This document shows positions 1-64,000 of a stretch of 64,000 nucleotides of DNA, piece after piece. The position numbers and the translations under genes are program-made. Numbering within the stretch: the first letter of the stretch is position 1; the number at the start of each line of letters is the position of its first letter. The notes beneath the pieces were generated by a model, which was not told where the DNA came from, searched no databases, and worked only from the letters and a program-made list of their open reading frames with translations. The stretch lies in IMG/VR virus record IMGVR_UViG_3300024346_000008, positions 99,935-163,934 of that record; one strand, given 5' to 3'. This stretch comes from a virus.

Positions 1-1477
1 CCATATTGGTCATGGTTTCTGGCACCATTGCTTTGTTTACCAATGATGTAGCACCTGCGTAGTCTCCCCCTATTGCGGCTGTCTTGGCTGCTTCTTTAAG
101 TTTTTTCTGTTCCTCAAACGAATCGGCGGTAAACTTTGCGACGATGGCTGCAATTGCTAAAATTGCCGCTCCAATTAGTCCTGCAGGAGTTAAGAATGCA
201 AGCGCACTTGCTATTGTACCACCAACACTAAGAACAGTAGCTATTGTAGATAAAGAACCGGCTATTAATCCTAGTGGAACTGCCAATACCATAACTGCTG
301 TTAAAATATGATTCAATAAACTATTAGTTTCTACTTCAGGTGGAACTGCATTTTCGTCTGGTGTTTTTCCCGCCAATCGTTGCATATCGGCCATCGATAT
401 ACCAAATGCACCAGATAACGCCAATTGCTCCGACCGACGCAGTTTAGTGATATCTTTTCCAGTGGCAGCAAGTTGGGAACGAAGTTCGTTGAATAATGCA
501 CCCGTATCACCACTTTCTGCAAGTTGTGCCAAGGAATTGGTATCTAAATTGAATCCCATTGCCCCCAGTTCCGATGTCTTTTCTAGAAATCCTTCAAAGT
601 CCCCGATGATACTATCGCCAATTTGATCTACTTTACCAAGGTCTACGCCAATTTTCTTTGCATCGGCTGCAGCACGGGCAAACGAATCGGCAAATCGTAA
701 TCCATTCCGTGCCATTAAGTCCGAATATTTTCCGATAGCTTCCATTGCCACAGATGCCGACAATCCCTTTTCTTGGAATCGTGCCATGAACTGCGATTGT
801 ACGTCAGATACTTTACTTAAATCACCCATCGTTTGTGTAACCAATGCACGACGGGCAGTAACTAATTGCTGTACTGAAATTCCATTAGTTTTTGCAAATT
901 CTGCTAATGTTTTTCCCGTATCTGCATTTATAGTCCCAAATTCTTTTTGAAGTGTAGAAGTTGCTGCTCGGATTTCGGTGGGAGTGGCCGGTTGTTTTAT
1001 GTCGGATACTCCTGCTCTGGATGCTTTTAGTTGATCAGTAGCTTGTAACAATTCCTTCTTTGCATTGTCAAAATTACCAGTAATTAATTCACCAAGTGCT
1101 GAACCGACTGTATTAGAAACGTCACCTAACCCCGTAGTAAGGTCTAACGAGTTAAATGATTCTACTATACTTTGTACACTGCCGATAAATGCGTCCGCTT
1201 GAATTTGTGCTGCAGTAGCAAGATTTACTCCGAACTGTTTTTGCGTTTCCGTCAACGTAGAAGTAAGTTTTTCTAGGTTTTTATTGAATCCTGTAAATTT
1301 TGCAGTAAGATTATCGAGACTTTTAGCTAAACTAGGTGTGCCACTTCCACCACTTCCACCACTTCCACCACTTCCACCGTTCGTTCCCAGTGCCGCAGTA
1401 TTGGTGGCAAGGTTTGTGGACAACGTGGTTAATGCACTTGTTAAACTTGCAAAATCAGCAGATGTTGGAGGTGCCAT
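1..1477 (-). CDS. Tape measure protein, N-terminal part (truncated by window edge)
   Basis: Not in the ORF track because it runs off the window. My translation from ATG at 1477 (MAPPTSADFASLTSALTT...) shows no stop before position 1. It is Ala/Gly/Leu-rich and helical, with a hydrophobic stretch (ILTAVMVLAVPLGLIAG...IGAAILAIAAIVAK), and lies just downstream of the tail chaperone pair. Confidence 0.8.
   Translation of the reverse strand, partial: MAPPTSADFASLTSALTTLSTNLATNTAALGTNGGSGGSGGSGGSGTPSLAKSLDNLTAKFTGFNKNLEKLTSTLTETQKQFGVNLATAAQIQADAFIGSVQSIVESFNSLDLTTGLGDVSNTVGSALGELITGNFDNAKKELLQATDQLKASRAGVSDIKQPATPTEIRAATSTLQKEFGTINADTGKTLAEFAKTNGISVQQLVTARRALVTQTMGDLSKVSDVQSQFMARFQEKGLSASVAMEAIGKYSDLMARNGLRFADSFARAAADAKKIGVDLGKVDQIGDSIIGDFEGFLEKTSELGAMGFNLDTNSLAQLAESGDTGALFNELRSQLAATGKDITKLRRSEQLALSGAFGISMADMQRLAGKTPDENAVPPEVETNSLLNHILTAVMVLAVPLGLIAGSLSTIATVLSVGGTIASALAFLTPAGLIGAAILAIAAIVAKFTADSFEEQKKLKEAAKTAAIGGDYAGATSLVNKAMVPETMTNM
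1341..1376. repeat. 9-bp tandem repeat (ccacttcca)x4 encoding a GGS linker in the tape measure N-terminus
   Basis: Direct reading of the sequence. Confidence 0.9.
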
Positions 1478-1481
1478 TTAG

Positions 1482-1853
1482 TTACTCAACTAAAGCGTGA
1501 TAGGTTGCAATAAACAATGTCGTAACGTTACCACTGGGAACGGTTACTAACGGAGAACCAGACAGTGCAATTCCCTTATATGCTCTACGACTTTCTAATC
1601 GTGCCATCGGTGCACCCGAGACTGCATTGCCTTTGAACATTAAATCCCCGACCAAGGTTGCCAATGGCATGCCGGATACCGAGGTTCCTTTATATAATTT
1701 ATTACCGACGACGGTATATAACGGAGCACCAGAAATAGCCGACCCTTTAAATGCCCGTCGATCACCCACTAAGGTAATCAACGGACTGCCGGATACGGCC
1801 ATTCCTTTGTATGCTCTATCATTTTCTTGTAAAAGATGTCGAAGTAGTATCAT
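1482..1853 (-). CDS. Small repeat protein, five ~19-aa repeats (beta-flower/beta-propeller-like)
   Basis: Repeats of [YF]KGxA[VIL]SGxP[LM]xT[LV]xG; N-terminal MILLRHLLQE leader. Confidence 0.7.
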   Translation of the reverse strand: MILLRHLLQENDRAYKGMAVSGSPLITLVGDRRAFKGSAISGAPLYTVVGNKLYKGTSVSGMPLATLVGDLMFKGNAVSGAPMARLESRRAYKGIALSGSPLVTVPSGNVTTLFIATYHALVE

Positions 1854-2056
1854 CGTTTATTTGCTTTTTCAAATTGTTTAGTTTCTTCTTCTTTCAATTT
1901 TCCAAACTCTTTAATGTAAAAATTTCGAAGATAAACCGGCATTTGGTATAAATCCATTACACTAAATGCACCTTTTGAATAATGCGCAACAATCATGATG
2001 TTTCGTAACAAATCAATTTTATACTCGGGCGTCAGGCCAAAAGAAGTTAACGCCAA
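1850..2056 (-). CDS. Tail/baseplate assembly chaperone, second ORF (T4 gp51-like / gpT-like); probably expressed by frameshift
   Basis: Overlaps the end of the upstream chaperone in the +1 frame. It has only a TTG start and carries an FSVMDLYQMPVYLRNFYI motif typical of these chaperones. Confidence 0.7.
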   Translation of the reverse strand: MALTSFGLTPEYKIDLLRNIMIVAHYSKGAFSVMDLYQMPVYLRNFYIKEFGKLKEEETKQFEKANKR

Positions 2057-2792
2057 TCGGCAACCTCACCGTTTGCTCAGTTCCACATGTACATTCCACT
2101 GATACATTGAAATTGATATCGGGTACTTTGGTTCGATATTGTTCACGAAGATATCGGGCATCTTTAACTAATAAATTATCCACAAATGCCCAAATCTTTG
2201 CTTTCGACATATCTCCGTTTACCGACTTAATCATTGCCTTTAACCGAGAGGTACTTTCTGATTCTACGTCAGAACTAATTTTCTTCAATGCCTTCAGTTC
2301 TTTATCGATTGTCAATTCATCGCCGCGGGTTAACAACTTTAACGCCACTTCTGCTTTTGATAGCGGAAGTATTAATGTAAATTCACTACTTTCCGTTGTT
2401 TCCGGTGAATTTTCTGTTTCTAATTCTGATAAGTTTATTACCTGTTCTACCGTACTATTACATGACGGACATTCTAATGATACTTCATAATCCTTTCCAT
2501 ATCCAAGAATACGTGCGGCAATCATTACTGCATTTAAATCACCTAAGTACAAGTCTGCCGCTTTCACCCCCTTTGTGGCAATTAAAGCGTCAATCAATCG
2601 ATCCAATACGACACCCTTTTGAATTAAGTTCTGTGAAGTCAAAATATCTTCATGTTTTGCCGTCATGTATCGTAATTCAATTTGCCCACTTCTCAGTGGA
2701 CTATCTTCGGGATAAAATAATCCCTTTGATGGCAAATCAATTGTTTCTGTTGGAAATACATCTACTGTTTCTGTAACTGGTTGGTCTGTCAT
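2019..2792 (-). CDS. Baseplate hub / tail assembly chaperone (T4 gp26-like)
   Basis: IDLPSKG.FY, LRYMTAKHEDIL, CPSC and CTC Zn motifs and C-terminal FFWP; located upstream of the tape measure gene. Confidence 0.8.
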   Translation of the reverse strand: MTDQPVTETVDVFPTETIDLPSKGLFYPEDSPLRSGQIELRYMTAKHEDILTSQNLIQKGVVLDRLIDALIATKGVKAADLYLGDLNAVMIAARILGYGKDYEVSLECPSCNSTVEQVINLSELETENSPETTESSEFTLILPLSKAEVALKLLTRGDELTIDKELKALKKISSDVESESTSRLKAMIKSVNGDMSKAKIWAFVDNLLVKDARYLREQYRTKVPDINFNVSVECTCGTEQTVRLPIGVNFFWPDARV

Positions 2793-2828
2793 AAAACCTC
2801 TCGGATAAAAGTATACTCACTATACATA

Positions 2829-4712
2829 TCAATCTTCTATATTTTCTATCTCAAACTGTTGACGATAATCCATATTAATTCGTTTTACAAACTCTTTAAA
2901 CATGGATTTACTACGTTCGGGGGTAACTAATGCTCCATCAACAATCATATCTGCGGTTGCTTGCTTTTCTTTTAAGGTATCCCGCATGTTTTCATCCACT
3001 GTACCTTCACACATCATATAATACACTTGGACTTGACCCTTTTGTCCAATACGATGGGTACGGTCTTCTGCTTGTTCATGTTCCGCAGGCAACCAGCCCA
3101 TGTCGATAAAGACCACCGTATCAATTGCTTTTTGTAATCCGTCAATGCCCATACCTGCGGCACGTAAACTAAACAATCCTACCTTTGCTTCCCCAGAGAT
3201 TAGTTTATCAATTGATGTTTGCCGTACAGTTCTGTTCATTTCACCAGTTAATAATGCTGCTTTATCTCCATAGTGTTCTGTTAACAATTTTAACGGTTTT
3301 ATATAGCAACTGAAGACCAATATGGACCTATCATTATCAATGAACTCGTCAATCATTTCAATTAATCGTGGTAATTTCTTTTCGATTAAGAATCCCTGCA
3401 ATTTCGGCATATGTTGAATCGACGGGCGTCCATCCATCTTCCATTTCCCAAACATTTCTTTCAACAGTTTGTTATATTCACCTTTTTCGTCCTTGGTGAG
3501 TTCCACATATAAATCGTTACGTTGCTTATTTGGTAATTCTTTCAATACTTGGTCTTTTTTTCGTCGAATTACTAAATCTTTTGTACGATCATGTAAATCT
3601 TGTAGATTCATGGGTGCCGCACCTTTCCATCCACCATATCGTTGGGTAAAATGAAAGAAGTTATTGAATCGTTCTTTATCTAAGAAGTTCAATAAGGCAA
3701 ACGCTTCAATAGGACGGGACATTACAGGAGTGCCCGTCAAGAAAATTGTATATTTTGTTTTTATTCCGGGGTACTTTCGTCGTTCTTTCCACGATCCCAA
3801 AATACTCTTCGCCCGAATGGTTTGTCGGTTCTTTAAATAGGTTGCTTCGTCACACACTAACAAATCAAAGTTTTGGTCACGTAACCAATGATTGTTTTTG
3901 GCAACGGCATCATAATGCGTGATATGAAATTGGTGGTCAAGGTGTCCATCATAGGTTTTACTATCCCAGATCGTTGCATCCTTTCCAGTGAATTTTTTGA
4001 CCTCGCGTTGCCAGTTGACGACCACGCTAAGGGGACATACAATAAGGGTCTTCAAGTTATGTAGTTGGGCATAAGCAATGGCCTGTACGGTCTTGCCAAG
4101 ACCAGGAGCGTCGGCAATTAGACACCTTCCACCTGCTCTATCGACAAACTGCACACCCACTTTTTGATAACCATACAGGTTTAATTTTAATCCTGGTACC
4201 GTGAATGTGGTATCTTCTTGTTCACGGATTTCGTCCAAATCTTCCCGTCGTTCTTGTAATTTCCCTAACAGTTTTTCTGCAGAACTTGACAAGATTGCAT
4301 TGGGAAATGTTTTCATCATTTTGGGCAACTGTACCGAAGGAAATTCCCATCGTTTATCGTCCCCGTTCCATTTTCGTCCATCAATTTCGTACTTAAATTG
4401 TGCCAGTAATGTTTTATCATACGGCATGACAACGTAGGCCGTTTTTGCATCCTTTAAATGAATGTTAATTGGGCCGGTTTGTACTTCTTGGGTTGTCTGT
4501 GGGATATGTGACAGTTTAGTGCGAGGCAATGATAAGTCACTTATGTCCGCATCAAGTAATGCCCGCTTAGATGCTTCTACCCAAACTGCGGGCAATCCTG
4601 GTGTGGAGGTGATCCATTGTAAATACTGCGGGGCAGACCGTCTTACATTTCCTAACGTCTGCCCCGTGTATTTACCCCACGTAAAAATTACTTCGTCTAA
4701 CGACGGATGCAT
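2829..4712 (-). CDS. SNF2/SWI2-family (HARP/SMARCAL1-like) helicase
   Basis: LIADAPGLGKT, IVCPLS, DEA, LTGTP and QAEDRTHRIGQ motifs. N-terminal FTWGKYxGQ..PQYLQW small domain and a GRKWNGDDKRW HARP-like segment. Confidence 0.92.
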   Translation of the reverse strand: MHPSLDEVIFTWGKYTGQTLGNVRRSAPQYLQWITSTPGLPAVWVEASKRALLDADISDLSLPRTKLSHIPQTTQEVQTGPINIHLKDAKTAYVVMPYDKTLLAQFKYEIDGRKWNGDDKRWEFPSVQLPKMMKTFPNAILSSSAEKLLGKLQERREDLDEIREQEDTTFTVPGLKLNLYGYQKVGVQFVDRAGGRCLIADAPGLGKTVQAIAYAQLHNLKTLIVCPLSVVVNWQREVKKFTGKDATIWDSKTYDGHLDHQFHITHYDAVAKNNHWLRDQNFDLLVCDEATYLKNRQTIRAKSILGSWKERRKYPGIKTKYTIFLTGTPVMSRPIEAFALLNFLDKERFNNFFHFTQRYGGWKGAAPMNLQDLHDRTKDLVIRRKKDQVLKELPNKQRNDLYVELTKDEKGEYNKLLKEMFGKWKMDGRPSIQHMPKLQGFLIEKKLPRLIEMIDEFIDNDRSILVFSCYIKPLKLLTEHYGDKAALLTGEMNRTVRQTSIDKLISGEAKVGLFSLRAAGMGIDGLQKAIDTVVFIDMGWLPAEHEQAEDRTHRIGQKGQVQVYYMMCEGTVDENMRDTLKEKQATADMIVDGALVTPERSKSMFKEFVKRINMDYRQQFEIENIED

Positions 4713-4951
4713 TACGCGTCAGTGGGTTCCGTAAGTTCTTCTTCGGTTTTTGGACGAACATATACCATACGTTCCATATCCAACTTCCAACCCGCCTCGG
4801 GGGTTAATCGAAGAATCTGCATCATTTGTGAATTTGATTCTTGAATCTGCTGCAGTAGTTCTTGTTGAAACTTTCGTAACAACTGATTGTTTGTTTGAAT
4901 CAGTTGCTGTAGTGCCAAGGGTACTTCTAATGTTATTTCTGTGTTACTCAT
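4712..4951 (-). CDS. Hypothetical Gln-rich coiled-coil protein
   Basis: 79-aa ORF translationally coupled to its neighbours. Confidence 0.65.
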   Translation of the reverse strand: MSNTEITLEVPLALQQLIQTNNQLLRKFQQELLQQIQESNSQMMQILRLTPEAGWKLDMERMVYVRPKTEEELTEPTDA

Positions 4952-5930
4952 ATAATCCTCGTATGTTTACTTTATTGTCAATCCACTCAAATGTTTTTTT
5001 AATCCCTTCGATCAATGGATAATTCGGTTCCCATTTAAGTAGTTGCCGAATTAATTTATTATCGGACGATCTTCCCCGAACTCCCAACGGACCATTGATA
5101 TGTTTAACACTTAACTGCTTTCCAGAAATTTTCATAATTAAATACGCAAGATCATTGATAGAAATCATTTCTTCTGATCCAATATTAATCGGTTGCTTTA
5201 TATCAGATTGCATCAATTTGATTATACCAGTTATGCATTCATCAATGTATAAAAATGATCTAGTTTGATTGCCGTCTCCCCAAATTTCAATAGTACCTTT
5301 ATCTGTTGCCATTGAAATTTTTCTACATAATGCTGCAGGAGCTTTTTCTTTTCCACCATCCCACGTTCCTTCTGGACCATAAATATTATGAAATCGTGCG
5401 ATCCGACATTCTATACCATAATTTTTATTGTATGCCATGTACAATCGTTCACTAAATATTTTTTCCCAACCATATTCACTGTCCGGATGTGCAGGGTATG
5501 CAGAACTTTCCTCGCAGTTGGGATTTGCTGAATCTAGTTGGTTTTCCTCTGGATATATACAGGCCGACGATGCAAAAAATACTCGTTTAACATTTGCTAA
5601 TACCATTGCTTGTAGTATATTAATATTTATTAACGAAGAGTTTGACATTATATCTGCATCATGTACTCCAGTAAATATATAGTTTGCACCACCCATATCC
5701 GCCGCTAGTTGATATATTTCATCAATATCGGATGTTATTAATCTAACAACATCCGTTTGATTGCGTAAGTCCACAATCGTAAATTTATTTGCATTTGTAG
5801 TAGAAAATTCTGGATATTTGATATCTGCTCCGATGACATAGTGCCCTGCCTCTCGCAAACGTGTAACCAGATGCGATCCTATAAAACCACCTGCCCCACA
5901 TACTAATATTTTTTTCATGGCAATTACCAA
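4944..5930 (-). CDS. NAD-dependent epimerase, GDP-mannose 3,5-epimerase-like (likely start 5918)
   Basis: GAGGFIG, QLAADMGG, SSACIYP, YGWEK, RFHNIYGP..TW.GG.EKAPAALCRK and GVRGR.SDN match the GME subfamily. Confidence 0.88.
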   Translation of the reverse strand: MVIAMKKILVCGAGGFIGSHLVTRLREAGHYVIGADIKYPEFSTTNANKFTIVDLRNQTDVVRLITSDIDEIYQLAADMGGANYIFTGVHDADIMSNSSLININILQAMVLANVKRVFFASSACIYPEENQLDSANPNCEESSAYPAHPDSEYGWEKIFSERLYMAYNKNYGIECRIARFHNIYGPEGTWDGGKEKAPAALCRKISMATDKGTIEIWGDGNQTRSFLYIDECITGIIKLMQSDIKQPINIGSEEMISINDLAYLIMKISGKQLSVKHINGPLGVRGRSSDNKLIRQLLKWEPNYPLIEGIKKTFEWIDNKVNIRGLYE

Positions 5931-6679
5931 TATAAAATTATATTGTCTCCGGTAACAGGTACCTCATTCATTTCATGACAAGATATTTGTTGTTTAAACT
6001 CTACTCTAGATAAACAATCTACGTCATAATAATGGCAGATATTATTATATGTTATATATCCATTCTTAGAATTTTTTAAAATTTTATCGATGTATGTTTG
6101 CTGTATATTACTGGAACATTCCGAAAATGCGTAGTTGCTTATAACAAGATCATATTGATCTACTTCTAGTTCATCTATGACAGAATATACTACCGTATCA
6201 TTTTCACCGATATAACGTTTAGACAAATTCAAAGGTTCTTGTAAATCAACTAACTTATATGAGAGTGGTTTCCATATTTCATTAATCAATTTACATTGTC
6301 CCCCATACCCACCGCCAATTTCTATAATTTTTAATCCATCAAGCGATCCAAATAATTGTTCTAATTCCAATGCAACTTTTAAATATCGCATAGTACTTGG
6401 ACATATCTGTGAAAACTCTTCGTCATAATCTACCAATGATGGAAATCCCACCAAATCATTTCGTTTAGATAGTTCTAAACGCTCCGTGGTAAAATTAGAA
6501 GCAGCTTTAATCCAATCTATATAAGATTTTCCAATATCTACACTAACGTGTTCTAAAATAGCCGTATACACCGAACTTTGTCTAAACCTACGGAATGTTT
6601 CGTCATCCGTTGCTGCCTGTTGGCAAAAATTCTTGTAATCATCATAATCACTTATACTTGTTTTCATAGTTGAATCCAA
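5924..6679 (-). CDS. Putative sugar O-methyltransferase (likely start 6667)
   Basis: SAM motif IIEIGGGYGG; ISNYAFSE; cluster context. Confidence 0.8.
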   Translation of the reverse strand: MDSTMKTSISDYDDYKNFCQQAATDDETFRRFRQSSVYTAILEHVSVDIGKSYIDWIKAASNFTTERLELSKRNDLVGFPSLVDYDEEFSQICPSTMRYLKVALELEQLFGSLDGLKIIEIGGGYGGQCKLINEIWKPLSYKLVDLQEPLNLSKRYIGENDTVVYSVIDELEVDQYDLVISNYAFSECSSNIQQTYIDKILKNSKNGYITYNNICHYYDVDCLSRVEFKQQISCHEMNEVPVTGDNIILYW

Positions 6680-7461
6680 TTGTTACAGTAAATGTCAGTT
6701 GTGTCAAAGTGCGAGTATGCGGGGCCAAACCATATTTTTGGGGCAATTACTATTTTATCTGGGTTATTGTTTAACCATGCACCCCACCAACTAAACGTAC
6801 TGTTGGCTATGATATTGTGATCAGACATACTCAGTAAACACATATCAACGCCCTGTTCATTTGACGTATAATACGCAGTGGGGATATTTAAATTTGTCTT
6901 ACACCACTCAATATCATCAGAAATAACAATAAACTGAGGGTTCATATTTTCAAAATATTCTACGGCAGATGCATAATATGTAGGTGAACATAGTGGATGG
7001 TGATTTGGTAAATCTACATAATCCCCTCGGCGCACATGTATTGATACTATCGGCCGATCTTTATTAAGGGATGATATAATGGTAGTTGCTTTTTCAATTA
7101 TATCATTTTTAAATGTAAATTCTTTTCTAATAAGATCTGAGCAGTGGGTAAAATATTTTTCTGTTTGGAAATATCCATCGAAATCCATGTTATCCGCAAC
7201 TTTTTTAAAAAAGAATCTGTCAAAGTGAAATTGCTCTTCAACATATTTTTTATTAGTATGTATTCCCGCTTCATGGTAAAAATGAGATAATTTGATGTCA
7301 AATATATTTCGTATGGAGAAATTATTATGTGACTTACTATCAATATCCTCATCTATTATAACTCTGTATCCATGCTTATCGCCAACTCCTATTAACATAG
7401 CATATTGAAACATTTGGTTTCCCAATCTTCCTTTGCGTCCAAGAACGTTCATGGTTATCAT
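6664..7461 (-). CDS. Alpha-1,2-fucosyltransferase family (GT11)
   Basis: GRLGNQMFQYA, GYFQ, HVRRGDY, SDDIEWC and NSTFSWWGAWL are hallmark motifs. Confidence 0.93.
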   Translation of the reverse strand: MITMNVLGRKGRLGNQMFQYAMLIGVGDKHGYRVIIDEDIDSKSHNNFSIRNIFDIKLSHFYHEAGIHTNKKYVEEQFHFDRFFFKKVADNMDFDGYFQTEKYFTHCSDLIRKEFTFKNDIIEKATTIISSLNKDRPIVSIHVRRGDYVDLPNHHPLCSPTYYASAVEYFENMNPQFIVISDDIEWCKTNLNIPTAYYTSNEQGVDMCLLSMSDHNIIANSTFSWWGAWLNNNPDKIVIAPKIWFGPAYSHFDTTDIYCNNWIQL

Positions 7462-8234
7462 AATAACTCCAATTGTATATTAGTTGTCGGAACAAACAAA
7501 AAATCACAGTCACTTACTTGTGTAATTGCATATCCCAATTCAAGTAACATAGAAAATTTAGCTGACGTAGAATCTATACTAACTTTTCCAAAATGATCAT
7601 CCCAATTTTCCAACATGATCACCGGTTTACATTTTCTAATTGTATTATATGCACCGAGTATAACATTTTGTTCATATCCTTCAACGTCTAACTTAATAAA
7701 ATCCAATTTATCAAAATTAAACATTTCATCGATAGAAACAAGTTCTATCGGAACTCTTTCATCTTCAGATAAATCAGTTCCTCCAAAATGTAGAGGTATT
7801 CCTAGCGGATTATTTATCAGTCCGGCCCCACCAATATTATGCGAAGGAATAAATCCAAAAGAATCAAATGATTTTTTATCACTTAGACCACAAGTGTATA
7901 CTGTTACATTATCACAGTTATTAATCTGTAAATTTTCTTGTAATAATTGCGCAGACGGTTTTAATGGTTCAAAACAATGTACATGCTTTGCTAATTTTGA
8001 AAAAAATATTGTATGTGTTCCTATGTGAGCACCCCCTTCTAATACAATAGAATCTTTATTAATATATTTTGCAAACGTTTGATGGTTGTGAAGTTCCCAA
8101 GAAACTCCTCTTTGTACAACGTCACTGATAATATCACCCTTGAAAGTTTTAAAAAACGCAGAACTTCCATTACAGTAATTTTTAACTTCGGCTATTTGTT
8201 CAGATATTTCATATTTCATATTTCGTTTATCCAT
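7458..8234 (-). CDS. FkbM-family methyltransferase (likely start 8219)
   Basis: GAHIG, FEP, FIKLDVEGYE..V..GA...I...KP motifs. Confidence 0.9.
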   Translation of the reverse strand: MDKRNMKYEISEQIAEVKNYCNGSSAFFKTFKGDIISDVVQRGVSWELHNHQTFAKYINKDSIVLEGGAHIGTHTIFFSKLAKHVHCFEPLKPSAQLLQENLQINNCDNVTVYTCGLSDKKSFDSFGFIPSHNIGGAGLINNPLGIPLHFGGTDLSEDERVPIELVSIDEMFNFDKLDFIKLDVEGYEQNVILGAYNTIRKCKPVIMLENWDDHFGKVSIDSTSAKFSMLLELGYAITQVSDCDFLFVPTTNIQLELL

Positions 8235-9706
8235 TTTGTATATGAGTTAATTAACACATCTTGATAATTTTCATATTGCTGTGTTATACTTGAGTGGGAA
8301 GGTCGTTGATTAGCTACCAATGGTAATACGGTGTATATATTATGTGAAAGTTGCCTCTGAAGAGCTAGATAGTGTTGATCAATTGCAAAATATTTTTTCC
8401 AATCAAAATTTAAAATTGTATCATAAAAACGGTTCGAGACAATGTATGCGTGTGCACAAAATGCACCAGTTAATATTCCTAAATGTGGACTACATTGTAT
8501 AATAGGTGATATTGCATTTGCCCCCAAGAATAACATATCCCATTTTGGAAGATATGATAACTCCGCTGCAGCCCTATCCAATATTGGTAACAATCTATTA
8601 TCAATAAACTTGCAATCATCTTCCAACACCAACACACTATCCCAATTATTATCTTTTGCTCTTTTAATGGCTTCTAAATGAGACATAGAACATCCGAACC
8701 TAGACTTGGCAACTTTAATGTCTATTTCAGTAAAAATGTTATTACTTTCGTTAATCAGTTGTTCTACAACAGAATCTTCGGGAACGTGTGCATTTATTCT
8801 TGAAACAGAAATTGGAAGATTTTTAATCTCATGTTTAATCTCCACGTTTCTATCTTCTCTATGTTCTAAATTTAAATAAAATCCGTTTGACACTATATCA
8901 GTGAATGTTTGAACTTCAAATTTTGTGTTAAACTTATAGTTGTATTGGTATATTAAACTATTTGGGGAAAAATTTTTTAAATCATCTATATCAATAGTTT
9001 CCCCGCACAAATATCTGGTAGCTAATGCATATGGATTATATTCAATCAATTGCTCTACATCGTAATAATCTACTCGTGCGACAGTATTTATTGCATTTAT
9101 AAAACACGGTGACACTGGATAAAAATAGTGCGGTCTATCTACTATATCTACCGTTGATGCGTTTGGAACAAATATTTTACCATAATATTTAAAGTATCCG
9201 CTGTTTGGTACTGATTCAAAACAATGTTCCCCGTTTGGTATTTTAAATAAATGTGCGTAGGAGTCTCTAGTCCACATATGGACTTGACTGAAAAATCTTT
9301 CTTCTAGGCCAATTTGTTCTATATTACAACTTTTTTTCTGACGATTTAATCCTTTAAATAAATCTAATACACCATCGTCATCAACTTCATATAAATATTT
9401 TAAATCAAAGTCTGTTGTAAAAATGGCGTTATCTGGTAAGACTAAATTATATTGGTCATTAACAAAATAGTCTTCGATATTAATGTCTATATCCGAAACT
9501 TTGATGAAATTGATATATGAAAAATCGTTTCTAAATTTAAATGTTACATCACGGTGAACCCAATTTTCATGTTCTTCATCATCATATAGTATTGTTATTT
9601 TAACGGGAATGTGTGATTGACTAAAGTAAAAAAACGTTTCAAGTAGTGCTCTTGCTTGAAGATCCCTGTTTTTGGTCAATATTATTAAATTAATTATTTT
9701 TTTCAT
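8216..9706 (-). CDS. Two-domain glycosyltransferase: degenerate GT-A N-terminus plus C-terminal GT25
   Basis: YLNLEHREDR, GCSMSH, LVLEDD, LFLG, AHAYIV and AIDQ are GT25 motifs in the C-terminal half. Confidence 0.8.
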   Translation of the reverse strand: MKKIINLIILTKNRDLQARALLETFFYFSQSHIPVKITILYDDEEHENWVHRDVTFKFRNDFSYINFIKVSDIDINIEDYFVNDQYNLVLPDNAIFTTDFDLKYLYEVDDDGVLDLFKGLNRQKKSCNIEQIGLEERFFSQVHMWTRDSYAHLFKIPNGEHCFESVPNSGYFKYYGKIFVPNASTVDIVDRPHYFYPVSPCFINAINTVARVDYYDVEQLIEYNPYALATRYLCGETIDIDDLKNFSPNSLIYQYNYKFNTKFEVQTFTDIVSNGFYLNLEHREDRNVEIKHEIKNLPISVSRINAHVPEDSVVEQLINESNNIFTEIDIKVAKSRFGCSMSHLEAIKRAKDNNWDSVLVLEDDCKFIDNRLLPILDRAAAELSYLPKWDMLFLGANAISPIIQCSPHLGILTGAFCAHAYIVSNRFYDTILNFDWKKYFAIDQHYLALQRQLSHNIYTVLPLVANQRPSHSSITQQYENYQDVLINSYTKWINEI

Positions 9707-10356
9707 AACGTATTATATTGAGTTTTAATTTGATGAAACTGCTCTGTTGACAAGTATTGCAGAGGTTTGTGATATCCCAAGGTTCCTAGTTGGAAAATTG
9801 TTTCCACACTAAACTGTGAGGCGACATCACGAGGCGCCAATTTTCCAATATTGAAGTCGTGCATTTTCTCACAGAAAAAAACATCTTCGCCTTTATTATA
9901 TTCCCATTTGAATCGGTTAAGTACTTCTAACATTATTTCTGGAGTTCTTAGTGATAACCCACCGTTACAACAAAATGGATAATATACTGGATGGTTTGTA
10001 GGTAACGGTGCCCCAACAAAATCATATTCATAAAATTCTTCAATCCCATTTCGTAAGAGGCCACTGTCTCTTTGAAATATTAAAATTTTATCGTAGTTGG
10101 TAAAATGTTTCCAAAAAAATTGTCCATCTTCGTGCGTTAATAACATATTATATCCATGCACAGTATTATCCATCAAAGTTACAGGTAATACATTTACATT
10201 CGGTAATAAAGAAGAATACTGGTTGATATATTTATCATCAGTGAATATAAAATATTCAGTATTTTCTGGTAGATGTGGTACGTGGTTCTGAAACGTACTT
10301 ACCATATCTTCGAAAAAACGTGTTTCTACGATTGCTGCACATAATTTAACTGTCAT
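9703..10356 (-). CDS. DUF5672-like putative glycosyltransferase
   Basis: LIFQRDS, YDFVGAP, NGGLSLR, EDVFF and FSVE...GYHK motifs. Confidence 0.78.
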   Translation of the reverse strand: MTVKLCAAIVETRFFEDMVSTFQNHVPHLPENTEYFIFTDDKYINQYSSLLPNVNVLPVTLMDNTVHGYNMLLTHEDGQFFWKHFTNYDKILIFQRDSGLLRNGIEEFYEYDFVGAPLPTNHPVYYPFCCNGGLSLRTPEIMLEVLNRFKWEYNKGEDVFFCEKMHDFNIGKLAPRDVASQFSVETIFQLGTLGYHKPLQYLSTEQFHQIKTQYNTL

Positions 10357-11318
10357 AAATATGAAATATCTGGTCTTCCGGTTCTTGCTCGGTCAGATAC
10401 CTCTTTGGTTTTAAAATTTATCCCCGCATATTTTTCATATTGTTCAATAGTTCGTTCACTTCCAATTCCATAAATTCCCATTGGAATTTCATTTGTTTGC
10501 ATCAAAAGACTTTCTACTCTTTTAATACTTATATTTTGTAAATGACCCATTTCTCGATAATTGTCATCTGAATAAACTTTTCTGTATGCTCGGTCATGTT
10601 TATGATATGCCATATTTTGTCTTGTAGCATAATGATTATATCCATGTGTAAAAGATCGAACCGCCAAGGTAATTTCTTCACCTAGAAAAAACATATCTGG
10701 GTCATACGGAACATCTCGTATCCATTTACTAGGCCCAAATAAATTACATGCGGTTAAAAAACTATTTAATTCAGGTTGTTCTATATTATCTCTGACATCA
10801 AACATCTGCAACAATAAACTTCCATAAAACTCCGTTGCTCTAGGAACTGCTCGCTTGGAAGAATCTCCCGCCCATTCATTGTTACCGTCTGGTGGGTTCC
10901 ACTGAGATGCTGCACACGATAACAGTGCCTTACTATCGTTCGTTTGATAAAATTGATCAATTAAAATTTCATCCCAATTCTTAATCACAGACATGTGTGA
11001 ATCAATTAACCAAAAAAATTTTTCATCTGTGCGTAGTTCAAACGCTAAACTTCTTGCCCAACACGCTCCCTTTGATTCTTTTGCTGGAACTTTTATTACT
11101 TTCATATTTACACCAAATGAAGGAAGTTTATCAACTTCTTCATCGCCACGTTGCCAACAAATACCTAACGTAATATTTTCCGGGTACTTGGCATTTTTGA
11201 CAATCGACTCAATTGTATATGAAAGTAATGGATCACGGTAACTTGCTATATTTACAAATATTTTATTAGTTGATTGATCTATCATATTGGTAATATCCTT
11301 TCCATACGGTTTATCCAT
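10353..11318 (-). CDS. GT60-family (Skp1/polypeptide alpha-GlcNAc transferase-like) glycosyltransferase, copy 2 (likely start 11285)
   Basis: IFVNIASYRDP, SKGACWAR, IDSH and FLGEEI motifs; ATGA overlap with copy 1. Confidence 0.85.
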   Translation of the reverse strand: MDKPYGKDITNMIDQSTNKIFVNIASYRDPLLSYTIESIVKNAKYPENITLGICWQRGDEEVDKLPSFGVNMKVIKVPAKESKGACWARSLAFELRTDEKFFWLIDSHMSVIKNWDEILIDQFYQTNDSKALLSCAASQWNPPDGNNEWAGDSSKRAVPRATEFYGSLLLQMFDVRDNIEQPELNSFLTACNLFGPSKWIRDVPYDPDMFFLGEEITLAVRSFTHGYNHYATRQNMAYHKHDRAYRKVYSDDNYREMGHLQNISIKRVESLLMQTNEIPMGIYGIGSERTIEQYEKYAGINFKTKEVSDRARTGRPDISYL

Positions 11319-12538
11319 CCTTTTGATTTTGAATGGGGCCAGAATATATATTTGTAAGGTTTTTTAATTGTATTAAATTCTCTCCAAATTTTAATATATT
11401 CTTGACTATTTGTTTTTAATTGCTGTATTTCATCTTCCGATACATCTTTCCGATATAATTCCATTCCATCAATATCTTCAAACGCTGTTACCCATACATC
11501 GTAATCATTTTCTGGCACTTCGTTAAATCCAATATCAATACAATGTTTAAAAATCGTAAGCCACGACTTTTCGTATTCCTCTTCTACAGAATACTGCGGA
11601 TTTGGGGGTAATTTATTATCAAGTGTATATTGTTGAACTGCTCGTTTTTTAAATGAGATTCCGGCATATTTTTCATATTCATTCAATGTTCTGATAGTAC
11701 CGAATCCATATTTCCCAAAGTCTATATTCTGAACTTCGCCATCCATACCAAACAATGTTCTATTTCGTAAATGTGATGTTTTGTTTAGTTCACCCCACGT
11801 TGGATCATCGTCCCATTGCTTAGTTCTTCCTTTTCGTGTATATTCATGCCACGCTATAATTTTGTGTGGATGGAATAAGTCATATCCATGAGTATATGCT
11901 CGTGCAGCAATTGATATTTCTTCTCCATGAAAATAATATTTAGGATCGTGCTGAACTTCGTTTGCAAATTGACCAAGTGTAAATGCAAAATGCGCAGAAT
12001 AAAATCTTGCGGGAATTGGGCAGTCCAATTCAGCGTAGTTGTCAATACTGGATGGTAGAAAAAATACCGCACCTTCTGGAATGAATCTATCAAAATTCAT
12101 TTTCCATGGCGTTGCTTCTCTACCAGCGGGGTCATTTTCTGGATTAAATGATGATATATAACTGGTTAGTAAAGGCTTGGCATATCCTTTTTGCTGAAGT
12201 TGCTTTACCATAGTAATACATTCTACGTCCCAGTTTTTTATAAATCTATGGTGGGAGTCTAGTTGTAATGTATATTTTTCATTATTATATAACTGCTGTA
12301 TCTTATTTCGTGCCCAACAGGCCCCTTTAGATTCTGTAAATGGGATATCTAATATTTTGAATCTAGGGTCATCCGCAAATTCTTTTAGTGAATCCCACGT
12401 ATCGTCAACAGAATGTTGCCACGCAATTCCAAATATTAAATTTTTTGGATATTTTGCGTTACTTAAACAATCCTTTATCGTTGGAATTAATTGTGGATCA
12501 CGATATGATGCAATTTGAATAAAAATTGTATTTTTCAT
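11282..12538 (-). CDS. GT60-family glycosyltransferase, copy 1, with extra C-terminal domain
   Basis: IFIQIASYRDP, SKGACWAR, LQLDSHHRF, FHGEEI and HEYTR motifs. Confidence 0.88.
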   Translation of the reverse strand: MKNTIFIQIASYRDPQLIPTIKDCLSNAKYPKNLIFGIAWQHSVDDTWDSLKEFADDPRFKILDIPFTESKGACWARNKIQQLYNNEKYTLQLDSHHRFIKNWDVECITMVKQLQQKGYAKPLLTSYISSFNPENDPAGREATPWKMNFDRFIPEGAVFFLPSSIDNYAELDCPIPARFYSAHFAFTLGQFANEVQHDPKYYFHGEEISIAARAYTHGYDLFHPHKIIAWHEYTRKGRTKQWDDDPTWGELNKTSHLRNRTLFGMDGEVQNIDFGKYGFGTIRTLNEYEKYAGISFKKRAVQQYTLDNKLPPNPQYSVEEEYEKSWLTIFKHCIDIGFNEVPENDYDVWVTAFEDIDGMELYRKDVSEDEIQQLKTNSQEYIKIWREFNTIKKPYKYIFWPHSKSKGWINRMERILPI

Positions 12539-12583
12539 TTATATAACCTTTTATACTAGTGGAAGTGATTAATATTTAATCTA

Positions 12584-13546
12584 TTAACAACCGTGTGGAC
12601 ATTGTGAATATCCAAATTGAGGACTATCGCATGCTTCACCTTGATACGCTGATACCTCAAAGCACGGTGCCAACTCACCCAATTCCGGTTGCACTGTACA
12701 ACATAATGTAATAAGTGGAATTGTATTAGTTGGTGTGTTAGTTGGTGTATTTGTTGGTGTTGGTGTGTTAGTTGGCGTATTTAGTGGCGTATTTGTTGGC
12801 GTATTTGTTGGCGTATTTTGTGGTGTATTTGTTGGCGTATTTGTCGGTGTATTTGATAGAGTTGGCGTATTAGTTGGTGTATTAGTTGGCGTTGCCGCTA
12901 ACGGTGTATTAGTTGGCGTTGCCGCTAACGGTGTATTAGTTGGTGTCCGTGTTGGCGTATTGGTTGGTGTTGCTGCTAATGGCGTATTTGTTGGTGTTGC
13001 TGCTAATGGCGTATTTGTTGGTGTTCGTGTTGGGGTATTGGTTGGCGTATTAGTTGGCGTATTGGTTGGTGTTGCTCCTGGCGGAGTATTTGTTGGTGTA
13101 TTTGTCGGCGTTGGTGTATTGGTTGGCGTATTAGTTGGCGTTGCCGCTAACGGTGTATTAGTTGGTGTTGGCGTATTTGTTGGTGTTCGTGTTGGCGTTG
13201 CCGTTGGTGTTGCTGTTGGTGTTGATGTTGGTGTTGGCGTAGCTGTTGGTGTTGCTGTTGGTGTTGCCGTTGGTGTTGCTGTTGGTGTTGATGTGGGTGT
13301 TGATGTTGGTGCGGGTACATAACACAAAAAATAATTGCGTGTTTTTGCTGCAATTAATGTATAATTTACTTCGGTATATCCACTTGGGCACGACGAGGAT
13401 GCAATTCCCGCTACACCTGGTTGCCCATATGATGCGGTTAGTGCATAGGCAGGTATCAAGCTTGAACTGTCGATGGCATTTACCCGACTTGCTGTTGCTG
13501 CATAGGAACTAGTAGATGGAATACCAAATGGAAAAAATATACTCAT
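12584..13546 (-). CDS. Mucin-like Thr/Pro-rich virion protein with Cys-rich ends
   Basis: About 200 aa of TPT[NAS]/TPLAA repeats; FFPFG...SSYA N-terminal motif shared with neighbours; C-terminal 6-Cys domain. Confidence 0.8.
12724..13316. repeat. Degenerate 12-bp/27-bp coding tandem repeats (TPTN / TPLAATPTN)
   Basis: gttggcgtatt-type repeats read directly. Confidence 0.9.
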
Positions 13547-13731
13547 ACGAACCCAATCCCCGAAGCAGAAACTGTTCTTGCTGCGGGACCAGTTGGTCCC
13601 ACATACGTAATTGAAAATTGTGCAAGTGATGCAGATGCAGGTGTTGGACCCAATAAAGTAGTTGCATAACTTGCACTCACTGCATATGAACTACTAAATG
13701 GTATACCCAACGGGAAAAAACGAATCGTCAT
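13543..13731 (-). CDS. Small virion protein (FFPLG-SSSYA family)
   Basis: N-terminus paralogous to 12584-13546 and 13741-13983. Confidence 0.7.
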
Positions 13732-13740
13732 ATAAATACT

Positions 13741-13983
13741 CTAATCAAAATTACAAATTTCAACATACCCATCCCCTATTCCTGCTTTTAATATTTCATA
13801 TTGCGCTGCCGTTATTATACACACACTTTTTCCCCGTGACCCTGATTGTGGGAATAATACGATTCCTGCTGTAGATGCGGATACGACCGATTTAATAAAA
13901 CTTGCCGAAATTGCGCAAGATGCGGTCACTGCATAGGATGCGGTATATAACGACCCCGAACCAAATGGATACACTGATAACAT
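13741..13983 (-). CDS. Small virion protein (YPFG-ASYA family)
   Basis: N-terminal motif shared with the two downstream ORFs. Confidence 0.7.
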   Translation of the reverse strand: MLSVYPFGSGSLYTASYAVTASCAISASFIKSVVSASTAGIVLFPQSGSRGKSVCIITAAQYEILKAGIGDGYVEICNFD

Positions 13984-13984
13984 G

Positions 13985-14833
13985 TTAATTTTCTACTGAT
14001 AGTACGTGAATTGATGCCGTCATATTTTGTGCTCCACCGGCAGTTGCCATACTTTGAAATATATAGTATAGTTCATTTGTTCCTTTCGGGACTGTTAATG
14101 AACTTAATATTGTGCCCATGTCCGATAAATTTGCTCCAATAATTTTTGGAATAAAATATGTTGTTTCACTTCCTGTAATAATTGCATCAACAATCAACGA
14201 TTTCATTTGCGATTCCGTTACAAATGACCTATTTTTTTCGGTTGCATCATTGATAGAAGTAGGCGTACTATACAATCGTACACGTGCCGCAGTTGCCGTT
14301 GCATTTAATGACGCACTTACTAATAAGTAGGTCTTTGGAATTGTAGTATTAACAATTGACCCACTAAGTATTTGTCCCACACTTAAATTTCCTGTAATAT
14401 TTGGTAATGATATTCTATTACTCGTACTTATTACTGAATCTTCCAACAAATATGTGTTGAATGTTAGATTTGGATATTGCCCCGACCCCGTATTATCTAC
14501 CCGATAATAGGTCAGTTTTGTATTAGCAGGAGTTACTACCCCGTACATCACAGGATCAATCGTATAGGTACCGACGCTCATTGTAAAATCACCAATCAAT
14601 GCCACTGAGCTTGAAATATTTGTATTACCAAAATTTCTACTTTGTTCACCCGAATTATTGAGACTATCTAACGTATCATATAATCGAACTCTGCATGGGA
14701 AATTTGTTTGAATATTAAGCAATGCATAAGCAGACCCCAACTCCACAGACCCCGAACCAATAATATCAGTTTGTGTGGTTGTTGATTGTCTGACTAATTT
14801 AGCGCCTAATTTAATGTATTCTTTTAATCCCAT
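13985..14833 (-). CDS. Virion structural protein with an internal duplication
   Basis: Two halves each contain SGS...Y.L....RVRLY.T..S.....E..R.F. Confidence 0.7.
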   Translation of the reverse strand: MGLKEYIKLGAKLVRQSTTTQTDIIGSGSVELGSAYALLNIQTNFPCRVRLYDTLDSLNNSGEQSRNFGNTNISSSVALIGDFTMSVGTYTIDPVMYGVVTPANTKLTYYRVDNTGSGQYPNLTFNTYLLEDSVISTSNRISLPNITGNLSVGQILSGSIVNTTIPKTYLLVSASLNATATAARVRLYSTPTSINDATEKNRSFVTESQMKSLIVDAIITGSETTYFIPKIIGANLSDMGTILSSLTVPKGTNELYYIFQSMATAGGAQNMTASIHVLSVEN

Positions 14834-14880
14834 ATATAATCAGTATAAGTTCTTTAGTATAACTAGTTCACAGTTATGTT

Positions 14881-15090
14881 TTAATACGTGGTTGTTACCC
14901 ATGCCGATCCATTCCAAAATTTTACAGGTTTTGTAACCCATGCTGCGCCTGTCCATACTTTCATAGGCTTTGCCACAAATGCTGCTCCTGTCCAGACTTT
15001 AATTTGTCCGGTGGTTCCGCCAGCATCCGCAAGTGAAATGTCAAAGGTACCCGTACCATTATCGCGGAGTTGAATGTCAAAGACTGCCAT
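14881..15090 (-). CDS. Small tail-tip-like protein with three K[VF]W[TN]GxA[WF]V repeats
   Basis: Repeats read directly; fibre-gene context. Confidence 0.65.
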   Translation of the reverse strand: MAVFDIQLRDNGTGTFDISLADAGGTTGQIKVWTGAAFVAKPMKVWTGAAWVTKPVKFWNGSAWVTTTY

Positions 15091-15093
15091 AAA

Positions 15094-17064
15094 TTATGCC
15101 GCACTACCAGTGGCCGACCGACCAATTAATACACTACTTTCCTGTGCTTCTGTATATACCATACCAACCTTATCATACCACGGAATATTATATGTTCCGT
15201 TTCCTGCTCGCGAGGCAGTCCCAATCACTAAATTGTTTGCATCATCGTGCGCAGTAATTACTACCGTTCCACCGCCACTATTGGTAATAGTGCCCGCAAT
15301 TGAAGACGTAATAGCATGATAAGTTGCCATCATATACGATTGAAAAATTGCACCGTTGGTGGTACTTACTTGTAAATTCGTATCATACCGATAATTTCGG
15401 GCAGTTTCAATATCTAACCGATTCGTATCTGGGTCTGTTGGCCACCGTTTCATATCATCTCGGGCCCGTGCAAACATAACAGAGGGTGATATTTCTGCCA
15501 CACTTTGGTAGATGAAATTGTAGAATGGACGAAATCCCGCTCCTTCACCTTCTCCTGCTTGCACTTCTCCGAGAAATGCTGCACCAATTGTTCCTGCTGC
15601 TGTGCCAAATGGCATTAAAATTAATTGATATCCTGCACCGGTTAACCAATAATTAGTTTCGGGAATAATGGGTGTAGTGGTACTTGCTAATTGAACACGC
15701 ATACCTACCGTAGTCGTAGTCCATCCCGTAACATATGGCGTAATTCCCCAAATTGTCGTATGGTTGTGGACCCCATCACCATCCGGATGTATATCACTAC
15801 TATAATTTAAATATAATAACGCGGACATATTGGATGGAATTGTTCCCAGTGTTGTTCCCGTTGCAAACCAATCTACAACCAGTTCACTCTCCTTTCCTCT
15901 TGCTAATGTCATTCCTGCAACACCGCCAACACCACCCGCATCAATTCTACGCATATGTGTTACTGCTCCTGCGCGAGGGCTTGCGGCAGCATGCGCATAT
16001 ACACGACTTGCTTGACTTCCTACACGGAAATCAACGCTCATTGCTCCCGACCCTGCGTATGCCGCTAAAATACCCGATTGTTCTAAGGTAATTGTGCCCG
16101 GTTCTTGAATATTGAATTTACGAGAAAATCGTGATTTGTCATTAGTCGTTGAACCTCCACTTAATCCAGATTCGTCCGTAACAACAACTTGTATACTATT
16201 CATAACTCGGGTACTAGTACTATGGTTATATTCATAGGTTACGACCAATACCCCAGAAAAACATGGCGTTGGTCGTGCGGTTGCCAATGTACATCTTGCT
16301 TGTATACTCTGTGCCGCCGCCGTGGAAAACGAGCCCGAAATTGAATCAATTCTCCGATAGGAAATGTCGGTGTTTAGTGTTGATGCATATGTTAAATCTG
16401 CAAACGTGGTAGTTCCACCGTCATATGATACATCCAAGGTAGAGGTAGTAACCACGGAGGCACCAGTATGTACCAACATTTCAAAAAATATACTTCGGTA
16501 CACTTTGCTTGCTTCGGGCAGAAATGTATTTAACGCAGGAATTTGACTTGCTAATCCACCGACGTTCGCATATGCATTTGTTAACGCACCGTTGTTTCCG
16601 TCTATAGGTATTTTAACCGTTTTAATACGAGTGGTTGCGGCACTATCATCGTATTCATAGGTAATAATAATTTTAGCAGAAGCATTTTGTGTTACGTTTC
16701 CTGTGTTTGTTATACCTACGGTGACCGTTTGACTTGTGCCTGTGAAGTTTGTTTGGAAATATGCGGTGGCGTCACGCAAAAAATGAAAACTTTGATTTTC
16801 ACCACTATTCGTAATAGTTTGTGTGACCGTGTTTGCACTAACCGCAACTGCACCAATTTGCACGTTGGTTAATATTGCGGTTGTACTTGCTGCGGCAGCG
16901 CCACCATCTTGCGAAGAAAAATCAACAATAACACTGCGAAATGTTCTGCTGGTTGTTTCGGGAATATTCACGGTTATTGCGGTAAATGTTCGCAATGTTG
17001 CAGATGCCACTGATGCTGTACTTAATGGAAACGCATATTCAATTGTTTTAGTTCGTAATGCCAT
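15094..17064 (-). CDS. Putative virion structural / receptor-binding protein (656 aa)
   Basis: Thr/Ala/Gly-rich and beta-rich; lies within the fibre cluster. Confidence 0.7.
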   Translation of the reverse strand: MALRTKTIEYAFPLSTASVASATLRTFTAITVNIPETTSRTFRSVIVDFSSQDGGAAAASTTAILTNVQIGAVAVSANTVTQTITNSGENQSFHFLRDATAYFQTNFTGTSQTVTVGITNTGNVTQNASAKIIITYEYDDSAATTRIKTVKIPIDGNNGALTNAYANVGGLASQIPALNTFLPEASKVYRSIFFEMLVHTGASVVTTSTLDVSYDGGTTTFADLTYASTLNTDISYRRIDSISGSFSTAAAQSIQARCTLATARPTPCFSGVLVVTYEYNHSTSTRVMNSIQVVVTDESGLSGGSTTNDKSRFSRKFNIQEPGTITLEQSGILAAYAGSGAMSVDFRVGSQASRVYAHAAASPRAGAVTHMRRIDAGGVGGVAGMTLARGKESELVVDWFATGTTLGTIPSNMSALLYLNYSSDIHPDGDGVHNHTTIWGITPYVTGWTTTTVGMRVQLASTTTPIIPETNYWLTGAGYQLILMPFGTAAGTIGAAFLGEVQAGEGEGAGFRPFYNFIYQSVAEISPSVMFARARDDMKRWPTDPDTNRLDIETARNYRYDTNLQVSTTNGAIFQSYMMATYHAITSSIAGTITNSGGGTVVITAHDDANNLVIGTASRAGNGTYNIPWYDKVGMVYTEAQESSVLIGRSATGSAA

Positions 17065-17079
17065 AGATAAATCCCGATA

Positions 17080-17256
17080 TTATAAGGTATCTCTTCGTAC
17101 TACTTTAATAATGAATTGTGGAACTTCGGTATCCTCGTAGGTGATAATAATTTTCCATAATTCATCTTCTATATAATCTCTAAACAGTATTGGTGTTGCT
17201 GGTGTCAACATTGCTTCATCTACCAACTCCCCAATTTTTTGTGCAAGTAAGCTCAT
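17080..17256 (-). CDS. Hypothetical 58-aa protein (MSLLAQKIGELVDEAML...)
   Basis: My translation; fills the gap between two genes and has an AGGA SD-like sequence upstream. Confidence 0.6.
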   Translation of the reverse strand: MSLLAQKIGELVDEAMLTPATPILFRDYIEDELWKIIITYEDTEVPQFIIKVVRRDTL

Positions 17257-17268
17257 ATATGTGTCCTA

Positions 17269-19536
17269 TTAATTAGTATCCACCCACAAGTCATTGACTG
17301 ATGGACTTGCAGGAGCAGTTGTTCCAACGGTAAGTTTTAATGTTGACGGGCTGAAATGTGTTAACGCTCCAGTAAACGACCCCGTAACCGAACCCGTTAC
17401 CGATGATGCACTCACACTACCGTTCACGGTTAATGTATTTTGTAAATTTGTCGTAACTCCAATTCCCACATTTCCACTAGCACTAATAAACATTCGTGTG
17501 GTACTATCACTACTTGGTCCACCAGCAAACAATCGCACGTTAGATGACGCAATCGGTGATGCGTTTCCAAGATGTAATTCACCAACACTTGATGTAAGAT
17601 ACAAGTATCCATCACTTGGTCCACCCACCAATCCACCATTGTACGTGGTACTATTGATACCCATGTTAATATAGTTACCAAAATCTGTGGTAATATCATT
17701 ACCCGCTACGAAGTCGGCACTTGCATTATTTCCAGCATTTACATTATTGATTTTTACTTCAAAGAAATTATTAATTGAACCCGTGATTGCTAATGGAGTT
17801 AATATTGAACTAGAGATTAATAAAGATCCTGTAATAATTGCACTTCCACTAAATGGAAATCCATTACCAGACGCACCACCCACAGATGCGGTCGTGAATA
17901 TTTTATTGGTGGCCGTATTTAATACTAATACTTTATTAGCAGATGTTGTGTCGGTTACATTTACTAATTGAACATGTGAACCGGTAATGATAGAGGCAGA
18001 AACTATCGGGGCGATTACACTAACACCGGCAATGACGTTGCCATCGGCCGTTATTCCACTGGCTTGAATGTCGCCACCCGAAATCGCTTCATTTACTTGA
18101 AGAATGGTTATACTGTCAACCGCAACAGATACACTACTTGTTCCAAATAACGACCCCGTAAATATTCCAGTAAATGAACCTGTAAACGAACCAGTATTAA
18201 TTTGAGATGAACTACTCACTACTCCCTCTGTATTTAATTCTTTCTTCACGCCATCCAAGAAATGAGCCGAACCAGTGTCCAACGTAATTGTTCCAGTGGA
18301 TGTTATCGTACCACCAGTTAAACCATCTCCCGCAACTAATGATGTTATACCACTGCCGGGGGCACTTGGTGCATAAGATGCACTTAAAGCATAACTTGCA
18401 GTGGTAGCAAATGAAGCACTAGTGGCAGTCGTTGCACTTCCGCTAAGCGATCCCGTAATTCCCGCAGTCACCGTCAACGACCCCGTGATTACTGTATTCC
18501 CATTGACTTGTAATTTTGGACTTCCCGCAGTAATTGTTGGAATTTTACCAATTCCAATATAACTTGACGTATAGAATAAATCACCAGACCCGGTACCAAA
18601 TATTATCGTACCATCAGACAATGCCTCAAATACAGGATTACCGTCTGATTTAACTGCTGCTAGTAATGTTCCTGTTAAATTATCATCGACACTAAACAAC
18701 TCTCCCGATTTTCCAATTACTCTAAACACCACTGAACCTGTCGAAGACCCGGTGATAAGTAACGATCCTGTAATAATAGCACTTCCACTATACGGGAATG
18801 CGGCAGCCGTTGGTGCAAAGGACGCAGAGATAGCAACTGACGCTGATTGTGCCCAACTTGCCGTACCAAACGTGGAACCACTATGCGTTCCAATAAACGA
18901 CCCCGTAAAGGAGCCGGTGAACGGCGCCGTTAAGGACGTAAATTGCGTCGAACTAGAAATAACACCTACTTGCATTGGCGCAAAGGACGCAGAGATAGCA
19001 ACTGACGCTGATTGTGCCCAACTTCCTGTTCCGGTAAGAGTGCCAATAAACGACCCCGTGAATGACCCCGTGTTGATTTGTGCGGAACTACTAACTATAC
19101 CCGTGGGCAATCCTGTAGGTAATATATACGACGATGTGGTAGCAACACTACTTGTACCAAATAATGACCCCGTAATACCCCCAGAATTCATTTGCAATGA
19201 TCCTGTGATAAATACACTACCACTAATATCTAAATCCGTAGTAGGATTTGCTTTATCTATACCAATACGACTACCAGTGACGACGAGGGTATTTTTATTA
19301 AATGACCCCATCACGACTCTATCATCACTAAAGACTTCTAGTATGGGTAATCCTGAAATATCATTGACGCTCATCAATGACCCAGATAAGCTATCCGTAA
19401 TACCAAACAGTGATCCCGAATTACCATAGAACGCAATACTACCCGACGTTTCTACCTGTAGTCGGATAGTATTTGCTGCGGAGCCACTGAATTGGATGGA
19501 TGCACTACCTGGGGTAATTAATATATTATTTGGCAC
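17269..19536 (-). CDS. Tail fibre-like protein (755 aa) with TGSF repeats
   Basis: VSSSxQINTGSFTGSF repeats, GNVGIG motif and C-terminal GTTAPASPSVNDLWVDT. Confidence 0.78.
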   Translation of the reverse strand: MPNNILITPGSASIQFSGSAANTIRLQVETSGSIAFYGNSGSLFGITDSLSGSLMSVNDISGLPILEVFSDDRVVMGSFNKNTLVVTGSRIGIDKANPTTDLDISGSVFITGSLQMNSGGITGSLFGTSSVATTSSYILPTGLPTGIVSSSAQINTGSFTGSFIGTLTGTGSWAQSASVAISASFAPMQVGVISSSTQFTSLTAPFTGSFTGSFIGTHSGSTFGTASWAQSASVAISASFAPTAAAFPYSGSAIITGSLLITGSSTGSVVFRVIGKSGELFSVDDNLTGTLLAAVKSDGNPVFEALSDGTIIFGTGSGDLFYTSSYIGIGKIPTITAGSPKLQVNGNTVITGSLTVTAGITGSLSGSATTATSASFATTASYALSASYAPSAPGSGITSLVAGDGLTGGTITSTGTITLDTGSAHFLDGVKKELNTEGVVSSSSQINTGSFTGSFTGIFTGSLFGTSSVSVAVDSITILQVNEAISGGDIQASGITADGNVIAGVSVIAPIVSASIITGSHVQLVNVTDTTSANKVLVLNTATNKIFTTASVGGASGNGFPFSGSAIITGSLLISSSILTPLAITGSINNFFEVKINNVNAGNNASADFVAGNDITTDFGNYINMGINSTTYNGGLVGGPSDGYLYLTSSVGELHLGNASPIASSNVRLFAGGPSSDSTTRMFISASGNVGIGVTTNLQNTLTVNGSVSASSVTGSVTGSFTGALTHFSPSTLKLTVGTTAPASPSVNDLWVDTN

Positions 19537-19603
19537 TCATATTCCTCGTAAAAGTCACGTATATATACATATCAGATATACCCACAAATGTCCTTAAAAT
19601 ACA

Positions 19604-19918
19604 CTACGGTTCTGGCGTTGGCTCAGGTGTTGGTTCTGGTGTCGGCGTTGGCGTTGGTTCCGGAGTCGGTTCTGGCGTTGGAGTTGGTTCCGGTGTTGGT
19701 TCTGGTAGATATTCTAATCCCAACGCGTCACATAATTCATCTTCATCCCATGTTGCCTTACCCTTTACAACGGCAGCAGCAATTAACGCAGTATCCGATA
19801 AATTTGCTTGTGCTTGTAATTGTCCTACATCCGGTACATCGGTATAATAAATAACTTGCACCGCATCGGAATTGACATTTTTACTATAATACATTAGGTA
19901 CTTTAAAAATGTTGGCAT
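19604..19918 (-). CDS. Small protein with C-terminal (EPTP)n mucin-like tail
   Basis: Repeats read directly; has its own upstream promoter-like motif. Confidence 0.7.
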   Translation of the reverse strand: MPTFLKYLMYYSKNVNSDAVQVIYYTDVPDVGQLQAQANLSDTALIAAAVVKGKATWDEDELCDALGLEYLPEPTPEPTPTPEPTPEPTPTPTPEPTPEPTPEP

Positions 19919-19955
19919 GATATGTCTCTACAAATAAAAGGTTGATACTGACTTA

Positions 19956-19964
19956 TATAAATAT
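19956..19964 (-). promoter_or_regulatory. Putative late promoter motif ATATTTATA
   Basis: About 38 nt upstream of ATG 19918. Confidence 0.55.
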
Positions 19965-19967
19965 TCT

Positions 19968-20726
19968 TTAAATTCCGAACCGTGACCGTTGTGCGTTAAA
20001 ATTTTGAAGGATTTCTTGTGGGGACAGACCTCTGTTGTATATAGATACATTCGACAATCTTCCCGTAAAATAATTTCCAGCAGTATTACGACCAATATTT
20101 AAATTATCGGATTGAGTGCCGTATGGTGCACTTTTTGTTATAGTGCCTTGGTCAAGTACACCATTTATATAAATTTGTATATCATTTAAATTTGTGGTAG
20201 TTGTATTTGTGGTATATACGACGGTGACATGTTTCCAGATATCTGCCAGAGTCATTACCGTTGAATTACTTGAATATCTAGTACAACATACGCCTGATGC
20301 ACCATTTTTAATTTCTGCCTTAAGTGCACTCGCGCTATCAAACAGACTAGGAAACCCCCATCCCCATCCACCGGATGTACATCCTTTACTTAAAATATAT
20401 TGAACATTAAGATTAACGAAGCCGGTCTGAGGCCCTACCCATGCACTTGTTGTAAATGTTGTATTAGTAAAATCAAATGTCGTGGGATTTTGTATATTTA
20501 TATACTGAGTTCCTACTGGAGAATTTTCGGCTACTCCTGCAAATTGCAAACTTATCCCAGGTGCACTATTATAAACGGTAATATTATTAAGTAAACTTCC
20601 ACTAGTATTATTTCCACTCAAATCTGTCCATGTGGTACTACCACTAACATATGATTTAGTATTTGCCGCATCAAGATATACTACTAATCCATCGGTGACT
20701 ATTTTTGGAGAATGAATAAACGCCAT
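19968..20726 (-). CDS. LamG/concanavalin-A-like lectin domain protein
   Basis: IVTDGLVVYLDAAN..SY.SGSTTWTDLSG; WKHVTVVY; IYING; IYNRGLS..EILQNFNA...RFG. Confidence 0.88.
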   Translation of the reverse strand: MAFIHSPKIVTDGLVVYLDAANTKSYVSGSTTWTDLSGNNTSGSLLNNITVYNSAPGISLQFAGVAENSPVGTQYINIQNPTTFDFTNTTFTTSAWVGPQTGFVNLNVQYILSKGCTSGGWGWGFPSLFDSASALKAEIKNGASGVCCTRYSSNSTVMTLADIWKHVTVVYTTNTTTTNLNDIQIYINGVLDQGTITKSAPYGTQSDNLNIGRNTAGNYFTGRLSNVSIYNRGLSPQEILQNFNAQRSRFGI

Positions 20727-20729
20727 ATA

Positions 20730-21440
20730 TTATACTCCAAATCTGCCGCGAGTGGCGTTAAAGTTTTGAAGAACTTCGTCGGGAGAAAGTGCTTTATTAT
20801 AAATTTTTACATTATAAATACTACCACTTAGATACGCGGTTGCGTTGCCTCGTTGACCTATAAAAAATGTGTTTGCGTTCACGGTTGCCGCAATAAGGAA
20901 CGAAGACGCACCTTTATTTGGTGCAGCTATTCCATTAAGATACATTTGATATGTTGATATACCATCAAACGTTGCGGTCACATGATATATACTTCCAGTG
21001 GGTATATTTGCTACTGAATAGTTTACGGGGACGCTCCCTACACTATTCAGTACATAAAATATTCTTTCTGAATCGGTTGCTATAGCCAATCCCAATTGTA
21101 CATTTCGTGAACCCGAAGTATATGCTATAATTCTACGGTATGTCGTTGTTAATGCAGACGCAGGAGTGTCTGTTTTCACCATACACTCCAGTGTAAACGA
21201 AGGTGCATTATTAAGTGCAGTTGGATATGAAACATTTACAAAGTCATTCGTTCCATCAAATACAATACTACCACCATTTTCCCCACTAAAGGTTGGTCCG
21301 TTTGTTAAACTTCCACTATTATTATTTCCACTTAAATCTGTCCATGTGGTACTACCACTAACATACGACTTCCGATTGGCGGCATCTAATGCAAGCACTA
21401 ATCCATCGGTGACTATTTTGGGACTATATGATGTAGACAT
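20730..21440 (-). CDS. LamG/concanavalin-A-like lectin domain protein
   Basis: Same architecture: FDGTNDFV, YHVTATFDG, IYNKALS. Confidence 0.88.
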   Translation of the reverse strand: MSTSYSPKIVTDGLVLALDAANRKSYVSGSTTWTDLSGNNNSGSLTNGPTFSGENGGSIVFDGTNDFVNVSYPTALNNAPSFTLECMVKTDTPASALTTTYRRIIAYTSGSRNVQLGLAIATDSERIFYVLNSVGSVPVNYSVANIPTGSIYHVTATFDGISTYQMYLNGIAAPNKGASSFLIAATVNANTFFIGQRGNATAYLSGSIYNVKIYNKALSPDEVLQNFNATRGRFGV

Positions 21441-21441
21441 A

Positions 21442-22083
21442 TTATTGACTTCCTTCTATAAGTTTTCCAACAGGATTTTGTGAAATAATACATAATGATG
21501 TTGCATTCGTGGTAGGTATATCTGCTGCAATAAAGTTATCCCCACGGGTTGCACGAACGTTGTCAGCAATATACATTACCCCAGGTTGCCCAGAAGTATG
21601 TGTATTATCCACTATTGATGTGATAAATTGTTTATTTTTATATACAGAAATTACATTTCCAGTTGCACGTATTGTTAGTACATCACCCACTGCACTTACC
21701 ACCCATGTACCGGAGGCCACTTTAACAAACGTACCATTTCCATCACACCGAAGTATTCCTGAATAACTTGTATTGAATCCATCAATAGATAATATATATC
21801 CCGTAAATCCTACGCCCATTCTAACGCCTGCACCAATGTAATCAAACGCTCCGCGTGTAGTTAAGGTAAGTGTTGCTTCTTGGTTTGGAGGAAATGTAAT
21901 TATTTGTGGGTCTACAAAGTTATAACCAGCATTGGTACTAAGTCCCGCCGTATTAGATATAACTTGTAGAGAAACCCATCCGGCTGCACTAGACGTGAGA
22001 TAGTTTGACCCTAAATTACCATTTGCTCTATTAAAATTATCAATAAATACATTGGCAGATGCCATACTTGCGGATACTGGCAT
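21442..22083 (-). CDS. Beta-sandwich (lectin/SPRY-like) virion protein
   Basis: DNFNRANG.LG...GDVLTIRATGNVISVYKN...D.THTSGQPG...DNF pattern. Confidence 0.65.
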   Translation of the reverse strand: MPVSASMASANVFIDNFNRANGNLGSNYLTSSAAGWVSLQVISNTAGLSTNAGYNFVDPQIITFPPNQEATLTLTTRGAFDYIGAGVRMGVGFTGYILSIDGFNTSYSGILRCDGNGTFVKVASGTWVVSAVGDVLTIRATGNVISVYKNKQFITSIVDNTHTSGQPGVMYIADNVRATRGDNFIAADIPTTNATSLCIISQNPVGKLIEGSQ

Positions 22084-22109
22084 CTTATTTTACCTTTATA
22101 AAAAACATG

Positions 22110-22826
22110 TTATAATCCAAACCGTGCACGGGTGGCGTTATAATTAGCAAGAACTTCTGTTGCACTCAATGTTCTATTGTATATATGCGCCATATACATA
22201 CGAAAGGGCGGTGCATTCGGTTGTGCAACATTTCCCCCGATTAAATAATCATTGGGAATATTTGCCGCGGCATATGTACCACCAGTAGCGTTTGTTCCCA
22301 CAGATGACCCATTTCTATAAAAAGTTAAAGTGGTTCCATTATATGTCATCATATAATACTGATAAGTGCTTACTATCCAACTATTTGACGCGCCGGCTTC
22401 AGGTGAACCACCACCGGTTTTCATCGTTGCCGCAGCTTGAGTTGTTGATGTTGACCCTTGATATATTAATCCTGCCACATTAGTTCCACCAACATTTATG
22501 CTAGATGATAATATAAATACGGGGCCTGTTCCACTGGTACCCGTTGGGTATAACCAAATACCCATACTAAATGCGCTACCAACGGTAACGCTTCCGGCTA
22601 CTCCTGTGCATGCATCGGGTTTTGTGGTAAACGCCAAGCCACCACGCGCGTCCGTTGTATAATTACTACTGGACATTAATCCATTTGCTCCTCTACCCGT
22701 CAAGTCTTTTGCTGTTAGTGTCGATACACCAGACCGATATGAAAAACTGTTTGCCATATCAATTGACATGATTAATCCATCATTAATTAAATTACCCGTT
22801 GGACGACTTCCTGCATATATTGTCAT
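22110..22826 (-). CDS. LamG/concanavalin-A-like lectin domain protein
   Basis: DGLIMSIDMAN..SY; TYNGTTLTFYRNG; IYNRTLS..EVLANYNATRARFGL. Confidence 0.85.
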   Translation of the reverse strand: MTIYAGSRPTGNLINDGLIMSIDMANSFSYRSGVSTLTAKDLTGRGANGLMSSSNYTTDARGGLAFTTKPDACTGVAGSVTVGSAFSMGIWLYPTGTSGTGPVFILSSSINVGGTNVAGLIYQGSTSTTQAAATMKTGGGSPEAGASNSWIVSTYQYYMMTYNGTTLTFYRNGSSVGTNATGGTYAAANIPNDYLIGGNVAQPNAPPFRMYMAHIYNRTLSATEVLANYNATRARFGL

Positions 22827-22827
22827 A

Positions 22828-25800
22828 TTATTCTACCGTTTGTAATGTGTCTACGTCTTTACGTGTTGCTTGTACAAAGTAAAAGCAATCAATTGGGGTA
22901 TTTGAATTAATAACTACGGTATTATTTTCAATGTTTTGTACATATAATATTTGTTGTGTACCAATTGGCGTTAATTGTACCGTAATACTATCTGCATCTA
23001 CTAACCATTCCCATTCTTCTGGTAATTGGATAATATTATTTTTTGTTAACCGTCCCCGCACATATACGCCATGTTCTGGACCTTCCAATACACCGTAGAT
23101 AAGTTTCTTGCCTAACAATATTTGATGGTCAATTTTGAAACTCTTGGTCGTAGCTTGAAATGCTCCGAGTATTGTTGCCGACCCTGTGATATTTAATGCG
23201 TTACTGCCCGTAATGGTTAATGACCCCGTGATGATGGCGTTTCCAGTATATGGGAACGTTGACCCAATACTGGACGTAGTAAAGATTTTTCCGGTAGCAG
23301 TTTCTAATACCAATACACTATTTGCATTAGTGGTATTGGATATACTTACTAAATTGACATTGGATGCGGTGATACTACCATTTGTAGCGTTAAGACTGCC
23401 CGATACCGTGAGGTTATTACTAAAGTTACCAGACCCCGATACATCAAAATTATAGTTTGGCGTAACAATGTTAATACCAACTTTTGCTACCGATGGTGAT
23501 TGTGAACCAGTAAATTGAACTGCTACATTGTTATACGAGCCGGTGGCAAATATAATTCCGCCAATATTAATAGAATCGGTTATGTTACGAGGTAAACCAA
23601 TACTGTTACCCACAACGATATTGTTTGACCCCATACTATCTACTGAATTAACTACATATCCCGACGAGTCTCCTATTAATATTGAATATGAGGCACTAAC
23701 TGCATTATTTCCGGCACGTTTTCCTAAAAATGTTGAATAACGTGCGTTACTTGCACCAAATCCTGCCCGCAGTCCAATAAAGGTTGAACCGGTTGCGTCC
23801 GTGGCAAGTTCACCGGCACGTTCACCAATAAATGTTGAATTACTTGCTCTACTTGCACTAAATCCTGTCCGCAGTCCAATAAAGGTTGAGTTGTATGGAT
23901 CAGTGGCGTTCTGACCGGCACTTGCCCCCACAAATGTTGATAATGATGCGGATATTGCCTTATATCCTGCAAAAGACCCTAAAAATGTTGAAGTATCTGC
24001 TTTACTTGCACTAAACCCAGCACTGTCACCAACAAAGGTTGAATTGAATGCAGATCGTGCTGCGAAGCCTGCTTGGTCACCAATAAATACGACATTGTAT
24101 GCCCCCGACGCAGAGTATCCCGCTTGATATCCTAGTAAATTTGAATTATTAAAGTTACCCGGGTCACCTGCTCCTGCTTCAGACCCGATAAAATTAGAAT
24201 TAGATGCATTGCGGCCGCCCTGCGTTCCTGCAAGATATCCAATCATGACAGAATCGTTTGATGCAACTGCGTCATATGCTACTTGATATCCAATGTATAC
24301 ACTATTATATGAACCGTTACGAGCGGCGGTGGTTCCTATAAATGTTGAATAATCACAATCAAACGATGCCGTTCCTGCGCCGAATCCTAAATATGATGCG
24401 GAAATTCCAGGTCTACCTATCCCAGAATTTGCTGTTATTAATGAACTTGACGCCCCGGCGGCAAAGGGATAACTGGATGATATTGCATTACTTGCCCAAC
24501 TACTCGTACCGAACAATGAACTAGTAATTCCGCCACCGATAACCGTGATACCACTACCCGTCACCGTCAATGACCCACTAATGACTGCTGCACCAACAAA
24601 CGGGAATGTAGTTGCCGTCACCCCCGTTAATCCGGTACCATCCCCCTTGAATGACCCCGTAAAGGAGCCAGTGAATGGGTCACTTAGTGTAGTAAATTGT
24701 TGTGAACTAGAGACAACTCCAGCAGGTAATGTTGCAATTGCACTTAATGCGTAGGATGCAGTTGTGGCAAACGAACTGGATATTGCATTACTTGCCCAAC
24801 TACTCGTACCGAACAATGATGCGGTAATATTATTGGTGGAGAAGACTTTATTGGTTGCCGTTTCTAATACTAAAAGCGTATTTGGACCAGGAGTACCAGA
24901 AAGTACTAAGTTCACATTTGATGCGGTAACACTGCCCGAAATATTCAACGACCCACTAATGACTACTGGACCCACCGTTGTTTGACTGCCCGTAGTGTAT
25001 AATGACCCCGATACATCTAATCCATTTGGAAAATTAATATATCCCGTAAAAGATGACGCGGTTGCTGCCGTGGTGGCAAAGGATGCAGTTGGTGGCGTAA
25101 AGGTAATAGACGTTGCTGCGGATGCCGTGGTAGCAAATGAAGATGATACTACATTACTTGCCCAACTACTCGTACCAAATACTGACCCACTAAATATACC
25201 AATAAACGACCCTGTGAACGATCCTGTATTAATTTGCGAAGAACTGGAAACCACTCCCGCAGGTAATGTTACATTTGCACTTAATGCATAACTTGATGTA
25301 GTGGCAAATGAGGAGGAGATTGCGTTACTGGCCCAACTGGCTGTTCCAAACGCAGACCCACTATGAATGCCAATGAACGACCCTGTAAACGAGCCGGTAT
25401 TAATTTGTGCAGAACTAGAAACCGTACCCGTTGGTAAGAACGCAATAACTTGTGCAGAACTACTGACAATGTTTGCAGGAACATTACTTAGTCCTGTGTA
25501 GGATACTTGTCCAGAACTGGATACCGTTCCAGCGGGCAATCCCGATGGAAGTACATAAGATGCTGATGTTGCCCAACTACTTGTTCCCGTCAAGGTACCT
25601 ACAAACGAACCACTAAACGAACCTGTATTGATTTGGGTAGAACTACTAACCAATCCTTCAGGTATTCCAGTGAGCGATGTCCATGCAGTTGACCCCGTAG
25701 CCATCGTGGGTGCCCATGAGGCAGATATTGCAAATGATGCAGTGGTTGCCCAACTAGACGTACCTATTAATGTTCCCGTAAACGAACCGCTAAACGACCC

Positions 25801-28800
25801 CGTATTGATTTGTACAGAACTACTAACTAACCCCTCCGGTATACCGGTAAGACTTGTCCATGTAGTTGACCCTGTGGCTTGTGTTGGTGCCCATGACGCA
25901 GATAACGCCGAGACTGCAAAGGATGAGGTGGTGGCAAATGAACTGGATATTGCGTTACTTGCCCAACTTGCGGTCCCTATTAAGGTTCCAATGATTTGGT
26001 TGGTGACATTCAACGAACCTGTTATACCGTAAGACCCTGTGAGTTGTTTGCTGTTAATCCATATACTACCACTTTTTACTAATAAATCCCCGTATGAAGA
26101 ACCAGCTACATTTACATCGTGTAATTCATCCAGTTCATATCCGTTATCTATCTTGACATAGATTGCCCCCGCCGATGCGTGTACACGTTCAACATATCCA
26201 ATTTGTACACCGTGATAGGGTGCCTCGGGTCTGGTCTGGGTGTACTCTCCTGCAGATGCACTTAACCACAACAAGGCGCCGGGTGTCAGACCAATTGTGT
26301 TCAGGCCGTGAACTACACCAACTACAGTGACGAACCCTTCTTGGCCAGAGAGAATGGGTTCGGTAACCACTCCAATGGTATTAGATGAACCAAGTTCCGC
26401 AGTGGCCGATGCACGACGAACTGCAATTCGGTTTCCCTGTGAACCAGAGATGTAGACTGCCGTACCGTCAGTAAGTGTGGTTGCTTCAGCATTAAATACA
26501 CGTGCGACTAATTCTTGTCCAATCTGAAGGGTTGTATTTCCACCCTTCAATCCAAGGTCAAGGGTGCCGTCACCATCATTCCATACCAATCTACCTGCTG
26601 CACCACCAACTACTGCGGTAGTATCAATGTCAATGTAAGATGCCTTTACACTTCCTGTGACGATAACAGAGCCGGTAATAATCTGAGTTCCTACAAAAAT
26701 GTTGGACCCTGTTGAAGCATATGTAGTAGAATCTCTATTGTCCAGTAAATCCGAATTTAATGCGGAGACTGCGTTATTTGCCCAACTTGCCGTACCAAAC
26801 ATGGTACCAACATTCGTAATATTATTACCGTCCAAGGATAAGGTGCCAGCCATTGCACGGGTTCCATTTACTAACAAATATTGTGTATGGTCGTCTGCAT
26901 TTAATCCTAATAGATTTCCGTGAACAGACGAGGCGTTTACTCCTGCTGCTCTAAATCCAATGATTGGACGAATGTCCTGTATTTGTGTAATATTTGCAGA
27001 ACCAGATTGCACATAGACTGCCGCCAATGCAACAACCCCATCATTAAAATATGTTGGAATACTTGGTAGGTTTGCATTTTCTGCGGCAACTAGCGTTGAA
27101 TATTGATTGGAATTAATAACAAGGAAATATTTTTCGTCTATTCCTTCACCCACACCATATAATGTATGTTTTGTGTATGCAGATGCGGATAATGGAGCCA
27201 ATACACTTGCGGAAGCATACAGATTGTTTGGAACAATAGACGAGGTATATCGTGCCCATGTTGATGCACTTGGGTAATATTGAGTAAGATTTATAGATGA
27301 TGTGCCAGAAGGAGTAAACTTATTTTCTGAGAAGAAATATGTTCCTGCTGTTACATCTAATTTAAATGGCGTGGAATCTTCGGTAACGGTAGACCCTGCT
27401 GCATATACTGGTCCCAATGCTTCTCTATTAAATGTAGAGAGTTTGTTGGCCATGTGTTCGCCATTATATGGCGTTTGGTCAATAAGTTCAATTCCAGTAT
27501 TATTTGTTACCACTCTACCCAAGATAATATTGGTTTCATTATTCGGAATAGAACCTGCGGCAGTTAATACTTCCGTGGAGGTTAAGTAAATGTAATTATT
27601 GGAATTTGCGGTTAAGGTTAGATTACCGTTTACCCAATCTATTCTTTTGTATACCGCCGCATCAGTTGCATCTCGTGCATATCCAAATCCAGACGCAACG
27701 GTAATATTAAATCCACTGCCCGTGGTAATATTGCCGTCCTCCATAACACCCATTGGAGAACCCTTAAAAATAAGAGTAGTTGCATCCGTATGAGTTCCAT
27801 CGGCGAATGTTACTGCTAAATTACGGGTAATATCATTTTCACCGTCAGTATCATCTAAGAAGTTCCAAAAGAAATTGTCACTTAAATTATTAATTTTACC
27901 ATGAGACGCAACACCTTGATACCGACCTTTTGTAGAGGTATTCAATACATCAAAGTCGTATATATTTGAATTATGAATCATACTACCAACAATTCTAAAT
28001 TCAGGGGCAGGAGATGCAGCAGGAACTCGTACACCATAATCCCAATTTTGCATCTCTAAGGCTGCGGCTTCGAATGATGCGCCTTGTTCTATTTTAATTG
28101 CAGTAGACCCTGCGGTATTATCTCCTTTAAATAATCCTGTATACAAACTTAAACTAGAACTTGGACCCACTACATAGTTACCTATACCAGAACTACTGGA
28201 TGGGAATAAGTAATAATTTTCTACGTTAGCCAATACACTAAAGTTGTTACTAGACGAAACATATACTCCATAACTAAACGGCCCATTAATGTCTACATAT
28301 TCTCCATAGAACGTTGAATTGGCGGTGTTTGCCGATACTTTAACGCCATAATCATAGTTGTATATGGAAATTTTATGTACTTGGGCAAAGTCACTACTAA
28401 CAATTTGTCCTATGTCTGGTGCGGATAAAGCAGAATATCCCGCAACATTATTACCTTTTAATGTTAAAAATGAAACTTCGTTGGTAGGTCCAAGAATAAG
28501 TTGGTCAAATGCTCCGCTTCCGGATGGAATAATAACTGTTGTTTGAGTATCCGATCCAAGAATAGCAATATATGGTTTTCCACGCATATCTATTTGCTTT
28601 TCTGTGAATTCTCCTGGTCCTACTTCAATAACATATCTGTTATTTTCTGCGGAATCTGTGATATATGCAACCGATGCACTAATAGATGTAAAATCTCCAC
28701 CCTTTTTTGCAACGGTAATTCTTCGTGGGTCTTGGTTTACTTCATAAAGTGGAGCATCTTTTGCAATAAGAGTTTTTAAGAATGTATCGGTCCCAGATAC

Positions 28801-29919
28801 TTTTCCTAATGACCCCGTATGTTGAATATCTACGTCAGTTGTACAATTCTCAAAGTTTAATGCAATTGCATCAATAGATGGAGCAGACCCAGTTTGTGGT
28901 GCCCAAATACCTCGTGTCCATCGTTGAAAATTAACTGCGGTTAAGCGAAGTTGTCCACCGTTATATACTTTAAATCCAGTACCCGTTGCTGTTCCGGTTG
29001 CACGAGTTAATAAACATCCATTAACAATGAACGTACAGCCCGGTGCATCGGCAAGAGCAAATATTTGGTCTTGTGAAGAACCCGCAACACCACCATTCGT
29101 AGATGTTACGTTACGAAGTTGCATACGTCCAATACCACCGTCCGAACCAGAAGTAACTTGGAATCCAACATCAAAGGATTTACTACCTTCAGTAAATCCG
29201 CCGTATTTTATATTTGAGCATTGTAGAATACAATTGCCGCTACTTCCACTTCCGATAACTTTTGCATTTGTATAATTTGTTCCAAATCGTACATTTTCTA
29301 CATAGGCAATTGCATTAGTTTGCGGCGTTGTTGGCGACGAATATACAACGGCAGAAACGTTTGGTGCAGTAGACCCTTGTATTTGCATGTCAATAACCAT
29401 TGTTTGGTCAGCCATAACAAATATACTAGCACTTGGATTGGATGCGGAAACTATAGTGGAGATGGACGAATCGCCCTTAATCGCAATATATGGTTTAAGA
29501 GTAATTGTATTTTCTATATACACACCCGGATATACTCTTACCGTATACGTGTTCGTTGCCGTTGCATCCGTGATACTATCTACTGCTGTTTTAATTGAAT
29601 TATAATTTGTATCACTTCCCGCCAATCCTACCGTTACTAAATTATCTATAAACGTAGGAGGTGCATAACTTGCAGATGTTGCGTTTGATGCTGTGCCAAA
29701 TAAATATGAGGCGGTAATATTACCTAATAAATTAATACTGCCCGTATTTGGTACATCTAATGTTACAACACTTCGTACAAATTCACCACTGCTACCAGAT
29801 TGTTTAACGAATATTTTAGCATCAGCAACATTGATAGCCAATTCCCCAACACTTAACGACGATGTTGTGGGGGCAATGTTTGATGTTAAATTTCGTTTAT
29901 GTAGTATTTTATCTGGCAT
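22828..29919 (-). CDS. Giant tail fibre/spike (2363 aa): N-terminal attachment domain, two pectinesterase-like beta-helix domains, TGSF repeats, YadA-head-like repeats, C-terminal chaperone-like domain
   Basis: KR...APTTSSLSVGELAINVADAKIF N-terminus; VTVG...YNSIKTAVDSI...VYPGVY and ITVAKKGGDFTSISAS...VGPGEFTE; STFIG..AG..A repeats; KSFKIDH...EGPEHGVYVRG C-terminus. Confidence 0.85.
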   Translation of the reverse strand: MPDKILHKRNLTSNIAPTTSSLSVGELAINVADAKIFVKQSGSSGEFVRSVVTLDVPNTGSINLLGNITASYLFGTASNATSASYAPPTFIDNLVTVGLAGSDTNYNSIKTAVDSITDATATNTYTVRVYPGVYIENTITLKPYIAIKGDSSISTIVSASNPSASIFVMADQTMVIDMQIQGSTAPNVSAVVYSSPTTPQTNAIAYVENVRFGTNYTNAKVIGSGSSGNCILQCSNIKYGGFTEGSKSFDVGFQVTSGSDGGIGRMQLRNVTSTNGGVAGSSQDQIFALADAPGCTFIVNGCLLTRATGTATGTGFKVYNGGQLRLTAVNFQRWTRGIWAPQTGSAPSIDAIALNFENCTTDVDIQHTGSLGKVSGTDTFLKTLIAKDAPLYEVNQDPRRITVAKKGGDFTSISASVAYITDSAENNRYVIEVGPGEFTEKQIDMRGKPYIAILGSDTQTTVIIPSGSGAFDQLILGPTNEVSFLTLKGNNVAGYSALSAPDIGQIVSSDFAQVHKISIYNYDYGVKVSANTANSTFYGEYVDINGPFSYGVYVSSSNNFSVLANVENYYLFPSSSSGIGNYVVGPSSSLSLYTGLFKGDNTAGSTAIKIEQGASFEAAALEMQNWDYGVRVPAASPAPEFRIVGSMIHNSNIYDFDVLNTSTKGRYQGVASHGKINNLSDNFFWNFLDDTDGENDITRNLAVTFADGTHTDATTLIFKGSPMGVMEDGNITTGSGFNITVASGFGYARDATDAAVYKRIDWVNGNLTLTANSNNYIYLTSTEVLTAAGSIPNNETNIILGRVVTNNTGIELIDQTPYNGEHMANKLSTFNREALGPVYAAGSTVTEDSTPFKLDVTAGTYFFSENKFTPSGTSSINLTQYYPSASTWARYTSSIVPNNLYASASVLAPLSASAYTKHTLYGVGEGIDEKYFLVINSNQYSTLVAAENANLPSIPTYFNDGVVALAAVYVQSGSANITQIQDIRPIIGFRAAGVNASSVHGNLLGLNADDHTQYLLVNGTRAMAGTLSLDGNNITNVGTMFGTASWANNAVSALNSDLLDNRDSTTYASTGSNIFVGTQIITGSVIVTGSVKASYIDIDTTAVVGGAAGRLVWNDGDGTLDLGLKGGNTTLQIGQELVARVFNAEATTLTDGTAVYISGSQGNRIAVRRASATAELGSSNTIGVVTEPILSGQEGFVTVVGVVHGLNTIGLTPGALLWLSASAGEYTQTRPEAPYHGVQIGYVERVHASAGAIYVKIDNGYELDELHDVNVAGSSYGDLLVKSGSIWINSKQLTGSYGITGSLNVTNQIIGTLIGTASWASNAISSSFATTSSFAVSALSASWAPTQATGSTTWTSLTGIPEGLVSSSVQINTGSFSGSFTGTLIGTSSWATTASFAISASWAPTMATGSTAWTSLTGIPEGLVSSSTQINTGSFSGSFVGTLTGTSSWATSASYVLPSGLPAGTVSSSGQVSYTGLSNVPANIVSSSAQVIAFLPTGTVSSSAQINTGSFTGSFIGIHSGSAFGTASWASNAISSSFATTSSYALSANVTLPAGVVSSSSQINTGSFTGSFIGIFSGSVFGTSSWASNVVSSSFATTASAATSITFTPPTASFATTAATASSFTGYINFPNGLDVSGSLYTTGSQTTVGPVVISGSLNISGSVTASNVNLVLSGTPGPNTLLVLETATNKVFSTNNITASLFGTSSWASNAISSSFATTASYALSAIATLPAGVVSSSQQFTTLSDPFTGSFTGSFKGDGTGLTGVTATTFPFVGAAVISGSLTVTGSGITVIGGGITSSLFGTSSWASNAISSSYPFAAGASSSLITANSGIGRPGISASYLGFGAGTASFDCDYSTFIGTTAARNGSYNSVYIGYQVAYDAVASNDSVMIGYLAGTQGGRNASNSNFIGSEAGAGDPGNFNNSNLLGYQAGYSASGAYNVVFIGDQAGFAARSAFNSTFVGDSAGFSASKADTSTFLGSFAGYKAISASLSTFVGASAGQNATDPYNSTFIGLRTGFSASRASNSTFIGERAGELATDATGSTFIGLRAGFGASNARYSTFLGKRAGNNAVSASYSILIGDSSGYVVNSVDSMGSNNIVVGNSIGLPRNITDSINIGGIIFATGSYNNVAVQFTGSQSPSVAKVGINIVTPNYNFDVSGSGNFSNNLTVSGSLNATNGSITASNVNLVSISNTTNANSVLVLETATGKIFTTSSIGSTFPYTGNAIITGSLTITGSNALNITGSATILGAFQATTKSFKIDHQILLGKKLIYGVLEGPEHGVYVRGRLTKNNIIQLPEEWEWLVDADSITVQLTPIGTQQILYVQNIENNTVVINSNTPIDCFYFVQATRKDVDTLQTVE

Positions 29920-30017
29920 AATACCATCTCATAGAAAGTGTCATATTGTAATAAATATCAGTCATTAAGTTACTTACCATTGTTTACCCGTCGTTATAGG
30001 AAATTTATATAGATTAT

Positions 30018-31925
30018 TTAATATAATCCACCATCTATATAACTTGAAGTAAGTGCGTAGGAAGAAGTACTTGGTGTAAAGGTAATACTGGTAGCAGATG
30101 ATGCGGTAATTGCAAACGAGGAAGAAATTGCGTTACTTGCCCAACTGCTCGTTCCAAACAATGACCCAGTGTGGATGCCGATAAACGACCCTGTAAATGA
30201 ACCACTGTTAATTTGTTGAGAACTAGATACTGTTCCCACTGGAACTGGTGCATACGATGCCGTTGTGGCAAACGAGGAAGAAACTGCGTTACTTGCCCAA
30301 CTAGAAGTGCCTATAAATACACCCGTAAATGAACCGCTAAACGACCCCGTATTAATTTGCGTAGAACTAGAGACAGTACCCGTTGGAACTGGTGCGTATG
30401 ATGCGGATATTGCATTGGTAGCCCAACTTGACGTACCTATCAATGTTCCCGTCAATGACCCACTGAAAGAACCAGTATTAATTTGAATAGAACTTGACAC
30501 GGTTCCGGCGGGTAATCCAGAGGGAAGTACGTAAGATGCAGACGTTGCCCAACTTGCGGTACCAAACGTTGAACCACTATGAATACCAATAAACGACCCC
30601 GTGAAGGAGCCTGTGTTGATTTGCTGAGAACTGGACACGGTTCCCGCCGGAACTGGTGCATATGACGCAGTTGTTGCAAACGAGGAGGAGATAGCGTTAC
30701 TTGCCCAACTACTGGTGCCAATTAATGTGCCAGTGAATGACCCACTAAACGAACCAGTATTAATTTGTGCAGAACTACTAACAATTCCCGCAGGTAGTAT
30801 GGTTGGAGCAAATGATGCGGAAGTTGCAAACGAAGCAGTTGACGGAGTAAATGTTATTGAAGTTGCTGCGGAAGCAGTTGTGGCAAAGGATGCAGTTGCT
30901 GGAACAAAGGTTATGGAAGTTGCCGCACTTGCTGTTGATGCAAAGGAAGATGATACTGTATTATTTGCCCAACTTGATGTGCCGATTAAAACTCCAGTAA
31001 ACGACCCACTGAATGAACCAGTGTTAATTTGTGTTGAGGACGATACGGTTCCCACAGGAAGTACTGTTGGAGCAAATGATGCCGAGGTTGCAAATGATGC
31101 CGTTGCTGGAGTAAATGTTATTGAAGTTGCCGCACTTGCTGTTGATGCAAAGGACGATGATACTGCATTACTTGCCCAACTGGAGGTTCCTATCAATGTA
31201 CCGACAAATGACCCACTGAATGAACCTGTGTTAATTTGAGTGGAACTAGAGACTGTTCCTATTGGCAACCCACTCGGTATTATATATGAAGCAGTTGTTG
31301 CAAATGAAGCAGTACTCACCCCAGTGGCAGTTGTTATAGAATTTAATGTTCTTCCAATATATTGATATGCGGACATATATACATATTGCCCCGCAGTTGG
31401 TGTAACCGCAGATGAACTAAATTGCAATACACCTGTCTTATAATCAAACGCATAATTGTTAATAGAAATAACATCCCCGTTAGCAGGGGTCGTTGCATTT
31501 GTAGAAACAAATACCTTTGCTAAATAACCAGGTGGTGTATCTTCCGAGTTAGCATTTGCTAATGCTGAAACCGCATATTTGGGGGAAATAAAATTTGTTT
31601 GTTGACTACCAGTTATTAACTGCGCCCCAATTCCAGATGCCGACCCCGATGGGACGACGAAAAACCACACTTCGTTATTTAAGTCCGACTTTGTTAATGC
31701 TTGACGATAATAATATTTTAAGCTTCCCGAGAACGTTGATAAATGCTGCCCACTACCACTAAACGGTAAACTACTCGTAGGAATTAAATTTTGGTCAATA
31801 TAAATTTCTGTAGCATTAATATCCAACGTAGACGTAAATGCTTCTTGGGCATCGGTAAATGTTTCATGCGTATACCGTCTACTTTGAAGTAATCTTCCAG
31901 ATTTCTTTGTATTATCTATTGCCAT
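30018..31925 (-). CDS. Tail fibre-like protein with seven TGSF repeats
   Basis: N-terminal FDYKTGVLQF...YQYIG domain; seven PxGxVSSSxQINTGSF...GT[SA]SWA units; ends IDGGLY. Confidence 0.8.
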   Translation of the reverse strand: MAIDNTKKSGRLLQSRRYTHETFTDAQEAFTSTLDINATEIYIDQNLIPTSSLPFSGSGQHLSTFSGSLKYYYRQALTKSDLNNEVWFFVVPSGSASGIGAQLITGSQQTNFISPKYAVSALANANSEDTPPGYLAKVFVSTNATTPANGDVISINNYAFDYKTGVLQFSSSAVTPTAGQYVYMSAYQYIGRTLNSITTATGVSTASFATTASYIIPSGLPIGTVSSSTQINTGSFSGSFVGTLIGTSSWASNAVSSSFASTASAATSITFTPATASFATSASFAPTVLPVGTVSSSTQINTGSFSGSFTGVLIGTSSWANNTVSSSFASTASAATSITFVPATASFATTASAATSITFTPSTASFATSASFAPTILPAGIVSSSAQINTGSFSGSFTGTLIGTSSWASNAISSSFATTASYAPVPAGTVSSSQQINTGSFTGSFIGIHSGSTFGTASWATSASYVLPSGLPAGTVSSSIQINTGSFSGSLTGTLIGTSSWATNAISASYAPVPTGTVSSSTQINTGSFSGSFTGVFIGTSSWASNAVSSSFATTASYAPVPVGTVSSSQQINSGSFTGSFIGIHTGSLFGTSSWASNAISSSFAITASSATSITFTPSTSSYALTSSYIDGGLY

Positions 31926-31940
31926 TATATTCTCTTGGTC

Positions 31941-34900
31941 TTAACTGAATGTCACGGTCATGGTTGAAACTGGCACTGGGTTCCCATTATATCTAACTAA
32001 TACATATATCTCATCATAGGTTGCGTTTAAAAACATACCGTCCGCATTTCGAATAGGCACTGTATATGTTGTGGTTGCAACCGAACCACCGCTGTTTCCA
32101 TACAAAGCAATTTGTGACCCAAATGGGTTTTGTCCATCGGTATTTGCCGTAATGTTTGTTACAAAGTTTGATGTTGTTTTCGTTGGGTCATATAATCTAG
32201 CAGGTGTATATATTGAACTGTTTGATGATTCAAATAGAATTAATACACTGACAGTATCCGTTGTGGCTGTTTGCCAATCCACTAAAGTCCGTCCTAGATT
32301 TAGTGTCATAGACGTTTTTGTTGCTGCCGGAGACACTTGAAAACGACGGACATAATATTTGTATACACTTGCAGAACTTGGATTGGTTATCCAATATCCA
32401 TATGACCCACCAGGCGTTACTAAATATCCCGGCTTAACTTGTAAGTCTGTTGCGCCTAAATTATAAAATACCGATCCTGTATTCCATGCAGTTCCTGTAA
32501 AGGAAAGTATGTTATCCGTTAATTGAATGCGATGATTTTCCCCTAAGAATGATTCCGCAACCGATGTACTAGAACCACTTGGAGAAGTATCCGTTCCTTG
32601 GTTTCTTCCCCAATATGCCAACGATCCACTTGCAGCGGGTTGTCCAAACGTTCCCGCGGTATGATAAAACACGGCCTGTGCGTCTGATGTTGCTGCTCCA
32701 GCTTTATTCAATCCAGTTGTTGTTAACGTAAACGTTGTTGGTGTTACCGTGGATTGTCCAATATTGGTATTTGTACTTGCTGCAAATGTTGTTAATGCAT
32801 TAACCTTAATAGTATCAGTTTCAAATGGAACGGTGGACGTTGCACGGGCCGTAACGCCGGTAGAATCATATACTGCGTTTGCTGTTTGAATCGTCCCACC
32901 TGCAGTGGAAACCGTGGTTACCCCGGATGTTAATGTAACGCCAGTTCCGGTTGGGGTTATGGATGCAATTCCTGTATTTGCATAGTACAATGGATTAAAT
33001 GACCCCGTTACTGAGCCAGAGATAGAGTACGTTGACCCACTTAAGTATGGTGCTCCACTCAATGAACGTGATGTTGCCGTTAACGCAGTAATAACCTTAT
33101 TCACGGTTATTGTATTAGTTCCCACATTGGTGGATATCGTTGCTAACGGCGCCCAGAATATTTCATTATTGCTTGCAACTGGTGTGTTATATAATCCCGA
33201 CCCACTTGCAATAGAAATAGATGCCGAAAAATGTACGTACCCACTACTACTAACGGTCGTTGCACTTCCAGTATACAACGACGGTGCAAATGTTGCAGCA
33301 AATTTTCCATCTTGATATGCACCTGGAATAACTGCTGGATTTACCGTATTAATTTTTGCTAAGGTTACACCGGATGTCGTACCAGCACCAGTTTGTGTTA
33401 TAAGTTGCTGTGATGCAGATGTTGCTGTATCCGTCTTTGTACTATTATCTTTAAATTTAAATATAAACGACCCAGATACATTAAATGTCGTAGGTACCCC
33501 ACCGGCCAATTGTCCCAAACCAAACAATTGAGCGTCCGCCGACGACGACACCGTAGTACTACCTGCCGCAACTGAGGTGTACGTATACCCATAATTCGTT
33601 GCCGTGTAAATGGTACCAATTCCAGCAAATATTGTACTGCCGGTTTGTGCAAATCCTTTTGACGTTAGATAATTAATTGTCGTATTGGATGATGCCGATG
33701 GAATATTTCCTACGGTTACCGTACCTGTCGTGGTATTAACTTGGTTTGCCGTAACTGTACTAAACGTTTTCGTATTCGGTGCCGCATCGGGTGCAGAAGC
33801 AGATAGTAATCCCGCAACAAATCGTAATATTTCTGACACGTTGGTATTTGAGGTAAAATTATTGAAATATGAACCATTTAAACTGGTTTGCCATGCGTTT
33901 GAGGTTGGTATACCGTTAGTAATGTTAGAAGCAGAAATGGTTGTTGATGTTCCATTACTCGCGGTAATTGACCCGCCAACCGATAAGTTATTTGTTATAC
34001 TGACTGTGGTACCATTATCAGTAATTTGCGAGTCACCAATATGGTCATCGCCAGTTGCTACGGGAATTTTATTTGTGGTTAATCCAGTTTCGTTTCCCAA
34101 CGTTCCTGTATTTTTTGGACCCGCAATTATTATTGCACTATTGTATGTTGCACCACTTTCTCGTTGATATACCCACCGATTATTTAAACTATCCCAATAC
34201 AATGAACCCGTTGCTTGACCCGAACCGGAGTCTACTACCGAAATACCGCCAAATTGTACAGCAGGTGTTGAAGTATTTAATACAATTTTATTATTACCGA
34301 TGTTTAACTGCGACGAGGTAACATATTGAACGGATGACGTTCCTAGTACCGTAAGATTGCCTTGTACCAATAACTGACTTGCGGTAATCAATCCAATAAA
34401 TGATCCCGTAAATGACCCAGTATTGATTTGAGAAGAACTCGACACGATACCACTCGGAACATTACTAAGTCCCGTATACGAGACTTGTGAGGAACTGGAG
34501 ACTACTCCTGACGGGAGTCCACTTGGTAGTACATAGGATGCAGTCGTTGCCCAACTGGCGGTACCGAACAATGGCCCGGTGTGTTCTCCTATAAATGACC
34601 CCGTAAACGACCCCGTATTAATTTGGTCAGAACTACTGACCGTACCTGCTGCAACTGGGGCGTAGGATGCGGAAATAGCGTTACTTGCCCAACTACTGGT
34701 TCCTATCAATGTTCCCGTAAACGAACCGGTGTATGAACCCGTACTATATTGATTTGAACTGGAAATGGTTCCCGCAGGAACCGGAGCATATGACGCAGAA
34801 ATAACATTACTTGCCCAACTACTCGTTCCTATTAAAACACCAGTAAATGATCCCGTAAATGATCCTGTATTAACTTGACCAGAACTACTGACTATACCCG

Positions 34901-36026
34901 ATGGAATTGGAGAGTACGATGCCGATATTGCGTTATTTGCCCAACTTGCGGTTCCAAATAATGAACCCGTGATACCTTGTGTAATTGACAAGGAACCCGT
35001 TAAGGTATGATTATTATTTGATTCCAAGGTCAATTTACGAGTTACTTCTACATCACTACCACCAACAAAGAACATAATATGATTATTGGGCGTTGCATTT
35101 CCAATATGTAACATACTACCCGTAGAATACAAATATGCATCATTGGGACCGCCAATTAATCCAGTAAATTGACTACTGTTAATACCCATGTTAATATAAT
35201 TGACTTCTTCCGTTCCATTGTCGGCAGTTGCCACGATATCAGAGGATGCATCCGCGCCATTAGAATCATTTTTTAAATTAATTTGTGCATATGAGTTCGT
35301 ACTGGCCCGTGCATTGATTATATTAAATGACCCTGGAATTGCTTGTACGGCAAGTGCTTCTGGCGCGCCTGACACGGGGGAAGAAGTATTAATACCCACA
35401 AATCCTTGGGTGTCAATAAATACGCGCGCATTAGCAATTGCACTACCCGGTCCACTAAATAATATAACTCTACGATCCGGTGAGGTATTTCCAATTAGTA
35501 AATCGCCATCTCCTGCCATATACAAGTAGGCATCGTCGGCGCCACCAATAGAATCGCCGCCACTTGCGTACCCACTACCATTAATACCCATGTTAATATA
35601 ACCAAATAATTCCGTACCAGAATCCGTGGTTGCAACGATGTCAGCAGATGCGTTTGACCCCGTACTGAAATTTTTAATATTTATTTGGAAATAGTTATCT
35701 GCGGTGCCATGTACCGAGACAGCATTATAAGAAGTTGTGTCCCCAGCATAGACACCCAACACATCAGGAGCACTTGCAGTATGATTGGTAGTGGACCCAA
35801 TCAGTATACTTGATCCTGTTTGGTAGATTAAACTGGACGTTAGTGTAGTAGTACTACTCCATAATGGAATATAGTATTGTGTACCACCGGTGATGGATGA
35901 GGACGCCACCGTCTCATAATCAAATGTTTCCCATGCACCAGACTGTGAATTAAAAATTGGTACTTTTTTATGCCCAATGGCATTTAAATTTAATTCTACA
36001 GGTTGTCTACCGATTAATCTTGCCAT
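31941..36026 (-). CDS. Large tail fibre / baseplate-associated protein (1361 aa)
   Basis: Two YINMGIN modules, TGSF repeats and a Thr/Ser/Gly-rich beta C-terminal half. Confidence 0.8.
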   Translation of the reverse strand: MARLIGRQPVELNLNAIGHKKVPIFNSQSGAWETFDYETVASSSITGGTQYYIPLWSSTTTLTSSLIYQTGSSILIGSTTNHTASAPDVLGVYAGDTTSYNAVSVHGTADNYFQINIKNFSTGSNASADIVATTDSGTELFGYINMGINGSGYASGGDSIGGADDAYLYMAGDGDLLIGNTSPDRRVILFSGPGSAIANARVFIDTQGFVGINTSSPVSGAPEALAVQAIPGSFNIINARASTNSYAQINLKNDSNGADASSDIVATADNGTEEVNYINMGINSSQFTGLIGGPNDAYLYSTGSMLHIGNATPNNHIMFFVGGSDVEVTRKLTLESNNNHTLTGSLSITQGITGSLFGTASWANNAISASYSPIPSGIVSSSGQVNTGSFTGSFTGVLIGTSSWASNVISASYAPVPAGTISSSNQYSTGSYTGSFTGTLIGTSSWASNAISASYAPVAAGTVSSSDQINTGSFTGSFIGEHTGPLFGTASWATTASYVLPSGLPSGVVSSSSQVSYTGLSNVPSGIVSSSSQINTGSFTGSFIGLITASQLLVQGNLTVLGTSSVQYVTSSQLNIGNNKIVLNTSTPAVQFGGISVVDSGSGQATGSLYWDSLNNRWVYQRESGATYNSAIIIAGPKNTGTLGNETGLTTNKIPVATGDDHIGDSQITDNGTTVSITNNLSVGGSITASNGTSTTISASNITNGIPTSNAWQTSLNGSYFNNFTSNTNVSEILRFVAGLLSASAPDAAPNTKTFSTVTANQVNTTTGTVTVGNIPSASSNTTINYLTSKGFAQTGSTIFAGIGTIYTATNYGYTYTSVAAGSTTVSSSADAQLFGLGQLAGGVPTTFNVSGSFIFKFKDNSTKTDTATSASQQLITQTGAGTTSGVTLAKINTVNPAVIPGAYQDGKFAATFAPSLYTGSATTVSSSGYVHFSASISIASGSGLYNTPVASNNEIFWAPLATISTNVGTNTITVNKVITALTATSRSLSGAPYLSGSTYSISGSVTGSFNPLYYANTGIASITPTGTGVTLTSGVTTVSTAGGTIQTANAVYDSTGVTARATSTVPFETDTIKVNALTTFAASTNTNIGQSTVTPTTFTLTTTGLNKAGAATSDAQAVFYHTAGTFGQPAASGSLAYWGRNQGTDTSPSGSSTSVAESFLGENHRIQLTDNILSFTGTAWNTGSVFYNLGATDLQVKPGYLVTPGGSYGYWITNPSSASVYKYYVRRFQVSPAATKTSMTLNLGRTLVDWQTATTDTVSVLILFESSNSSIYTPARLYDPTKTTSNFVTNITANTDGQNPFGSQIALYGNSGGSVATTTYTVPIRNADGMFLNATYDEIYVLVRYNGNPVPVSTMTVTFS

Positions 36027-36035
36027 TATAATACC

Positions 36036-36383
36036 TTAGTCGTTAGCGTTTTCAAGGACCGACAATACGGCTTCTAATGAATTATTGAGATTGGTTTGAA
36101 AAATCAACGCATCATATTTTTGAAGTACCAACTTACCCGATAATGGGTTCAATGCTTCATTCGGTGGAATGTTGAAATTATTAAATAAAGTTACCATAGT
36201 GGCACTTCCAGATTTTTGTACTTTGACACTAACTTGTCTATCAAACGCAGTAATATTTGCAATTTGTGTAGACAAAATAATTGCCGATACATCTTTAGTT
36301 TGATTCTGATAAATAATATTACTTCCACTAACCAGTGGTAGTGCAAGGAGTACAAACTCATTTAGTGGTATTGCTTCAGCCAT
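36036..36383 (-). CDS. Small virion structural protein
   Basis: AIILSTQIAN...IPPNEAL..LSGKLVL...D.L...SVLE pattern; context. Confidence 0.65.
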   Translation of the reverse strand: MAEAIPLNEFVLLALPLVSGSNIIYQNQTKDVSAIILSTQIANITAFDRQVSVKVQKSGSATMVTLFNNFNIPPNEALNPLSGKLVLQKYDALIFQTNLNNSLEAVLSVLENAND

Positions 36384-36398
36384 AATATAATTCTCTTG

Positions 36399-38240
36399 TT
36401 AACTTTCAAGTGCCAAATTTAATGGAGTAAATCGTGCTGCAATTGCCTTATTAAAAGTACGTCCTTCGATAATACCGGTTGCTTGTCGAATAATAAATCC
36501 GTTTCCTGCGTAAAAATCTCCCGTTTCATCGCCTGAAGTATGGAACACTCGACCGCCGTCTTCTTCAACAATTCGTAAATTAACATTGGTTTCTCCAAGG
36601 CCTCCTTGATTTACTGGTAATGCAAGGAAATTTACCCCAGCCCCTGCATATGAAAAATCGTGAGAGGTAGATGTTGCCAATGACCCAAATAATTGCAATA
36701 AGTCTGGTAGATTTTGAATTACCGCACTGGTTATTGTATTTTTAGGAATATTAATTAATTGTTGAATTTTCGTTAATCCCGATGGGTTTAACGCACCAAA
36801 TAATGAATCGGGGTCGTTGACAATAAATTCCTTGATATACTCATACGATGCAGTAAAATCCATTGCTATTTTCTTACCATCGTTCACACGAAACGCCGCA
36901 ATTGCTCCTGATACAAACGACCCCGTTGGAGCTAATGTAAACATCTTATCAACAGAGGTATCTTGTGCTTTGAATAATCCCTGTGTGAACTGTACAATTC
37001 TTCCTGGCTGTGCTGATGCTAAGTCTGTTACCACCGCATCTATCAATAATCCCCCATCTTTTAACGATGCAGTATAAAGATGTGAACTTGTATCTAAATA
37101 GGATGCAGAATAACTTCCACTCAGTTGAAGTTTTCCAATCATATAATTTAATATACTTGTTTTTCGACTTGTTAGTATACTTGCATCAGCTGAACTTGTA
37201 TAGGTGGATACTCCCGTCTTATCTGGTACCACCAATATACGACTTCCTTTTGCTCGTATTCCATAATCACCAAACGTGGTATTAGAATTCAATAATGACG
37301 CATGACCGCCATCGATGCAGTATACGCCTGCCCGAGAAAAGTTGGTAAAGAACGATACCATTTGTCCATATCCGGCCCCACGTAAACAAATACCAATACC
37401 ATTAAACGCAACTTGGGTATATGCATCCACAATCATAGATTTCAATGGACTATACCCATCGAGTACAGAGTCATCAACAATCATACCGCCGGGACCATTG
37501 CCCACTGCTGGGTTTCCACTGGCAGATGCTAACGGCGCATAAAATTTATCGACGGGCGTTCGTGCCGCAGTACAATTTTGAATATAGGGTGATGTAGTAA
37601 TTGATGCACTTGGTGCAAAGGCAAAGAAGAATCCTTTGCGGGGGTCTTCTAAATTATCAATAACACATCCTTCCAATCGGAGTCCATATGCATAGGTACC
37701 ATTATTCATTAAGAATAAATTTTCACCGCTTGTACCGTCAGTGGGACGAACCACCACACTACGCAAATCGTCACCCAAAATAGATGTATATGCGGGAACG
37801 GTAATTGGCGCGGTTTCTACATAATATCCACTCTTAACCCGTATACTAACTTTACGTGGGCCATATGCTCCTGACCCAGATGCAATATATGCTGCAGCTG
37901 CTTGTGTTGCTTTTTTAATTGTTTTAAATGCGTAAAATATAGTACTACCATCGTGTCCAAAATCTGTATCCGACCCTTCTTGTGTTACGAAAAATACCGT
38001 TTCCAGTGGTCCCGCAGATGATGCTTGACTTGCGTTTTCTGCGTATGATGCGGTCAGTGCAAAATTAGTTAATGCGGCAACCAATGCATAACTGGAGGAG
38101 CTTGCGTAATCGGCAACAGTAAGATACCCACTGGCCGTCGTGGCAGTGATGGTTGCAGGAGTATCTACAACAACTTTGTAGGTATCTCCTGTATTAACAA
38201 CGACTGTAAGGTCTGGAATATCAAGTTTTATTTGACTCAT
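36399..38240 (-). CDS. Tail protein with right-handed beta-helix (pectin-lyase-like)
   Basis: FFVTQEGSD...G.....AFKTIKKA, VKSGYYVE..PI.VP...SILGDDLR, SPYIQNC, SMIVDAYTQ, NSNTTFGDYG and SGDETGDF motifs. Confidence 0.75.
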   Translation of the reverse strand: MSQIKLDIPDLTVVVNTGDTYKVVVDTPATITATTASGYLTVADYASSSSYALVAALTNFALTASYAENASQASSAGPLETVFFVTQEGSDTDFGHDGSTIFYAFKTIKKATQAAAAYIASGSGAYGPRKVSIRVKSGYYVETAPITVPAYTSILGDDLRSVVVRPTDGTSGENLFLMNNGTYAYGLRLEGCVIDNLEDPRKGFFFAFAPSASITTSPYIQNCTAARTPVDKFYAPLASASGNPAVGNGPGGMIVDDSVLDGYSPLKSMIVDAYTQVAFNGIGICLRGAGYGQMVSFFTNFSRAGVYCIDGGHASLLNSNTTFGDYGIRAKGSRILVVPDKTGVSTYTSSADASILTSRKTSILNYMIGKLQLSGSYSASYLDTSSHLYTASLKDGGLLIDAVVTDLASAQPGRIVQFTQGLFKAQDTSVDKMFTLAPTGSFVSGAIAAFRVNDGKKIAMDFTASYEYIKEFIVNDPDSLFGALNPSGLTKIQQLINIPKNTITSAVIQNLPDLLQLFGSLATSTSHDFSYAGAGVNFLALPVNQGGLGETNVNLRIVEEDGGRVFHTSGDETGDFYAGNGFIIRQATGIIEGRTFNKAIAARFTPLNLALES

Positions 38241-38241
38241 A

Positions 38242-38592
38242 TTATCTGGTCACCGTTGGACGCACTGTTAATCCTCCTTCCAGTATTCGTCGAATAACTG
38301 GGCCCGTTGAGCCACTGGTAATATTTACATCATACACATATTTACGTTGTGTTAATTGCAATGTTTGTTCGGCGTCTAATTTGATAAACAAACTACCCGA
38401 TGTATATGGAATTGCCTTTTCAAACGAAAACGTGGCAGCAACTTCATCCGTGGTGTAATTTTCCCGTAATTGGCCGGTGAATGTGTAATTCGTAATGTCT
38501 AACGGAATATTATTATCACTACGATTTTTTAATTGTAAAAGTATTTTAAATGTTTCCCCTTGACCAATTTGAAAATCGGTAATGTCTGCCAT
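38242..38592 (-). CDS. Small Ig-like virion adaptor protein
   Basis: IGQGETF...PLDITNYTF.GQLR...YVYDV....RILEG.LTV.P.VTR motif common in T4-like virion modules. Confidence 0.72.
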   Translation of the reverse strand: MADITDFQIGQGETFKILLQLKNRSDNNIPLDITNYTFTGQLRENYTTDEVAATFSFEKAIPYTSGSLFIKLDAEQTLQLTQRKYVYDVNITSGSTGPVIRRILEGGLTVRPTVTR

Positions 38593-38620
38593 AGAATTCT
38601 CATTATAAAGACGACTCTAG

Positions 38621-38630
38621 TATAAATATC
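38621..38630 (-). promoter_or_regulatory. Putative late promoter motif GATATTTATA
   Basis: Recurrent intergenic motif, about 29 nt upstream of ATG 38592. Confidence 0.65.
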
Positions 38631-38674
38631 AAAACCCACACTAATAGAGTGTTTTTATACAAATTTATATACAA

Positions 38675-38710
38675 AATCTCCACAACGTATTAAGTAACGT
38701 TGTGGAGATT
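38675..38710 (-). terminator. Intrinsic terminator-like hairpin downstream of the tail tube gene
   Basis: 14-bp perfect stem aatctccacaacgt/acgttgtggagatt. Confidence 0.7.
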
Positions 38711-38732
38711 CTATACTTACCAACCCATCAAA

Positions 38733-39221
38733 TTAATAATTGAGTACGCAGTAATCGGGTTGAATTTCAAGTGTAATTTCTACTTGCGTATCTTCACTCC
38801 ACGCCATATCACCAAATGTTGCACTTGTAATTTGTGCGCCTTTGATAATCCACTCTTCAACTTTGTCACCCACTGGACCAAGAATATTGAGTGTTAAATC
38901 TTTCTTGTAAAATTCAAGATATCCATCACGACCAGTTACCGATTCGTGATGAAGACGAACCCATTCCATGACTGCTTGAGCGCCAGAAGGAACGATGGGA
39001 TCATATAACGTTAATTGCATCGTACCCCATTTACTTTTACCCTTCACATATCGTTGTAAATTGATATGATCAAGAGGTTTTGCTTCTTGGGTTAATTTGG
39101 GACGAGATACTTTATTTACAAGATATGAAGGAATTCCATCCATATAGAGGATGAAACGATTCTTCATTTTTGGTTCAAATGCTGTGAAGAACAGTTCTTG
39201 TTCTGATACTAGGTTTGCCAT
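38733..39221 (-). CDS. gp19: Tail tube protein (T4 gp19-like)
   Basis: FEPKMKNRF, YVKGKSKW, LYDPI.PSGAQAVMEW, YKKD, GPVGDKVEEW and DYCVLNY; follows the sheath gene. Confidence 0.9.
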   Translation of the reverse strand: MANLVSEQELFFTAFEPKMKNRFILYMDGIPSYLVNKVSRPKLTQEAKPLDHINLQRYVKGKSKWGTMQLTLYDPIVPSGAQAVMEWVRLHHESVTGRDGYLEFYKKDLTLNILGPVGDKVEEWIIKGAQITSATFGDMAWSEDTQVEITLEIQPDYCVLNY

Positions 39222-39247
39222 GTATAATCTCCGAAAGGATATCTAAC

Positions 39248-39256
39248 TATAAATAT
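39248..39256 (-). promoter_or_regulatory. Putative late promoter motif ATATTTATA (tail tube)
   Basis: About 27 nt upstream of ATG 39221. Confidence 0.65.
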
Positions 39257-39263
39257 AAGAAGG

Positions 39264-39308
39264 TTGAAAATTGTGAGGGGAGATTTTACCTCCCCCCACG
39301 TTTCTCAA
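39264..39308 (-). terminator. Imperfect GC-rich hairpin between sheath and tube genes
   Basis: gtggggggagg...tctcccctcac on the minus strand, followed by aattttc. Confidence 0.5.
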
Positions 39309-39309
39309 T

Positions 39310-41952
39310 TTACGCAGTTGGGAACGTTGCGCCAGTTGGGAGAACATTGAAATCAAGGACGATGAATTCTGCTGTTCTTGTGGGTTGTAGATAGAGTTGT
39401 CCATAAAGGATATTTCTATCAATCACATCAGGCGTGTTATTTGTTTCATCCATTACCACACGGAATGCGTACAATCCAGAACGTTCTTGTACACTTGCGA
39501 GGTACGGGTTCACAATGTTGAGGAAACGATTACGTGTTGCTTCAACATTCTGTTCGAACACTAAATAACGTGCCGAACTTGCAATATACTTCTTCACCGC
39601 GATTAACAAACGACGAACGTTCACACGATCAAGCGCTGATGAACGGCGTTGTAATGTCTTCTGACCCCATACACAGATACCTTGTCCTGGGAACTGTGCA
39701 ATTGGGTTAACCTTTCCTTCATATAGTGTATCACGACTTGCTTGCGGTAAGCGAACCTTGACACCGACTGCACTTGCAATGCCACCACGATTTAATCCAG
39801 CGGGTGCAAACCATTCTGCTGCAACATTGTCGTTGTAGGCATAAATTTCTGGAAGAATTACTGATGGTGGAACCCAAATTAACTTATTGGTGTTCGTATC
39901 AATAACTCGTAACCACGGATAGTATGTTGCTGCGTAATTACTATCAATTTCACCTGCCTTTGCCGTTGCTGTGGCAAGAGTTGCGGTTAATCCAGTAGTA
40001 TCCATGATGTAGAATGCATCTCCACGGTCTTCACATAATGTTAGTGCAGAATCTGCGATATATGAATGATATTCATAAATAACGCCTGGAAGTACTAATA
40101 AGTTAAAATCAAACTGGTCAGGATTACTGATTGCGTTCAATGCTTTCTTATATGATACTGAGCCTGCTGATACCGAGGTTGATAAGTTGAACCCTTGACT
40201 ATTGGTAGCAACGATGTCACCACCCATATTAATATCACGTGCGGGATTTAACCCATCAAATCCACCTTGGAATGCCACTGAGAACTTACGATAGATGAAA
40301 CTATCTTCGTCTGACAATGAGATTGCCTTTGGTACTGTACCATTCGGTACATCCACAACATTTTCAAGATTAAATGCTGTTCCAACATTTACTGATCCCG
40401 ATGGGATTGGACCAAGATAAGAATTATTGGTGTCATTTCCAGCATCAAAATTCCAACCATAATAATATTTCTTGTCAATTGATTGTGTAGTATATCCTTC
40501 GACGCCATTATCAAACCAACGACTTGTGACATAATCCGGTGCCGTTAATTGTACGGCTGGCGCAGATAATGTTGATTCATATGTGGCAAATCCAAATGGA
40601 AGCGCAGTTTCTGGAATCTGTGCGTCGGTCATTTCTACCCAAATATATTGTGAGTTATTTGGGAAGTCACCTTGATAATACATTTCACCAGTTACCGTAT
40701 CTTCGGTTGGTGCACTGTTACCAATTACCCGTGCAATATACTGTGGACTATCCGGGTCAAGATTTACATTGTCAAATTGTTCTAATACTTCCGACCGTGC
40801 ATCTGTATCATTGTATCTACGAACAAAAATTGTAAATGTACCGAAGTTATATTCAACATCTCCACTAGCCTTCATGTTTGCAAACGATACTTTAATTTCC
40901 TTATTTGCAGAATTACCATCACCTAATGTGTGAATCTTGAAAAGATCTAACTTAGTTCCACCCAACGTCTGTGATTGAATCCACGGAGTAAATGCATGCT
41001 TGTAAACCCCGTGTGTTGCACCATTGAAATTTAATGCAGTACTCGATGTTTCTGCCGACATTACAGAACTAGCTAGTCTTGCTGCATCGGTTAGCGGATA
41101 TGAAGTTACGGTGGTAAGAACACCAGTTGCACTTGAACTCACAATAAATACTGTGTTTGTTGACGAGATTGCAGTATATTGCGATAGTAACGTTGTTCCA
41201 AAGTTGATTCCTGAGCCACTGACGGTAATTTCTGTTAGTTTGGTTACATCTAACCCAGCAAGAGTTGCAGTTGGTACTACATATTTTGTAAGACTTCCTG
41301 TTGAAACTGTACTTGGTACGTCACCAGTAACCAAAGATTGAGACGCCACTGCTAATCCACCCGTAACTGCGGTAGTTAACATTGAATTTAACGCGGCTTC
41401 AGGAAAAATTGTATAAATATATGAGTTTTGTGTTGTACTCGGAGTTGACGCAAAATAGTCTTGAAATGAATTTGATTGCCCTTCTACTGAAGTTAATCCA
41501 CTTTGACTAATATTTGTTCCGCCAGATGCAGTCACTGATAAACTAAATCCAGTTGATACTCCAACCGCCGTAATATTCGTAAGGGTATTTCCAGTACTAC
41601 TAGGATGTAATACTGCATATACTTTCTTACCTGCTGAACCTGATGCGTAAAGTACTGCAGATTTTGTGGTAGCTGGGTCATATCCTGTTGTTCCCAACAC
41701 ACGAACGATTGTGGCAACGCCAGATTCACGGAGATAATTTTTTGCTGATAATCCCGTGTAATGATTGGTATCTGCTTCGCCAAATCTGGTAACATATTCC
41801 TGTTGACCACGTACTATGGTCGGTATAAACGCCGGACCTTTTGGTGTGGGTCCAATAAATGCCGCCCCGATTTCACTGATACCTTGAGTTAGGAAGCTTA
41901 AATCCTTTTCTCTGGTAAATACGCCAGGGGAAACAATTCTTTCATTTGCCAT
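39310..41952 (-). CDS. gp18: Contractile tail sheath protein (T4 gp18-like)
   Basis: SPGVFTREKD, YYPW, WFAPAGLNRG, WGQKTL, RVNVRRL, FEQN and PTRTAEFI motifs. Confidence 0.96.
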   Translation of the reverse strand: MANERIVSPGVFTREKDLSFLTQGISEIGAAFIGPTPKGPAFIPTIVRGQQEYVTRFGEADTNHYTGLSAKNYLRESGVATIVRVLGTTGYDPATTKSAVLYASGSAGKKVYAVLHPSSTGNTLTNITAVGVSTGFSLSVTASGGTNISQSGLTSVEGQSNSFQDYFASTPSTTQNSYIYTIFPEAALNSMLTTAVTGGLAVASQSLVTGDVPSTVSTGSLTKYVVPTATLAGLDVTKLTEITVSGSGINFGTTLLSQYTAISSTNTVFIVSSSATGVLTTVTSYPLTDAARLASSVMSAETSSTALNFNGATHGVYKHAFTPWIQSQTLGGTKLDLFKIHTLGDGNSANKEIKVSFANMKASGDVEYNFGTFTIFVRRYNDTDARSEVLEQFDNVNLDPDSPQYIARVIGNSAPTEDTVTGEMYYQGDFPNNSQYIWVEMTDAQIPETALPFGFATYESTLSAPAVQLTAPDYVTSRWFDNGVEGYTTQSIDKKYYYGWNFDAGNDTNNSYLGPIPSGSVNVGTAFNLENVVDVPNGTVPKAISLSDEDSFIYRKFSVAFQGGFDGLNPARDINMGGDIVATNSQGFNLSTSVSAGSVSYKKALNAISNPDQFDFNLLVLPGVIYEYHSYIADSALTLCEDRGDAFYIMDTTGLTATLATATAKAGEIDSNYAATYYPWLRVIDTNTNKLIWVPPSVILPEIYAYNDNVAAEWFAPAGLNRGGIASAVGVKVRLPQASRDTLYEGKVNPIAQFPGQGICVWGQKTLQRRSSALDRVNVRRLLIAVKKYIASSARYLVFEQNVEATRNRFLNIVNPYLASVQERSGLYAFRVVMDETNNTPDVIDRNILYGQLYLQPTRTAEFIVLDFNVLPTGATFPTA

Positions 41953-41975
41953 ACGAGTCCTCCAAATGGGTTATA

Positions 41976-42236
41976 TTATTCTGATACTTCCCCGGTTTCC
42001 ATATTGATGTTACCAGTTCCATATGTTTGTTGCAACTTCTCAAATAAAACCCTTTCTTTTGTTTGAAACTCTACAAATTTATCTTGTTGAGTTTTAATGT
42101 CAGAAGATACCGTATTTAATTGATTCTCTAACATAAATTTATTTAGTGTTAATTCGCCAATTGTCGTAATCACTTCAAGAAGCATTTCACGCAATTTTTG
42201 AATTTCTAATAATTCTGCGTCTGTAACTTTTTTCAT
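41976..42236 (-). CDS. Small coiled-coil protein
   Basis: 86 aa ending YGTGNINMETGE; GAGG SD. Confidence 0.7.
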   Translation of the reverse strand: MKKVTDAELLEIQKLREMLLEVITTIGELTLNKFMLENQLNTVSSDIKTQQDKFVEFQTKERVLFEKLQQTYGTGNINMETGEVSE

Positions 42237-42345
42237 ACATTCCTCGTAAACTTATAGATTGATTATATATCATACATATATAATTTCGTGTCAAAACTTA
42301 TGTAATCTTATTAATAAATATCATTCATTATTTTCAAACTTAATA

Positions 42346-43134
42346 TTATACAAGATTTGTAACAATTTCTGTATCGAATACCACTTTCTTTGGAGAATAT
42401 TGCAATCGTGTGGTTGCCGCACGATTCCCATTTCTATCTAAGGCACTCTGTGGGAGGATATATGCTTTTACGTCAATTGAAAATTTATTACGAACCAATC
42501 TATCATTTGTCGCAGGAAGGTCCGTTAATTGTTCAAATTGGGTAATTTTTGTGATAAACTTATAGTTATTTGCTTCACCCCAATATTCATCACTTTCAAA
42601 CGAAATATTTTCCACCACCCCATTCATCTGTTCCATATATTCCGTCCATATCATTGCTTCGTAGGTAAAGTCATAATAATCTGGAATCATCGTAGTATGA
42701 TATATTTGACTTGGTGTGATTCTATTTTGTGCCGTAAATCTATCATAAATATTACGAGAATTCCATCCCGTTTTAAACGTATATTGTTGATATTTGTTCG
42801 TCGGTGATGTCATTGAATTTTTCTTCATCATAGAACGTTTTACCATAATAATTGGTAACATAATTTTTCCGTTCTTATCACGAAGGTTGCCATCTTGCTG
42901 TGCACTTTTCCATCGTTCTGGGTTTCCGTAAATAACGGGAATTTGTATCTGCTTCCCGTCTTGTGAAATTACTGGTTTAATTTTTGTTTGTAAGTATTTT
43001 AGAATAGCATTATCAATGGTATATAATCCCACTGCTACCGGCGAACTTACGCCCGGTACATGTTTATTATCATTTCCCCGATTATATCGGTTGGGTAATG
43101 TGAGATTATTTCTATCAAACGTCGGTGTACTCAT
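42346..43134 (-). CDS. gp15: Tail completion / sheath stabiliser (T4 gp15-like)
   Basis: IPVIYG.PERW, LPII, PDYYDFTYE..IWT.YMEQMN..VE.I; position after the neck genes. Confidence 0.75.
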   Translation of the reverse strand: MSTPTFDRNNLTLPNRYNRGNDNKHVPGVSSPVAVGLYTIDNAILKYLQTKIKPVISQDGKQIQIPVIYGNPERWKSAQQDGNLRDKNGKIMLPIIMVKRSMMKKNSMTSPTNKYQQYTFKTGWNSRNIYDRFTAQNRITPSQIYHTTMIPDYYDFTYEAMIWTEYMEQMNGVVENISFESDEYWGEANNYKFITKITQFEQLTDLPATNDRLVRNKFSIDVKAYILPQSALDRNGNRAATTRLQYSPKKVVFDTEIVTNLV

Positions 43135-43589
43135 GTGTGGGTTTCCTCAATATTAAGGCCACTCTTACGAGTTAAGTGTGTTTCACAAATAATATTGTGA
43201 TTATATTCAGGTCTTCCCGCAACTAGTTGAATTTCGTTCGTATTATCAATTTCATAATAGTTTTCATTATATTTGATGATATCGCCAACGTCTGGATACA
43301 CATCCACATCTTCTAATATTTTTCGTACAAATCGAAATTCTACACCAGGTTGGTTCGTATCATACCCAAATCCTTCTGCCGCAGGTTGCGTTTTCGGATA
43401 TTTTATCAATGCGTTCAAACTAATACCACGGTATCGTGGTTTCGTCAGTGATTCCCCGTAAATATTTACATTAACTACCTCATGTATTATTTTATATAAT
43501 ACAACTTCTACGTCCACCACATCCACTACGATTTCTCGATTGATGTGTTGGAAGAATAGAAAATCCCGTTCGGATACGAATCTTGGCAT
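43131..43589 (-). CDS. gp14: Head closure / neck protein (T4 gp14-like)
   Basis: NIYGES, FG, P.VGDII.Y...YYEI motifs; follows the gp13-like gene. Confidence 0.75.
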   Translation of the reverse strand: MPRFVSERDFLFFQHINREIVVDVVDVEVVLYKIIHEVVNVNIYGESLTKPRYRGISLNALIKYPKTQPAAEGFGYDTNQPGVEFRFVRKILEDVDVYPDVGDIIKYNENYYEIDNTNEIQLVAGRPEYNHNIICETHLTRKSGLNIEETHT

Positions 43590-43592
43590 ATA

Positions 43593-44759
43593 TTATAAAA
43601 TGTAGAAAGGCACTGGAATATACTTAAACATTGCTTGCATTGCTTCTGCATTTTCCATATGTTTTTTCATTTGTGCTTGGTGACCAGTTTGTTCCAAGGT
43701 TTCCCGAATTTCTTTAAGTAAATTATCTTTTTCTTGTGACGCTTCTCTACGAAGTGCATCACCATCCATGCGTATTTGTGCATCAGGTATCGGAATATTT
43801 TCATATTTAGAACGAATATTACCCAACACTTCCTTTGCTAACGCAAGTGTATAACGATATACCCAATTTCTTCCAATACTATTGATATTTTTGTACTGAA
43901 TATTGTCATATGGAATATTGGAGAAGTCGGATACCGTACTATTTTCTGACCCTGACTGTAATAATGCGTTTCCGCTTTGTTTATCATTAACCACAACATA
44001 ATCAAACCAGATAGTGGTGTCTTTGGTGAAAATTGGCGTGAATCGTATGATATTATTGGAGACAGAAAAGCTATATTGACTTTTACGAATCATATCATTG
44101 ACTTCAATTGCTTGAATACGAAGTAAATCTTCGAATGCAGGCATCATCACGAATGTTACCGGTGGAGAATATCCATCAAACCCAAACTCACTCATGAGAT
44201 TTGTTAACCCAAGACCCGTGGTTGCAAATGGGTCATAGTATCGTGCAATTGCGGGTGGCATTTGATGATATATTTTACGAATTTCAATTGCTGACCCACT
44301 TTCTTGTGGGTCTGCCCACAATTTTTTGAGGTCATACGATTGCGTATATGCAGAGGTAGCAATAAATCCTTTTTTTACAGTCACACTTCCGCCACTTTCT
44401 GCTTCCGTACCATATTGAGCAGATAATTTTACCAGTTGCGGCAGTGGTGTCGATAAAATATTTCGTTGGGTAATATTTGTCGATGTACTCATGCCCTGCA
44501 TGGACAACATATGTTCACGGGCATTAAATTGATTGACTTGGTTACTATAGGTGGTAATGGCCTCTTCCAGACACGTATACAGTTGACGATGTGTGAGTTC
44601 AACATCCACAACAGGATAACCCAACCGTCTTGCTACAAATGACGCAACTTGGGGAGCTTCCGTTTGAAACTCCGCATCATTATCATAAAATCCAAATGGT
44701 GTTAAATTATATGGATTAATTGGCGCTTCTTCAAAAATAATTGGTTCACGATTCTGCAT
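43593..44759 (-). CDS. gp13: Neck / head-tail adaptor (T4 gp13-like)
   Basis: RRLGYPVVDVEL..QL..C.EEA; WV.RYTLAL.KE.LG..RSKY..IP.P. Confidence 0.85.
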   Translation of the reverse strand: MQNREPIIFEEAPINPYNLTPFGFYDNDAEFQTEAPQVASFVARRLGYPVVDVELTHRQLYTCLEEAITTYSNQVNQFNAREHMLSMQGMSTSTNITQRNILSTPLPQLVKLSAQYGTEAESGGSVTVKKGFIATSAYTQSYDLKKLWADPQESGSAIEIRKIYHQMPPAIARYYDPFATTGLGLTNLMSEFGFDGYSPPVTFVMMPAFEDLLRIQAIEVNDMIRKSQYSFSVSNNIIRFTPIFTKDTTIWFDYVVVNDKQSGNALLQSGSENSTVSDFSNIPYDNIQYKNINSIGRNWVYRYTLALAKEVLGNIRSKYENIPIPDAQIRMDGDALRREASQEKDNLLKEIRETLEQTGHQAQMKKHMENAEAMQAMFKYIPVPFYIL

Positions 44760-44785
44760 ACAAGCCCTCTATTAGAGTCATATAC

Positions 44786-44795
44786 TATAAATATC
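44786..44795 (-). promoter_or_regulatory. Putative late promoter motif GATATTTATA (neck genes)
   Basis: About 27 nt upstream of ATG 44759, just downstream of the capsid-gene terminator. Confidence 0.7.
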
Positions 44796-44829
44796 AAAAT
44801 AGTTTATATAACCATAACTTTATAACAAT

Positions 44830-44857
44830 AAAAAGGGGTGACCTTTCGGCCACCCCC
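44830..44857 (-). terminator. Rho-independent terminator after the major capsid gene
   Basis: Minus strand reads GGGGTGGCC-GAAA-GGTCACCCC-TTTTT (GNRA loop, U-tract). Confidence 0.9.
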
Positions 44858-44886
44858 AATTATCACTATTGTTACCAAGTTACATC

Positions 44887-46515
44887 TTAGACGAGGTTGA
44901 GCTTGTCGATGTAGATCTTGCCGAAGAATTCGGGGCGAACAACCTTCTTCGCGTAACGTGTCATCACGCCACGACGAGGTGTGAAGTTCTGTGGATCGTA
45001 CACAAGTGGTGTCATGATCAATGGAATGTATGGTGCGTACACTGCGCCCGTTTCCAAGAATTGGTTACCACGGAAGCCCATCAACATCACGTTTTCTGTC
45101 ATGTATGGGTTCTTGTATACGGTGAAACGGTTCTGGAAGGAACCAATCTTCGTTACACCGGCTGCAAATTCCATCTTGTCGCCGTCGGTTCCGGCTGCAA
45201 AGCCAGGGATGGTTTCAAGAATTGTTGCAACAGTTGGTGATACGACTGCAAAGTTAGCACCGCCACGCATCGTTAATTGATGAATCTTGTTGCTCACCTT
45301 CTGCATCTTCTGACCAAGCGTTTGGAACCAAGTCATGTTGGTCCATGCCGTGCCGTAGAATGAACTTGCGGCAAATGCTCCACCACTTCCAGGTTGCTGA
45401 CCATTCCAGACTGAACCAATTTCTGCTGACCAGTATTCCGTTGTGGTTGCTGGTGCTGCATTAATTAACATGTCAAGAATTTCAAGGTCAATTTCCATTG
45501 CCACATAGTCTGACAACATACTAGTCAATTCTGCTTCTGCATCTACTGAATGGTATGCGTTCAAGTCTTGTGCAAGTTCTGGTGACCATACTGCCTTCAA
45601 CTTACGTGTCTTGGCAACAATGGTTTCCGAACGAAGTTCCAAATCAATTTCTGGAATCTGGAGGTCCGTTCCTGCATTAATACCGGCTGCTGCCGTAGTA
45701 CCACGAAGCGGATTCGTATCTTCGAAATCACCACGTGCTGTATCAACAGGTTGCTTGGTGTATGTAACACTGTTTAATACTGCGTTTGCAGTAGTAGTAA
45801 CGATAAACGTGACATTGGTTCCGTCGTACTTGGTGAATTCTGGAAGCACTGCCGAACCGAAGTTTGCGCCACTGCCACTTGGTACGAATGAACGAACTGC
45901 TAAGAAGTCAGCATTAGGTAAAACTACATTCGACACCGTGAACGAACGAAGACTACCAGTTGCAACATAATCTTGGTTGAAATTTACATCGGAAAATGCA
46001 ACCGACCCAGTAGTAACAGCTAATGACGATGTAATTTGATCATTTAATGAATAACCAAAGCGACCTGCGCCATATAGACCACCTGCTGCTTGGTTACCAA
46101 ACCCACCCCATGTACTATTTGATGCACTACCATAAAGGGATTGACCTAATGTTTGACCGTTTGATGTTGAACCATACTTGAAGTCCATGTAGAACACAAG
46201 TCCAGCAGGTAAGTTCATTGGTTGCACAGACACAAAGTTCTTTGCAGCAATTGAACCGAAGACCTTACGAACTAACGGAAGAGCAACACCGGCCCAGTTT
46301 TCACCACTGGTACCAGCTGCGTTCGTCTTACTGTTTTCTGAGAGAAGCTGTGTTGCTTGGTTTTCAAGCATTACTGCCATACCCTGCTTTTCATAGCCCT
46401 TCAATCCTTCTAGGAGGCCTGAACCTTCCCACTTACCTGCTAATTTACGGGTCTGGTCGATAACGTGCTTGTGTGCACTACCCGCTTCGTTGATAAATTC
46501 TGATACATCTGACAT
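44887..46515 (-). CDS. gp23: Major capsid protein (T4 gp23-like)
   Basis: KW..SGLLEG, LENQ, LPLVR, VQPM..P.GLVFY, KTRKLKA.WS.ELAQDL.A.H..DAEAEL, YAPY.PL and F.P..G.MTRY motifs; AAGGAG SD. Confidence 0.97.
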   Translation of the reverse strand: MSDVSEFINEAGSAHKHVIDQTRKLAGKWEGSGLLEGLKGYEKQGMAVMLENQATQLLSENSKTNAAGTSGENWAGVALPLVRKVFGSIAAKNFVSVQPMNLPAGLVFYMDFKYGSTSNGQTLGQSLYGSASNSTWGGFGNQAAGGLYGAGRFGYSLNDQITSSLAVTTGSVAFSDVNFNQDYVATGSLRSFTVSNVVLPNADFLAVRSFVPSGSGANFGSAVLPEFTKYDGTNVTFIVTTTANAVLNSVTYTKQPVDTARGDFEDTNPLRGTTAAAGINAGTDLQIPEIDLELRSETIVAKTRKLKAVWSPELAQDLNAYHSVDAEAELTSMLSDYVAMEIDLEILDMLINAAPATTTEYWSAEIGSVWNGQQPGSGGAFAASSFYGTAWTNMTWFQTLGQKMQKVSNKIHQLTMRGGANFAVVSPTVATILETIPGFAAGTDGDKMEFAAGVTKIGSFQNRFTVYKNPYMTENVMLMGFRGNQFLETGAVYAPYIPLIMTPLVYDPQNFTPRRGVMTRYAKKVVRPEFFGKIYIDKLNLV

Positions 46516-46535
46516 ATGTTATATCTCCTTAAAAA

Positions 46536-47720
46536 TTAAATGATTCCTGCGAGTTCTTGTAATCTTTTTGCTACCGTGTTTTCCACGATAACTTGCGACT
46601 TTGGAGCCGTACTGGGAACTGCCTTAGAGGCTAATCCTTCAGTAACAACTTTCTTACGTGATGCGTTGAACGTCTTCACTGCTGCGGAAAGATTTTCAAC
46701 TAATGTTGTATAAACAATCTTAACTTCACGAACGGTTGTTGCACGGTCAAATGATTCAACAATGCGAACTTTCTGTTCGTTGGTTAAACTATTTTTATGG
46801 AACATTTTGTTGGTGAAGAGTAACTTTGCATTAAGTAAGTTAACTTCTTGTAAACGGCCACGGAGAATGTTCACTGCTTCTCTGTACTGTGCCATTTCGC
46901 CCTTGAGTCTCGCAAGTTTATCAGCCATTGCCGTTTTTGCATCGGGAGCAACTTTTTCATCGCCCATTTCCGCATCGTCGGCTTCAAGTTCTGCAAGAAT
47001 TTCTTCAAGATCAATTTCTTCATCATCACCTTCTTCTGCGCCCATCGGTGCTTCCATTGGTGCTTCACCTTCTGTCTTTGGATTGCCAATTTTAGACGAA
47101 TCAGCAGGTACTTCTGGTCCTTCTTCGCCGGCCGGTTCGCTTTCTGGATATTCATCCTTTTCGGCGCCATGTTCCTTACCCGAAAGTGCAGCAATATCTT
47201 CTTCCAATTCACGAATTACTTCGTCAAGGTCAAAATCACTTTCTGACCAATCATCGTACCAATCCGTTGAACTATCTGTGTTTGCTTCTGGTCCATGACC
47301 AATGTCTGAAGTGGCTTCTGCGTCGGCAGTTGGCATCTTGTTATCTGATCCACCGATTGCTGACGTATTAGCAGGGAACTCTTTTCCACCACTAACGTTT
47401 TCGGCATCTTGCCACGGCTTTTCTGATGTTGCTTCTTTCTTCACATCGCCGCCAGTCTTTGCTGCAACTGCCTGCTTCATCGGTTCTTCAGTATCACCGT
47501 CCTTATCCGCATCAAGAAAGTCTGGCTTTGCACTTTCTTCGACTTCATCTTCGTCGTTAGCCATATCAGCTTCAACACGAAGACGGCGTGAAATCATATC
47601 ACGAATCTGTGGGGTTATTGCTTCTTCTAAAACCAATTTTGCATTTGCTACGGCAGTTTCACGAACTGCTTCTGCATCCGCAATAGCTTGTTTTAAAAGC
47701 TTGTTGGTAATCTGTGTCAT
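46536..47720 (-). CDS. gp22: Prohead core scaffolding protein (T4 gp22-like)
   Basis: Highly acidic with coiled-coil ends (AIADAEAVRETA.ANAK..LEE; EVNLLNAKLL; RLQELAGI); immediately upstream of the capsid gene. Confidence 0.82.
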   Translation of the reverse strand: MTQITNKLLKQAIADAEAVRETAVANAKLVLEEAITPQIRDMISRRLRVEADMANDEDEVEESAKPDFLDADKDGDTEEPMKQAVAAKTGGDVKKEATSEKPWQDAENVSGGKEFPANTSAIGGSDNKMPTADAEATSDIGHGPEANTDSSTDWYDDWSESDFDLDEVIRELEEDIAALSGKEHGAEKDEYPESEPAGEEGPEVPADSSKIGNPKTEGEAPMEAPMGAEEGDDEEIDLEEILAELEADDAEMGDEKVAPDAKTAMADKLARLKGEMAQYREAVNILRGRLQEVNLLNAKLLFTNKMFHKNSLTNEQKVRIVESFDRATTVREVKIVYTTLVENLSAAVKTFNASRKKVVTEGLASKAVPSTAPKSQVIVENTVAKRLQELAGII

Positions 47721-47813
47721 AAAATTAAACTCCTGAAAGGAATAGAACAGATATTTTATCTGTTATTAAATATTAAATTTACCACTAATATTAAAGATTA
47801 GTGTTTACTATTA

Positions 47814-47822
47814 TATAAATAT
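47814..47822 (-). promoter_or_regulatory. Putative late promoter motif ATATTTATA (scaffold/capsid)
   Basis: About 94 nt upstream of the scaffold ATG, followed by two small hairpins. Confidence 0.6.
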
Positions 47823-47841
47823 AATGTTAATTTCTAAAACG

Positions 47842-48057
47842 TTAATTATCGTATTGTTTTTGTCGTGCAACTCTTTTTTCTTCACGTTTTTTACGACGAA
47901 ATGCTTCTTGACGTTTAAATGCTTTCTTTTTTGATGGTTTTAGATAATGTTCTCTGTTACGAAGTTCCTGCAACAGTTCCGATTTCTTGACCATCTTGGT
48001 GAATACTTTTAATGCTTTGTTGAGTTCATCTTTTCCATCCTTTACAATAACTTCCAT
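47842..48057 (-). CDS. rpsU: Ribosomal protein bS21 homologue
   Basis: V.VKDG...LNKALKVF.K.V.KS.LLQELRNREHYLKPSKKK...R..A.RR is the bS21 signature; GGAGG SD. Confidence 0.9.
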   Translation of the reverse strand: MEVIVKDGKDELNKALKVFTKMVKKSELLQELRNREHYLKPSKKKAFKRQEAFRRKKREEKRVARQKQYDN

Positions 48058-48067
48058 ACTGCCTCCA

Positions 48068-48754
48068 TTAACTTTTTTGTTTTGGAACTAATCGTCCATT
48101 TTGTGATGTGTGTGTTACTTTCTTATTCTTACCATATCGACCAAATCCTAAATAGTCGAGTCCCAACTGCTGTGCTTGTTTTGCAATTTCACTGTCTTCT
48201 GCTGCTGGTTTTGATGTAGCTGGAGTAGATGGGGTGGTTGATGGAGTATCTGGTGCCGGATGTTCTTTTGCTTGATGTACTAGTATCTTTGCATCGGGAA
48301 ATTCTGTTCTCAGTGCTTTTACTGCTTGTACATTTTTTGGAGAATCATCAATAAAGGCAACCTTATCATATCCATCTTTTATATGTTTTCTAATATATGC
48401 CGCTTTCTTTTCTGGATTTGCATCTCCCAGTGCAGCAATAGATACACCGGAAGTAATTCCATGCATCTTTAAAAATTGTGCAACAGGACGAGTGTGACCT
48501 CGTGCGGTTAACACAGTAATTTTATCGGCTCGACCAATTGCTTGTTTTAACAGTTTGACAAATCGTTGAATTGGTTTTGGATTAATTAATTTATCAAATT
48601 CTGAGAAGTCAAACTTATCCCCTGGTTGCTCATCGTATACGGCAAATGCAGCGGGGTCCATTTCAATTCGTTTTCCGCCACGGGTAAGAAAGATTTTGGA
48701 ATCGGTCTGTGCCAATGTGTCATCAAAATCACTGACAAATAATGTTTTACCCAT
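48068..48754 (-). CDS. HAD-superfamily phosphatase (Pnkp-phosphatase-like)
   Basis: DFDDTL (DxDxT), VLTAR, K and FIDDS..N motifs; Pro/Thr linker and a small C-terminal GLDYLGFGRYG domain. Confidence 0.82.
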   Translation of the reverse strand: MGKTLFVSDFDDTLAQTDSKIFLTRGGKRIEMDPAAFAVYDEQPGDKFDFSEFDKLINPKPIQRFVKLLKQAIGRADKITVLTARGHTRPVAQFLKMHGITSGVSIAALGDANPEKKAAYIRKHIKDGYDKVAFIDDSPKNVQAVKALRTEFPDAKILVHQAKEHPAPDTPSTTPSTPATSKPAAEDSEIAKQAQQLGLDYLGFGRYGKNKKVTHTSQNGRLVPKQKS

Positions 48755-48757
48755 AGA

Positions 48758-49153
48758 TTAGTAAGTTAAAACTTTATAGGATACGGCAACCATTTCATTT
48801 AATGAACTTTGTAATAATGTTTTTTTATTTTGTTCATTTAACTTATTCATTACGGTTACCAACATTTGGGCGGTAAAGACATCGACCAATTGCCCTTTTA
48901 CTTGCGCAGGAATCTTCGTGATTGCAATTTCTCGTAACGTTTCTTCCGTATATACGGGAGAATGCAAAATGGTATGCAATATTTCTTTGAGAGTATCGTG
49001 TGAGGTAGACGCGTATTTTTTTGCATCCGTAGACGATATACTCTTTGCAATCTTTTTAATTTGCGCACTTACTTTGCCAGCAGGAATTTTACCTGTTTGG
49101 TATGCGTGGACAATGCCAAATAATCGTTGTTGAGATTTGCTTTTTGATGGCAT
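48758..49153 (-). CDS. Hypothetical protein, DUF3008-like N-terminus
   Basis: MPSKSKSQQRLFG...AKS....AKKYAST.H motif. Confidence 0.6.
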   Translation of the reverse strand: MPSKSKSQQRLFGIVHAYQTGKIPAGKVSAQIKKIAKSISSTDAKKYASTSHDTLKEILHTILHSPVYTEETLREIAITKIPAQVKGQLVDVFTAQMLVTVMNKLNEQNKKTLLQSSLNEMVAVSYKVLTY

Positions 49154-49154
49154 G

Positions 49155-49739
49155 TTACTTTACTTCACTCAAAAAGTCGTGAATTAACTTATTGATATTA
49201 TCATATGGTGCAGCAACTTGTTGCATCACATTTTCGGTAATAAACGCACCCATTGTGGATGGATTACTGACGATATCAAAACAAATTAAGGCAAAGTCTT
49301 CTTGGACTTCTACCGTGTTTTCACTCATTTGTTTGACCGATCCCATACCACGGGAACTCACTCCGAGTTTTATATTATTTCGAATTAATTCCCGAACAAT
49401 GTTTCCTGTTGGAGTCGTGAGAATTTCAATGTTACCCCGTACATCATCACCTTCGGTCCAGAGTTCAACGATGTTACAACACACGTTCTTTAAATTCACT
49501 ACTGGACTTTCTGGGTGGTCTAGTTCACCCAGCGCTCGTCGTTGTGTCACAAAGTTTTGTTTATAGACACTTGCTTCACGCATTAAAATTTCTTTGGGAT
49601 AGACACGCCCATTTTGATTTTTTGCGTTAGCACGTTGTAATACGACATTACGAAGGATTAGTGGTTTATTACCATCTAACGCTTCCGTTAAAAGTTCTTT
49701 ATTATATTGAAGTTCTGTGTATTCACATAGTAATGCCAT
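49155..49739 (-). CDS. gp21: Prohead core protease (T4 gp21-like)
   Basis: N.NGRVYP, ALGELDHP, ILTTP.G, GVSSRG.GS and D.VSNPS..GA motifs. Confidence 0.95.
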   Translation of the reverse strand: MALLCEYTELQYNKELLTEALDGNKPLILRNVVLQRANAKNQNGRVYPKEILMREASVYKQNFVTQRRALGELDHPESPVVNLKNVCCNIVELWTEGDDVRGNIEILTTPTGNIVRELIRNNIKLGVSSRGMGSVKQMSENTVEVQEDFALICFDIVSNPSTMGAFITENVMQQVAAPYDNINKLIHDFLSEVK

Positions 49740-49740
49740 A

Positions 49741-50247
49741 TTAATTTCTCATGTCGCGCAAACGTGCCGCTAGTTCAGTAAGTTTACCTTCCAACTTGAC
49801 CATTTGTGTAGTCGTGCGTTTCCATAAATTATCATTAGATAATCCAGATTCTTTCTTTAAACGACTGTTCATTTTTAAGGCACGTTCAACCAACTTCAAT
49901 TGTCTATTTAATTCAGACATTGCTTGACCAATTTTTTGATGTGGTTGACGAGTTTGATCGTTACGGTAGGAATAATAATTCTCTTGTAATGTTTTTACGC
50001 CTTCTTGAATTGCTTCAAATTTTTCTTGAAGTTTATCGCCCGGCGTAACATCTTTTGCACCACGATTGGTCAAGGAATATCCAATAGATTTTGCCATTTT
50101 TTTAATATGATTTGCATTACTATGTTTGTCCCCGACAAATGCATTAGGTGTTAAATATCCCGCAACGTTTCCGGTTGTTGATATTTCATTTAAATTTTCA
50201 CGGATATGTTTACGAATAATTTCACGTAATCTCTCTTCAATATTCAT
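49741..50247 (-). CDS. Hypothetical head-associated protein
   Basis: LNEISTTGNVAGYLTPNAF motif after an LxE site; head module context. Confidence 0.65.
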   Translation of the reverse strand: MNIEERLREIIRKHIRENLNEISTTGNVAGYLTPNAFVGDKHSNANHIKKMAKSIGYSLTNRGAKDVTPGDKLQEKFEAIQEGVKTLQENYYSYRNDQTRQPHQKIGQAMSELNRQLKLVERALKMNSRLKKESGLSNDNLWKRTTTQMVKLEGKLTELAARLRDMRN

Positions 50248-50250
50248 GGT

Positions 50251-51129
50251 TTATCTCAGTGAATTAAGTTCGTGTGAAATCTGATATGCAATCAATAACG
50301 CCGTGATATAGTTATCTTTCACTTGATTCTTTTGCTGAATCTGTTGTAGTTGATGTACTACTTCATTGACTTTAATCTTCGTGACTTCATCAGTAATTTT
50401 ATTAGAATTCTTTTTAATATCACGAATTAAACTGATGGCTTCTGTGGACACATATGTACCAAACTTTTCTACGTTCGTTCCATTATTAATATATTCACGA
50501 AGTAAATTCTTTTGTTTATCACTGAAATTACTGTACTTTTCATTGAAACTTTCTAACAAGAATTTATAGGAAAGATACCGAATTTCTTCTGGTTGATCTT
50601 TTAACATTGCCGAATAATTTGATTCTTTGACAATTTGTTCTTCTTTCAGTTCACCCTTTAAATGTTCAACAATCACAAATCGTGCGGCAACCATTTCGTC
50701 AATTTGCATATATACCGATTCGTCAATATTTGACGCACTGGTTGTTTCAAATAATTTGTAAATGGATGCGTGAACTTTATAGGAAGGAACTCGACCAGAC
50801 ATAAATTGTTTCAAATCACAATTCTGCTTAATTTCTCGTATCAATAGAAATTTTTGTGCATTTAGTAATTTTTCATTTAATGATGCCCGTCGTTGTAATA
50901 CGACATCTAACATATTAAATGCTTTACCTTCTGAGAGTTTCGGTGCATTAAAGAAAGAACGATACAATTGTAATTCTTTTCCTAATTCCGATTTTGAGTG
51001 GAAATGTTCACGCATCATTTTGACTGCAAAACTATCTGGTTTGCCGTCGAGAACATCTGCGGCAACTTTTCTGACTAATAGTTCAAACAGAATGCCTGTG
51101 TTCTTAATTTTGTTGTGCCGTATATTCAT
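50251..51129 (-). CDS. Conserved hypothetical head-module protein
   Basis: IRHNKIKNTGILFELL...FNEKYS......K.LLREYI; lies between portal and protease. Confidence 0.7.
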   Translation of the reverse strand: MNIRHNKIKNTGILFELLVRKVAADVLDGKPDSFAVKMMREHFHSKSELGKELQLYRSFFNAPKLSEGKAFNMLDVVLQRRASLNEKLLNAQKFLLIREIKQNCDLKQFMSGRVPSYKVHASIYKLFETTSASNIDESVYMQIDEMVAARFVIVEHLKGELKEEQIVKESNYSAMLKDQPEEIRYLSYKFLLESFNEKYSNFSDKQKNLLREYINNGTNVEKFGTYVSTEAISLIRDIKKNSNKITDEVTKIKVNEVVHQLQQIQQKNQVKDNYITALLIAYQISHELNSLR

Positions 51130-51191
51130 ATGTTATCCGTATTGAGACGAGTAAACAACCACCATATATAAGTAAATATAATCAAAATATA

Positions 51192-53075
51192 TTAATCCTC
51201 TACTTTATCGTCAGATGACAACTGTTCTGCAATAATTTGTTTGTATTTACTAGTATTTTTCATTTGTAATTTATCTAAGAAATCTTTTGCTTCTAACGAT
51301 AAGGTAGACCGCTTGTACCGTTTGGTATTTTCTTTATGTCCTAATGGGTCACGGCCAAGCGGATGTGCATCAGTACCAAATTTTAATCCTTCTCTTGGAC
51401 GACCACCTCTATTTTTCATAAGTGCTTCTTCTAGTTCCTCATCAACTTCTTCGTCAACAGAACTGTCTTCTAGACTCTGTAAAATTTGATCTACATCGTC
51501 AATTTGAGCTTCTTGATCGTCTGCACTAACATCTCCTTCCGGCGGAACTTCCCCTTCTGGTGGTACTCCTCCTTCTGGTGGCATTCCACCCATTTGTGGG
51601 TCTTGAGGTTGTGCCATTGCTTGTTGTTCTTGCTGCCGTTTTACATCTTCGATAATCTTCTTTCGTTCTTCAACAATTTCATCATCTGATAATTCAAGAA
51701 TGTGATTGTAGACCCAATCTTGAGAAAGAAGAATAGTTTGTCCACCGGTCATTTGTTGCGCCAATCCAAACTTTTCTTTCCAGATATTAATTTTTTCTTG
51801 TTCGTATAATGTGGAAGGATTCGTTAACGAGAGTTCAAAGTTGACGAGTTTTTCATCCGTAAATCCTTGGACATATAAATGAATGATGGCAATCTTGGTA
51901 AGTTCCGATACCATGATGCGTTGAATACGTTCAATAGTTCGTGCAAATCGCACATCTTGTGCTGCCAATGTTGCCTTTCCATTAATATCTTCTTCATATC
52001 CAATAAAGGACTTAGGTACTTTAAATGCCGCAAGAAGTTTTTTACGGAGATATTCAATGTCTTCGATTGCATTGAATTGTAATCCTTGCATGGTTTCAAT
52101 TTCGGTTCCACTATCCTTACCACGCACTGGAAGATAGAAATCTTCGGTAATATTCATCATATTATATCGAAGATTATAATCGCCCGTTTTCGGGTCTACC
52201 AACGGCGTTTTCTTGGAACGGTCAATGATACGATTCATATATGTATCAACTTCGGCGGGAGGAATGTTGCCAATATCAATTTTGAACTTCCGTTTGTCGG
52301 GTGCTCTCATGATACGATGAATTAACATTGCGTCTTCCATGAGTTGCAATTGTTTCCAGACACGACGACCACCTTCAATCATGGCTTTTCCATACGGAAG
52401 AAAGTTTGTATCTGATAATAAACGAAAATGTGCAATTTCGTAGTTATCAAAATCTTTCTTACCTAATTGTAAGAAATCGGTATCAATGGAGAATCTTACG
52501 GAGAATGGATTGCCCGGTTGTTCACCTTCGACACGAATAGTTTCATAGACAGATAATGGAACGGCATTTACGATACCATATTCAGGATCAATGTCCAGAT
52601 ATAAAAATAAATCTCCGTATTTTGCCATGTTGCGCACCCACGGCCAGAGATTAAATTCTACATTGAGAATATCGTAAAATAAATTATGGAGAATTTCTTG
52701 AACTTGTGTATCATCGGTTTTAATCGTGAGAATGCGGTCAAACTCATCCTTGACTGTACTTTCATCCGCATAAATATCTAATACTGACGCAATGATGGGG
52801 TCATTGTCCATCATGTCATAATCACGGAACAACTGTAATCGTGCTCCTTGGAATGAAGCTGCCGCTTCATACCGACCATGTGCTGACCCATATCCACCTG
52901 TGGCAGAATTATATACACGATGGTACCGATCAACACCTCGTCTGTTAACAAACGATTGAATTTGATCCGTATCTGCAATACGAAGTTTTTTTCCACCCAC
53001 ATTTCGTACAATTGTGTTCGTGGAAAAAAGTTTCTTTAGTCTACCAAAAATTCCATTGTTACTAGTATCTGCCAT
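51192..53075 (-). CDS. gp20: Portal protein (T4 gp20-like)
   Basis: QL.LMEDA.LI.RI.RAP..R.F.ID.GN, EDF.LPVRG..SGTEI.T..G and L.A.KVP motifs; acidic C-terminal tail. Confidence 0.96.
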   Translation of the reverse strand: MADTSNNGIFGRLKKLFSTNTIVRNVGGKKLRIADTDQIQSFVNRRGVDRYHRVYNSATGGYGSAHGRYEAAASFQGARLQLFRDYDMMDNDPIIASVLDIYADESTVKDEFDRILTIKTDDTQVQEILHNLFYDILNVEFNLWPWVRNMAKYGDLFLYLDIDPEYGIVNAVPLSVYETIRVEGEQPGNPFSVRFSIDTDFLQLGKKDFDNYEIAHFRLLSDTNFLPYGKAMIEGGRRVWKQLQLMEDAMLIHRIMRAPDKRKFKIDIGNIPPAEVDTYMNRIIDRSKKTPLVDPKTGDYNLRYNMMNITEDFYLPVRGKDSGTEIETMQGLQFNAIEDIEYLRKKLLAAFKVPKSFIGYEEDINGKATLAAQDVRFARTIERIQRIMVSELTKIAIIHLYVQGFTDEKLVNFELSLTNPSTLYEQEKINIWKEKFGLAQQMTGGQTILLSQDWVYNHILELSDDEIVEERKKIIEDVKRQQEQQAMAQPQDPQMGGMPPEGGVPPEGEVPPEGDVSADDQEAQIDDVDQILQSLEDSSVDEEVDEELEEALMKNRGGRPREGLKFGTDAHPLGRDPLGHKENTKRYKRSTLSLEAKDFLDKLQMKNTSKYKQIIAEQLSSDDKVED

Positions 53076-53085
53076 ATCTCCTCAC

Positions 53086-53421
53086 TTAATAGTTACAGGC
53101 TTCGTCTAATGCTTTTAATAATGGTCCGAAATCTACATCCTTTTTACTTTTTGCAATTTCTACCACTTCATTTCGTAATTCATTCAATTTTACATATGTG
53201 GCGGCAATTAATAACTGCCATTCATTTATATTAAACTTTGTATATGGTAATGAGTTTAAATTAGTTGCCATCATACTTACTTCAGCAAAGCATTCAACCA
53301 ATGATTTTGATTGTGTTGCTGATAATTGTCCTACTACTTTTTCTATGAGAGCAGTAAGTCGCATTAAATTGATACGATTTTCTACATTTTCACGAAGTAT
53401 TGATTTTAATGAAAGTGCCAT
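53086..53421 (-). CDS. Hypothetical protein with MALSLKSILRE leader
   Basis: ORF track; head-module context. Confidence 0.65.
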   Translation of the reverse strand: MALSLKSILRENVENRINLMRLTALIEKVVGQLSATQSKSLVECFAEVSMMATNLNSLPYTKFNINEWQLLIAATYVKLNELRNEVVEIAKSKKDVDFGPLLKALDEACNY

Positions 53422-53422
53422 C

Positions 53423-53842
53423 TTACTTCTCCTTGTTAAGTTGCTTCCGAGTTTTTTTCACATCGTTTGGTTTTGGTGCGCCATTAATATATCCACCAGG
53501 AAGAGATAATCCAATTCCTCCCGTTGGTGCACCACCTGCGGGAGCACCATCTTCTTTTACTGTTGATTGTTCCACATATTTCTTTAGTAAACTATAATAC
53601 TTTGGATTTTCTCGTAGATGTGCCGCGGCAATCATTGCAGTTTTTACTAAACTTCCATCTGTTACATCTTGGTGTTCTAATTCCACATTCATGCCGGTAT
53701 AAAATTCAGCAGGATCAAAATTATATCCCATGTTTTTATATACTCGCATTGCGTCTTCCTTACCTATATAAGTATCACCACTCATGTAGGGAGTTTCTTT
53801 TTTTGGGGTTTCTTCCTTCAGTAAATCACGGAGTCGTATCAT
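53423..53842 (-). CDS. DUF5661-like protein (start revised to 53842, MIRLRDLLKE)
   Basis: GMNVELEH...AMIAAAHL.E.PKYY..L motif; the revised start removes the overlap with the upstream gene. Confidence 0.7.
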   Translation of the reverse strand: MIRLRDLLKEETPKKETPYMSGDTYIGKEDAMRVYKNMGYNFDPAEFYTGMNVELEHQDVTDGSLVKTAMIAAAHLRENPKYYSLLKKYVEQSTVKEDGAPAGGAPTGGIGLSLPGGYINGAPKPNDVKKTRKQLNKEK

Positions 53843-53846
53843 AATT

Positions 53847-54413
53847 TTACCATTTACGGCAGCTCCAGTAGCGTGCACTGGTTCTATCTTTTGCGGTAGC
53901 ACATTTATGTCGTGCCCGAAAACTTTTACGACGAGCAGGATTACTCTTTTTAATTCTCATGTTCGGATCACCAAAATTAACTTTCTTGACATTTCCAGTA
54001 CTTGGGTCTTTCACAAACACTTTGAATTTTTTCACATCGCCCCGCATAGGTTTGCCAATTGATACTTTACGACCATGATATTCTGCTTCCTCAAGAACAT
54101 TTTCGTGTGCTAACATGTATTCTGCAAGACACGCAGAACAATATTCGTCTATTGTATCCATTTCTTCGGCTTCTTTGATAGGAACACAATTAGGAACTTG
54201 TTTCCCATTCTTATCTTTCATACCATATTGTGTGTATCCATCCCAACACGGTGCTTTTTCATTTAGTCCAACAGAATCGTCGGTAAATCTTCCCGTCAAT
54301 GTTTTATGTGGATCTGCTTTTGGATTAGATACGGCATCATATTTATCAAAGTCAGGTTGTGGTGCACTGAAATTATCATTGCCGTATTCATTGAAAAAAT
54401 CTGTATATTTCAT
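53847..54413 (-). CDS. Modular head-associated protein (CWxGY..VPNCVP motif plus DUF6321-like domain)
   Basis: CWDGY...K...VPNCVP; KKVNFGDPNM.IK..NP.RRKSFRARHKC...ARYWSC..W. Confidence 0.7.
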   Translation of the reverse strand: MKYTDFFNEYGNDNFSAPQPDFDKYDAVSNPKADPHKTLTGRFTDDSVGLNEKAPCWDGYTQYGMKDKNGKQVPNCVPIKEAEEMDTIDEYCSACLAEYMLAHENVLEEAEYHGRKVSIGKPMRGDVKKFKVFVKDPSTGNVKKVNFGDPNMRIKKSNPARRKSFRARHKCATAKDRTSARYWSCRKW

Positions 54414-54417
54414 ATGC

Positions 54418-54780
54418 TTATTTCAAAAATTTGAGTTTGTAAATCGTTGAACTAATTAATCCAGAAATTTCATCGACGGTATTATTGAGTTCACCATCTT
54501 GTGGAAGTGTTTGCCGAATTGTATCCACAAATTTTTGCAATCCCATAAAATATTTTACGACTGAATCGTCTTCAAATATCTGCGTTGGCGTGGTATATCC
54601 TTTAATAATACCATATCGTCCTTGTGCCATTTCTGCATAGGAGTCAATTAATTCTATAATATCATCATAATATTCATTTAATGCTTTGTGTGCCGCAAAC
54701 GATGGAGTTTGTAGATGAAAAATATGTGCTTGTGTTCTACTACCCATCAAGGTTGATAAAAACTTAGCAATTTCTTCCAT
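54418..54780 (-). CDS. Ferritin/Dps-like four-helix protein (DUF5856-like)
   Basis: AHIFHLQT.SFAAHKAL..YYD....D...E..QG.YG...N..DEI......YKL.FL. Confidence 0.75.
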   Translation of the reverse strand: MEEIAKFLSTLMGSRTQAHIFHLQTPSFAAHKALNEYYDDIIELIDSYAEMAQGRYGIIKGYTTPTQIFEDDSVVKYFMGLQKFVDTIRQTLPQDGELNNTVDEISGLISSTIYKLKFLK

Positions 54781-55488
54781 TTATTTTCTCATAACAATAC
54801 TTTTATATTTACTGACCCGTTTAACACCTTCACTTAAGGTGTCGTCGGTTGGCATGGAAGGATCTGCGGGGGCACCTTCACCGTTTCCTATGGTATTTGC
54901 ACTATTCTTTTGATATTGTAAATGACTGTGTACAGAATTCATATAATCTGATGCTTTGGATATTTTATCTTGTACCCACGCTTCCAAATCTTCTCCGTCA
55001 CCAATCATATTATATACTTCTGACGATTGCGTACTTAATTTCATTAATTGTGCCTTCGACATTCCACTTTCATCTCCACTGTCTGGACTATCTGCTGGAG
55101 GAGTGTCACTATCAACAACATTGTCCGGAGCTTCATCAATTCGACCAACAATATTACGCAATGAAGTGTTTGTTTCTGCCACCGAAGCTTTCTTAGTGTT
55201 TAAACTTGCCTTTTGTTTATCTAAATAGATTTGCTTTCGTGTCAATGCATCTGCTTTTGCTGCTGCTCTAGTTTCCGGTGGAGTATCGGTGCCAGATAAA
55301 CTCTTTAATTTTTTATTTGCCGCCGACCAATCATCCTTGGCTGCCAATTTTGCTGCATCTTCCGGCGTTGGAGAGTTATCAACTTCTTCTAAATTTACTT
55401 CGTCTAATTCCATTTCTTCTTGTTCAACTGTCTCTCTTTTTAAAGAGCCGACTGGTCGCAATTCTACTAATCCCATTAAACGTATCAT
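54781..55488 (-). CDS. Acidic head-associated protein (start revised to 55488, MIRLMGLVE)
   Basis: E.GMSKAQL...DLEAWVQDKISKASDYMNSV motif; several LxE sites. Confidence 0.65.
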   Translation of the reverse strand: MIRLMGLVELRPVGSLKRETVEQEEMELDEVNLEEVDNSPTPEDAAKLAAKDDWSAANKKLKSLSGTDTPPETRAAAKADALTRKQIYLDKQKASLNTKKASVAETNTSLRNIVGRIDEAPDNVVDSDTPPADSPDSGDESGMSKAQLMKLSTQSSEVYNMIGDGEDLEAWVQDKISKASDYMNSVHSHLQYQKNSANTIGNGEGAPADPSMPTDDTLSEGVKRVSKYKSIVMRK

Positions 55489-55490
55489 AG

Positions 55491-55772
55491 TTATTCTCCG
55501 CCCTTTAAGGCTATACTGGAAGCTGATGCCCATAGGTATGATTCCCAATCTGCACCGTGTTTTTTCTTAAATTTTGCCACAACTTTTTTATTTTTTTTCA
55601 TTTTGTTGCCGATAGATTTTCGATCTTCTATTTGTGAATCGGTCATTTGTCGGCGAGGAGGAGATTTTCTATTATATGGTTCTGGTACGGACTTTTCATC
55701 CAACGATGCCATTTCTGCAAAGTATTTATGCAACTCTTCTTCAATTATTTCTTCCAATTGACTACGTTTCAT
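55491..55772 (-). CDS. Small basic hypothetical protein (MKRSQLEEIIEEE leader)
   Basis: ORF track; GGAG SD and an upstream promoter-like motif. Confidence 0.65.
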   Translation of the reverse strand: MKRSQLEEIIEEELHKYFAEMASLDEKSVPEPYNRKSPPRRQMTDSQIEDRKSIGNKMKKNKKVVAKFKKKHGADWESYLWASASSIALKGGE

Positions 55773-55804
55773 AGAAAATCTCCGTAAAATACATACTATC
55801 TCAA

Positions 55805-55813
55805 TATAAATAT
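55805..55813 (-). promoter_or_regulatory. Putative late promoter motif ATATTTATA
   Basis: About 33 nt upstream of ATG 55772. Confidence 0.6.
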
Positions 55814-55838
55814 AAACAAACTTTACATTACATGAATA

Positions 55839-57422
55839 TTATCCAATCAACCATCGAATATCTTCAGTTTCCGAGTTCCCAATTTGTATTTGATAAGGGT
55901 CAACTGGCATATCATTGGGTAGATTACCTCGTTTCATAAATGGAGTGCTGGAATAATCAGTGTGCGTGAGTGCCAATTTGGTTAATTCAATGCCCTGTTG
56001 ACGTAACCGCAGTGCGGTATCACGAACCCACAATCCAATACCCAACGCCATTACTAAGTCGTCATTATATCCACTTAATGCTTCTGCACGGCCGTTTTTC
56101 CAAATAAACGTTTCTAATTCTGCTAATGTTCTGGAAGATCGAATCGTAATTGACGTTTCCCGCATATATTCTTCTAGTTTGGCAATGATTAGTGGTCTGG
56201 TTCGTTGTGAAATGACGAATCCTGCCACCAAATTGCGTTCACTCTTATAGGATTGCTGATGTTCTACGTCAATATACTGCATATCCTTAGACATATAAAA
56301 TAAATTTCTATATCCACGGTCAATTACTTGCTGCACCGAACTCCATCCAATCGAACTGTTGTCTGGAATCAATAATGCGTCATTATATTCTGTTGCCAGC
56401 GATACCATAAGGTTACCAAACTCCTTGGTGGGAATTTTACCCTTATATTCGGCTACTTGAATAGAACGTTCTGCGTCAATGATATGAATGGTGGAATAGT
56501 CCTCACCATCACCTCTTGCAACGTCTGCAGCAGCAATATAGGTTCTACCCGCATCAGGATATTCCCATATCCACAGATTTCCGTCAAACCCTTGCTTAGA
56601 AATGGGTTCTGTCACATAGGTTTTCTTATAAAATTCTAATATTTGTGGGTTGACAACCGTATTACCCGAGAAAATAAAGGATGCATCGTGTTCTTGGGAC
56701 GATTGCATCTCACCCATCATTTCAGTTTGACGGTCACGCCACGCTTGGTCACGTTCTGGATGGACTTTCCAATCTAACAGAATGGGATTGAAACTATTTG
56801 ACTTAGTTTCTGCTTGTTGCCACATTTTATGGAAGAAATTACCCACGCCGTTCGGCGTTGATAGCAATATGGCTTTACCACCCGTAGATAGAGTAGACGA
56901 TGCGGCGGTCCAGATGATATCTGCATCATCGATGAACGCGGCTTCGTCCAGAATCAATAAAGACAGTGCTTCAGAACGACCCGCATCCTTACTACTTGCT
57001 ACAGCCTTAATTTGTGACCCGTTGGCAAATTGTAATGATAATTTGTTATCGGTTGTGCAGGTACCCCGTAACCACACGGGCAAATTTGCGTGCATAAATC
57101 GCACTTTGGTGACAAGATTTTTTGCCGTTTCTTGCTTGGTGGCAATAACAAGGATGTTTTTGTCACGATGGAACAATAATAACCACAGTGCATATCCGGC
57201 CACCAATGTAGAAATACCAATCTGTCTACCTTTTAAGACAATATTATTATCGTGCTCGTCGAAATCACGAATGGCATCTTTCTGATACTTGTATAACTCA
57301 AATAATACCTTTCCCCGAATGGGATGTTGGATATATGAGTATTTACTGAGAAAGTATTCTGGACTTACCGCACATTTTTTGTATTCTTGTTTGATAAGGT
57401 CTTTTAAATTTGGTTGCGTCAT
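55839..57422 (-). CDS. terL: Terminase large subunit (T4 gp17-like)
   Basis: LKGRQIGIST, LLILDEAAF, LSTPNG.GN.F, AADVARG.G.DYS and DDLVMA motifs; no intein seen. Confidence 0.96.
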   Translation of the reverse strand: MTQPNLKDLIKQEYKKCAVSPEYFLSKYSYIQHPIRGKVLFELYKYQKDAIRDFDEHDNNIVLKGRQIGISTLVAGYALWLLLFHRDKNILVIATKQETAKNLVTKVRFMHANLPVWLRGTCTTDNKLSLQFANGSQIKAVASSKDAGRSEALSLLILDEAAFIDDADIIWTAASSTLSTGGKAILLSTPNGVGNFFHKMWQQAETKSNSFNPILLDWKVHPERDQAWRDRQTEMMGEMQSSQEHDASFIFSGNTVVNPQILEFYKKTYVTEPISKQGFDGNLWIWEYPDAGRTYIAAADVARGDGEDYSTIHIIDAERSIQVAEYKGKIPTKEFGNLMVSLATEYNDALLIPDNSSIGWSSVQQVIDRGYRNLFYMSKDMQYIDVEHQQSYKSERNLVAGFVISQRTRPLIIAKLEEYMRETSITIRSSRTLAELETFIWKNGRAEALSGYNDDLVMALGIGLWVRDTALRLRQQGIELTKLALTHTDYSSTPFMKRGNLPNDMPVDPYQIQIGNSETEDIRWLIG

Positions 57423-57428
57423 AACTGG

Positions 57429-58118
57429 TTACCGTTTAAGTTCTGCTCCAGCAACTACGCCCAATACAAACGCAGTGACTCCGACCACCGTTCTACTTGG
57501 CTTTGGGATAAATCCAAACATTTTATTTGGATTTGGTGCGGGATTTGGCAGAGTACGTAATAAATGTTGTAAACTATCCGCTCGAGTGGAAGAAAGCGTC
57601 ACGGCACGTTGTAATAATAGTGATTGCGCATCTTTTTGAGCAATTATCGATGATTGGTCTACAATAGTTGAATCTGCTACTACTACTTGTTTCTTAAGAT
57701 TGCCAATAATACTATCCTTGTATACTACTACCAACGATGTGTCCATAATTAAATTATTGAGGAGACTTGCTTGGTTTTCTAATTCAGTTAGATTGGTCTG
57801 TAACGCATTTTTCTGCGTAGTCCGAAATCCAATACTAATTGTAAGTTTTTTCACAATTTCATTTTTCTGTGCGTTTTCATCTTGGAGTTTTTGCACTTCG
57901 TTCTTTAATGAATCAGCAAATGTTACCGTTTTTTGTGCATTATTTTTAAATTCTGCGTATTCCACATTAAATTTTTCTAATTTACTGTTGCCGTCAGACT
58001 TACCCAACATAAACGAGATAATAAATATAGCGCCACCAACAATGGCAAGTCTACCCACAGAAGTTAACGCAGTAAATTCTTTACCAAAATTAAGTAATGA
58101 CGCCAATATTTTATCCAT
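57429..58118 (-). CDS. Membrane-anchored coiled-coil protein (possible spanin-like lysis protein)
   Basis: N-terminal TM (LAIVGGAIFIISFMLG), long coiled coil and a hydrophobic C-terminus. Confidence 0.5.
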   Translation of the reverse strand: MDKILASLLNFGKEFTALTSVGRLAIVGGAIFIISFMLGKSDGNSKLEKFNVEYAEFKNNAQKTVTFADSLKNEVQKLQDENAQKNEIVKKLTISIGFRTTQKNALQTNLTELENQASLLNNLIMDTSLVVVYKDSIIGNLKKQVVVADSTIVDQSSIIAQKDAQSLLLQRAVTLSSTRADSLQHLLRTLPNPAPNPNKMFGFIPKPSRTVVGVTAFVLGVVAGAELKR

Positions 58119-58119
58119 A

Positions 58120-58692
58120 TTACTCTCCTGTTTCTACTTCCGTCAGAAATCCATTTAATTCTTCGATATCTTTCATAATATCCGCCTTTACTTTATCAAT
58201 ATCTACATGCCACTTTTCAATCATTAATATACGAGTGTCATCGGCATGGATAACTTCTGGTGCTGTTACGGTGTCATATAAATTTTGTAATTCGGCAATT
58301 CTATCTTTAAGTGACGCAATATAATTTTCTTTCATTTTGCGTTCTTCATATTCCTCCCATGTGCCCAATCGACGCATTTCAGTTTCTTCCTTGATAACAC
58401 AGTCCATGCACTTGCCACGAAGTCCCCAAAATTTAATGTCAAACCGATGCCCCATTGCCTTGTCACATTGTGGACAAAACCACGGCGTTTTTGCTCCATC
58501 CAGTTTCGTAACGGTTTGTTTAATACCATTTTTCATGACCCACTTTTTATCGTTTAAGTCGGTCCACGTATCACCTTCTTGTCGAATGGGTTCCAAGCCC
58601 GGACGCCATCCTACGACAATTTGTTCGCTATTCTTTTTTAATACTTCATTAATTTTTCTACGAGCATTATTAATTGCTTCATGTTCTGCCAT
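58120..58692 (-). CDS. Hypothetical Zn-ribbon protein
   Basis: CPQC...CMDC; EGDTW...KKW..KNGIKQ; GAGG SD. Confidence 0.65.
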   Translation of the reverse strand: MAEHEAINNARRKINEVLKKNSEQIVVGWRPGLEPIRQEGDTWTDLNDKKWVMKNGIKQTVTKLDGAKTPWFCPQCDKAMGHRFDIKFWGLRGKCMDCVIKEETEMRRLGTWEEYEERKMKENYIASLKDRIAELQNLYDTVTAPEVIHADDTRILMIEKWHVDIDKVKADIMKDIEELNGFLTEVETGE

Positions 58693-58706
58693 AACCGCCT
58701 CTTGAG

Positions 58707-61700
58707 TTAATCTGTTCTGTTTTTAGGAATACCCGCACGATTGGATATTCCACGCATGTGTTGACGAATAACACCCATTGCTACTTTATGAGCTGGATGT
58801 AATCTGTCATAATCCATTGCGGTATCAATCTTAATTTGATTGCCCGTTTCTGGATTTGTAATTTTCATTTGTAATATTTTTTTAAAGAGATCTTTTTTGC
58901 CACCCTTTGGTTTGTCTTTTGGTGCATCTGCAGATGTTGTTGGTACCGATCCGACCATTGGTGCCCCATACTGTAACACTTTTACGGGCATCGTGTGTCG
59001 TAATGCTGCTAACGCAGACAATCGTGTGTTACCACCCAATAAATAATATCCATTAGAGTGTTTTATCACAATTGGCTCCGGTAATTTTTCCTGTTGTTTT
59101 ATTGCCGTCAATATACCCTTTACATCTTTTTTATATTCTGTACCAATTTTTTTAAGAACTTCCTTTGGATTTTTACTAGATAATACTTCTGGAACTTCAC
59201 TATTTGATAGTTGCTCCAACTCGTCTTTTGTCAAGACTTCACTGGGTGCTGCCAAAATTAATTTCTTTAATTCTTCTGCAGAATCAGCCATGTCAGGAAA
59301 CGATTCAATAGTTCGTTCGTTTTTAAAATATTCACCAACTTCGTTGTCTAATTCATCCTTAGTATAATCTCGTACATATACATAGACCTTTAATTTTTCA
59401 GACTTAGTATTTTCGGTTAGTATGGATTCATTTGCATTCATTGCATCTTGTACCATTTTTTCTGCTGCTTTTCTAACCGGCTCGTTCTCTGGATATTTTA
59501 AGGCCGTTGCCACTAAGATATCACGATTAGTTTTTGGATTACGAACCTTGTTACCCAATACGGATTTTGCGCGACCAATTGCTGTTGCATCGGGTTTTTT
59601 CTTTCCCCGCTTTTTTGTTGCTGGTTCTTCTTGACTTGCGTGCATATCCGTCAACTTGCGTGCTTCTTCTGCGTCGGTTGTTGTTTTAATAATTTTCTTA
59701 AATATTTTTGGATCAAACTTACCATACACTTTCGTAAAGATTTCTTGTTTTGCTCTATCGGTAATATTTGGGTCACCCATAATAGCACGTAGTTGAGTTC
59801 CACTGATATTTTTCCCATCGATATCTAATTTCATCTCTGGTGCTACGATAAAATATCCTTTGTCTTTATATCCTTTGTGCTCCCCATCTGGTACATCATC
59901 AAAATTACGGAAGTACTTTCCACCGCCCAATCGATCAGCATCTTTTTGACTGACTGCCGTCACATACGAAGTTTCAGGAGGAAGTTTATCTAAAATTTCT
60001 ACTGGTGCATATGGATTTCTAACCTGCACCACCATCTCGTCGGGAATGTCAAACATACGAGTCATAATATCTTTCTTTTCCTTAAATCCAAATGGAGATT
60101 TAATAGGATCTGTCACATTACTGGACGCAATGTATACATTTTCTTTACCAAACTTCTTCACCATTGCTTCATAAATACTATAATGACCCGCATGAAATGG
60201 TTGAAAACGACCAGTGAATATTGCCACCGTGCGTTTTGGTACAGACGGTTCAGTTGGTGTTGATGGTTCCATTGAGGTAGGTGAAGTCGTTTCACCCGGC
60301 AAATTATATGTTGCTTCATATTCTTTTTTAGCCACTCGATAATATCCTTCACCATCTTTCACCAAATAGTCACCGGGCTTTAATACCATTTGTTCTCCCC
60401 ACGGTGCGGTGAAGGTTACTTCATCTTTGCCTGTATATCGTGCCACTTGTCTTGGAGATTGTTCTGGGATTACGGTACCGTCATCTTGTTTAGCATATAA
60501 CTTCTCAAATTTTGCTGCTTTTACTACATATTTTTCTCCGCTGGGACCGGACATAATAATATCACCTGGCGCTGCGGTATTTTCTGTTTCTTTGCCGTCT
60601 GCTGTAATGGTTACCACCTTCATCTCAGATGTAGCGGTGGCAAACGTCATCGGTTCCATGTCTTCTAAGGCAGAACTATCTTCAACTTCCCCGTGATTAG
60701 AATATTTTACAGGTTTCTTTGTAACGGGTTTAAATTGTAATTTATCGGTAACAGATTTAATATCCGTTGGTTCTTCTGGTTCCTCTGATTCCGGTGGAGT
60801 CATACCAAACTTAAAGGTACCGGTAATTTGATTGATGGGCGCAAACTGTCCGGTGAACTTATATGGTTTCCCGTTGTAAATAAATACGACACCTTCGGAT
60901 GGGACTATATTATCTATGCCCATTGCTTCCAATCGTTCTAATTCCCGCTGTAGTTTACCAATTTTATCAGGTTGATTACTATCACGAATGGCTTTAATTG
61001 CTTCTAAGACATCTCGTTTTAATTGATTACTTGCTTCTGGGTTATTAACGGATAGAAAGTTGGTAACTCGACGCAAAGAATCTGTTCCTGCCTGTAAAAA
61101 TGTCATTTCGATAGGATTGATCATTTTCTTTTGTGCAGCAGCCAATGATTCTTTTTCATATTGCCTAAACCATTTCTTGGTTTCATCGTTTTCTATATTT
61201 TTTACACCAAACTTCTTGTCACCATCTGCCCACCGACGAACTAACCCATCAAACTCATCTTCGGATAACTCCATACCCGTTCGTTCCATTTCTTTTTGAA
61301 TTTCCTGTTCCCACCATGCACGACGATAGTCTGCCAATGTTGAATTTTCGTCCAATCCAAACTCTTGTGCAGTCCGATCCAATCGTCCATTATATTGTTC
61401 TGCCTTTTGTTGATATCGTTCTGTTTCCGCATCACTAAAGGCAATTGTTTTTGGTCCGCTAATACCAAACGTTTGTTGTTTATCTGCCCCAACTGCAGTC
61501 ACCGCATCGGCAAATTCCTTGCCATCAGTATTAGAACGTCCAATTTCATTACCATCTTCGTCATATTCAATGGTGCCATGCATGACCAACACACTTTTTC
61601 CATACGGGATAACATTTTGGGTGTCGGGGAGGATAACTTCTAAGCTCATGAACTTTGAACCGTCTCCGAACATTTGCTGGCGTTGCTCCGGTGTCAATTT

Positions 61701-63233
61701 TTCTACTGCTGCTTGTAAATCTTCTGCTGCCCCAGTAAATGCCTTTTCAATATTGCCACGACCTGCAAACATATTCCGAATACCTGCGGTGTCCAGTGCG
61801 TTTTTTCCACGATTTTTTACCTGTCCTTTATTACGAGCAAATACAATCTGGCCGTCACGTATTGAGAAGGCAATGTTCTGACCGTCTAGTTTTTCGGTGA
61901 CCGGCGCTTCTTGATCCAATCCACCGAGTAACCCACGGTCAATCATTTCCTTCATATCTTTGAAGGTAAGTTCTTCATCTTCAAATGGATGTGCAAGGTG
62001 TCCTGCTGCACCGCCTTCCATAAGATATCTGCCCGTTTCATTCCAGCACTTATGACATACAAATGGGTGTTTGCCACCGTCGTTTGCATTCCACGCCCAT
62101 CCGCAGACTCGACATTTAATTGTATTTTCTGAAATATAGATGCTATTATCTACCTTACCGTAATCACGAAGGAGAATGCCCGCAATAATGTTGGCGTTAT
62201 TTTCAATACGTGACCCCGTGGCGCCATCAATTTCGGGATTTGTAATATATCCCATCTCATTTTGCTTTTGATGTGCCATTTCGTGCGCAACGGTTCGTAA
62301 AATATCGGCAAGTAATCTATCTTCGACAACCACAAAGATTTGATTAGAAATTACATCATATTTGCCCAAACTTGTTAGGCTATCGTCTGCTGGCATCAAT
62401 GAAACAACGGGAGTTTGTTGTAAATTTAATCGAACTGCGGCATATGTAACAAATTGTTGTACATCCATTGCAATGCCGTCCGGAGAATAGCATTCTTTCA
62501 CTTTATCTCGCCCGTGGTCTTTCTTTGCAAGCTTCCATGACCCGCCATGTGGGCCCTTTGGATGATGTACGTCATGATTTTTCATTTTACTCTTGCCATG
62601 TTTCTTAACTGCCTTACGACGGTCGCGGTTGCGCGCAACTCTATCGTGAACGGTATCCTTTAAATACTTGCTTACCTTTTTAGGATGCCGTTTATAATAT
62701 CGTCTAACACGCTCGGTACTACTATCTGCTTCATCAACGGTATCAGTTGCCTCGTACTCATCGTCGTCACGGTGCATGCCCGATTCATCGTCGGCATACT
62801 TTAATAATAAGGGTTTTTTAAGGATGGGCAAGTTGCTATTATATGCACCCACCAACCCCGATAGCGGATAATCTATACCTTCCCCTACCTCACCCTCCGA
62901 TAACCCCGTAGAGGTCAAACTGGGGTCCGCTAGACCCCTATCCGATGACACTGCGTAGGTCATCAACATAGGATAATGGTGAGCACCGTATTTAAATGCT
63001 ATTTTACATTTATCACGAATTGTTGCCACGCTATCCGTTGGGGATATAGTATACGATTCATCTAATTTCATAGATAAAATTAAATTATTATAATTCTTGT
63101 GCAATTCGGTTAGTGCTTTAGCTGCCACAAATTTAATATCCGTGGATACTTCGTGTTGTAATGTATACCGAAGTGCGGCACAACGTTGTGCATTATCTAT
63201 TGGCAATAAAAGGTTTTTATGTAAAATGTCCAC
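58707..63233 (-). CDS. Multi-domain polyvalent protein: HNH-like, zincin peptidase, Zn ribbon, RNA-ligase-like nucleotidyltransferase, PGD repeats, HxGH nucleotidyltransferase, ParB-like
   Basis: DVHH; HEMAH (62271-62285); CRVC/CHKC; EKLDG (61881-61895), EGVVF (60882-60896), YKF; PGDII/PGDYL; GRFQPFHAGH...ISGT.LR; PIVI...LLGGNTR. Confidence 0.8.
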   Translation of the reverse strand: MDILHKNLLLPIDNAQRCAALRYTLQHEVSTDIKFVAAKALTELHKNYNNLILSMKLDESYTISPTDSVATIRDKCKIAFKYGAHHYPMLMTYAVSSDRGLADPSLTSTGLSEGEVGEGIDYPLSGLVGAYNSNLPILKKPLLLKYADDESGMHRDDDEYEATDTVDEADSSTERVRRYYKRHPKKVSKYLKDTVHDRVARNRDRRKAVKKHGKSKMKNHDVHHPKGPHGGSWKLAKKDHGRDKVKECYSPDGIAMDVQQFVTYAAVRLNLQQTPVVSLMPADDSLTSLGKYDVISNQIFVVVEDRLLADILRTVAHEMAHQKQNEMGYITNPEIDGATGSRIENNANIIAGILLRDYGKVDNSIYISENTIKCRVCGWAWNANDGGKHPFVCHKCWNETGRYLMEGGAAGHLAHPFEDEELTFKDMKEMIDRGLLGGLDQEAPVTEKLDGQNIAFSIRDGQIVFARNKGQVKNRGKNALDTAGIRNMFAGRGNIEKAFTGAAEDLQAAVEKLTPEQRQQMFGDGSKFMSLEVILPDTQNVIPYGKSVLVMHGTIEYDEDGNEIGRSNTDGKEFADAVTAVGADKQQTFGISGPKTIAFSDAETERYQQKAEQYNGRLDRTAQEFGLDENSTLADYRRAWWEQEIQKEMERTGMELSEDEFDGLVRRWADGDKKFGVKNIENDETKKWFRQYEKESLAAAQKKMINPIEMTFLQAGTDSLRRVTNFLSVNNPEASNQLKRDVLEAIKAIRDSNQPDKIGKLQRELERLEAMGIDNIVPSEGVVFIYNGKPYKFTGQFAPINQITGTFKFGMTPPESEEPEEPTDIKSVTDKLQFKPVTKKPVKYSNHGEVEDSSALEDMEPMTFATATSEMKVVTITADGKETENTAAPGDIIMSGPSGEKYVVKAAKFEKLYAKQDDGTVIPEQSPRQVARYTGKDEVTFTAPWGEQMVLKPGDYLVKDGEGYYRVAKKEYEATYNLPGETTSPTSMEPSTPTEPSVPKRTVAIFTGRFQPFHAGHYSIYEAMVKKFGKENVYIASSNVTDPIKSPFGFKEKKDIMTRMFDIPDEMVVQVRNPYAPVEILDKLPPETSYVTAVSQKDADRLGGGKYFRNFDDVPDGEHKGYKDKGYFIVAPEMKLDIDGKNISGTQLRAIMGDPNITDRAKQEIFTKVYGKFDPKIFKKIIKTTTDAEEARKLTDMHASQEEPATKKRGKKKPDATAIGRAKSVLGNKVRNPKTNRDILVATALKYPENEPVRKAAEKMVQDAMNANESILTENTKSEKLKVYVYVRDYTKDELDNEVGEYFKNERTIESFPDMADSAEELKKLILAAPSEVLTKDELEQLSNSEVPEVLSSKNPKEVLKKIGTEYKKDVKGILTAIKQQEKLPEPIVIKHSNGYYLLGGNTRLSALAALRHTMPVKVLQYGAPMVGSVPTTSADAPKDKPKGGKKDLFKKILQMKITNPETGNQIKIDTAMDYDRLHPAHKVAMGVIRQHMRGISNRAGIPKNRTD

Positions 63234-63258
63234 AAATTCTCCCAGTTAATCTTATTCT

Positions 63259-63268
63259 TATAAATATC
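63259..63268 (-). promoter_or_regulatory. Putative late promoter motif GATATTTATA (polyvalent protein)
   Basis: About 26 nt upstream of GTG 63233. Confidence 0.65.
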
Positions 63269-63290
63269 AGTGGTTATTAGATAACATCAA

Positions 63291-64000
63291 TCACGGATTA
63301 CCATGCGCAGAATACAAATTGCCACTTGAAACCCAGTATATGTCCCGCGTTGAACAATTTGGTTCGGTGCACAATCCCGGACCTATGAATATTCTTCCCG
63401 CTGTTAATGGATACCCCGATGTATCTGTTCTTAATGTACCTTGAATAAATCGTGTTTGTCCTAACGAATCTGAATACCAGAGTAAGTTATCCAACGTTGT
63501 TACCCAAATTTTACCCGCAGGTTTGCCAGAAAATCCAGACGGCATACTCAATGGAATTGCACCTACTAAACTAAATGTAATAGAACTAACTGTCCACGCC
63601 AACGCATTACCAGATACAGACAATTTAATTGTTGGTAATACAACACCGGTCGGTGTATTTGTTGGTGTTACTGTCGGGGTGTTCGTAGGTGTTGCTGTTG
63701 GCGTATTGGTTGGTGTGGCGCCAGGTAGTGTATTAGTTGGTGTTGCTGTCGGGGTGTTAGTTGGCGTTGGCGTTGCCGTTGGCGTATTAGTTGGTGTTGC
63801 TGTCGGGGTGTTAGTTGGCGTTGGCGTTGCCGTTGGCGTATTAGTTGGTGTTGCTGTTGGGGTATTAGTTGGCGTTGCCGCCAACGGCGTATTGGTTGGT
63901 GTTGCTGTTGGCGTATTGGTTGGTGTTGCTGTTGGAGTATTGGTCGGCGTTGCCGCTAACGGCGTGTTGGTTGGTGTTGCTGTTGGAGTATTGGTCGGCG
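63291..64000 (-). CDS. Mucin-like Thr/Pro-rich protein, C-terminal part (start beyond window)
   Basis: The frame stays open to the window edge, with [17 protein letters not shown] repeats followed by a small globular C-terminal domain. Confidence 0.8.

Follow-up and report, generated by a model that had tools for sequence, protein, structure and literature searches.

A Thr-Pro repeat gene heads a cassette of eight sugar genes

The window is a 64,000-nt stretch from the genome of an uncultured T4-like lake phage (164 kb, roughly 90% complete). At 4944-13546 on the minus strand, it carries a gene for a Thr-Pro (PT) repeat protein, named PT1, and then eight overlapping genes for soluble sugar enzymes, so the tightly coupled PT-repeat and sugar genes of the original prediction are real. 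A second PT-repeat gene, PT2, which the original prediction had missed, is also listed.

12584..13546, minus strand: PT1, putative acceptor protein, 320 aa (recognized by composition and repeats)
11282..12538, minus strand: GT60a, putative initiating polypeptide alpha-HexNAc transferase, 418 aa (PF11397, 251.1 bits, cut-off 21, E=2.9e-74)
10353..11318, minus strand: GT60b, second GT60 paralogue, 321 aa (PF11397, 178.3 bits, cut-off 21, E=3.9e-52)
9703..10356, minus strand: DUF5672 protein, 217 aa (PF18922, 100 bits, E=1.2e-28)
8216..9706, minus strand: two-domain glycosyltransferase, 496 aa; N-terminal half GT-A/GT2-like, C-terminal half with a partial GT25 match
7458..8234, minus strand: FkbM-family methyltransferase, 258 aa (PF05050, E=3.2e-17; TIGR01444, 86 bits, cut-off 37.7)
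6664..7461, minus strand: GT11 alpha-1,2-fucosyltransferase-family enzyme, 265 aa (PF01531, E=2.5e-31; phrog_2644, E=8.5e-81)
5924..6679, minus strand: NanM-like putative sugar O-methyltransferase, 251 aa (TIGR04371, 57.9 bits, cut-off 44, E=1.1e-15)
4944..5930, minus strand: GDP-mannose 3,5-epimerase homologue (SDR), 328 aa (PDB 2C59/2C54/8SG0, E=1e-100 to 1.5e-103)
63291..63998, minus strand: PT2, same TPTN/TPTA repeat family with a different C-terminal domain of ~115 aa; 5' end cut by the contig end

The nine cassette genes are co-directional; PT1 lies upstream of GT60a across a gap of 45 nt, and adjacent sugar genes share 4-37 nt with each other. The cassette sits between tail-fibre-like genes (o755, o656 and o282) and an SNF2 helicase gene (2829-4712), i.e., at the end of the structural module and not inside the late structural region, where it had been placed. 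The tail-fibre-like genes lead into PT1 with 1-9 nt gaps and a 4-nt overlap. The G+C content of the cassette is 0.31-0.34 versus about 0.40 in the flanks, a low value that looks like that of a mobile accessory island. A 19-residue hydropathy scan found no hydrophobic segment in any cassette protein (maximum KD19 <1.6).

PT1 contains 94 Thr, 61 Pro and 36 TPT triplets in its 320 residues. It consists of a conserved N-terminal domain (~85 aa), a TPTN/TPTA repeat stalk measured at ~197 aa (~200 aa in the original prediction) and a Cys-rich C-terminal module (~45 aa), and its repeat DNA has tandem periods of 12-78 nt. PT1 matched no Pfam family, its N-terminal domain matched nothing annotated, and no transmembrane or signal-like segment was found in the protein. 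The N-terminal domain recurs in four relatives (L208, L167, L007 and L179) with other linkers and Cys-rich tips. The repeat DNA of PT2 is 72-74% identical to that of PT1 across about 330-370 nt. Dense Ser/Thr/Pro tandem repeats encoded beside a putative initiating transferase, a mark of mucin-type O-glycosylation systems, are present in the PT1/GT60a pair.

The GT60a model resembles polypeptide GalNAc-transferases

Profile and structure-database searches upheld the enzyme families first assigned from the sequence alone, with partial coverage in the case of GT25. GT60a also matches phrog_24687 (E=5.7e-183) and bears an additional beta-rich C-terminal domain (about residues 325-415). Alignment of 34 sequences revealed that D94-S95-H96 and H231 of GT60a are invariant. 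GT60b is 37% identical to GT60a, lacks the C-terminal domain and keeps the DSH motif; tandem GT60 pairs also occur in relatives G027, G037, G041, G042 and G044. The best PDB fold neighbours of the AF2 model of GT60a (pLDDT 85.9) are GalNAc-T2, T1, T10, T7, T4, T12 and PGANT9 (E=3.5e-9, probability 1.0), so that, as modelled, its fold is nearest to those of animal mucin-type polypeptide GalNAc-transferases. The structural features expected of GT60 (i.e., a GT-A fold, a DxH metal motif, a downstream His and kinship to the GT27 polypeptide GalNAc-transferases) were found in GT60a. Characterised GT60s are either pp-alpha-GlcNAc transferases that modify Ser/Thr-rich mucin domains (PMC8724618) or Gnt1, which modifies a hydroxyproline of Skp1 (PMC6939170).

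Among the other enzymes, the GT25 half of the 496-aa protein matches PF01755 (38.5 bits, cut-off 24, E=1.5e-9) at residues 276-371, covering only profile positions 5-104 of 199. Residues 1-250 of the same protein align with GT2-type models at TM 0.5-0.6, and the nearest clusters of the DUF5672 protein are mostly viral, some with a methyltransferase fusion; we treat both observations as leads only. The GT11 enzyme covers profile positions 32-296 of 298 in PF01531 (109.5 bits, cut-off 23.9), and its translation contains HVRRGDY, HxRRGD being the donor-binding motif of GT11 alpha-1,2-fucosyltransferases. The epimerase matches 2C59 over residues 7-321 (E=1.5e-103), while the next family, UDP-glucuronate decarboxylases, reaches just ~E=1e-32 (2.7e-32). 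By homology, it is likely a source of GDP-L-galactose.

GT60 genes and TPT repeats co-occur in phage genomes

A search across phage genomes, as proposed with the original prediction, found an association between GT60 and PT repeats. TPTxTPT repeats were present in 29/39 GT60-bearing viral records (19/26, 8/11 and 2/2 cultured phages by set) and in 0/41 GT60-free records, the latter being drawn from few lineages (0/12 lineage relatives, 0/24 GT11-bearing records and 0/5 complete capsid relatives, which include phages of 484 kb and 595 kb). The repeats occurred in 13/13 GT60-bearing near-complete genomes, the present phage counted, and in 0/9 complete GT60-free genomes. For the first 73 records, the association gives Fisher p=6e-12, a value that overstates the support because the records are not phylogenetically independent and several GT60-bearing ones are near-identical. 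A reversed-pattern control for TPTxTPT yielded about zero matches. PF11397 was present in 16/48 arbitrary records chosen for TPT repeats and in only 4/50,697 records of isolate phages, and 7/120 PT-centred loci had a GT60 in the same locus (<=14 kb).

A PT gene lay within +-10 kb of GT60a in only 27/80 loci, which is roughly the chance level given several scattered PT genes per genome. PT genes are scattered in jumbo phages, and tight GT60 adjacency is confined to some lineages. The PT-rich proteins of GT60-bearing phages are highly diverse; some have lectin-like ends and one has an FGE-sulfatase domain.

Four different cassettes of the closest clade have a GT60 gene after a gene of the PT1 family: the GT60 subtype and the remaining cassette are swapped while the order is kept. 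The PT1-family gene precedes GT60a and GT60b in this window and in L208, GT60a and four other genes in L007, an SDR gene and a 1268-aa fusion (an O-fucosyltransferase-family domain with GT60 domains) in L167, and a 43% identical GT60 in L168. A GT60 pair also lies directly downstream of a TPT gene in G027, at a different genome site. The sister clade has neither a PT1-family nor a GT60 gene at the site found here. Related genomes that keep PT proteins without any GT60 had been named as evidence against the original prediction. The closest relatives keep a GT60 after PT1; the 8-kb fragment L176 has a PT gene adjoining o79-SNF2 with no GT60 between, and GT60 is absent from 6/9 near-complete phage genomes chosen for PT repeats. 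Such stalks can thus exist in phages without GT60.

Among cultured phages, only the Xanthomonas phage XacN1 group has a GT60a homologue, and PT-repeat proteins occur there too (2/2). ORF334 of XacN1 is 51% identical to GT60a over its full length, and ORF369, 370, 372, 384 and 325 contain PT-rich linkers. XacN1 virions yield at least two Schiff-positive bands, ascribed by the authors to ORF328/ORF334; the authors neither identified the glycoproteins nor tied them to PT repeats (PMC5852040). XacN1 differs from the present phage: it is Rak2-like, 385 kb in size and infects a gammaproteobacterium, and it has a single GT60 adjoining a carbamoyltransferase gene as well as scattered PT genes.

A putative cytoplasmic O-glycosylation system for mucin-like phage proteins

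Pairing of a GT60 enzyme with a PT-repeat substrate is supported by the co-occurrence, the kept PT-then-GT60 order, the fold of GT60a and the absence of rival-target genes. We thus hold, with moderate confidence, that the phage encodes its own cassette for O-glycosylating protein in the cytoplasm and that the first gene of this cassette encodes the substrate. To judge from these genomes, phages of this type probably sugar-coat their own mucin-like proteins. From the original mucin-type reading, the enzyme-substrate pair stands on comparative-genomic grounds, and the existence of PT stalks without GT60 weakens it.

We infer the acceptor, the identities and order of the sugars and the virion location as follows. 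Late in infection, PT1 and probably PT2 would be made, each with a long Thr-Pro stalk that joins an end for anchoring or folding to a small tip for binding. One or both soluble GT60s would then transfer HexNAc from a UDP-sugar onto many stalk Thr residues; by homology, this sugar would be alpha-GlcNAc from UDP-GlcNAc, as in the starting chemistry of protist GT60 mucin-type glycosylation. The GT2-like/GT25 enzyme, GT11 and perhaps the DUF5672 protein may extend the glycan, with the epimerase providing GT11 with its donor, GDP-L-galactose or a similar GDP-sugar, and the two methyltransferases may cap it. From family names, a methylated (L-Gal/Fuc)-Gal-GlcNAc glycan would be a candidate structure. 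The predicted product is a bottle-brush, hydrated, protease-resistant stalk that would most likely belong to a fibre of the virion; PT1 may be in the virion, to judge from gene position and the Schiff-stained bands of the distant phage XacN1. Proteins related to GT60a are widespread, forming at least 7,767 clusters, and virus-encoded protein glycosylation by GT60 is a testable proposal.

Other possible targets of the cassette

We considered that the cassette may instead be an accessory island altering host LPS, O-antigen or capsule (e.g., to keep out superinfecting phages or to stop progeny from adsorbing to debris), with the neighbouring PT gene an unrelated fibre gene. GT11, GT25, methyltransferases and GDP-sugar epimerases are typical of LPS/O-antigen clusters, Pfam names GT25 as an LPS biosynthesis family, and PHROGs classes the transferases as 'moron, auxiliary metabolic gene and host takeover'; however, Pfam and hydrophobicity scans of the cassette revealed no membrane segment, flippase, polymerase, priming or Gtr-type transferase, and the characterised GT60s have protein acceptors only (PMC8724618, PMC6939170). 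The low G+C of the cassette and its varying content among close relatives are also as expected of O-antigen-like islands, yet a GT60 neighbour of PT1 persists through the swaps, which host-surface remodelling leaves unexplained, as it does the link between GT60 and TPT repeats (29/39 versus 0/41, with 0/24 in GT11-bearing GT60-free phages). We therefore consider host-surface remodelling unlikely.

It is similarly doubtful that the GT60s glycosylate proteins outside the virion coat, such as unassembled PT-rich proteins (e.g., released by lysis) or other proteins of phage or host. Both readings share the evidence for a protein acceptor, PT1 is a candidate virion protein at most, and the great diversity of PT-rich proteins in GT60-bearing phages also speaks for this reading. 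Glycoproteins are nonetheless present in XacN1 virions (PMC5852040), PT1 closely trails the tail-fibre-like genes, and the PT-rich ORF369-372 of XacN1 directly follow tail sheath and tail completion genes.

Hypermodification of DNA, with glycans built on hydroxymethylated bases in T-even fashion, is very improbable: the genome (164 kb, roughly 90% complete) gave no match to PF00303 (thymidylate-synthase/dCMP-hydroxymethylase) in a search that matched 10/14 reference genomes, the link with TPT repeats would be unexplained, and no GT60 is known to act on DNA. In favour of this reading, DNA polymerase and RNase H genes are found within a few kb of the GT60a homologue in XacN1 and Xoo-sp13, and multi-transferase DNA glycan systems do occur in phages, according to PMC12619734, which cites Pyle et al. 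2024.

Comparison with known glycosylation systems

The preferred reading, glycosylation of PT1 by its neighbouring enzymes, resembles GT60 mucin-type O-glycosylation in the protists Dictyostelium and Trypanosoma cruzi (PMC8724618), which shares PF11397, a dense Thr/Pro tandem-repeat acceptor-like protein, several GT60 paralogues per genome and the lack of a ricin-type lectin domain. Unlike the protist enzymes, those of the phage are bacteriophage-encoded, soluble and unanchored, and would act in the bacterial cytoplasm instead of the Golgi. A beta-rich C-terminal domain sets GT60a apart, the glycan would be extended by enzymes of other families, and activity is predicted.

The Skp1 pathway, in which Gnt1 starts the core glycan Fuc-alpha1,2-Gal-beta1,3-GlcNAc-alpha1-Hyp (PMC6939170), is likewise cytoplasmic and GT60-started. 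Its family order is reminiscent of the cassette, running from a HexNAc starter through a two-domain transferase to an alpha-1,2-fucosyltransferase-type enzyme. The Skp1 extending enzymes belong to GT2/GT74, whereas those of the phage are GT25 and GT11. The Skp1 pathway also depends on a prolyl 4-hydroxylase and targets a single residue in a single protein, while the phage acceptor candidate has ~90 Thr; the 164-kb phage genome has no match to a PF13640-type (PhyA) prolyl 4-hydroxylase, although a host enzyme might serve.

Mycobacteriophages, too, O-glycosylate their virions: in the work of Freeman et al. 2023, as summarised in PMC12619734, transferases of the phage act on its own structural proteins, and their genes likewise lie near structural genes. 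In that system, the glycans are on the C-termini of capsid and tail-tube subunits, whereas here the candidate is a dedicated repeat stalk with a GT60 starter. Finally, chlorovirus PBCV-1, as its Vp54 is cited in PMC5852040, likewise encodes its own soluble glycosylation machinery working outside the ER/Golgi; it differs in being a eukaryotic virus with atypical N-linked capsid-protein glycans made by other enzyme families.

A compact set of sugar genes follows a Thr-Pro repeat gene

The IMG/VR virus record (163,934 bp, an estimated ~90% complete, the window being its final 64 kb) carries genes for portal, terminase, tail sheath and major head protein. Major head protein identity is 56% with Flavobacterium phage vB_FspM_immuto, 51% with Microcystis phage Mel-JY01 and 38% with Rhodothermus phage RM378, and we therefore regard the virus as an uncultured, distant T4-like myovirus. 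Near-identical DNA is present in metagenome runs labelled freshwater and "marine". Every gene discussed lies on the minus strand, in the order o755, o656, o282, o80, o62 (ORFs named by length in amino acids), PT1, GT60a, GT60b, DUF5672, a 496-aa two-domain transferase, an FkbM methyltransferase, GT11, a NanM-like O-methyltransferase, SDR, o79 and an SNF2 helicase. The main features are:

12584-13546, minus strand: PT1, a 320-aa Thr-Pro (TPTN/TPTA) repeat protein
11282-12538, minus strand: GT60a, 418 aa, PF11397
10353-11318, minus strand: GT60b, 321 aa, PF11397
4944-12538, minus strand: the cassette of sugar-enzyme genes
2829-4712, minus strand: the SNF2 helicase gene
63291-63998, minus strand: PT2, a second Thr-Pro repeat gene, truncated by the contig end

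This gene set is well defined and real. From o62 to o79, neighbouring genes overlap by 4-37 nt, except for a 45-nt gap between PT1 and GT60a, and no hydrophobic segment was found in its proteins. G+C is 0.31-0.34 in the cassette versus ~0.40 in its flanks. Scans of window positions 2500-17500 for sigma-70 promoters and terminators gave counts no higher than the shuffled expectation, and megablast of the cassette against isolate phages returned zero matches. All family assignments of the original prediction scored above curated thresholds in a profile search, GT25 over only part of its profile. The epimerase it had called GME-like proved to be a GDP-mannose 3,5-epimerase homologue (PDB 2C59, E=1.5e-103, versus ~1e-32 for other sugar SDRs). 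It had placed the cassette inside the structural region; the genes actually sit where a fibre-like module meets the replication module. In the 496-aa protein, the N-terminal half resembles a GT2-type GT-A domain, which we treat as a lead only.

GT60a is predicted to fold like mucin-type GalNAc-transferases

GT60a has a full-length PHROG match (E=5.7e-183) and, in public metagenomes, at least 7,767 related clusters at 90% identity (~415 aa, 65-80% identical), whose fullest name is "glycosyltransferase involved in cell wall biosynthesis" and which are otherwise called "hypothetical". All 34 aligned sequences keep a D-S-H motif and, ~135 residues further on, a His. A PDB sequence search with GT60a and the 496-aa protein as queries gave zero matches. 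The AlphaFold model of GT60a (pLDDT 85.9) most closely resembles the folds of GalNAc-T2, T1, T10, T7, T4 and T12, PGANT9 and Toxoplasma GalNAc-T3. By this model, its nearest structural relatives would be mucin-type polypeptide GalNAc-transferases, with wall-teichoic-acid and GT2 enzymes ranking lower. GT60 is the protist counterpart of the GalNAc-transferases and starts mucin-type glycans by placing alpha-GlcNAc on Ser/Thr-rich domains (PMC8724618); the GT60 member Gnt1 transfers GlcNAc onto Skp1 hydroxyproline (PMC6939170).

GT60 genes co-occur with Thr-Pro repeats

The original prediction proposed testing whether GT60 and Thr-Pro repeat genes occur together across related phages. We searched records with a DNA pattern for TPTxTPT; the reversed pattern, a control for composition, gave approximately zero hits throughout.

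Occurrence of TPTxTPT in GT60-bearing and GT60-free records
Record set: records with TPTxTPT
IMG/VR records found via GT60a: 19/26 (9/9 at a completeness of 90% or more)
Records from the window's lineage that carry GT60: 8/11
Cultured Xanthomonas jumbo phages with a GT60a homologue (XacN1, Xoo-sp13): 2/2, 51 hits each
GT60-free relatives of the lineage: 0/12
Records retrieved through GT11, none with GT60, at most 211 kb long: 0/24
Complete relatives by capsid, none with GT60, 484-kb and 595-kb phages among them: 0/5

The proposed co-occurrence was borne out, with the pattern in 29 of 39 GT60-bearing versus 0 of 41 GT60-free records (Fisher p=6e-12 for the first 73 records, an upper bound on the strength of evidence given that records are non-independent). 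Among the three GT60-bearing lineage records without the pattern, a TPSPV-type stalk gene is present in one, and GT60 lies close to a contig end in the remaining two. PF11397 was present in 16 of 48 arbitrary viral records picked solely by a TPTxTPTxTPT match; only 4 of 50,697 isolate phage records matched GT60a or GT60b.

Repeats were present in 13/13 near-complete GT60-bearing genomes versus 0/9 GT60-free ones, but GT60 was found in only 3 of 9 near-complete genomes picked by their TPT repeats. The relation is thus asymmetric, GT60 predicting Thr-Pro repeats and not the reverse. This is the pattern expected if GT60 acts on Thr-Pro stalks and if such stalks also serve without glycans or with other enzymes. 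Thr-Pro genes are scattered through jumbo phage genomes, and their presence within ±10 kb of GT60a there (27/80 and 4/16) was not clearly above scattered-gene chance and was not used as evidence.

These counts bear on the possibility that the downstream enzymes remodel host LPS or capsule. We consider this a less likely reading: it leaves unexplained both the association of GT60 with Thr-Pro repeats and the absence of such repeats from GT11-bearing, GT60-free phages, and the cassette lacks membrane components. A Skp1-like hydroxyproline route and glycosylation of DNA by the cassette enzymes each lack a prerequisite, as we found neither a prolyl hydroxylase gene nor a thymidylate-synthase/hydroxymethylase family gene in this phage's record. 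Together, the comparative sequence data appear to give unusually strong support for virus-encoded protein glycosylation.

The Thr-Pro/GT60 gene pair is kept while the genes behind it are exchanged

Loci of close relatives were fetched via the flanking SNF2 helicase. In one clade (SNF2 identity at least 81%), a GT60 gene comes after the PT1-family gene, whose N-domain shares 46-76% identity with that of the window, and the remaining cassette varies. Locus L208 matches the window's cassette except that it lacks the epimerase; in L007, GT60a precedes DUF3431, two unknown genes and an HtrL/YibB-type protein; and in L168, GT60 is just 43% identical to GT60a. The closest relative by SNF2 (L167, 98% identical) has SDR and then a single 1268-aa ORF (L167:2695-6501, plus strand) joining a protein O-fucosyltransferase-family domain (PF10250) to two or three GT60 domains, a candidate multi-domain protein glycosyltransferase. 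Close relatives differ in the putative glycan-building genes that follow GT60, which are swapped in an O-antigen-like manner, and stalk composition likewise differs.

In a sister clade (SNF2 68-69% identical, ~30 loci), o282 is followed by ~1.2 kb and then o79 and SNF2, with neither a Thr-Pro gene nor GT60 at this site. One 99%-complete sister-clade genome, G027, carries a GT60 pair at another site, immediately downstream of a TPT gene. In G000, G027, G036, G037, G042 and G044, GT60 has its nearest Thr-Pro gene 0.05-4 kb upstream, encoded on the same strand. A counter-example is L176, an 8-kb fragment in which a Thr-Pro gene adjoins o79-SNF2 and GT60 is absent between them.

Thr-Pro stalk proteins and the fibre region

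PT1 consists of a ~85-aa N-domain, a ~197-aa repeat stalk and a ~45-aa Cys-rich tip. PT2 has the same repeat family (72-74% DNA identity) and a different C-terminal domain. The PT1 N-domain had zero tblastn matches in isolate phages, and its trimer prediction (score 0.00) was uninformative on binding. The upstream neighbour o282 is modelled as two beta-sandwich domains (pLDDT 75); its PDB matches (HA3/HA70, PHM, PRD1 P3), with TM scores of only 0.2-0.3, are too weak for a virion assignment.

The ends of Thr-Pro stalk proteins vary among other GT60-bearing phages. In a Pfam search, nine such Thr-Pro-rich proteins were domainless except for one FGE-sulfatase domain. Other features of these proteins and of the window are:

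L061:11093-12817, minus strand: Thr-Pro stalk protein bearing the FGE-sulfatase (formylglycine-generating-enzyme-like) domain
L051:7240-9945, plus strand: Thr-Pro stalk protein with a ~240-aa lectin-like N-terminal domain, directly upstream of GT60a
19968-22826, minus strand: four tandem genes, 213-252 aa
22828-29919, minus strand: 2363-aa ORF
31941-36026, minus strand: 1361-aa ORF
58707-63233, minus strand: 1508-aa protein directly downstream of PT2, with cytidylyltransferase-like (PF01467) and PGDYG domains

At least two of the four tandem genes have a Laminin_G_3/ConA-like lectin fold, with weak similarity to a sialidase N-terminal domain, and the group resembles a paralogous array of virion proteins that bind carbohydrates. 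The two very large fibre-region ORFs are nearly without family matches; in the 2363-aa ORF, PHROGs matches (function unknown) are confined to the final ~200 aa. In 30 of 80 other phage loci, a stand-alone ~125-aa ORF homologous to residues 258-366 of the 1508-aa protein lies 5-10 kb downstream of GT60a. An association of GT60a loci with the full 1508-aa protein proved only apparent, the common element being a ~110-aa module also found in small ORFs.

The motif TATAAATA occurs at 14 sites in the window versus 9.6 expected, which is not significant. Thirteen of the 14 (for example 13731, 19956, 39248, 44786, 55805 and 63259) are on the plus strand, mostly in intergenic gaps, whereas all genes are on the minus strand, so the motif reads TATTTATA in the direction of the genes.

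A proposed model for glycosylation of phage stalks

We consider protein glycosylation by the cassette the most likely explanation, with reasonable though far from complete confidence. In the cytoplasm, soluble GT60 enzymes would begin O-glycans on the Thr residues of both PT1 and PT2. Extension would fall to the GT2-like/GT25 enzyme and GT11, perhaps with DUF5672; the epimerase would provide a GDP-L-sugar, and the two methyltransferases would cap the glycan. We infer the identities and order of the sugars from family names only, and gene position together with XacN1 suggests that the stalk protein is located on the virion.

A cultured jumbo phage offers a hint from experiment. XacN1 virions contain at least two Schiff-stained glycoprotein bands, and ORF328/ORF334 were proposed as their makers (Yoshikawa et al. 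2018, PMC5852040). We found that ORF334 is the GT60a homologue (51% identity). ORF369, 370 and 372, directly after the tail sheath and tail completion genes, have Thr-Pro-rich linkers, as do ORF384 and ORF325. Immediately after the GT60a homologue, both XacN1 (L005, 219791-223508) and Xoo-sp13 (L006) have a 765-aa carbamoyltransferase, which hints at a carbamoylated sugar in these phages.

More tentatively, and with slightly less than even confidence, we propose that phage GT60s act as polypeptide HexNAc-transferases in the bacterial cytoplasm, where they would cover the Thr-Pro stalks of virion fibres with dense glycans, and that such "phage mucins" are widespread and unrecognised in freshwater T4-like and jumbo phages. 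If so, mucin-type initiation would occur outside eukaryotes, and the GT60a family would be the first prokaryote-world counterpart of the eukaryotic GT60/GT27 enzymes that perform it. A function would be assigned to a very large, strongly conserved enzyme family (65-80% identical across T4-like and jumbo phages), and many Thr-Pro "linkers" of environmental phage fibres would be glycan-bearing stalks, with relevance to how stable and protease-resistant virions are, how they adhere to host or particle surfaces, and which hosts they infect. XacN1 would then be a culturable model.

Self-glycosylation by viral enzymes has been described in chloroviruses, mimiviruses and, since 2023, mycobacteriophages, and is still regarded as rare in phages. 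Full-text literature searches that combined GT60/PF11397 with phage, or sought O-glycosylation of Thr-Pro repeats by phages, turned up no account of this pairing. The phage virion glycosylation known so far, as described in PMC12619734, is at mycobacteriophage capsid and tail-tube C-termini, whereas the candidate acceptor in the window is a Thr-Pro stalk.

Follow-up and report, generated by a model that had tools for sequence, protein, structure and literature searches.

A probable copy of the major capsid protein insertion domain within the tail sheath of a T4-like phage

Results

The tail sheath protein encoded in the window (the whole stretch of DNA that was analysed, 64,000 nucleotides) carries an internal domain homologous to the insertion domain of the major capsid protein (MCP) encoded in the same window. 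Taken as a whole, this sheath insert is best explained as a copy of the MCP insertion domain that was, very probably, transferred once, has been retained since and is dispensable to the sheath.

The window belongs to an uncultured, T4-like phage from a lake. Its gp18-like tail sheath gene (39310-41952, minus strand; 880 aa) was assigned by Pfam domains PF04984 (Phage_sheath_1, 49.2 bits) and PF17482 (Phage_sheath_1C, 41.9 bits), both above cutoff, by PHROG 23, and by T4 gp18 in the PDB, which matches sheath aa 668-878 (E 4.6e-42). As expected of a contractile sheath, the protein presents the subtilisin-like and C-terminal sheath domains, and a gp19-like tail tube gene adjoins it downstream (38733-39221, minus strand; match to PF06841 short of the curated cutoff, E 7e-4); in phage Mel-JY01, the gene at the equivalent position is annotated as tail tube Gp19. 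The gp23-like MCP gene (44887-46515, minus strand; 542 aa) matched Pfam Gp23 (PF07068) with E 1.7e-73 and 248.6 bits (cutoff 24.4), and T4 gp23 with E 2.5e-29 in a phmmer search of the PDB, a probability of 99.4 in hhalign, and 7e-9 when its predicted model was searched with Foldseek. By this likeness to T4 gp23 in both sequence and fold, the MCP belongs to the gp23 family. Between the MCP and sheath genes sits a gp15-like tail sheath stabiliser gene (42346-43134, minus strand), identified by a weak match to PF16724 (E 1e-4, below the curated cutoff) that recurs in relatives.

The sheath insert comprises aa 192-294 (41071-41379, minus strand), delimited as a clean indel of ~101 aa against insert-less orthologues and by its homology to the MCP domain, and the MCP insertion domain comprises aa 158-262 (45730-46044, minus strand). 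The segments first compared were slightly shorter (41077-41355, sheath aa 200-292; 45733-46023, MCP aa 165-261); both peptides are exact minus-strand translations of these positions, and the plus strand of both segments contains nothing but stops. The initial annotation had proposed that the sheath holds an inserted domain of ~95 aa homologous to the insertion region of the MCP, and this was borne out by BLASTP, by shuffled controls and by the insert-less orthologues. When the full proteins were compared by BLASTP, a single significant segment was recovered (sheath 192-283 against MCP 157-251; 37% identity, E 1e-11 with compositional adjustment). The Smith-Waterman score was 140 against 34 +/- 6 for shuffled sequences (z ~17-18), and not one of 4000 shuffles (2000 per partner) equalled the local alignment score of the two proteins. 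Moreover, the two copies had been described as aligning collinearly, and an alignment of 10 sequences was indeed collinear across ~100 aa, with one 3-aa indel and with the turn motif SGSG-x-[ND]-F preserved in sheath and MCP copies. Sheath inserts from six phages each matched 115-118 of 122 MCP domains at E < 1e-3. When the window was scanned in six frames with a profile HMM of the domain, and the complete 163,934-bp record was searched too, exactly two copies came to light, and neither held a third. These comparisons confirm the sheath segment as a true inserted domain homologous to the MCP insertion region.

In the MCP, the stretches alignable to T4 gp23 are aa 69-117 and 277-522, with aa 118-276 falling between them, and hhalign placed the MCP domain collinear with T4 gp23 residues ~135-240. 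The domain was found in all clade MCPs compared, with 229 MCP clusters matching, and it aligns also in the MCPs of Mel-JY01, LR756508, Flavobacterium phage immuto and RM378. As judged from these alignments, the MCP copy is the ancestral one, a regular insertion domain placed where T4 gp23 has its own. Domain profile A4 detected no sequence likeness to the insertion domain of T4 gp23 itself (hhalign E 0.38 over 13 columns, in the wrong place). A search of 1.84 billion representative proteins revealed no third host family; there were 47 representative matches, mostly with MCP flanks, the others being ~10 short domain-only fragments without a classifiable flank and two that look like repeat artefacts. 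In tblastn searches of 50,697 phage records, the sheath segment had no match, and the MCP segment matched only the capsid of Mel-JY01.

The sheath copy is distributed quite differently. The insert was present on at least 15 contigs (the window and at least 14 others) from a dozen or more samples, with its frame open throughout, and in 10 of the 33 full-length sheath genes compared. Sister sheaths had been suggested as a check, and exactly this block was missing in L009, which is 73% identical overall and shows a clean gap of 102 alignment columns at the insert, and in 28 other related sheaths. The insert-less sheath genes on related contigs (29 genes, 766-796 aa) include L043, which is 95% identical over the C-terminal part of the sheath (aa 301-880); the sheaths of Mel-JY01, LR756508, Flavobacterium phage immuto and RM378 are also without the insert. 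Since close relatives do without it, the insert is dispensable for sheath function. The sheath-core tree demands at least 3-5 gains or losses of the insert, and the first residues of the insert are still there in L029 and L032; this patchy presence and absence on the sheath tree points to recombination and to at least one secondary deletion. Furthermore, the insert is the most variable part of the sheath gene, and in clade A (the window, L010, L012 and insert-less relatives) dS reached 1.5-2.1 in the insert against 0.4-0.9 in the flanks. The orthologue alignments show where the insert begins and ends and how patchily it is distributed, and on this distribution the sheath copy is the derived one, limited to a nested subset, while MCPs throughout the clade and outgroups carry the domain.

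In the domain tree, the sheath copies without exception grouped into a single clade (SH-aLRT 100), which is nested within the near-clade MCP domains and has a long stem (1.62 substitutions per site). This indicates a single MCP-to-sheath transfer and hence a single origin of the sheath copies. The placement of this clade within the MCP-domain tree had weak support (88) and does not fix the donor lineage or the date. In this context, the transfer had been proposed to be intragenomic; copying from MCP to sheath is upheld, while the MCP of the same genome as donor draws no support from the best matches (sheath copies are 29-46% identical to the own-genome MCP against up to 53% to MCP domains of other clade members) and an own-lineage donor was not rejected by the AU test (p 0.52). 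We consider it highly improbable that the likeness is due to chance or composition, to independent uptake from a third source, or to a transfer from sheath to MCP. Both segments are rich in Ser, Thr and Val, and the own-genome MCP is not the closest to the sheath copies, as such origins would allow; however, no shuffle came near the observed score and the match kept its E-value of 1e-11 after compositional adjustment, a third source is contradicted by the lack of a third host family among the representatives searched, and the reverse direction by the universality of the MCP domain in the clade and outgroups against the restriction of the sheath copy to a nested subset.

The isolated sheath insert was modelled by AF2 with a pLDDT of 83.7 and a pTM of 0.73, giving a mostly beta model, and the MCP domain within the full-length MCP model had a pLDDT of 77-91; strands and helices agree in order and register between the two, and the model predicts an independently folding insert. 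When the isolated model was compared against the PDB, Foldseek returned no match with E < 1, and a wide VIA-align search gave a best Z of 4.8, at background level, with T4 gp23/gp24 outside the top 50. The best match in BFVD was an unnamed protein of viral origin with 523 aa, a length equal to that of the RM378 MCP (probability 0.95, TMq 0.55, E 0.12), and matches of the insert model to Ig domains were insignificant (E 1.4 and above, TM 0.26). No family was found for either segment in Pfam (E <= 0.1) or PHROG, nor anything beyond unnamed or weak clusters in an ESM Atlas feature search.

For most pairs, the dN/dS of the insert lay between 0.09 and 0.22; two pairs reached 0.27 and 0.39, and L016-L017, where saturation is lowest, gave 0.17. 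These values are rough because dS is saturated in most pairs. By these estimates, purifying selection acts on the sheath insert, with a dN/dS of about 0.1-0.2. That the insert is a neutral passenger, tolerated in a permissive loop and with no role, would suit its patchy presence, the secondary deletion of at least one copy (L029/L032) and the 29 related sheath genes without it; we nonetheless regard this as improbable, since an open frame is retained across 15 or more contigs that come from at least a dozen samples, and both the low dN/dS and a confident predicted fold persist despite a sequence divergence of 25-55% among sheath copies. Regarding composition, Ser and Thr make up 35% (range 30-42%) of the sheath copies against 24 +/- 3% of 122 MCP copies, and charged residues 4-9% against 11%, which shows a shift of the sheath copy towards more Ser/Thr and less charge.

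Discussion

Capsid-to-tail copying of a domain, or a domain common to MCP and sheath, had no precedent in the literature searched. Phage structural proteins are known to acquire accessory domains, and to our knowledge it is hardly ever possible to say where a particular sheath domain came from; in this case, the sequence reveals the donor domain, the recipient loop, the single origin and the subsequent history in the population. In the proposed course of events, the domain would have started as the MCP's own, and a diverged copy of it now lies within the sheath. The route was presumably illegitimate recombination between co-oriented late genes, in one phage or between co-infecting relatives, and purifying selection has since maintained the copy, which is predicted to fold independently. 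In the hypervariable outer part of the sheath gene, the insert would now act as a presence/absence cassette that homologous recombination, together with one or more secondary deletions, moves or eliminates.

As to what the sheath copy might do, we infer by analogy that the insert faces outward on the tail, given that the extra domains in solved and modelled sheaths sit away from the tube (PMC9230969; PMC11972413). It is quite possible, and is our tentative reading, that the copy serves as an accessory surface module in the style of Ig-like domains, providing a head-like, neutral, hydroxyl-rich tail coat for weak environmental binding or shielding, with no part in contraction.

A shared docking site or glycan carrier, by which the same decoration protein is bound, or O-glycosylation by phage enzymes takes place, on both head and tail, seems rather unlikely to us. 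Two PF11397 GlcNAc-transferases of the same phage (11282-12538 and 10353-11318, ~30 kb away), the enrichment of sheath copies in Ser/Thr (30-42%) and the SGSG-x-[ND]-F turn motif common to both copies are consistent with it. However, PF11397 transferases also occur in G004, a relative with an insert-less sheath, the 8-10 kb flanks show no candidate decoration gene that visibly co-varies with the insert, and the residues conserved between the copies resemble core and turn positions. Indeed, when a link to a glycosylation cassette was considered, PF11397 was found in two insert-bearing relatives and one insert-less relative (two fragments being uninformative), so there is no specific association with the insert. 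We likewise give a low probability to the proposal that a surface-modification system encoded by the phage uses the copied domain as its acceptor or docking surface, either of the O-GlcNAc type by the two PF11397 transferases or through a decoration protein recognising the MCP domain. If it were true, the sheath copy would extend a single coat from head to tail, and selection on this coat would be what hypervariability and presence/absence polymorphism reflect; a ligand or modification shared by head and tail would also bear on surface presentation by environmental phages.

By analogy with the T4 domain, which bridges gp23 within the capsomer, the sheath copy could connect adjacent sheath subunits and make the extended tail stiffer. 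Capsids of T4 and phi29 are stabilised by neighbour-bridging MCP insertion domains (PMC3185693), and tail cementing has been proposed for additional sheath domains (PMC9230969). Such a stabilising role is doubtful nonetheless, as close relatives manage without the insert, the sheath copy has lost charge and gained Ser/Thr, unlike a specific protein interface, the insert is the gene's most variable part, and the external sheath domain of phiTE touches no neighbour (PMC11972413).

On the reading of a copied accessory domain, a domain regarded as an integral, lattice-bound part of a gp23-type capsid protein can, as predicted, adopt its fold and be retained in a helical assembly of unrelated kind. 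In addition, sheath genes that share more than 90% identity but differ in having or lacking the insert constitute a natural allele pair suited to testing the role of outer sheath domains.

The insertion domain of T4 gp23/gp24 is a chitin-binding-like domain added to the HK97 fold, and a copy of a T4-type insertion domain outside an MCP has not been reported in the literature searched. The T4 domain stabilises its capsid through bridges between the subunits of a capsomer (PMC3185693). Like T4 gp23, the MCP described here has an extra domain of ~100 aa at the equivalent place, with the flanking core T4-alignable on both sides; unlike the T4 insertion domain, the domain found here has no detectable sequence similarity to it (hhalign E 0.38), and the isolated model gave no structural match to gp23/gp24.

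For the Ig-like accessory domains of tailed phages (Big_2, I-set, FN3), weak surface adhesion has been proposed (Fraser et al., 2006, as related in PMC9230969). The domain studied here resembles them in being small, beta-rich (as predicted), presumably surface-exposed, dispensable, horizontally exchanged and borne by different classes of virion protein, occurring on both MCP and sheath and variably on the latter (10 of 33 full-length sheath genes). It differs in that no Pfam or PHROG family matches it, that its other home is only the MCP of one phage clade, that the insert is internal rather than terminal, and that its donor is an integral part of a capsid protein and not a free-moving module. 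Finally, as in multi-domain sheaths (Evseev et al., 2022, PMC9230969) and in D3 of phiTE (PMC11972413), the extra domain lies between the conserved N- and C-terminal core, the number of such domains varies among relatives, and contraction does not need them. Unlike in those sheaths, the source can here be named, namely the MCP domain, and the gain is of an age at which sheath genes more than 90% identical are still polymorphic for it.

Results

The initial annotation had claimed that a segment of the tail sheath (41077-41355) and one of the major capsid protein (MCP; 45733-46023) are homologous, and that an intragenomic transfer placed it on the sheath. Both peptides are exact minus-strand translations of these coordinates (sheath aa 200-292; MCP aa 165-261), and their homology was borne out by BLASTP with compositional adjustment (37% identity over 95 aa, E 1e-11), the only significant segment when the whole proteins were compared. 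The Smith-Waterman score was 140; shuffling the residues of one partner or the other gave 34 ± 6 (z 17-18), and none of 4000 shuffles came near 140. Five sheath and five MCP copies were collinear over ~100 aa with a single 3-aa indel, and shared 14 invariant columns, including T-G-S-L, S-G-S-G-x-[ND]-F and T-N-x-x-F-x-V. Moreover, the sheath copies of six phages each matched 115-118 of 122 MCP domains at E < 1e-3. The window and the whole record hold two copies only, one in the sheath (aa 192-294, the insert) and one in the MCP (aa 158-262).

The parent virus record (163,934 bp, estimated 90% complete) ends with the window as its last 64 kb, and its nearest named relatives are Microcystis phage Mel-JY01, LR756508 (an uncultured 484-kb assembly), Flavobacterium phage immuto and Rhodothermus phage RM378, all below 60% protein identity. 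In the stretch of the window around sheath and MCP all genes lie on the minus strand, including the contractile sheath gene (39310-41952, 880 aa; Pfam Phage_sheath_1 and Phage_sheath_1C, PHROG 23; C-terminal 210 aa against T4 gp18, E 4.6e-42) and the gp23-family MCP gene (44887-46515, 542 aa; Pfam Gp23, 1.7e-73; T4 gp23 in PDB, 2.5e-29), the predicted MCP model also matching T4 gp23 (Foldseek 7e-9). Gp13-like, gp15-like and small ORFs separate the two, and a gp19-like tube gene follows the sheath. Across 38733-53075 (minus strand) the order is portal, prohead protease, scaffold-like, S21, MCP, gp13-like, gp15-like, sheath and tube, whereas in T4 sheath and tube stand ahead of the portal and head genes. 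The ribosomal protein S21 homologue within the head block (47842-48057, minus strand, 71 aa; PF01165, E 7.6e-12) keeps its position in four related contigs (L009, L010, L012, L014). GIY-YIG/NUMOD3 homing-endonuclease-type ORFs occur variably in the relatives' head-tail module (L010:2052-2723, L012:13298-14200, L015:251-877), with none at the corresponding window positions.

In the MCP, the segment is the regular insertion domain. It aligns, with motifs conserved, in the MCPs of all four named relatives, and a regional search yielded 229 MCP clusters carrying it; the sheath segment is absent from the sheaths of the same phages (4/4). MCP aa 69-117 and 277-522 align by sequence to T4 gp23 with the domain in the gap between, and the whole-MCP profile alignment is collinear with T4 gp23 (probability 99.4), which places the domain at the position of the T4 insertion domain, known to bridge neighbouring subunits within the capsomer (PMC3185693). 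The domain profile alone showed no similarity to T4 gp23.

Among sister sheaths, that of L009, a metagenomic relative on a 139-kb contig, has 779 aa, is 73% identical to the window's and lacks exactly this insert, a single block of 102 alignment columns that matches window aa 192-294; the L009 MCP (P0010) carries the domain, 51% identical to the window sheath copy. The insert is likewise absent from 29 sheath genes (766-796 aa) on related contigs, among them L043, 95% identical to the window sheath over the C-terminal part (aa 301-880), and L039 and L052/L055 (90-91%). An IMG/VR scan with the domain profile found 56 loci, eight in sheath and 48 in MCP genes. At least 14 further contigs (JGI, ENA, Logan and IMG/VR samples) also encode insert-bearing sheaths (879-884 aa), which rules out an assembly artefact. 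A divergent sheath insert at L026:2598-5258, 45% identical to the window's and with an internal 10-aa deletion, shows how deeply the sheath copies have diversified in their own right.

When 126 domain sequences were placed in a tree, the sheath copies grouped in a single clade (SH-aLRT 100). Its stem is long (1.62 substitutions per site), and it is nested among near-clade MCP domains, apart from those of distant relatives, which indicates that the domain passed once from MCP to sheath and then changed rapidly. The claimed intragenomic nature of the transfer is only possible, since the best matches of sheath copies were MCPs of other members (P0010, P0063, P0103, P0121; 41-53% identity), above the MCP of their own genome (29-46%), and a tree forcing them with window-lineage MCP domains was equally likely (AU p 0.52). 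A domain-profile search of 1.84 billion representative proteins gave 47 matches, most with MCP flanks, about ten being short fragments of the domain only, with no classifiable flank, and two resembling repeat artefacts; no third protein family carrying the domain was found there. One library protein, P0137 (164 aa), matches the MCP domain and, weakly, Pfam MMPL and citrate synthase fragments, and probably stems from a metagenomic ORF that is chimeric or wrongly assembled.

On a sheath-core tree built with insert columns removed, insert presence required five changes by parsimony, at least three across well-supported branches. Within clade A, the sheath clade of the window, L010, L012 and insert-less relatives, dS between inserts is 1.5-2.1, compared with 0.4-0.9 in the flanks, and their nucleotide identity (68-69%) is almost as low as between clades (64-65%), and insert-less alleles share the junction of more distant insert-less sheaths; hence, inheritance was not simply vertical. 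Two insert-less genes (L029:11966-14338, L032:5293-7668) retain the first insert residues (S-G-L...A-S-Q) at the junction and encode sheaths 6-7 aa longer than other insert-less ones, denoting secondary, imprecise deletion. Window 40963-41592 (minus strand; sheath aa ~121-330) was hypervariable in every pair compared: nucleotide identity was 52-80% there, and 85-98% for the gene ends of close pairs. Insert aa 195-290 also show raised synonymous divergence, and these patterns suggest a mosaic, recombining outer sheath region. In the simplest reading, the insert would be a cassette within this hypervariable region (aa ~120-330), swapped by homologous recombination among co-occurring relatives and at times deleted.

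Discussion

The isolated insert was predicted as mainly beta (pLDDT 83.7, pTM 0.73). In the alignment, its strands and helices coincide with those that the full-length MCP model shows for the MCP domain; in that model the domain reached pLDDT 77-91, although the rest of the monomer was poorly modelled. Structure searches found no significant neighbour of the domain. Most pairs gave an insert dN/dS of 0.09-0.22, two gave 0.27 and 0.39, and the least saturated pair gave 0.17. These values indicate that selection on the insert is purifying, if rather less strict than on the sheath core; that the insert is a neutral passenger seems rather improbable.

In the sheath chain, the insert comes after the conserved N-terminal segment (aa 1-87) and before the C-terminal core, in a part where additional domains of solved or modelled sheaths point away from the tube and are dispensable for contraction (PMC9230969, PMC11972413). 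Since close relatives lack it, the insert cannot be required for assembly or contraction, and this absence, together with its position in the chain, suggests an outward-facing accessory module. Sheath copies contain 35% Ser+Thr, against 24 ± 3% in 122 MCP copies, and 4-9% charged residues, against 11%; such a composition would suit a solvent-exposed surface that has no fixed protein partner more readily than it would suit a lattice contact. A putative sheath-stabilising role is just as improbable as a neutral one. By analogy with the proposal for Ig-like accessory domains, adhesion or a coat is the role favoured here, if tentatively. A putative docking or glycosylation site shared by head and tail is unlikely, if slightly less so than stabilisation: two GlcNAc-transferase genes (11282-12538 and 10353-11318, minus strand; PF11397, E 2.9e-74 and 3.9e-52) are present, with homologues in related IMG/VR records (G001, G002, G004), but a relative with an insert-less sheath has such enzymes too, so that they lend glycosylation no specific support.

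In brief, the evolutionary account of an MCP-domain copy in the sheath is well supported, any function being putative, and the literature searched yielded no earlier case of a sheath that reuses an MCP insertion domain. It is established that sheath proteins gain domains and that Ig-like domains move horizontally between virion proteins. Unlike in those cases, the piece moved here is not a member of any known promiscuous family and resides otherwise only in the capsid protein, and its transfer is so recent that it is still polymorphic.

What the first reader, a model, noticed from the sequence alone, without database searches (positions are those of the whole stretch)
58707..63233. 1508-aa polyvalent protein that looks like a protease-cleavable, capsid-delivered anti-defence toolkit
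Seen: tandem domains comprising a basic HNH-like segment, an HExxH zincin, a Zn ribbon, a covalent nucleotidyltransferase/RNA-ligase-like domain (motif I EKLDG, IV EGVVF, V YKF), a duplicated PGD module, an HxGH adenylyl/cytidylyltransferase, two NP[KE]T..I repeats and a ParB/Srx-like domain. Several junctions fall at hydrophobic-x-E sites (TVDE/A, KVKE/C, YISE/N, YLME/G, ILTE/N). Established: T4 gp21 cleaves head proteins after [LI]-x-E. RNA ligases repair anticodon-nuclease damage, and NMNAT-type HxGH enzymes can rebuild NAD+. Inference: a late-expressed polyprotein is packaged in the prohead, cut by the gp21 homologue and injected to counter RNA-cleaving or NAD-depleting defences.
Basis: partly seen in the sequence, partly recalled or inferred. 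Interest (0 to 1): 0.82.

Follow-up and report, generated by a model that had tools for sequence, protein, structure and literature searches.

The report
Phage multi-enzyme tRNA-repair polyvalent protein
A 1508-residue phage protein strings a previously unclassified RNA-ligase-type enzyme and an NMNAT-like enzyme together with swappable accessory domains, most likely as a kit for mending cut tRNA; whether it travels inside the capsid is still unproven.

Summary
- Residues 407-822 fold as a covalent nucleotidyltransferase closest to RNA ligases, and the catalytic motifs are invariant.
- An HxGH nucleotidyltransferase, a PGDYG domain, a zincin, a Zn ribbon, a ParB/Srx-fold domain and a repeated NPxT module are supported.
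- The HNH call and the PGD duplication are not supported.

The ligase-like domain defines a large, phage-only family with no Pfam model (2456 clusters). In 78 of 80 loci the gene sits directly upstream of a conserved 190-aa gene and the large terminase. Relatives swap in a P-loop kinase, cREC, 2H, HD and CCA-adding domains, so tRNA/RNA healing and sealing is the best reading.

[LI]-x-E sites are not enriched. However, three linker sites are conserved. In a quarter of relatives the Glu before the ligase module is replaced by Met preceded by an in-frame AAGGAG, which suggests the module is released as a separate polypeptide.

A gp21-type protease and a shared promoter-like motif exist. Capsid packaging, injection and NAD+ rebuilding remain untested. 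First-stage readers of this scan flagged the same family in other genomes.

The parts
58707..63233 (-). Whole ORF, 1508 aa, GTG start
   Evidence: Homologues 86-97% identical, several of the same 1508-aa length.
63259..63266 (-). Promoter-like octamer TATTTATA, 25 nt upstream of the start codon
   Evidence: Genome-wide, 12 of 25 copies have an ORF start 10-45 nt downstream, against 0 of 25 for the reverse complement. The octamer also precedes structural genes.
62874..63233 (-). N-terminal region (res 1-120), variable or absent in relatives, no family match
62484..62765 (-). Basic His/Asp-rich segment (res 157-250). 'HNH-like' by motif only.
   Evidence: H220, D221, H223, H224, H240 and D243 are invariant. 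No Pfam HNH match.
62136..62468 (-). Zincin-like metallopeptidase domain (res 256-366; HEMAH plus E344)
   Evidence: Atlas lead to M78/SprT. Optional module, present in about half of the relatives.
62034..62123 (-). CxxC...CxxC Zn ribbon (res 371-400), inserted between two conserved hydrophobic-x-Glu sites (E369, E406)
60768..62015 (-). RNA-ligase-fold covalent nucleotidyltransferase (res 407-822) with a helical insertion. This is the constant domain of the family.
60306..60581 (-). PGDYG domain (res 885-976), optional module
59634..60227 (-). HxGH (HIGH) nucleotidyltransferase, NMNAT-like at its N-terminus (res 1003-1200)
59433..59567 (-). NPxT module, copy 1 (res 1223-1267)
58941..59291 (-). 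ParB/sulfiredoxin-fold domain (res 1315-1431; GGNTR motif)
   Evidence: Atlas lead.
58749..58883 (-). NPxT module, copy 2 (res 1451-1495)
58120..58692 (-). Conserved 190-aa gene that follows the ligase-like gene in 78 of 80 related loci. Function unknown.
55839..57422 (-). Large terminase subunit, same transcription direction
49155..49739 (-). gp21-type prohead protease (Peptidase_S77), the candidate Glu-specific processing enzyme
   Evidence: E 3e-28

Best explanation
This is a modular ('polyvalent'-style) multi-enzyme of a distant T4-like myovirus.

Its invariant core is a pair of domains:
- A new, unannotated family of RNA-ligase-fold lysyl-nucleotidyl transferase. It starts at GGAxGH, has a KxDG lysine at K448 and carries a large helical insertion.
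- An HxGH nucleotidyltransferase of NMNAT-like type.

Around this pair the lineage shuffles accessory modules. Here these are a His/Asp-rich basic segment, a zincin, a Zn ribbon, PGDYG, ParB/Srx and NPxT repeats. In relatives they are a P-loop kinase, cREC, 2H, HD and a CCA-adding enzyme.

The most likely job is healing and sealing of RNA, above all tRNA, that host nucleases have cut. The HxGH domain would supply or process an adenylylated small molecule (NAD+ is one candidate; this is inferred).

The gene heads the terminase transcription unit behind a promoter-like motif shared with structural genes. The modules are probably separated after conserved hydrophobic-hydrophobic-x-Glu linkers. 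Cleavage, the protease responsible and capsid delivery are inferred, not shown.
For: Fold and motifs.

Family size and range:
- 2456 clusters in 1.84 billion representative proteins.
- No Pfam model over the ligase-like domain.
- Only 14 loci among 185,579 species genomes. All are MAG contigs, and most show the same terminase/portal synteny.

RNA-repair partners fused to the same domain:
- AAA_33/Zeta kinase.
- cREC_REC, E 2.5e-25.
- PolyA_pol (CCA-adding), E 1.6e-64, with its RNA-binding domain; also HD and 2H.
- CTP_transf_like in 30 of 38 long members, in either domain order.

The phage also carries 21 tRNA genes.

Gene context: 78 of 80 loci show the same gene order, and the promoter-like TATTTATA motif precedes the gene.

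Module release:
- The residue three positions before GGAxGH is L, I or M in 77 of 77 loci.
- The residue just before GGAxGH is Glu in 58 and Met in 19.
- The Met forms have AAGGAG-N9-ATG in 17 of 19 cases, although AAG and GAG make up only 29% and 25% of Lys and Glu codons there.
- E369, E406 and E1274 are conserved inside indel-rich linkers.
Against: - No enzymatic or proteomic data exist for any family member.
- Foldseek E-values to solved ligases are weak (0.013 or worse), and Z 9 is only moderately above the tool's stated background.
- Pfam RNA_ligase scores 14-16 bits against a cut-off of 27.
- This particular protein lacks an end-healing (kinase or phosphoesterase) module, and no polynucleotide-kinase (AAA_33) match above the cut-off was found elsewhere in the 164-kb contig.
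- The HxGH substrate is unknown.
- ParB/Srx, the zincin and the basic segment are not RNA-repair domains and may point to DNA-directed roles.
- The kinase domains could be nucleoside kinases rather than polynucleotide kinases; phrog_505 'polynucleotide kinase' matches only at 7e-6.
Confidence: 0.6

Rival explanations
1. The protein is made late, packaged into the prohead, cut at [LIM]-x-Glu linkers by the gp21-type protease, and injected with the DNA. Its modules then act at the very start of the next infection.
For: - A Peptidase_S77 gene is present.
- The small head-core ORFs between portal and capsid genes are enriched in [LI]-x-E (9 against 2.1 expected; 11 against 4.4; 4 against 1.0). This fits a T4-like protease specificity.
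- The capsid protein starts EFINE|AGS.
- Linker sites E369, E406 and E1274 are conserved.
- The Met/AAGGAG alternative gives the same N-terminus, so the hydrophobic-x-Glu motif is not needed for the ligase fold.
- The promoter-like motif is shared with structural genes.
- A zincin and a ParB-fold domain are hub domains of polyvalent proteins, which are predicted to be capsid-delivered; phage P1 DdrB is processed and packaged (PMC5512222).
Against: - No virion proteomics exist for any relative, and no paper on Mel-JY01 was found.
- No MuF or capsid-targeting sequence was found.
- Overall [LI]-x-E is not enriched (11 against 14.1).
- A quarter of relatives have Met rather than Glu at the key site.
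- From my own knowledge, the T4 RNA ligase genes (63 and 24.1) lie among structural genes although their products are not known virion components, so position alone is weak evidence.
Confidence: 0.35
2. A cytoplasmic multi-enzyme. It is expressed with the late genes but never packaged or cleaved, and it works as one flexible chain that repairs tRNA so that late proteins can be made.
For: - The domains are joined by Pro/Glu/Ser/Thr-rich linkers typical of tethered enzymes.
- The known phage RNA-repair enzymes (T4 Pnkp, Rnl1, Rnl2) act in the cytoplasm; this is from my own knowledge, with background in PMC7824862.
- [LI]-x-E is not enriched.
Against: - It does not explain why hydrophobic-hydrophobic-x-Glu is kept in front of the ligase module whatever domain lies upstream.
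- It does not explain why relatives replace the Glu with an internal ribosome-binding site plus ATG.
- It does not explain the zincin and ParB-type modules.
Confidence: 0.3
3. A DNA-directed packaging accessory. The ligase-like domain would seal or adenylylate DNA ends or nicks before or during packaging. The HNH-like and ParB-like parts would handle DNA, which would explain the strict linkage to the terminase.
For: - Synteny with the 190-aa gene and the large terminase in 78 of 80 loci.
- ParB/Srx-fold domains in phage polyvalent proteins are predicted DNases (PMC5512222).
- DNA ligases also appear among the fold matches (Z 5-7).
Against: - RNA ligases outrank DNA ligases throughout.
- The fused partners in relatives are tRNA or RNA-end enzymes, not DNA enzymes.
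- The closest cultured terminase relative (Flavobacterium phage immuto) shows no homologue in the 9 kb upstream of its terminase, and the tblastn found none in that phage.
Confidence: 0.08
4. The main role is NAD+ reconstitution against NAD-depleting defences, with the HxGH domain acting as an NMN adenylyltransferase.
For: - The best NCBIfam and PDB matches of the HxGH domain are NadM and archaeal NMNATs (5.5e-8 and 3.6e-6).
- The GRFQPFHAGH and ISGTQLR motifs are present.
Against: - The matches cover only ~60 residues and score 32 bits against cut-offs of 127-449.
- The genome has no NadV/NAMPT. In surveyed phages NadM always co-occurs with NadV (PMC9503650).
- No KptA is present.
Confidence: 0.12

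Closest known systems
ATP-dependent RNA ligases (Naegleria NgrRnl/Rnl5, fungal Trl1 ligase domain, T4 Rnl1 and Rnl2, trypanosome REL1)
   Same: Shared nucleotidyltransferase fold (Z 9.1-7.2, 181-208 residues aligned). Shared motifs I (KxDG), III, IV (EG) and V (K).
   Different: - 12-16% identity, and no Pfam or PDB sequence-level match.
- A conserved GGAxGHxxHPF N-terminus.
- A helical insertion of roughly 170 residues between motifs IIIa and IV.
- No OB fold or other known C-terminal ligase domain.
- Always fused or linked to an HxGH nucleotidyltransferase.
Healing-and-sealing tRNA repair systems (T4 Pnkp + Rnl1; fungal and plant Trl1 ligase-kinase-CPD; phage ligase-cREC-kinase-MazG clusters described in PMC9503650)
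   Same: Across the family the ligase-like domain is combined with a P-loop kinase, cREC, 2H, HD and CCA-adding domains.
   Different: The parts are fused in one chain with a shuffled order. The window's own protein carries none of the healing modules. An HxGH enzyme is the near-universal partner. The gene is fixed at the head of the packaging operon.
Polyvalent proteins of phages and conjugative elements (Iyer et al. 2017, PMC5512222), e.g. phage P1 DdrB
   Same: Many-domain chain with variable architecture, a zincin peptidase and a ParB/Srx-fold domain, encoded next to virion and packaging genes.
   Different: That paper's main text does not mention HxGH/HIGH transferases, cytidylyltransferase or PGDYG. 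It states that the 2H domains of polyvalent proteins were never seen with RNA ligases. No MuF or ArdC anchor is present here.
NadM / archaeal NMN adenylyltransferases
   Same: HxGH and ISxTxxR motifs. These are the best profile matches.
   Different: Only the first ~60 residues match and scores are far below the equivalog cut-offs. There is no Nudix or kinase partner here and no NadV in the genome.
T4 capsid-delivered proteins (Alt, IPI-III) matured by gp21
   Same: A gp21-type protease gene is present, and hydrophobic-x-Glu sites lie at domain borders.
   Different: No capsid-targeting leader was recognised. Packaging and cleavage are untested.

Membership tests
Covalent nucleotidyltransferase (RNA/DNA ligase, capping enzyme) superfamily | Motif I KxDG with the nucleotidylated lysine | tested here: met
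   E447, K448, D450 and G451 are invariant in 35 homologues and in at least 90% of the 22 diverse sequences.
Covalent nucleotidyltransferase (RNA/DNA ligase, capping enzyme) superfamily | Motifs III (acidic), IV (EG) and V (Lys) | tested here: met
   E532, E780-G781 and K792 are invariant.
Covalent nucleotidyltransferase (RNA/DNA ligase, capping enzyme) superfamily | Nucleotidyltransferase fold | tested here: met
   Model pLDDT 86. The top 10 of 48,161 chains are all ligases, nine of them RNA ligases, at Z 9.1-6.9.
Covalent nucleotidyltransferase (RNA/DNA ligase, capping enzyme) superfamily | Formation of an enzyme-NMP adduct and end joining | not testable with these tools
   Needs biochemistry.
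Pfam RNA_ligase (PF09414, Rnl2-type) | Score above the gathering threshold | tested here: not met
   13.8-16 bits against a cut-off of 27, and only motif I is aligned. I therefore treat it as a new family within the superfamily.
HxGH (HIGH) nucleotidyltransferases, Pfam CTP_transf_like | Pfam score above the cut-off, plus the HxGH and ISxTxxR motifs | tested here: met
   30.2 bits against 21. H1014, H1017, S1144, T1146 and R1149 are conserved.
NMN adenylyltransferase (NadM / archaeal NMNAT equivalogs) | Score above the NCBIfam equivalog cut-off | tested here: not met
   Best score 32.4 bits against a cut-off of 397. Only about 60-70 residues are matched.
ParB/sulfiredoxin superfamily | Alpha+beta fold with a conserved Arg in the GxxR-type pocket motif | tested here: met
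   The top 6 of 48,161 chains are Osa, two sulfiredoxins, SerK, PadC and SbnI (Z 5.8-4.6). In the second look the top 33 rows are all ParB/Srx-fold. G1401, N1402 and R1404 are invariant. The Z values are modest.
ParB/sulfiredoxin superfamily | Pfam ParB_N sequence match | tested here: not met
   No match at E <= 10 in the whole contig. Some relatives match DUF5661 over this region.
Zincin metallopeptidases | HExxH plus a third ligand, with a family-level sequence match | tested here: inconclusive
   H317, E318, H321 and E344 are invariant. DUF6782 matches 23 of 35 homologues (best 9e-5) and M78 matches 6 of 35. P0001 itself scores only 13 bits against a cut-off of 27. The fold was not modelled.
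HNH endonucleases | Pfam HNH match or beta-beta-alpha-metal fold | tested here: not met
   The Pfam HNH search of the contig hits only another locus. The fold was not modelled. Only an invariant HD-HH...H-D pattern is seen.
Polyvalent proteins sensu Iyer et al. 2017 | Many unrelated domains in one chain, variable architecture between relatives, hub domains (zincin, ParB), and location next to virion genes | tested here: met
Polyvalent proteins sensu Iyer et al. 2017 | Delivery into the host with the DNA | not testable with these tools
   Needs virion proteomics or injection assays.
Substrates of T4 gp21-type prohead protease | Conserved [LI]-x-Glu cleavage sites | tested here: inconclusive
   Three linker sites are conserved. 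There is no overall enrichment, and 19 of 77 relatives have Met at the key site.
Substrates of T4 gp21-type prohead protease | Presence inside the prohead, or a capsid-targeting leader | not testable with these tools
   No leader was recognised, and no proteomic data are available.

The most novel reading that the evidence does not exclude
The family is a previously unrecognised class of RNA ligase (N-terminus at GGAxGH, helical insertion, obligate HxGH partner). It would be matured into separate enzymes by the prohead protease and injected with the genome. That would make it the first RNA-repair kit delivered ready-made by a virion, pre-empting tRNA-cleaving defences before any phage gene is expressed.
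Probability: 0.3. Interest if true: 0.8.

Novelty: new variant of a known kind. Interest (0 to 1): 0.62.

Why it matters
RNA ligases and polyvalent proteins are both known kinds. This work defines a large, phage-only, unannotated ligase-like family of thousands of sequence clusters in aquatic metagenomes. The family is always at the head of the packaging operon and is always coupled to an HxGH nucleotidyltransferase.

It gives three testable things:
- A new RNA-ligase family with an unusual insertion.
- An unexplained enzyme pairing (ligase plus NMNAT-like) that may reveal a new step in RNA repair or end modification.
- A concrete junction (hydrophobic-x-Glu|GGAxGH, or an internal start) for testing whether phages deliver repair enzymes through the capsid.

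Tried and rejected
Searches that found nothing or little:
- Megablast of the gene against 50,697 phage records: no match.
- tblastn of residues 404-1265 found only distant relatives: Microcystis phage Mel-JY01 and three uncultured huge-phage records.
- tblastn with the Mel-JY01 homologue did not bridge to T4-like cyanophages.
- tblastn of the ParB-like part against phages: no match.
- A profile of the ligase domain against PDB sequences: nothing.
- A full-length profile against PDB: NMNATs only.
- Pfam ParB_N, KptA and NAPRTase found nothing in the contig. Pfam HNH hit only another locus.
- AAA_33 gave only weak P-loop hits. One of them is a MoxR/CobS-like AAA+ ATPase, not a polynucleotide kinase.
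- The NPxT module found no convincing structural relative (Z <= 4.4).

Ideas tested and dropped:
- Internal duplication of the PGD region: not supported (E 2.5).
- Enrichment of [LI]-x-E in the protein: rejected.
- The T4 late promoter TATAAATA in the coding sense: 0 of 25 copies precede an ORF. The reverse octamer TATTTATA does.

Tools and papers not available:
- Burroughs & Aravind 2016 (NAR 44:8525) is not held.
- No paper on Mel-JY01 was found.

Full report
**Setting.** The window is the last 64 kb of a single 163,934-bp IMG/VR virus contig, about 90% complete. All large genes in the window run on the minus strand and form a myovirus morphogenesis block:
- large terminase, 55839-57422
- portal, 51192-53075
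- gp21-type Peptidase_S77 prohead protease, 49155-49739
- major capsid protein, 44887-46515
- tail sheath, 39310-41952

The terminase is 52% identical to that of Flavobacterium phage immuto, 50% to Microcystis phage Mel-JY01, and about 33% to T4-like cyanophages. This is therefore a distant T4-like lineage. The contig also carries 21 tRNA genes.

**The ORF.** The ORF 58707-63233 (minus strand) encodes 1508 aa from a GTG start behind a GGGAG site. The big protein collection holds homologues 86-97% identical, several of the same 1508-aa length.

**Domain anatomy.** A BLAST map against 120 homologues shows a modular chain:
- 1-120: variable
- ~121-250: a very conserved basic segment
- 256-400: optional
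- 404-822: universal
- 830-985: optional (19 of 120)
- ~1000-1215: universal
- C-terminal part: present in about two thirds

Pfam passes only CTP_transf_like (30.2 bits against a cut-off of 21) and PGDYG (27.8 against 27). It gives a sub-threshold RNA_ligase hit at the KxDG motif.

*Ligase-like domain.* An AlphaFold model of residues 404-830 has pLDDT 86 and pTM 0.82.
- Foldseek's list consists almost only of RNA and DNA ligases, but with weak E-values.
- VIA-align against 48,161 representative chains puts ligases in the top ten, nine of them RNA ligases (NgrRnl Z 9.1, Trl1 8.4, REL1 7.7, Rnl2 7.5, Rnl1 7.2). ATP-dependent DNA ligases and capping enzyme score lower.
- K448, D450, E532, E780-G781 and K792 are invariant.
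- A helical insertion splits the nucleotidyltransferase fold.

*C-terminal region.* A second model (residues 1216-1508, pLDDT 84) shows a ParB/sulfiredoxin fold at about 1315-1431.
- The only three chains with Z >= 5 among 48,161, and the top six overall, all belong to that superfamily.
- The GGNTR motif is invariant.

*Other modules.*
- Zincin: the HExxH plus E344 motif is invariant, and sub-threshold metallopeptidase matches recur across homologues.
- Zn ribbon: a four-Cys insertion present in 11 of 35 homologues.
- NPxT modules: the two copies are true repeats (E 3e-7).
- 'HNH': this remains only a motif resemblance.
- PGD 'duplication': not supported.

**The family.** The ligase-like domain has no Pfam model and no sequence-level PDB relative. 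Even so, a profile search finds 2456 clusters among 1.84 billion representative proteins. Lengths run from 417 to 1909 aa, and the domain is usually at the C-terminus.

Among 185,579 species genomes it occurs only on 14 MAG contigs, and most of these show the same terminase/portal synteny. In 80 IMG/VR loci the gene is followed in 78 by a homologue of the 190-aa ORF 58120-58692 and by the large terminase, then by portal and protease.

**What the partners say.** The HxGH domain accompanies the ligase-like domain in 30 of 38 long members, in either order. Other fused modules are:
- AAA_33/Zeta-type P-loop kinases
- cREC_REC, E 2.5e-25
- CCA-adding enzyme head and RNA-binding domains, E 1.6e-64
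- HD and a 2H phosphoesterase
- Ros/MucR and DUF5661

cREC, 2H, kinase and RNA ligase together are the known vocabulary of phage RNA repair (PMC9503650 and PMC7824862). This is why I read the core as a tRNA/RNA healing-and-sealing enzyme.

The window's own protein lacks a healing module. In its place it carries a zincin and a ParB/Srx-fold domain, which are the hub domains of 'polyvalent proteins' (PMC5512222). The main text of that paper does not mention HxGH transferases or PGDYG, and it notes that its 2H domains were never seen with RNA ligases.

**The HxGH domain.** Its best matches are NadM and archaeal NMNATs. They cover only about 60 residues and lie far below the cut-offs. The contig has no NadV/NAMPT and no KptA. 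NMNAT activity is therefore a hypothesis, not a finding.

**Processing and delivery.** [LI]-x-E is not enriched in the protein (11 observed, 14.1 expected). It is enriched in the small ORFs between the portal and capsid genes, as expected for substrates of a T4-like protease.

TVDE and KVKE are not conserved.

Across 77 related genes:
- The residue three positions before GGAxGH is always L, I or M.
- The residue just before GGAxGH is Glu in 58 and Met in 19.

In the Met forms the DNA reads AAGGAG-N9-ATG in 17 of 19 cases. This holds although AAG and GAG are minority codons there and the ligase domains are only 46-100% identical. That pattern looks like an internal translation start.

Both routes would give a ligase module that begins at GGAxGH. 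This argues that the hydrophobic-x-Glu motif is a junction signal rather than part of the fold. It is suggestive of proteolytic release, and the Glu-specific prohead protease is the obvious candidate. Neither cleavage nor packaging is shown.

**Expression.** TATTTATA, read in the coding sense, lies 25 nt before the start codon. Genome-wide, 12 of 25 copies precede an ORF start by 10-45 nt, against 0 of 25 for the reverse complement. The octamer also precedes structural genes, and it or a close variant recurs upstream of the homologous gene in relatives. The gene therefore probably heads the terminase transcription unit and is co-regulated with morphogenesis genes. This is an inference.

**Verdict.** The capsid-delivery part stays an attractive but untested hypothesis, which I put at about 0.35. 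The NAD+ part is weak.

First-stage readers of this scan flagged the same family in at least four other genomes. Those are unchecked notes and were not used as evidence.

Noticed in passing
window 63259-63266, 55805-55812, 44786-44793, 39248-39255 (minus-strand sense TATTTATA): A promoter-like octamer lies 25-32 nt upstream of several gene starts. Genome-wide, 12 of 25 copies precede an ORF, against 0 of 25 for its reverse complement (the T4 late-promoter sequence).
   Followed up: partly
L063, L064, L070, L074 and 15 further loci, just before the ligase-like domain: An in-frame AAGGAG-N9-ATG lies inside long ORFs, exactly where other relatives have hydrophobic-x-Glu. This is a likely internal translation start that would give a free-standing ligase module.
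   Followed up: partly
window 50251-51129, 49741-50247, 48758-49153, 46536-47720: The small ORFs between the portal and capsid genes are 2-4 fold enriched in [LI]-x-E, as expected for scaffold or core substrates of a gp21-type protease. The capsid protein begins EFINE|AGS.
   Followed up: partly
G000:C1:1111-12804 and 24782-24855 (outside the window): There are 21 tRNA genes, 20 of them in one array at the other end of the contig. The array is interspersed with ORFs, including a weak HNH match (8334-8465) and a MoxR/CobS-like AAA+ ATPase (4477-5667).
   Followed up: partly
window 58120-58692: A 190-aa ORF with no family match follows the ligase-like gene in 78 of 80 related loci, always just before the terminase. 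It could be the small terminase subunit or a partner of the big protein.
   Followed up: no
window 22828-29919 and 31941-36026: Two very large ORFs (2363 and 1361 aa) sit in the tail region. The first has PHROG matches only at its C-terminus and the second has none.
   Followed up: no
alignment A4 (family members): One family member carries an intein (Intein_splicing/Hint). Three carry a complete CCA-adding enzyme in front of the ligase-like domain.
   Followed up: no
BFVD entry A0A0M6VVW4 (Synechococcus phage S-PM2): A 591-aa 'cytidyltransferase-like' protein of a classical T4-like cyanophage is a distant structural match to the ligase-like model (E 1.8e-5). The ligase-like/HxGH pairing may therefore reach into cultured cyanophages.
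   Followed up: no
L086, L087, L089, L094: Four of the 14 MAG contigs that hold the family are binned as Pelagibacter/Pelagibacteraceae. This is a weak hint at the host range.
   Followed up: no
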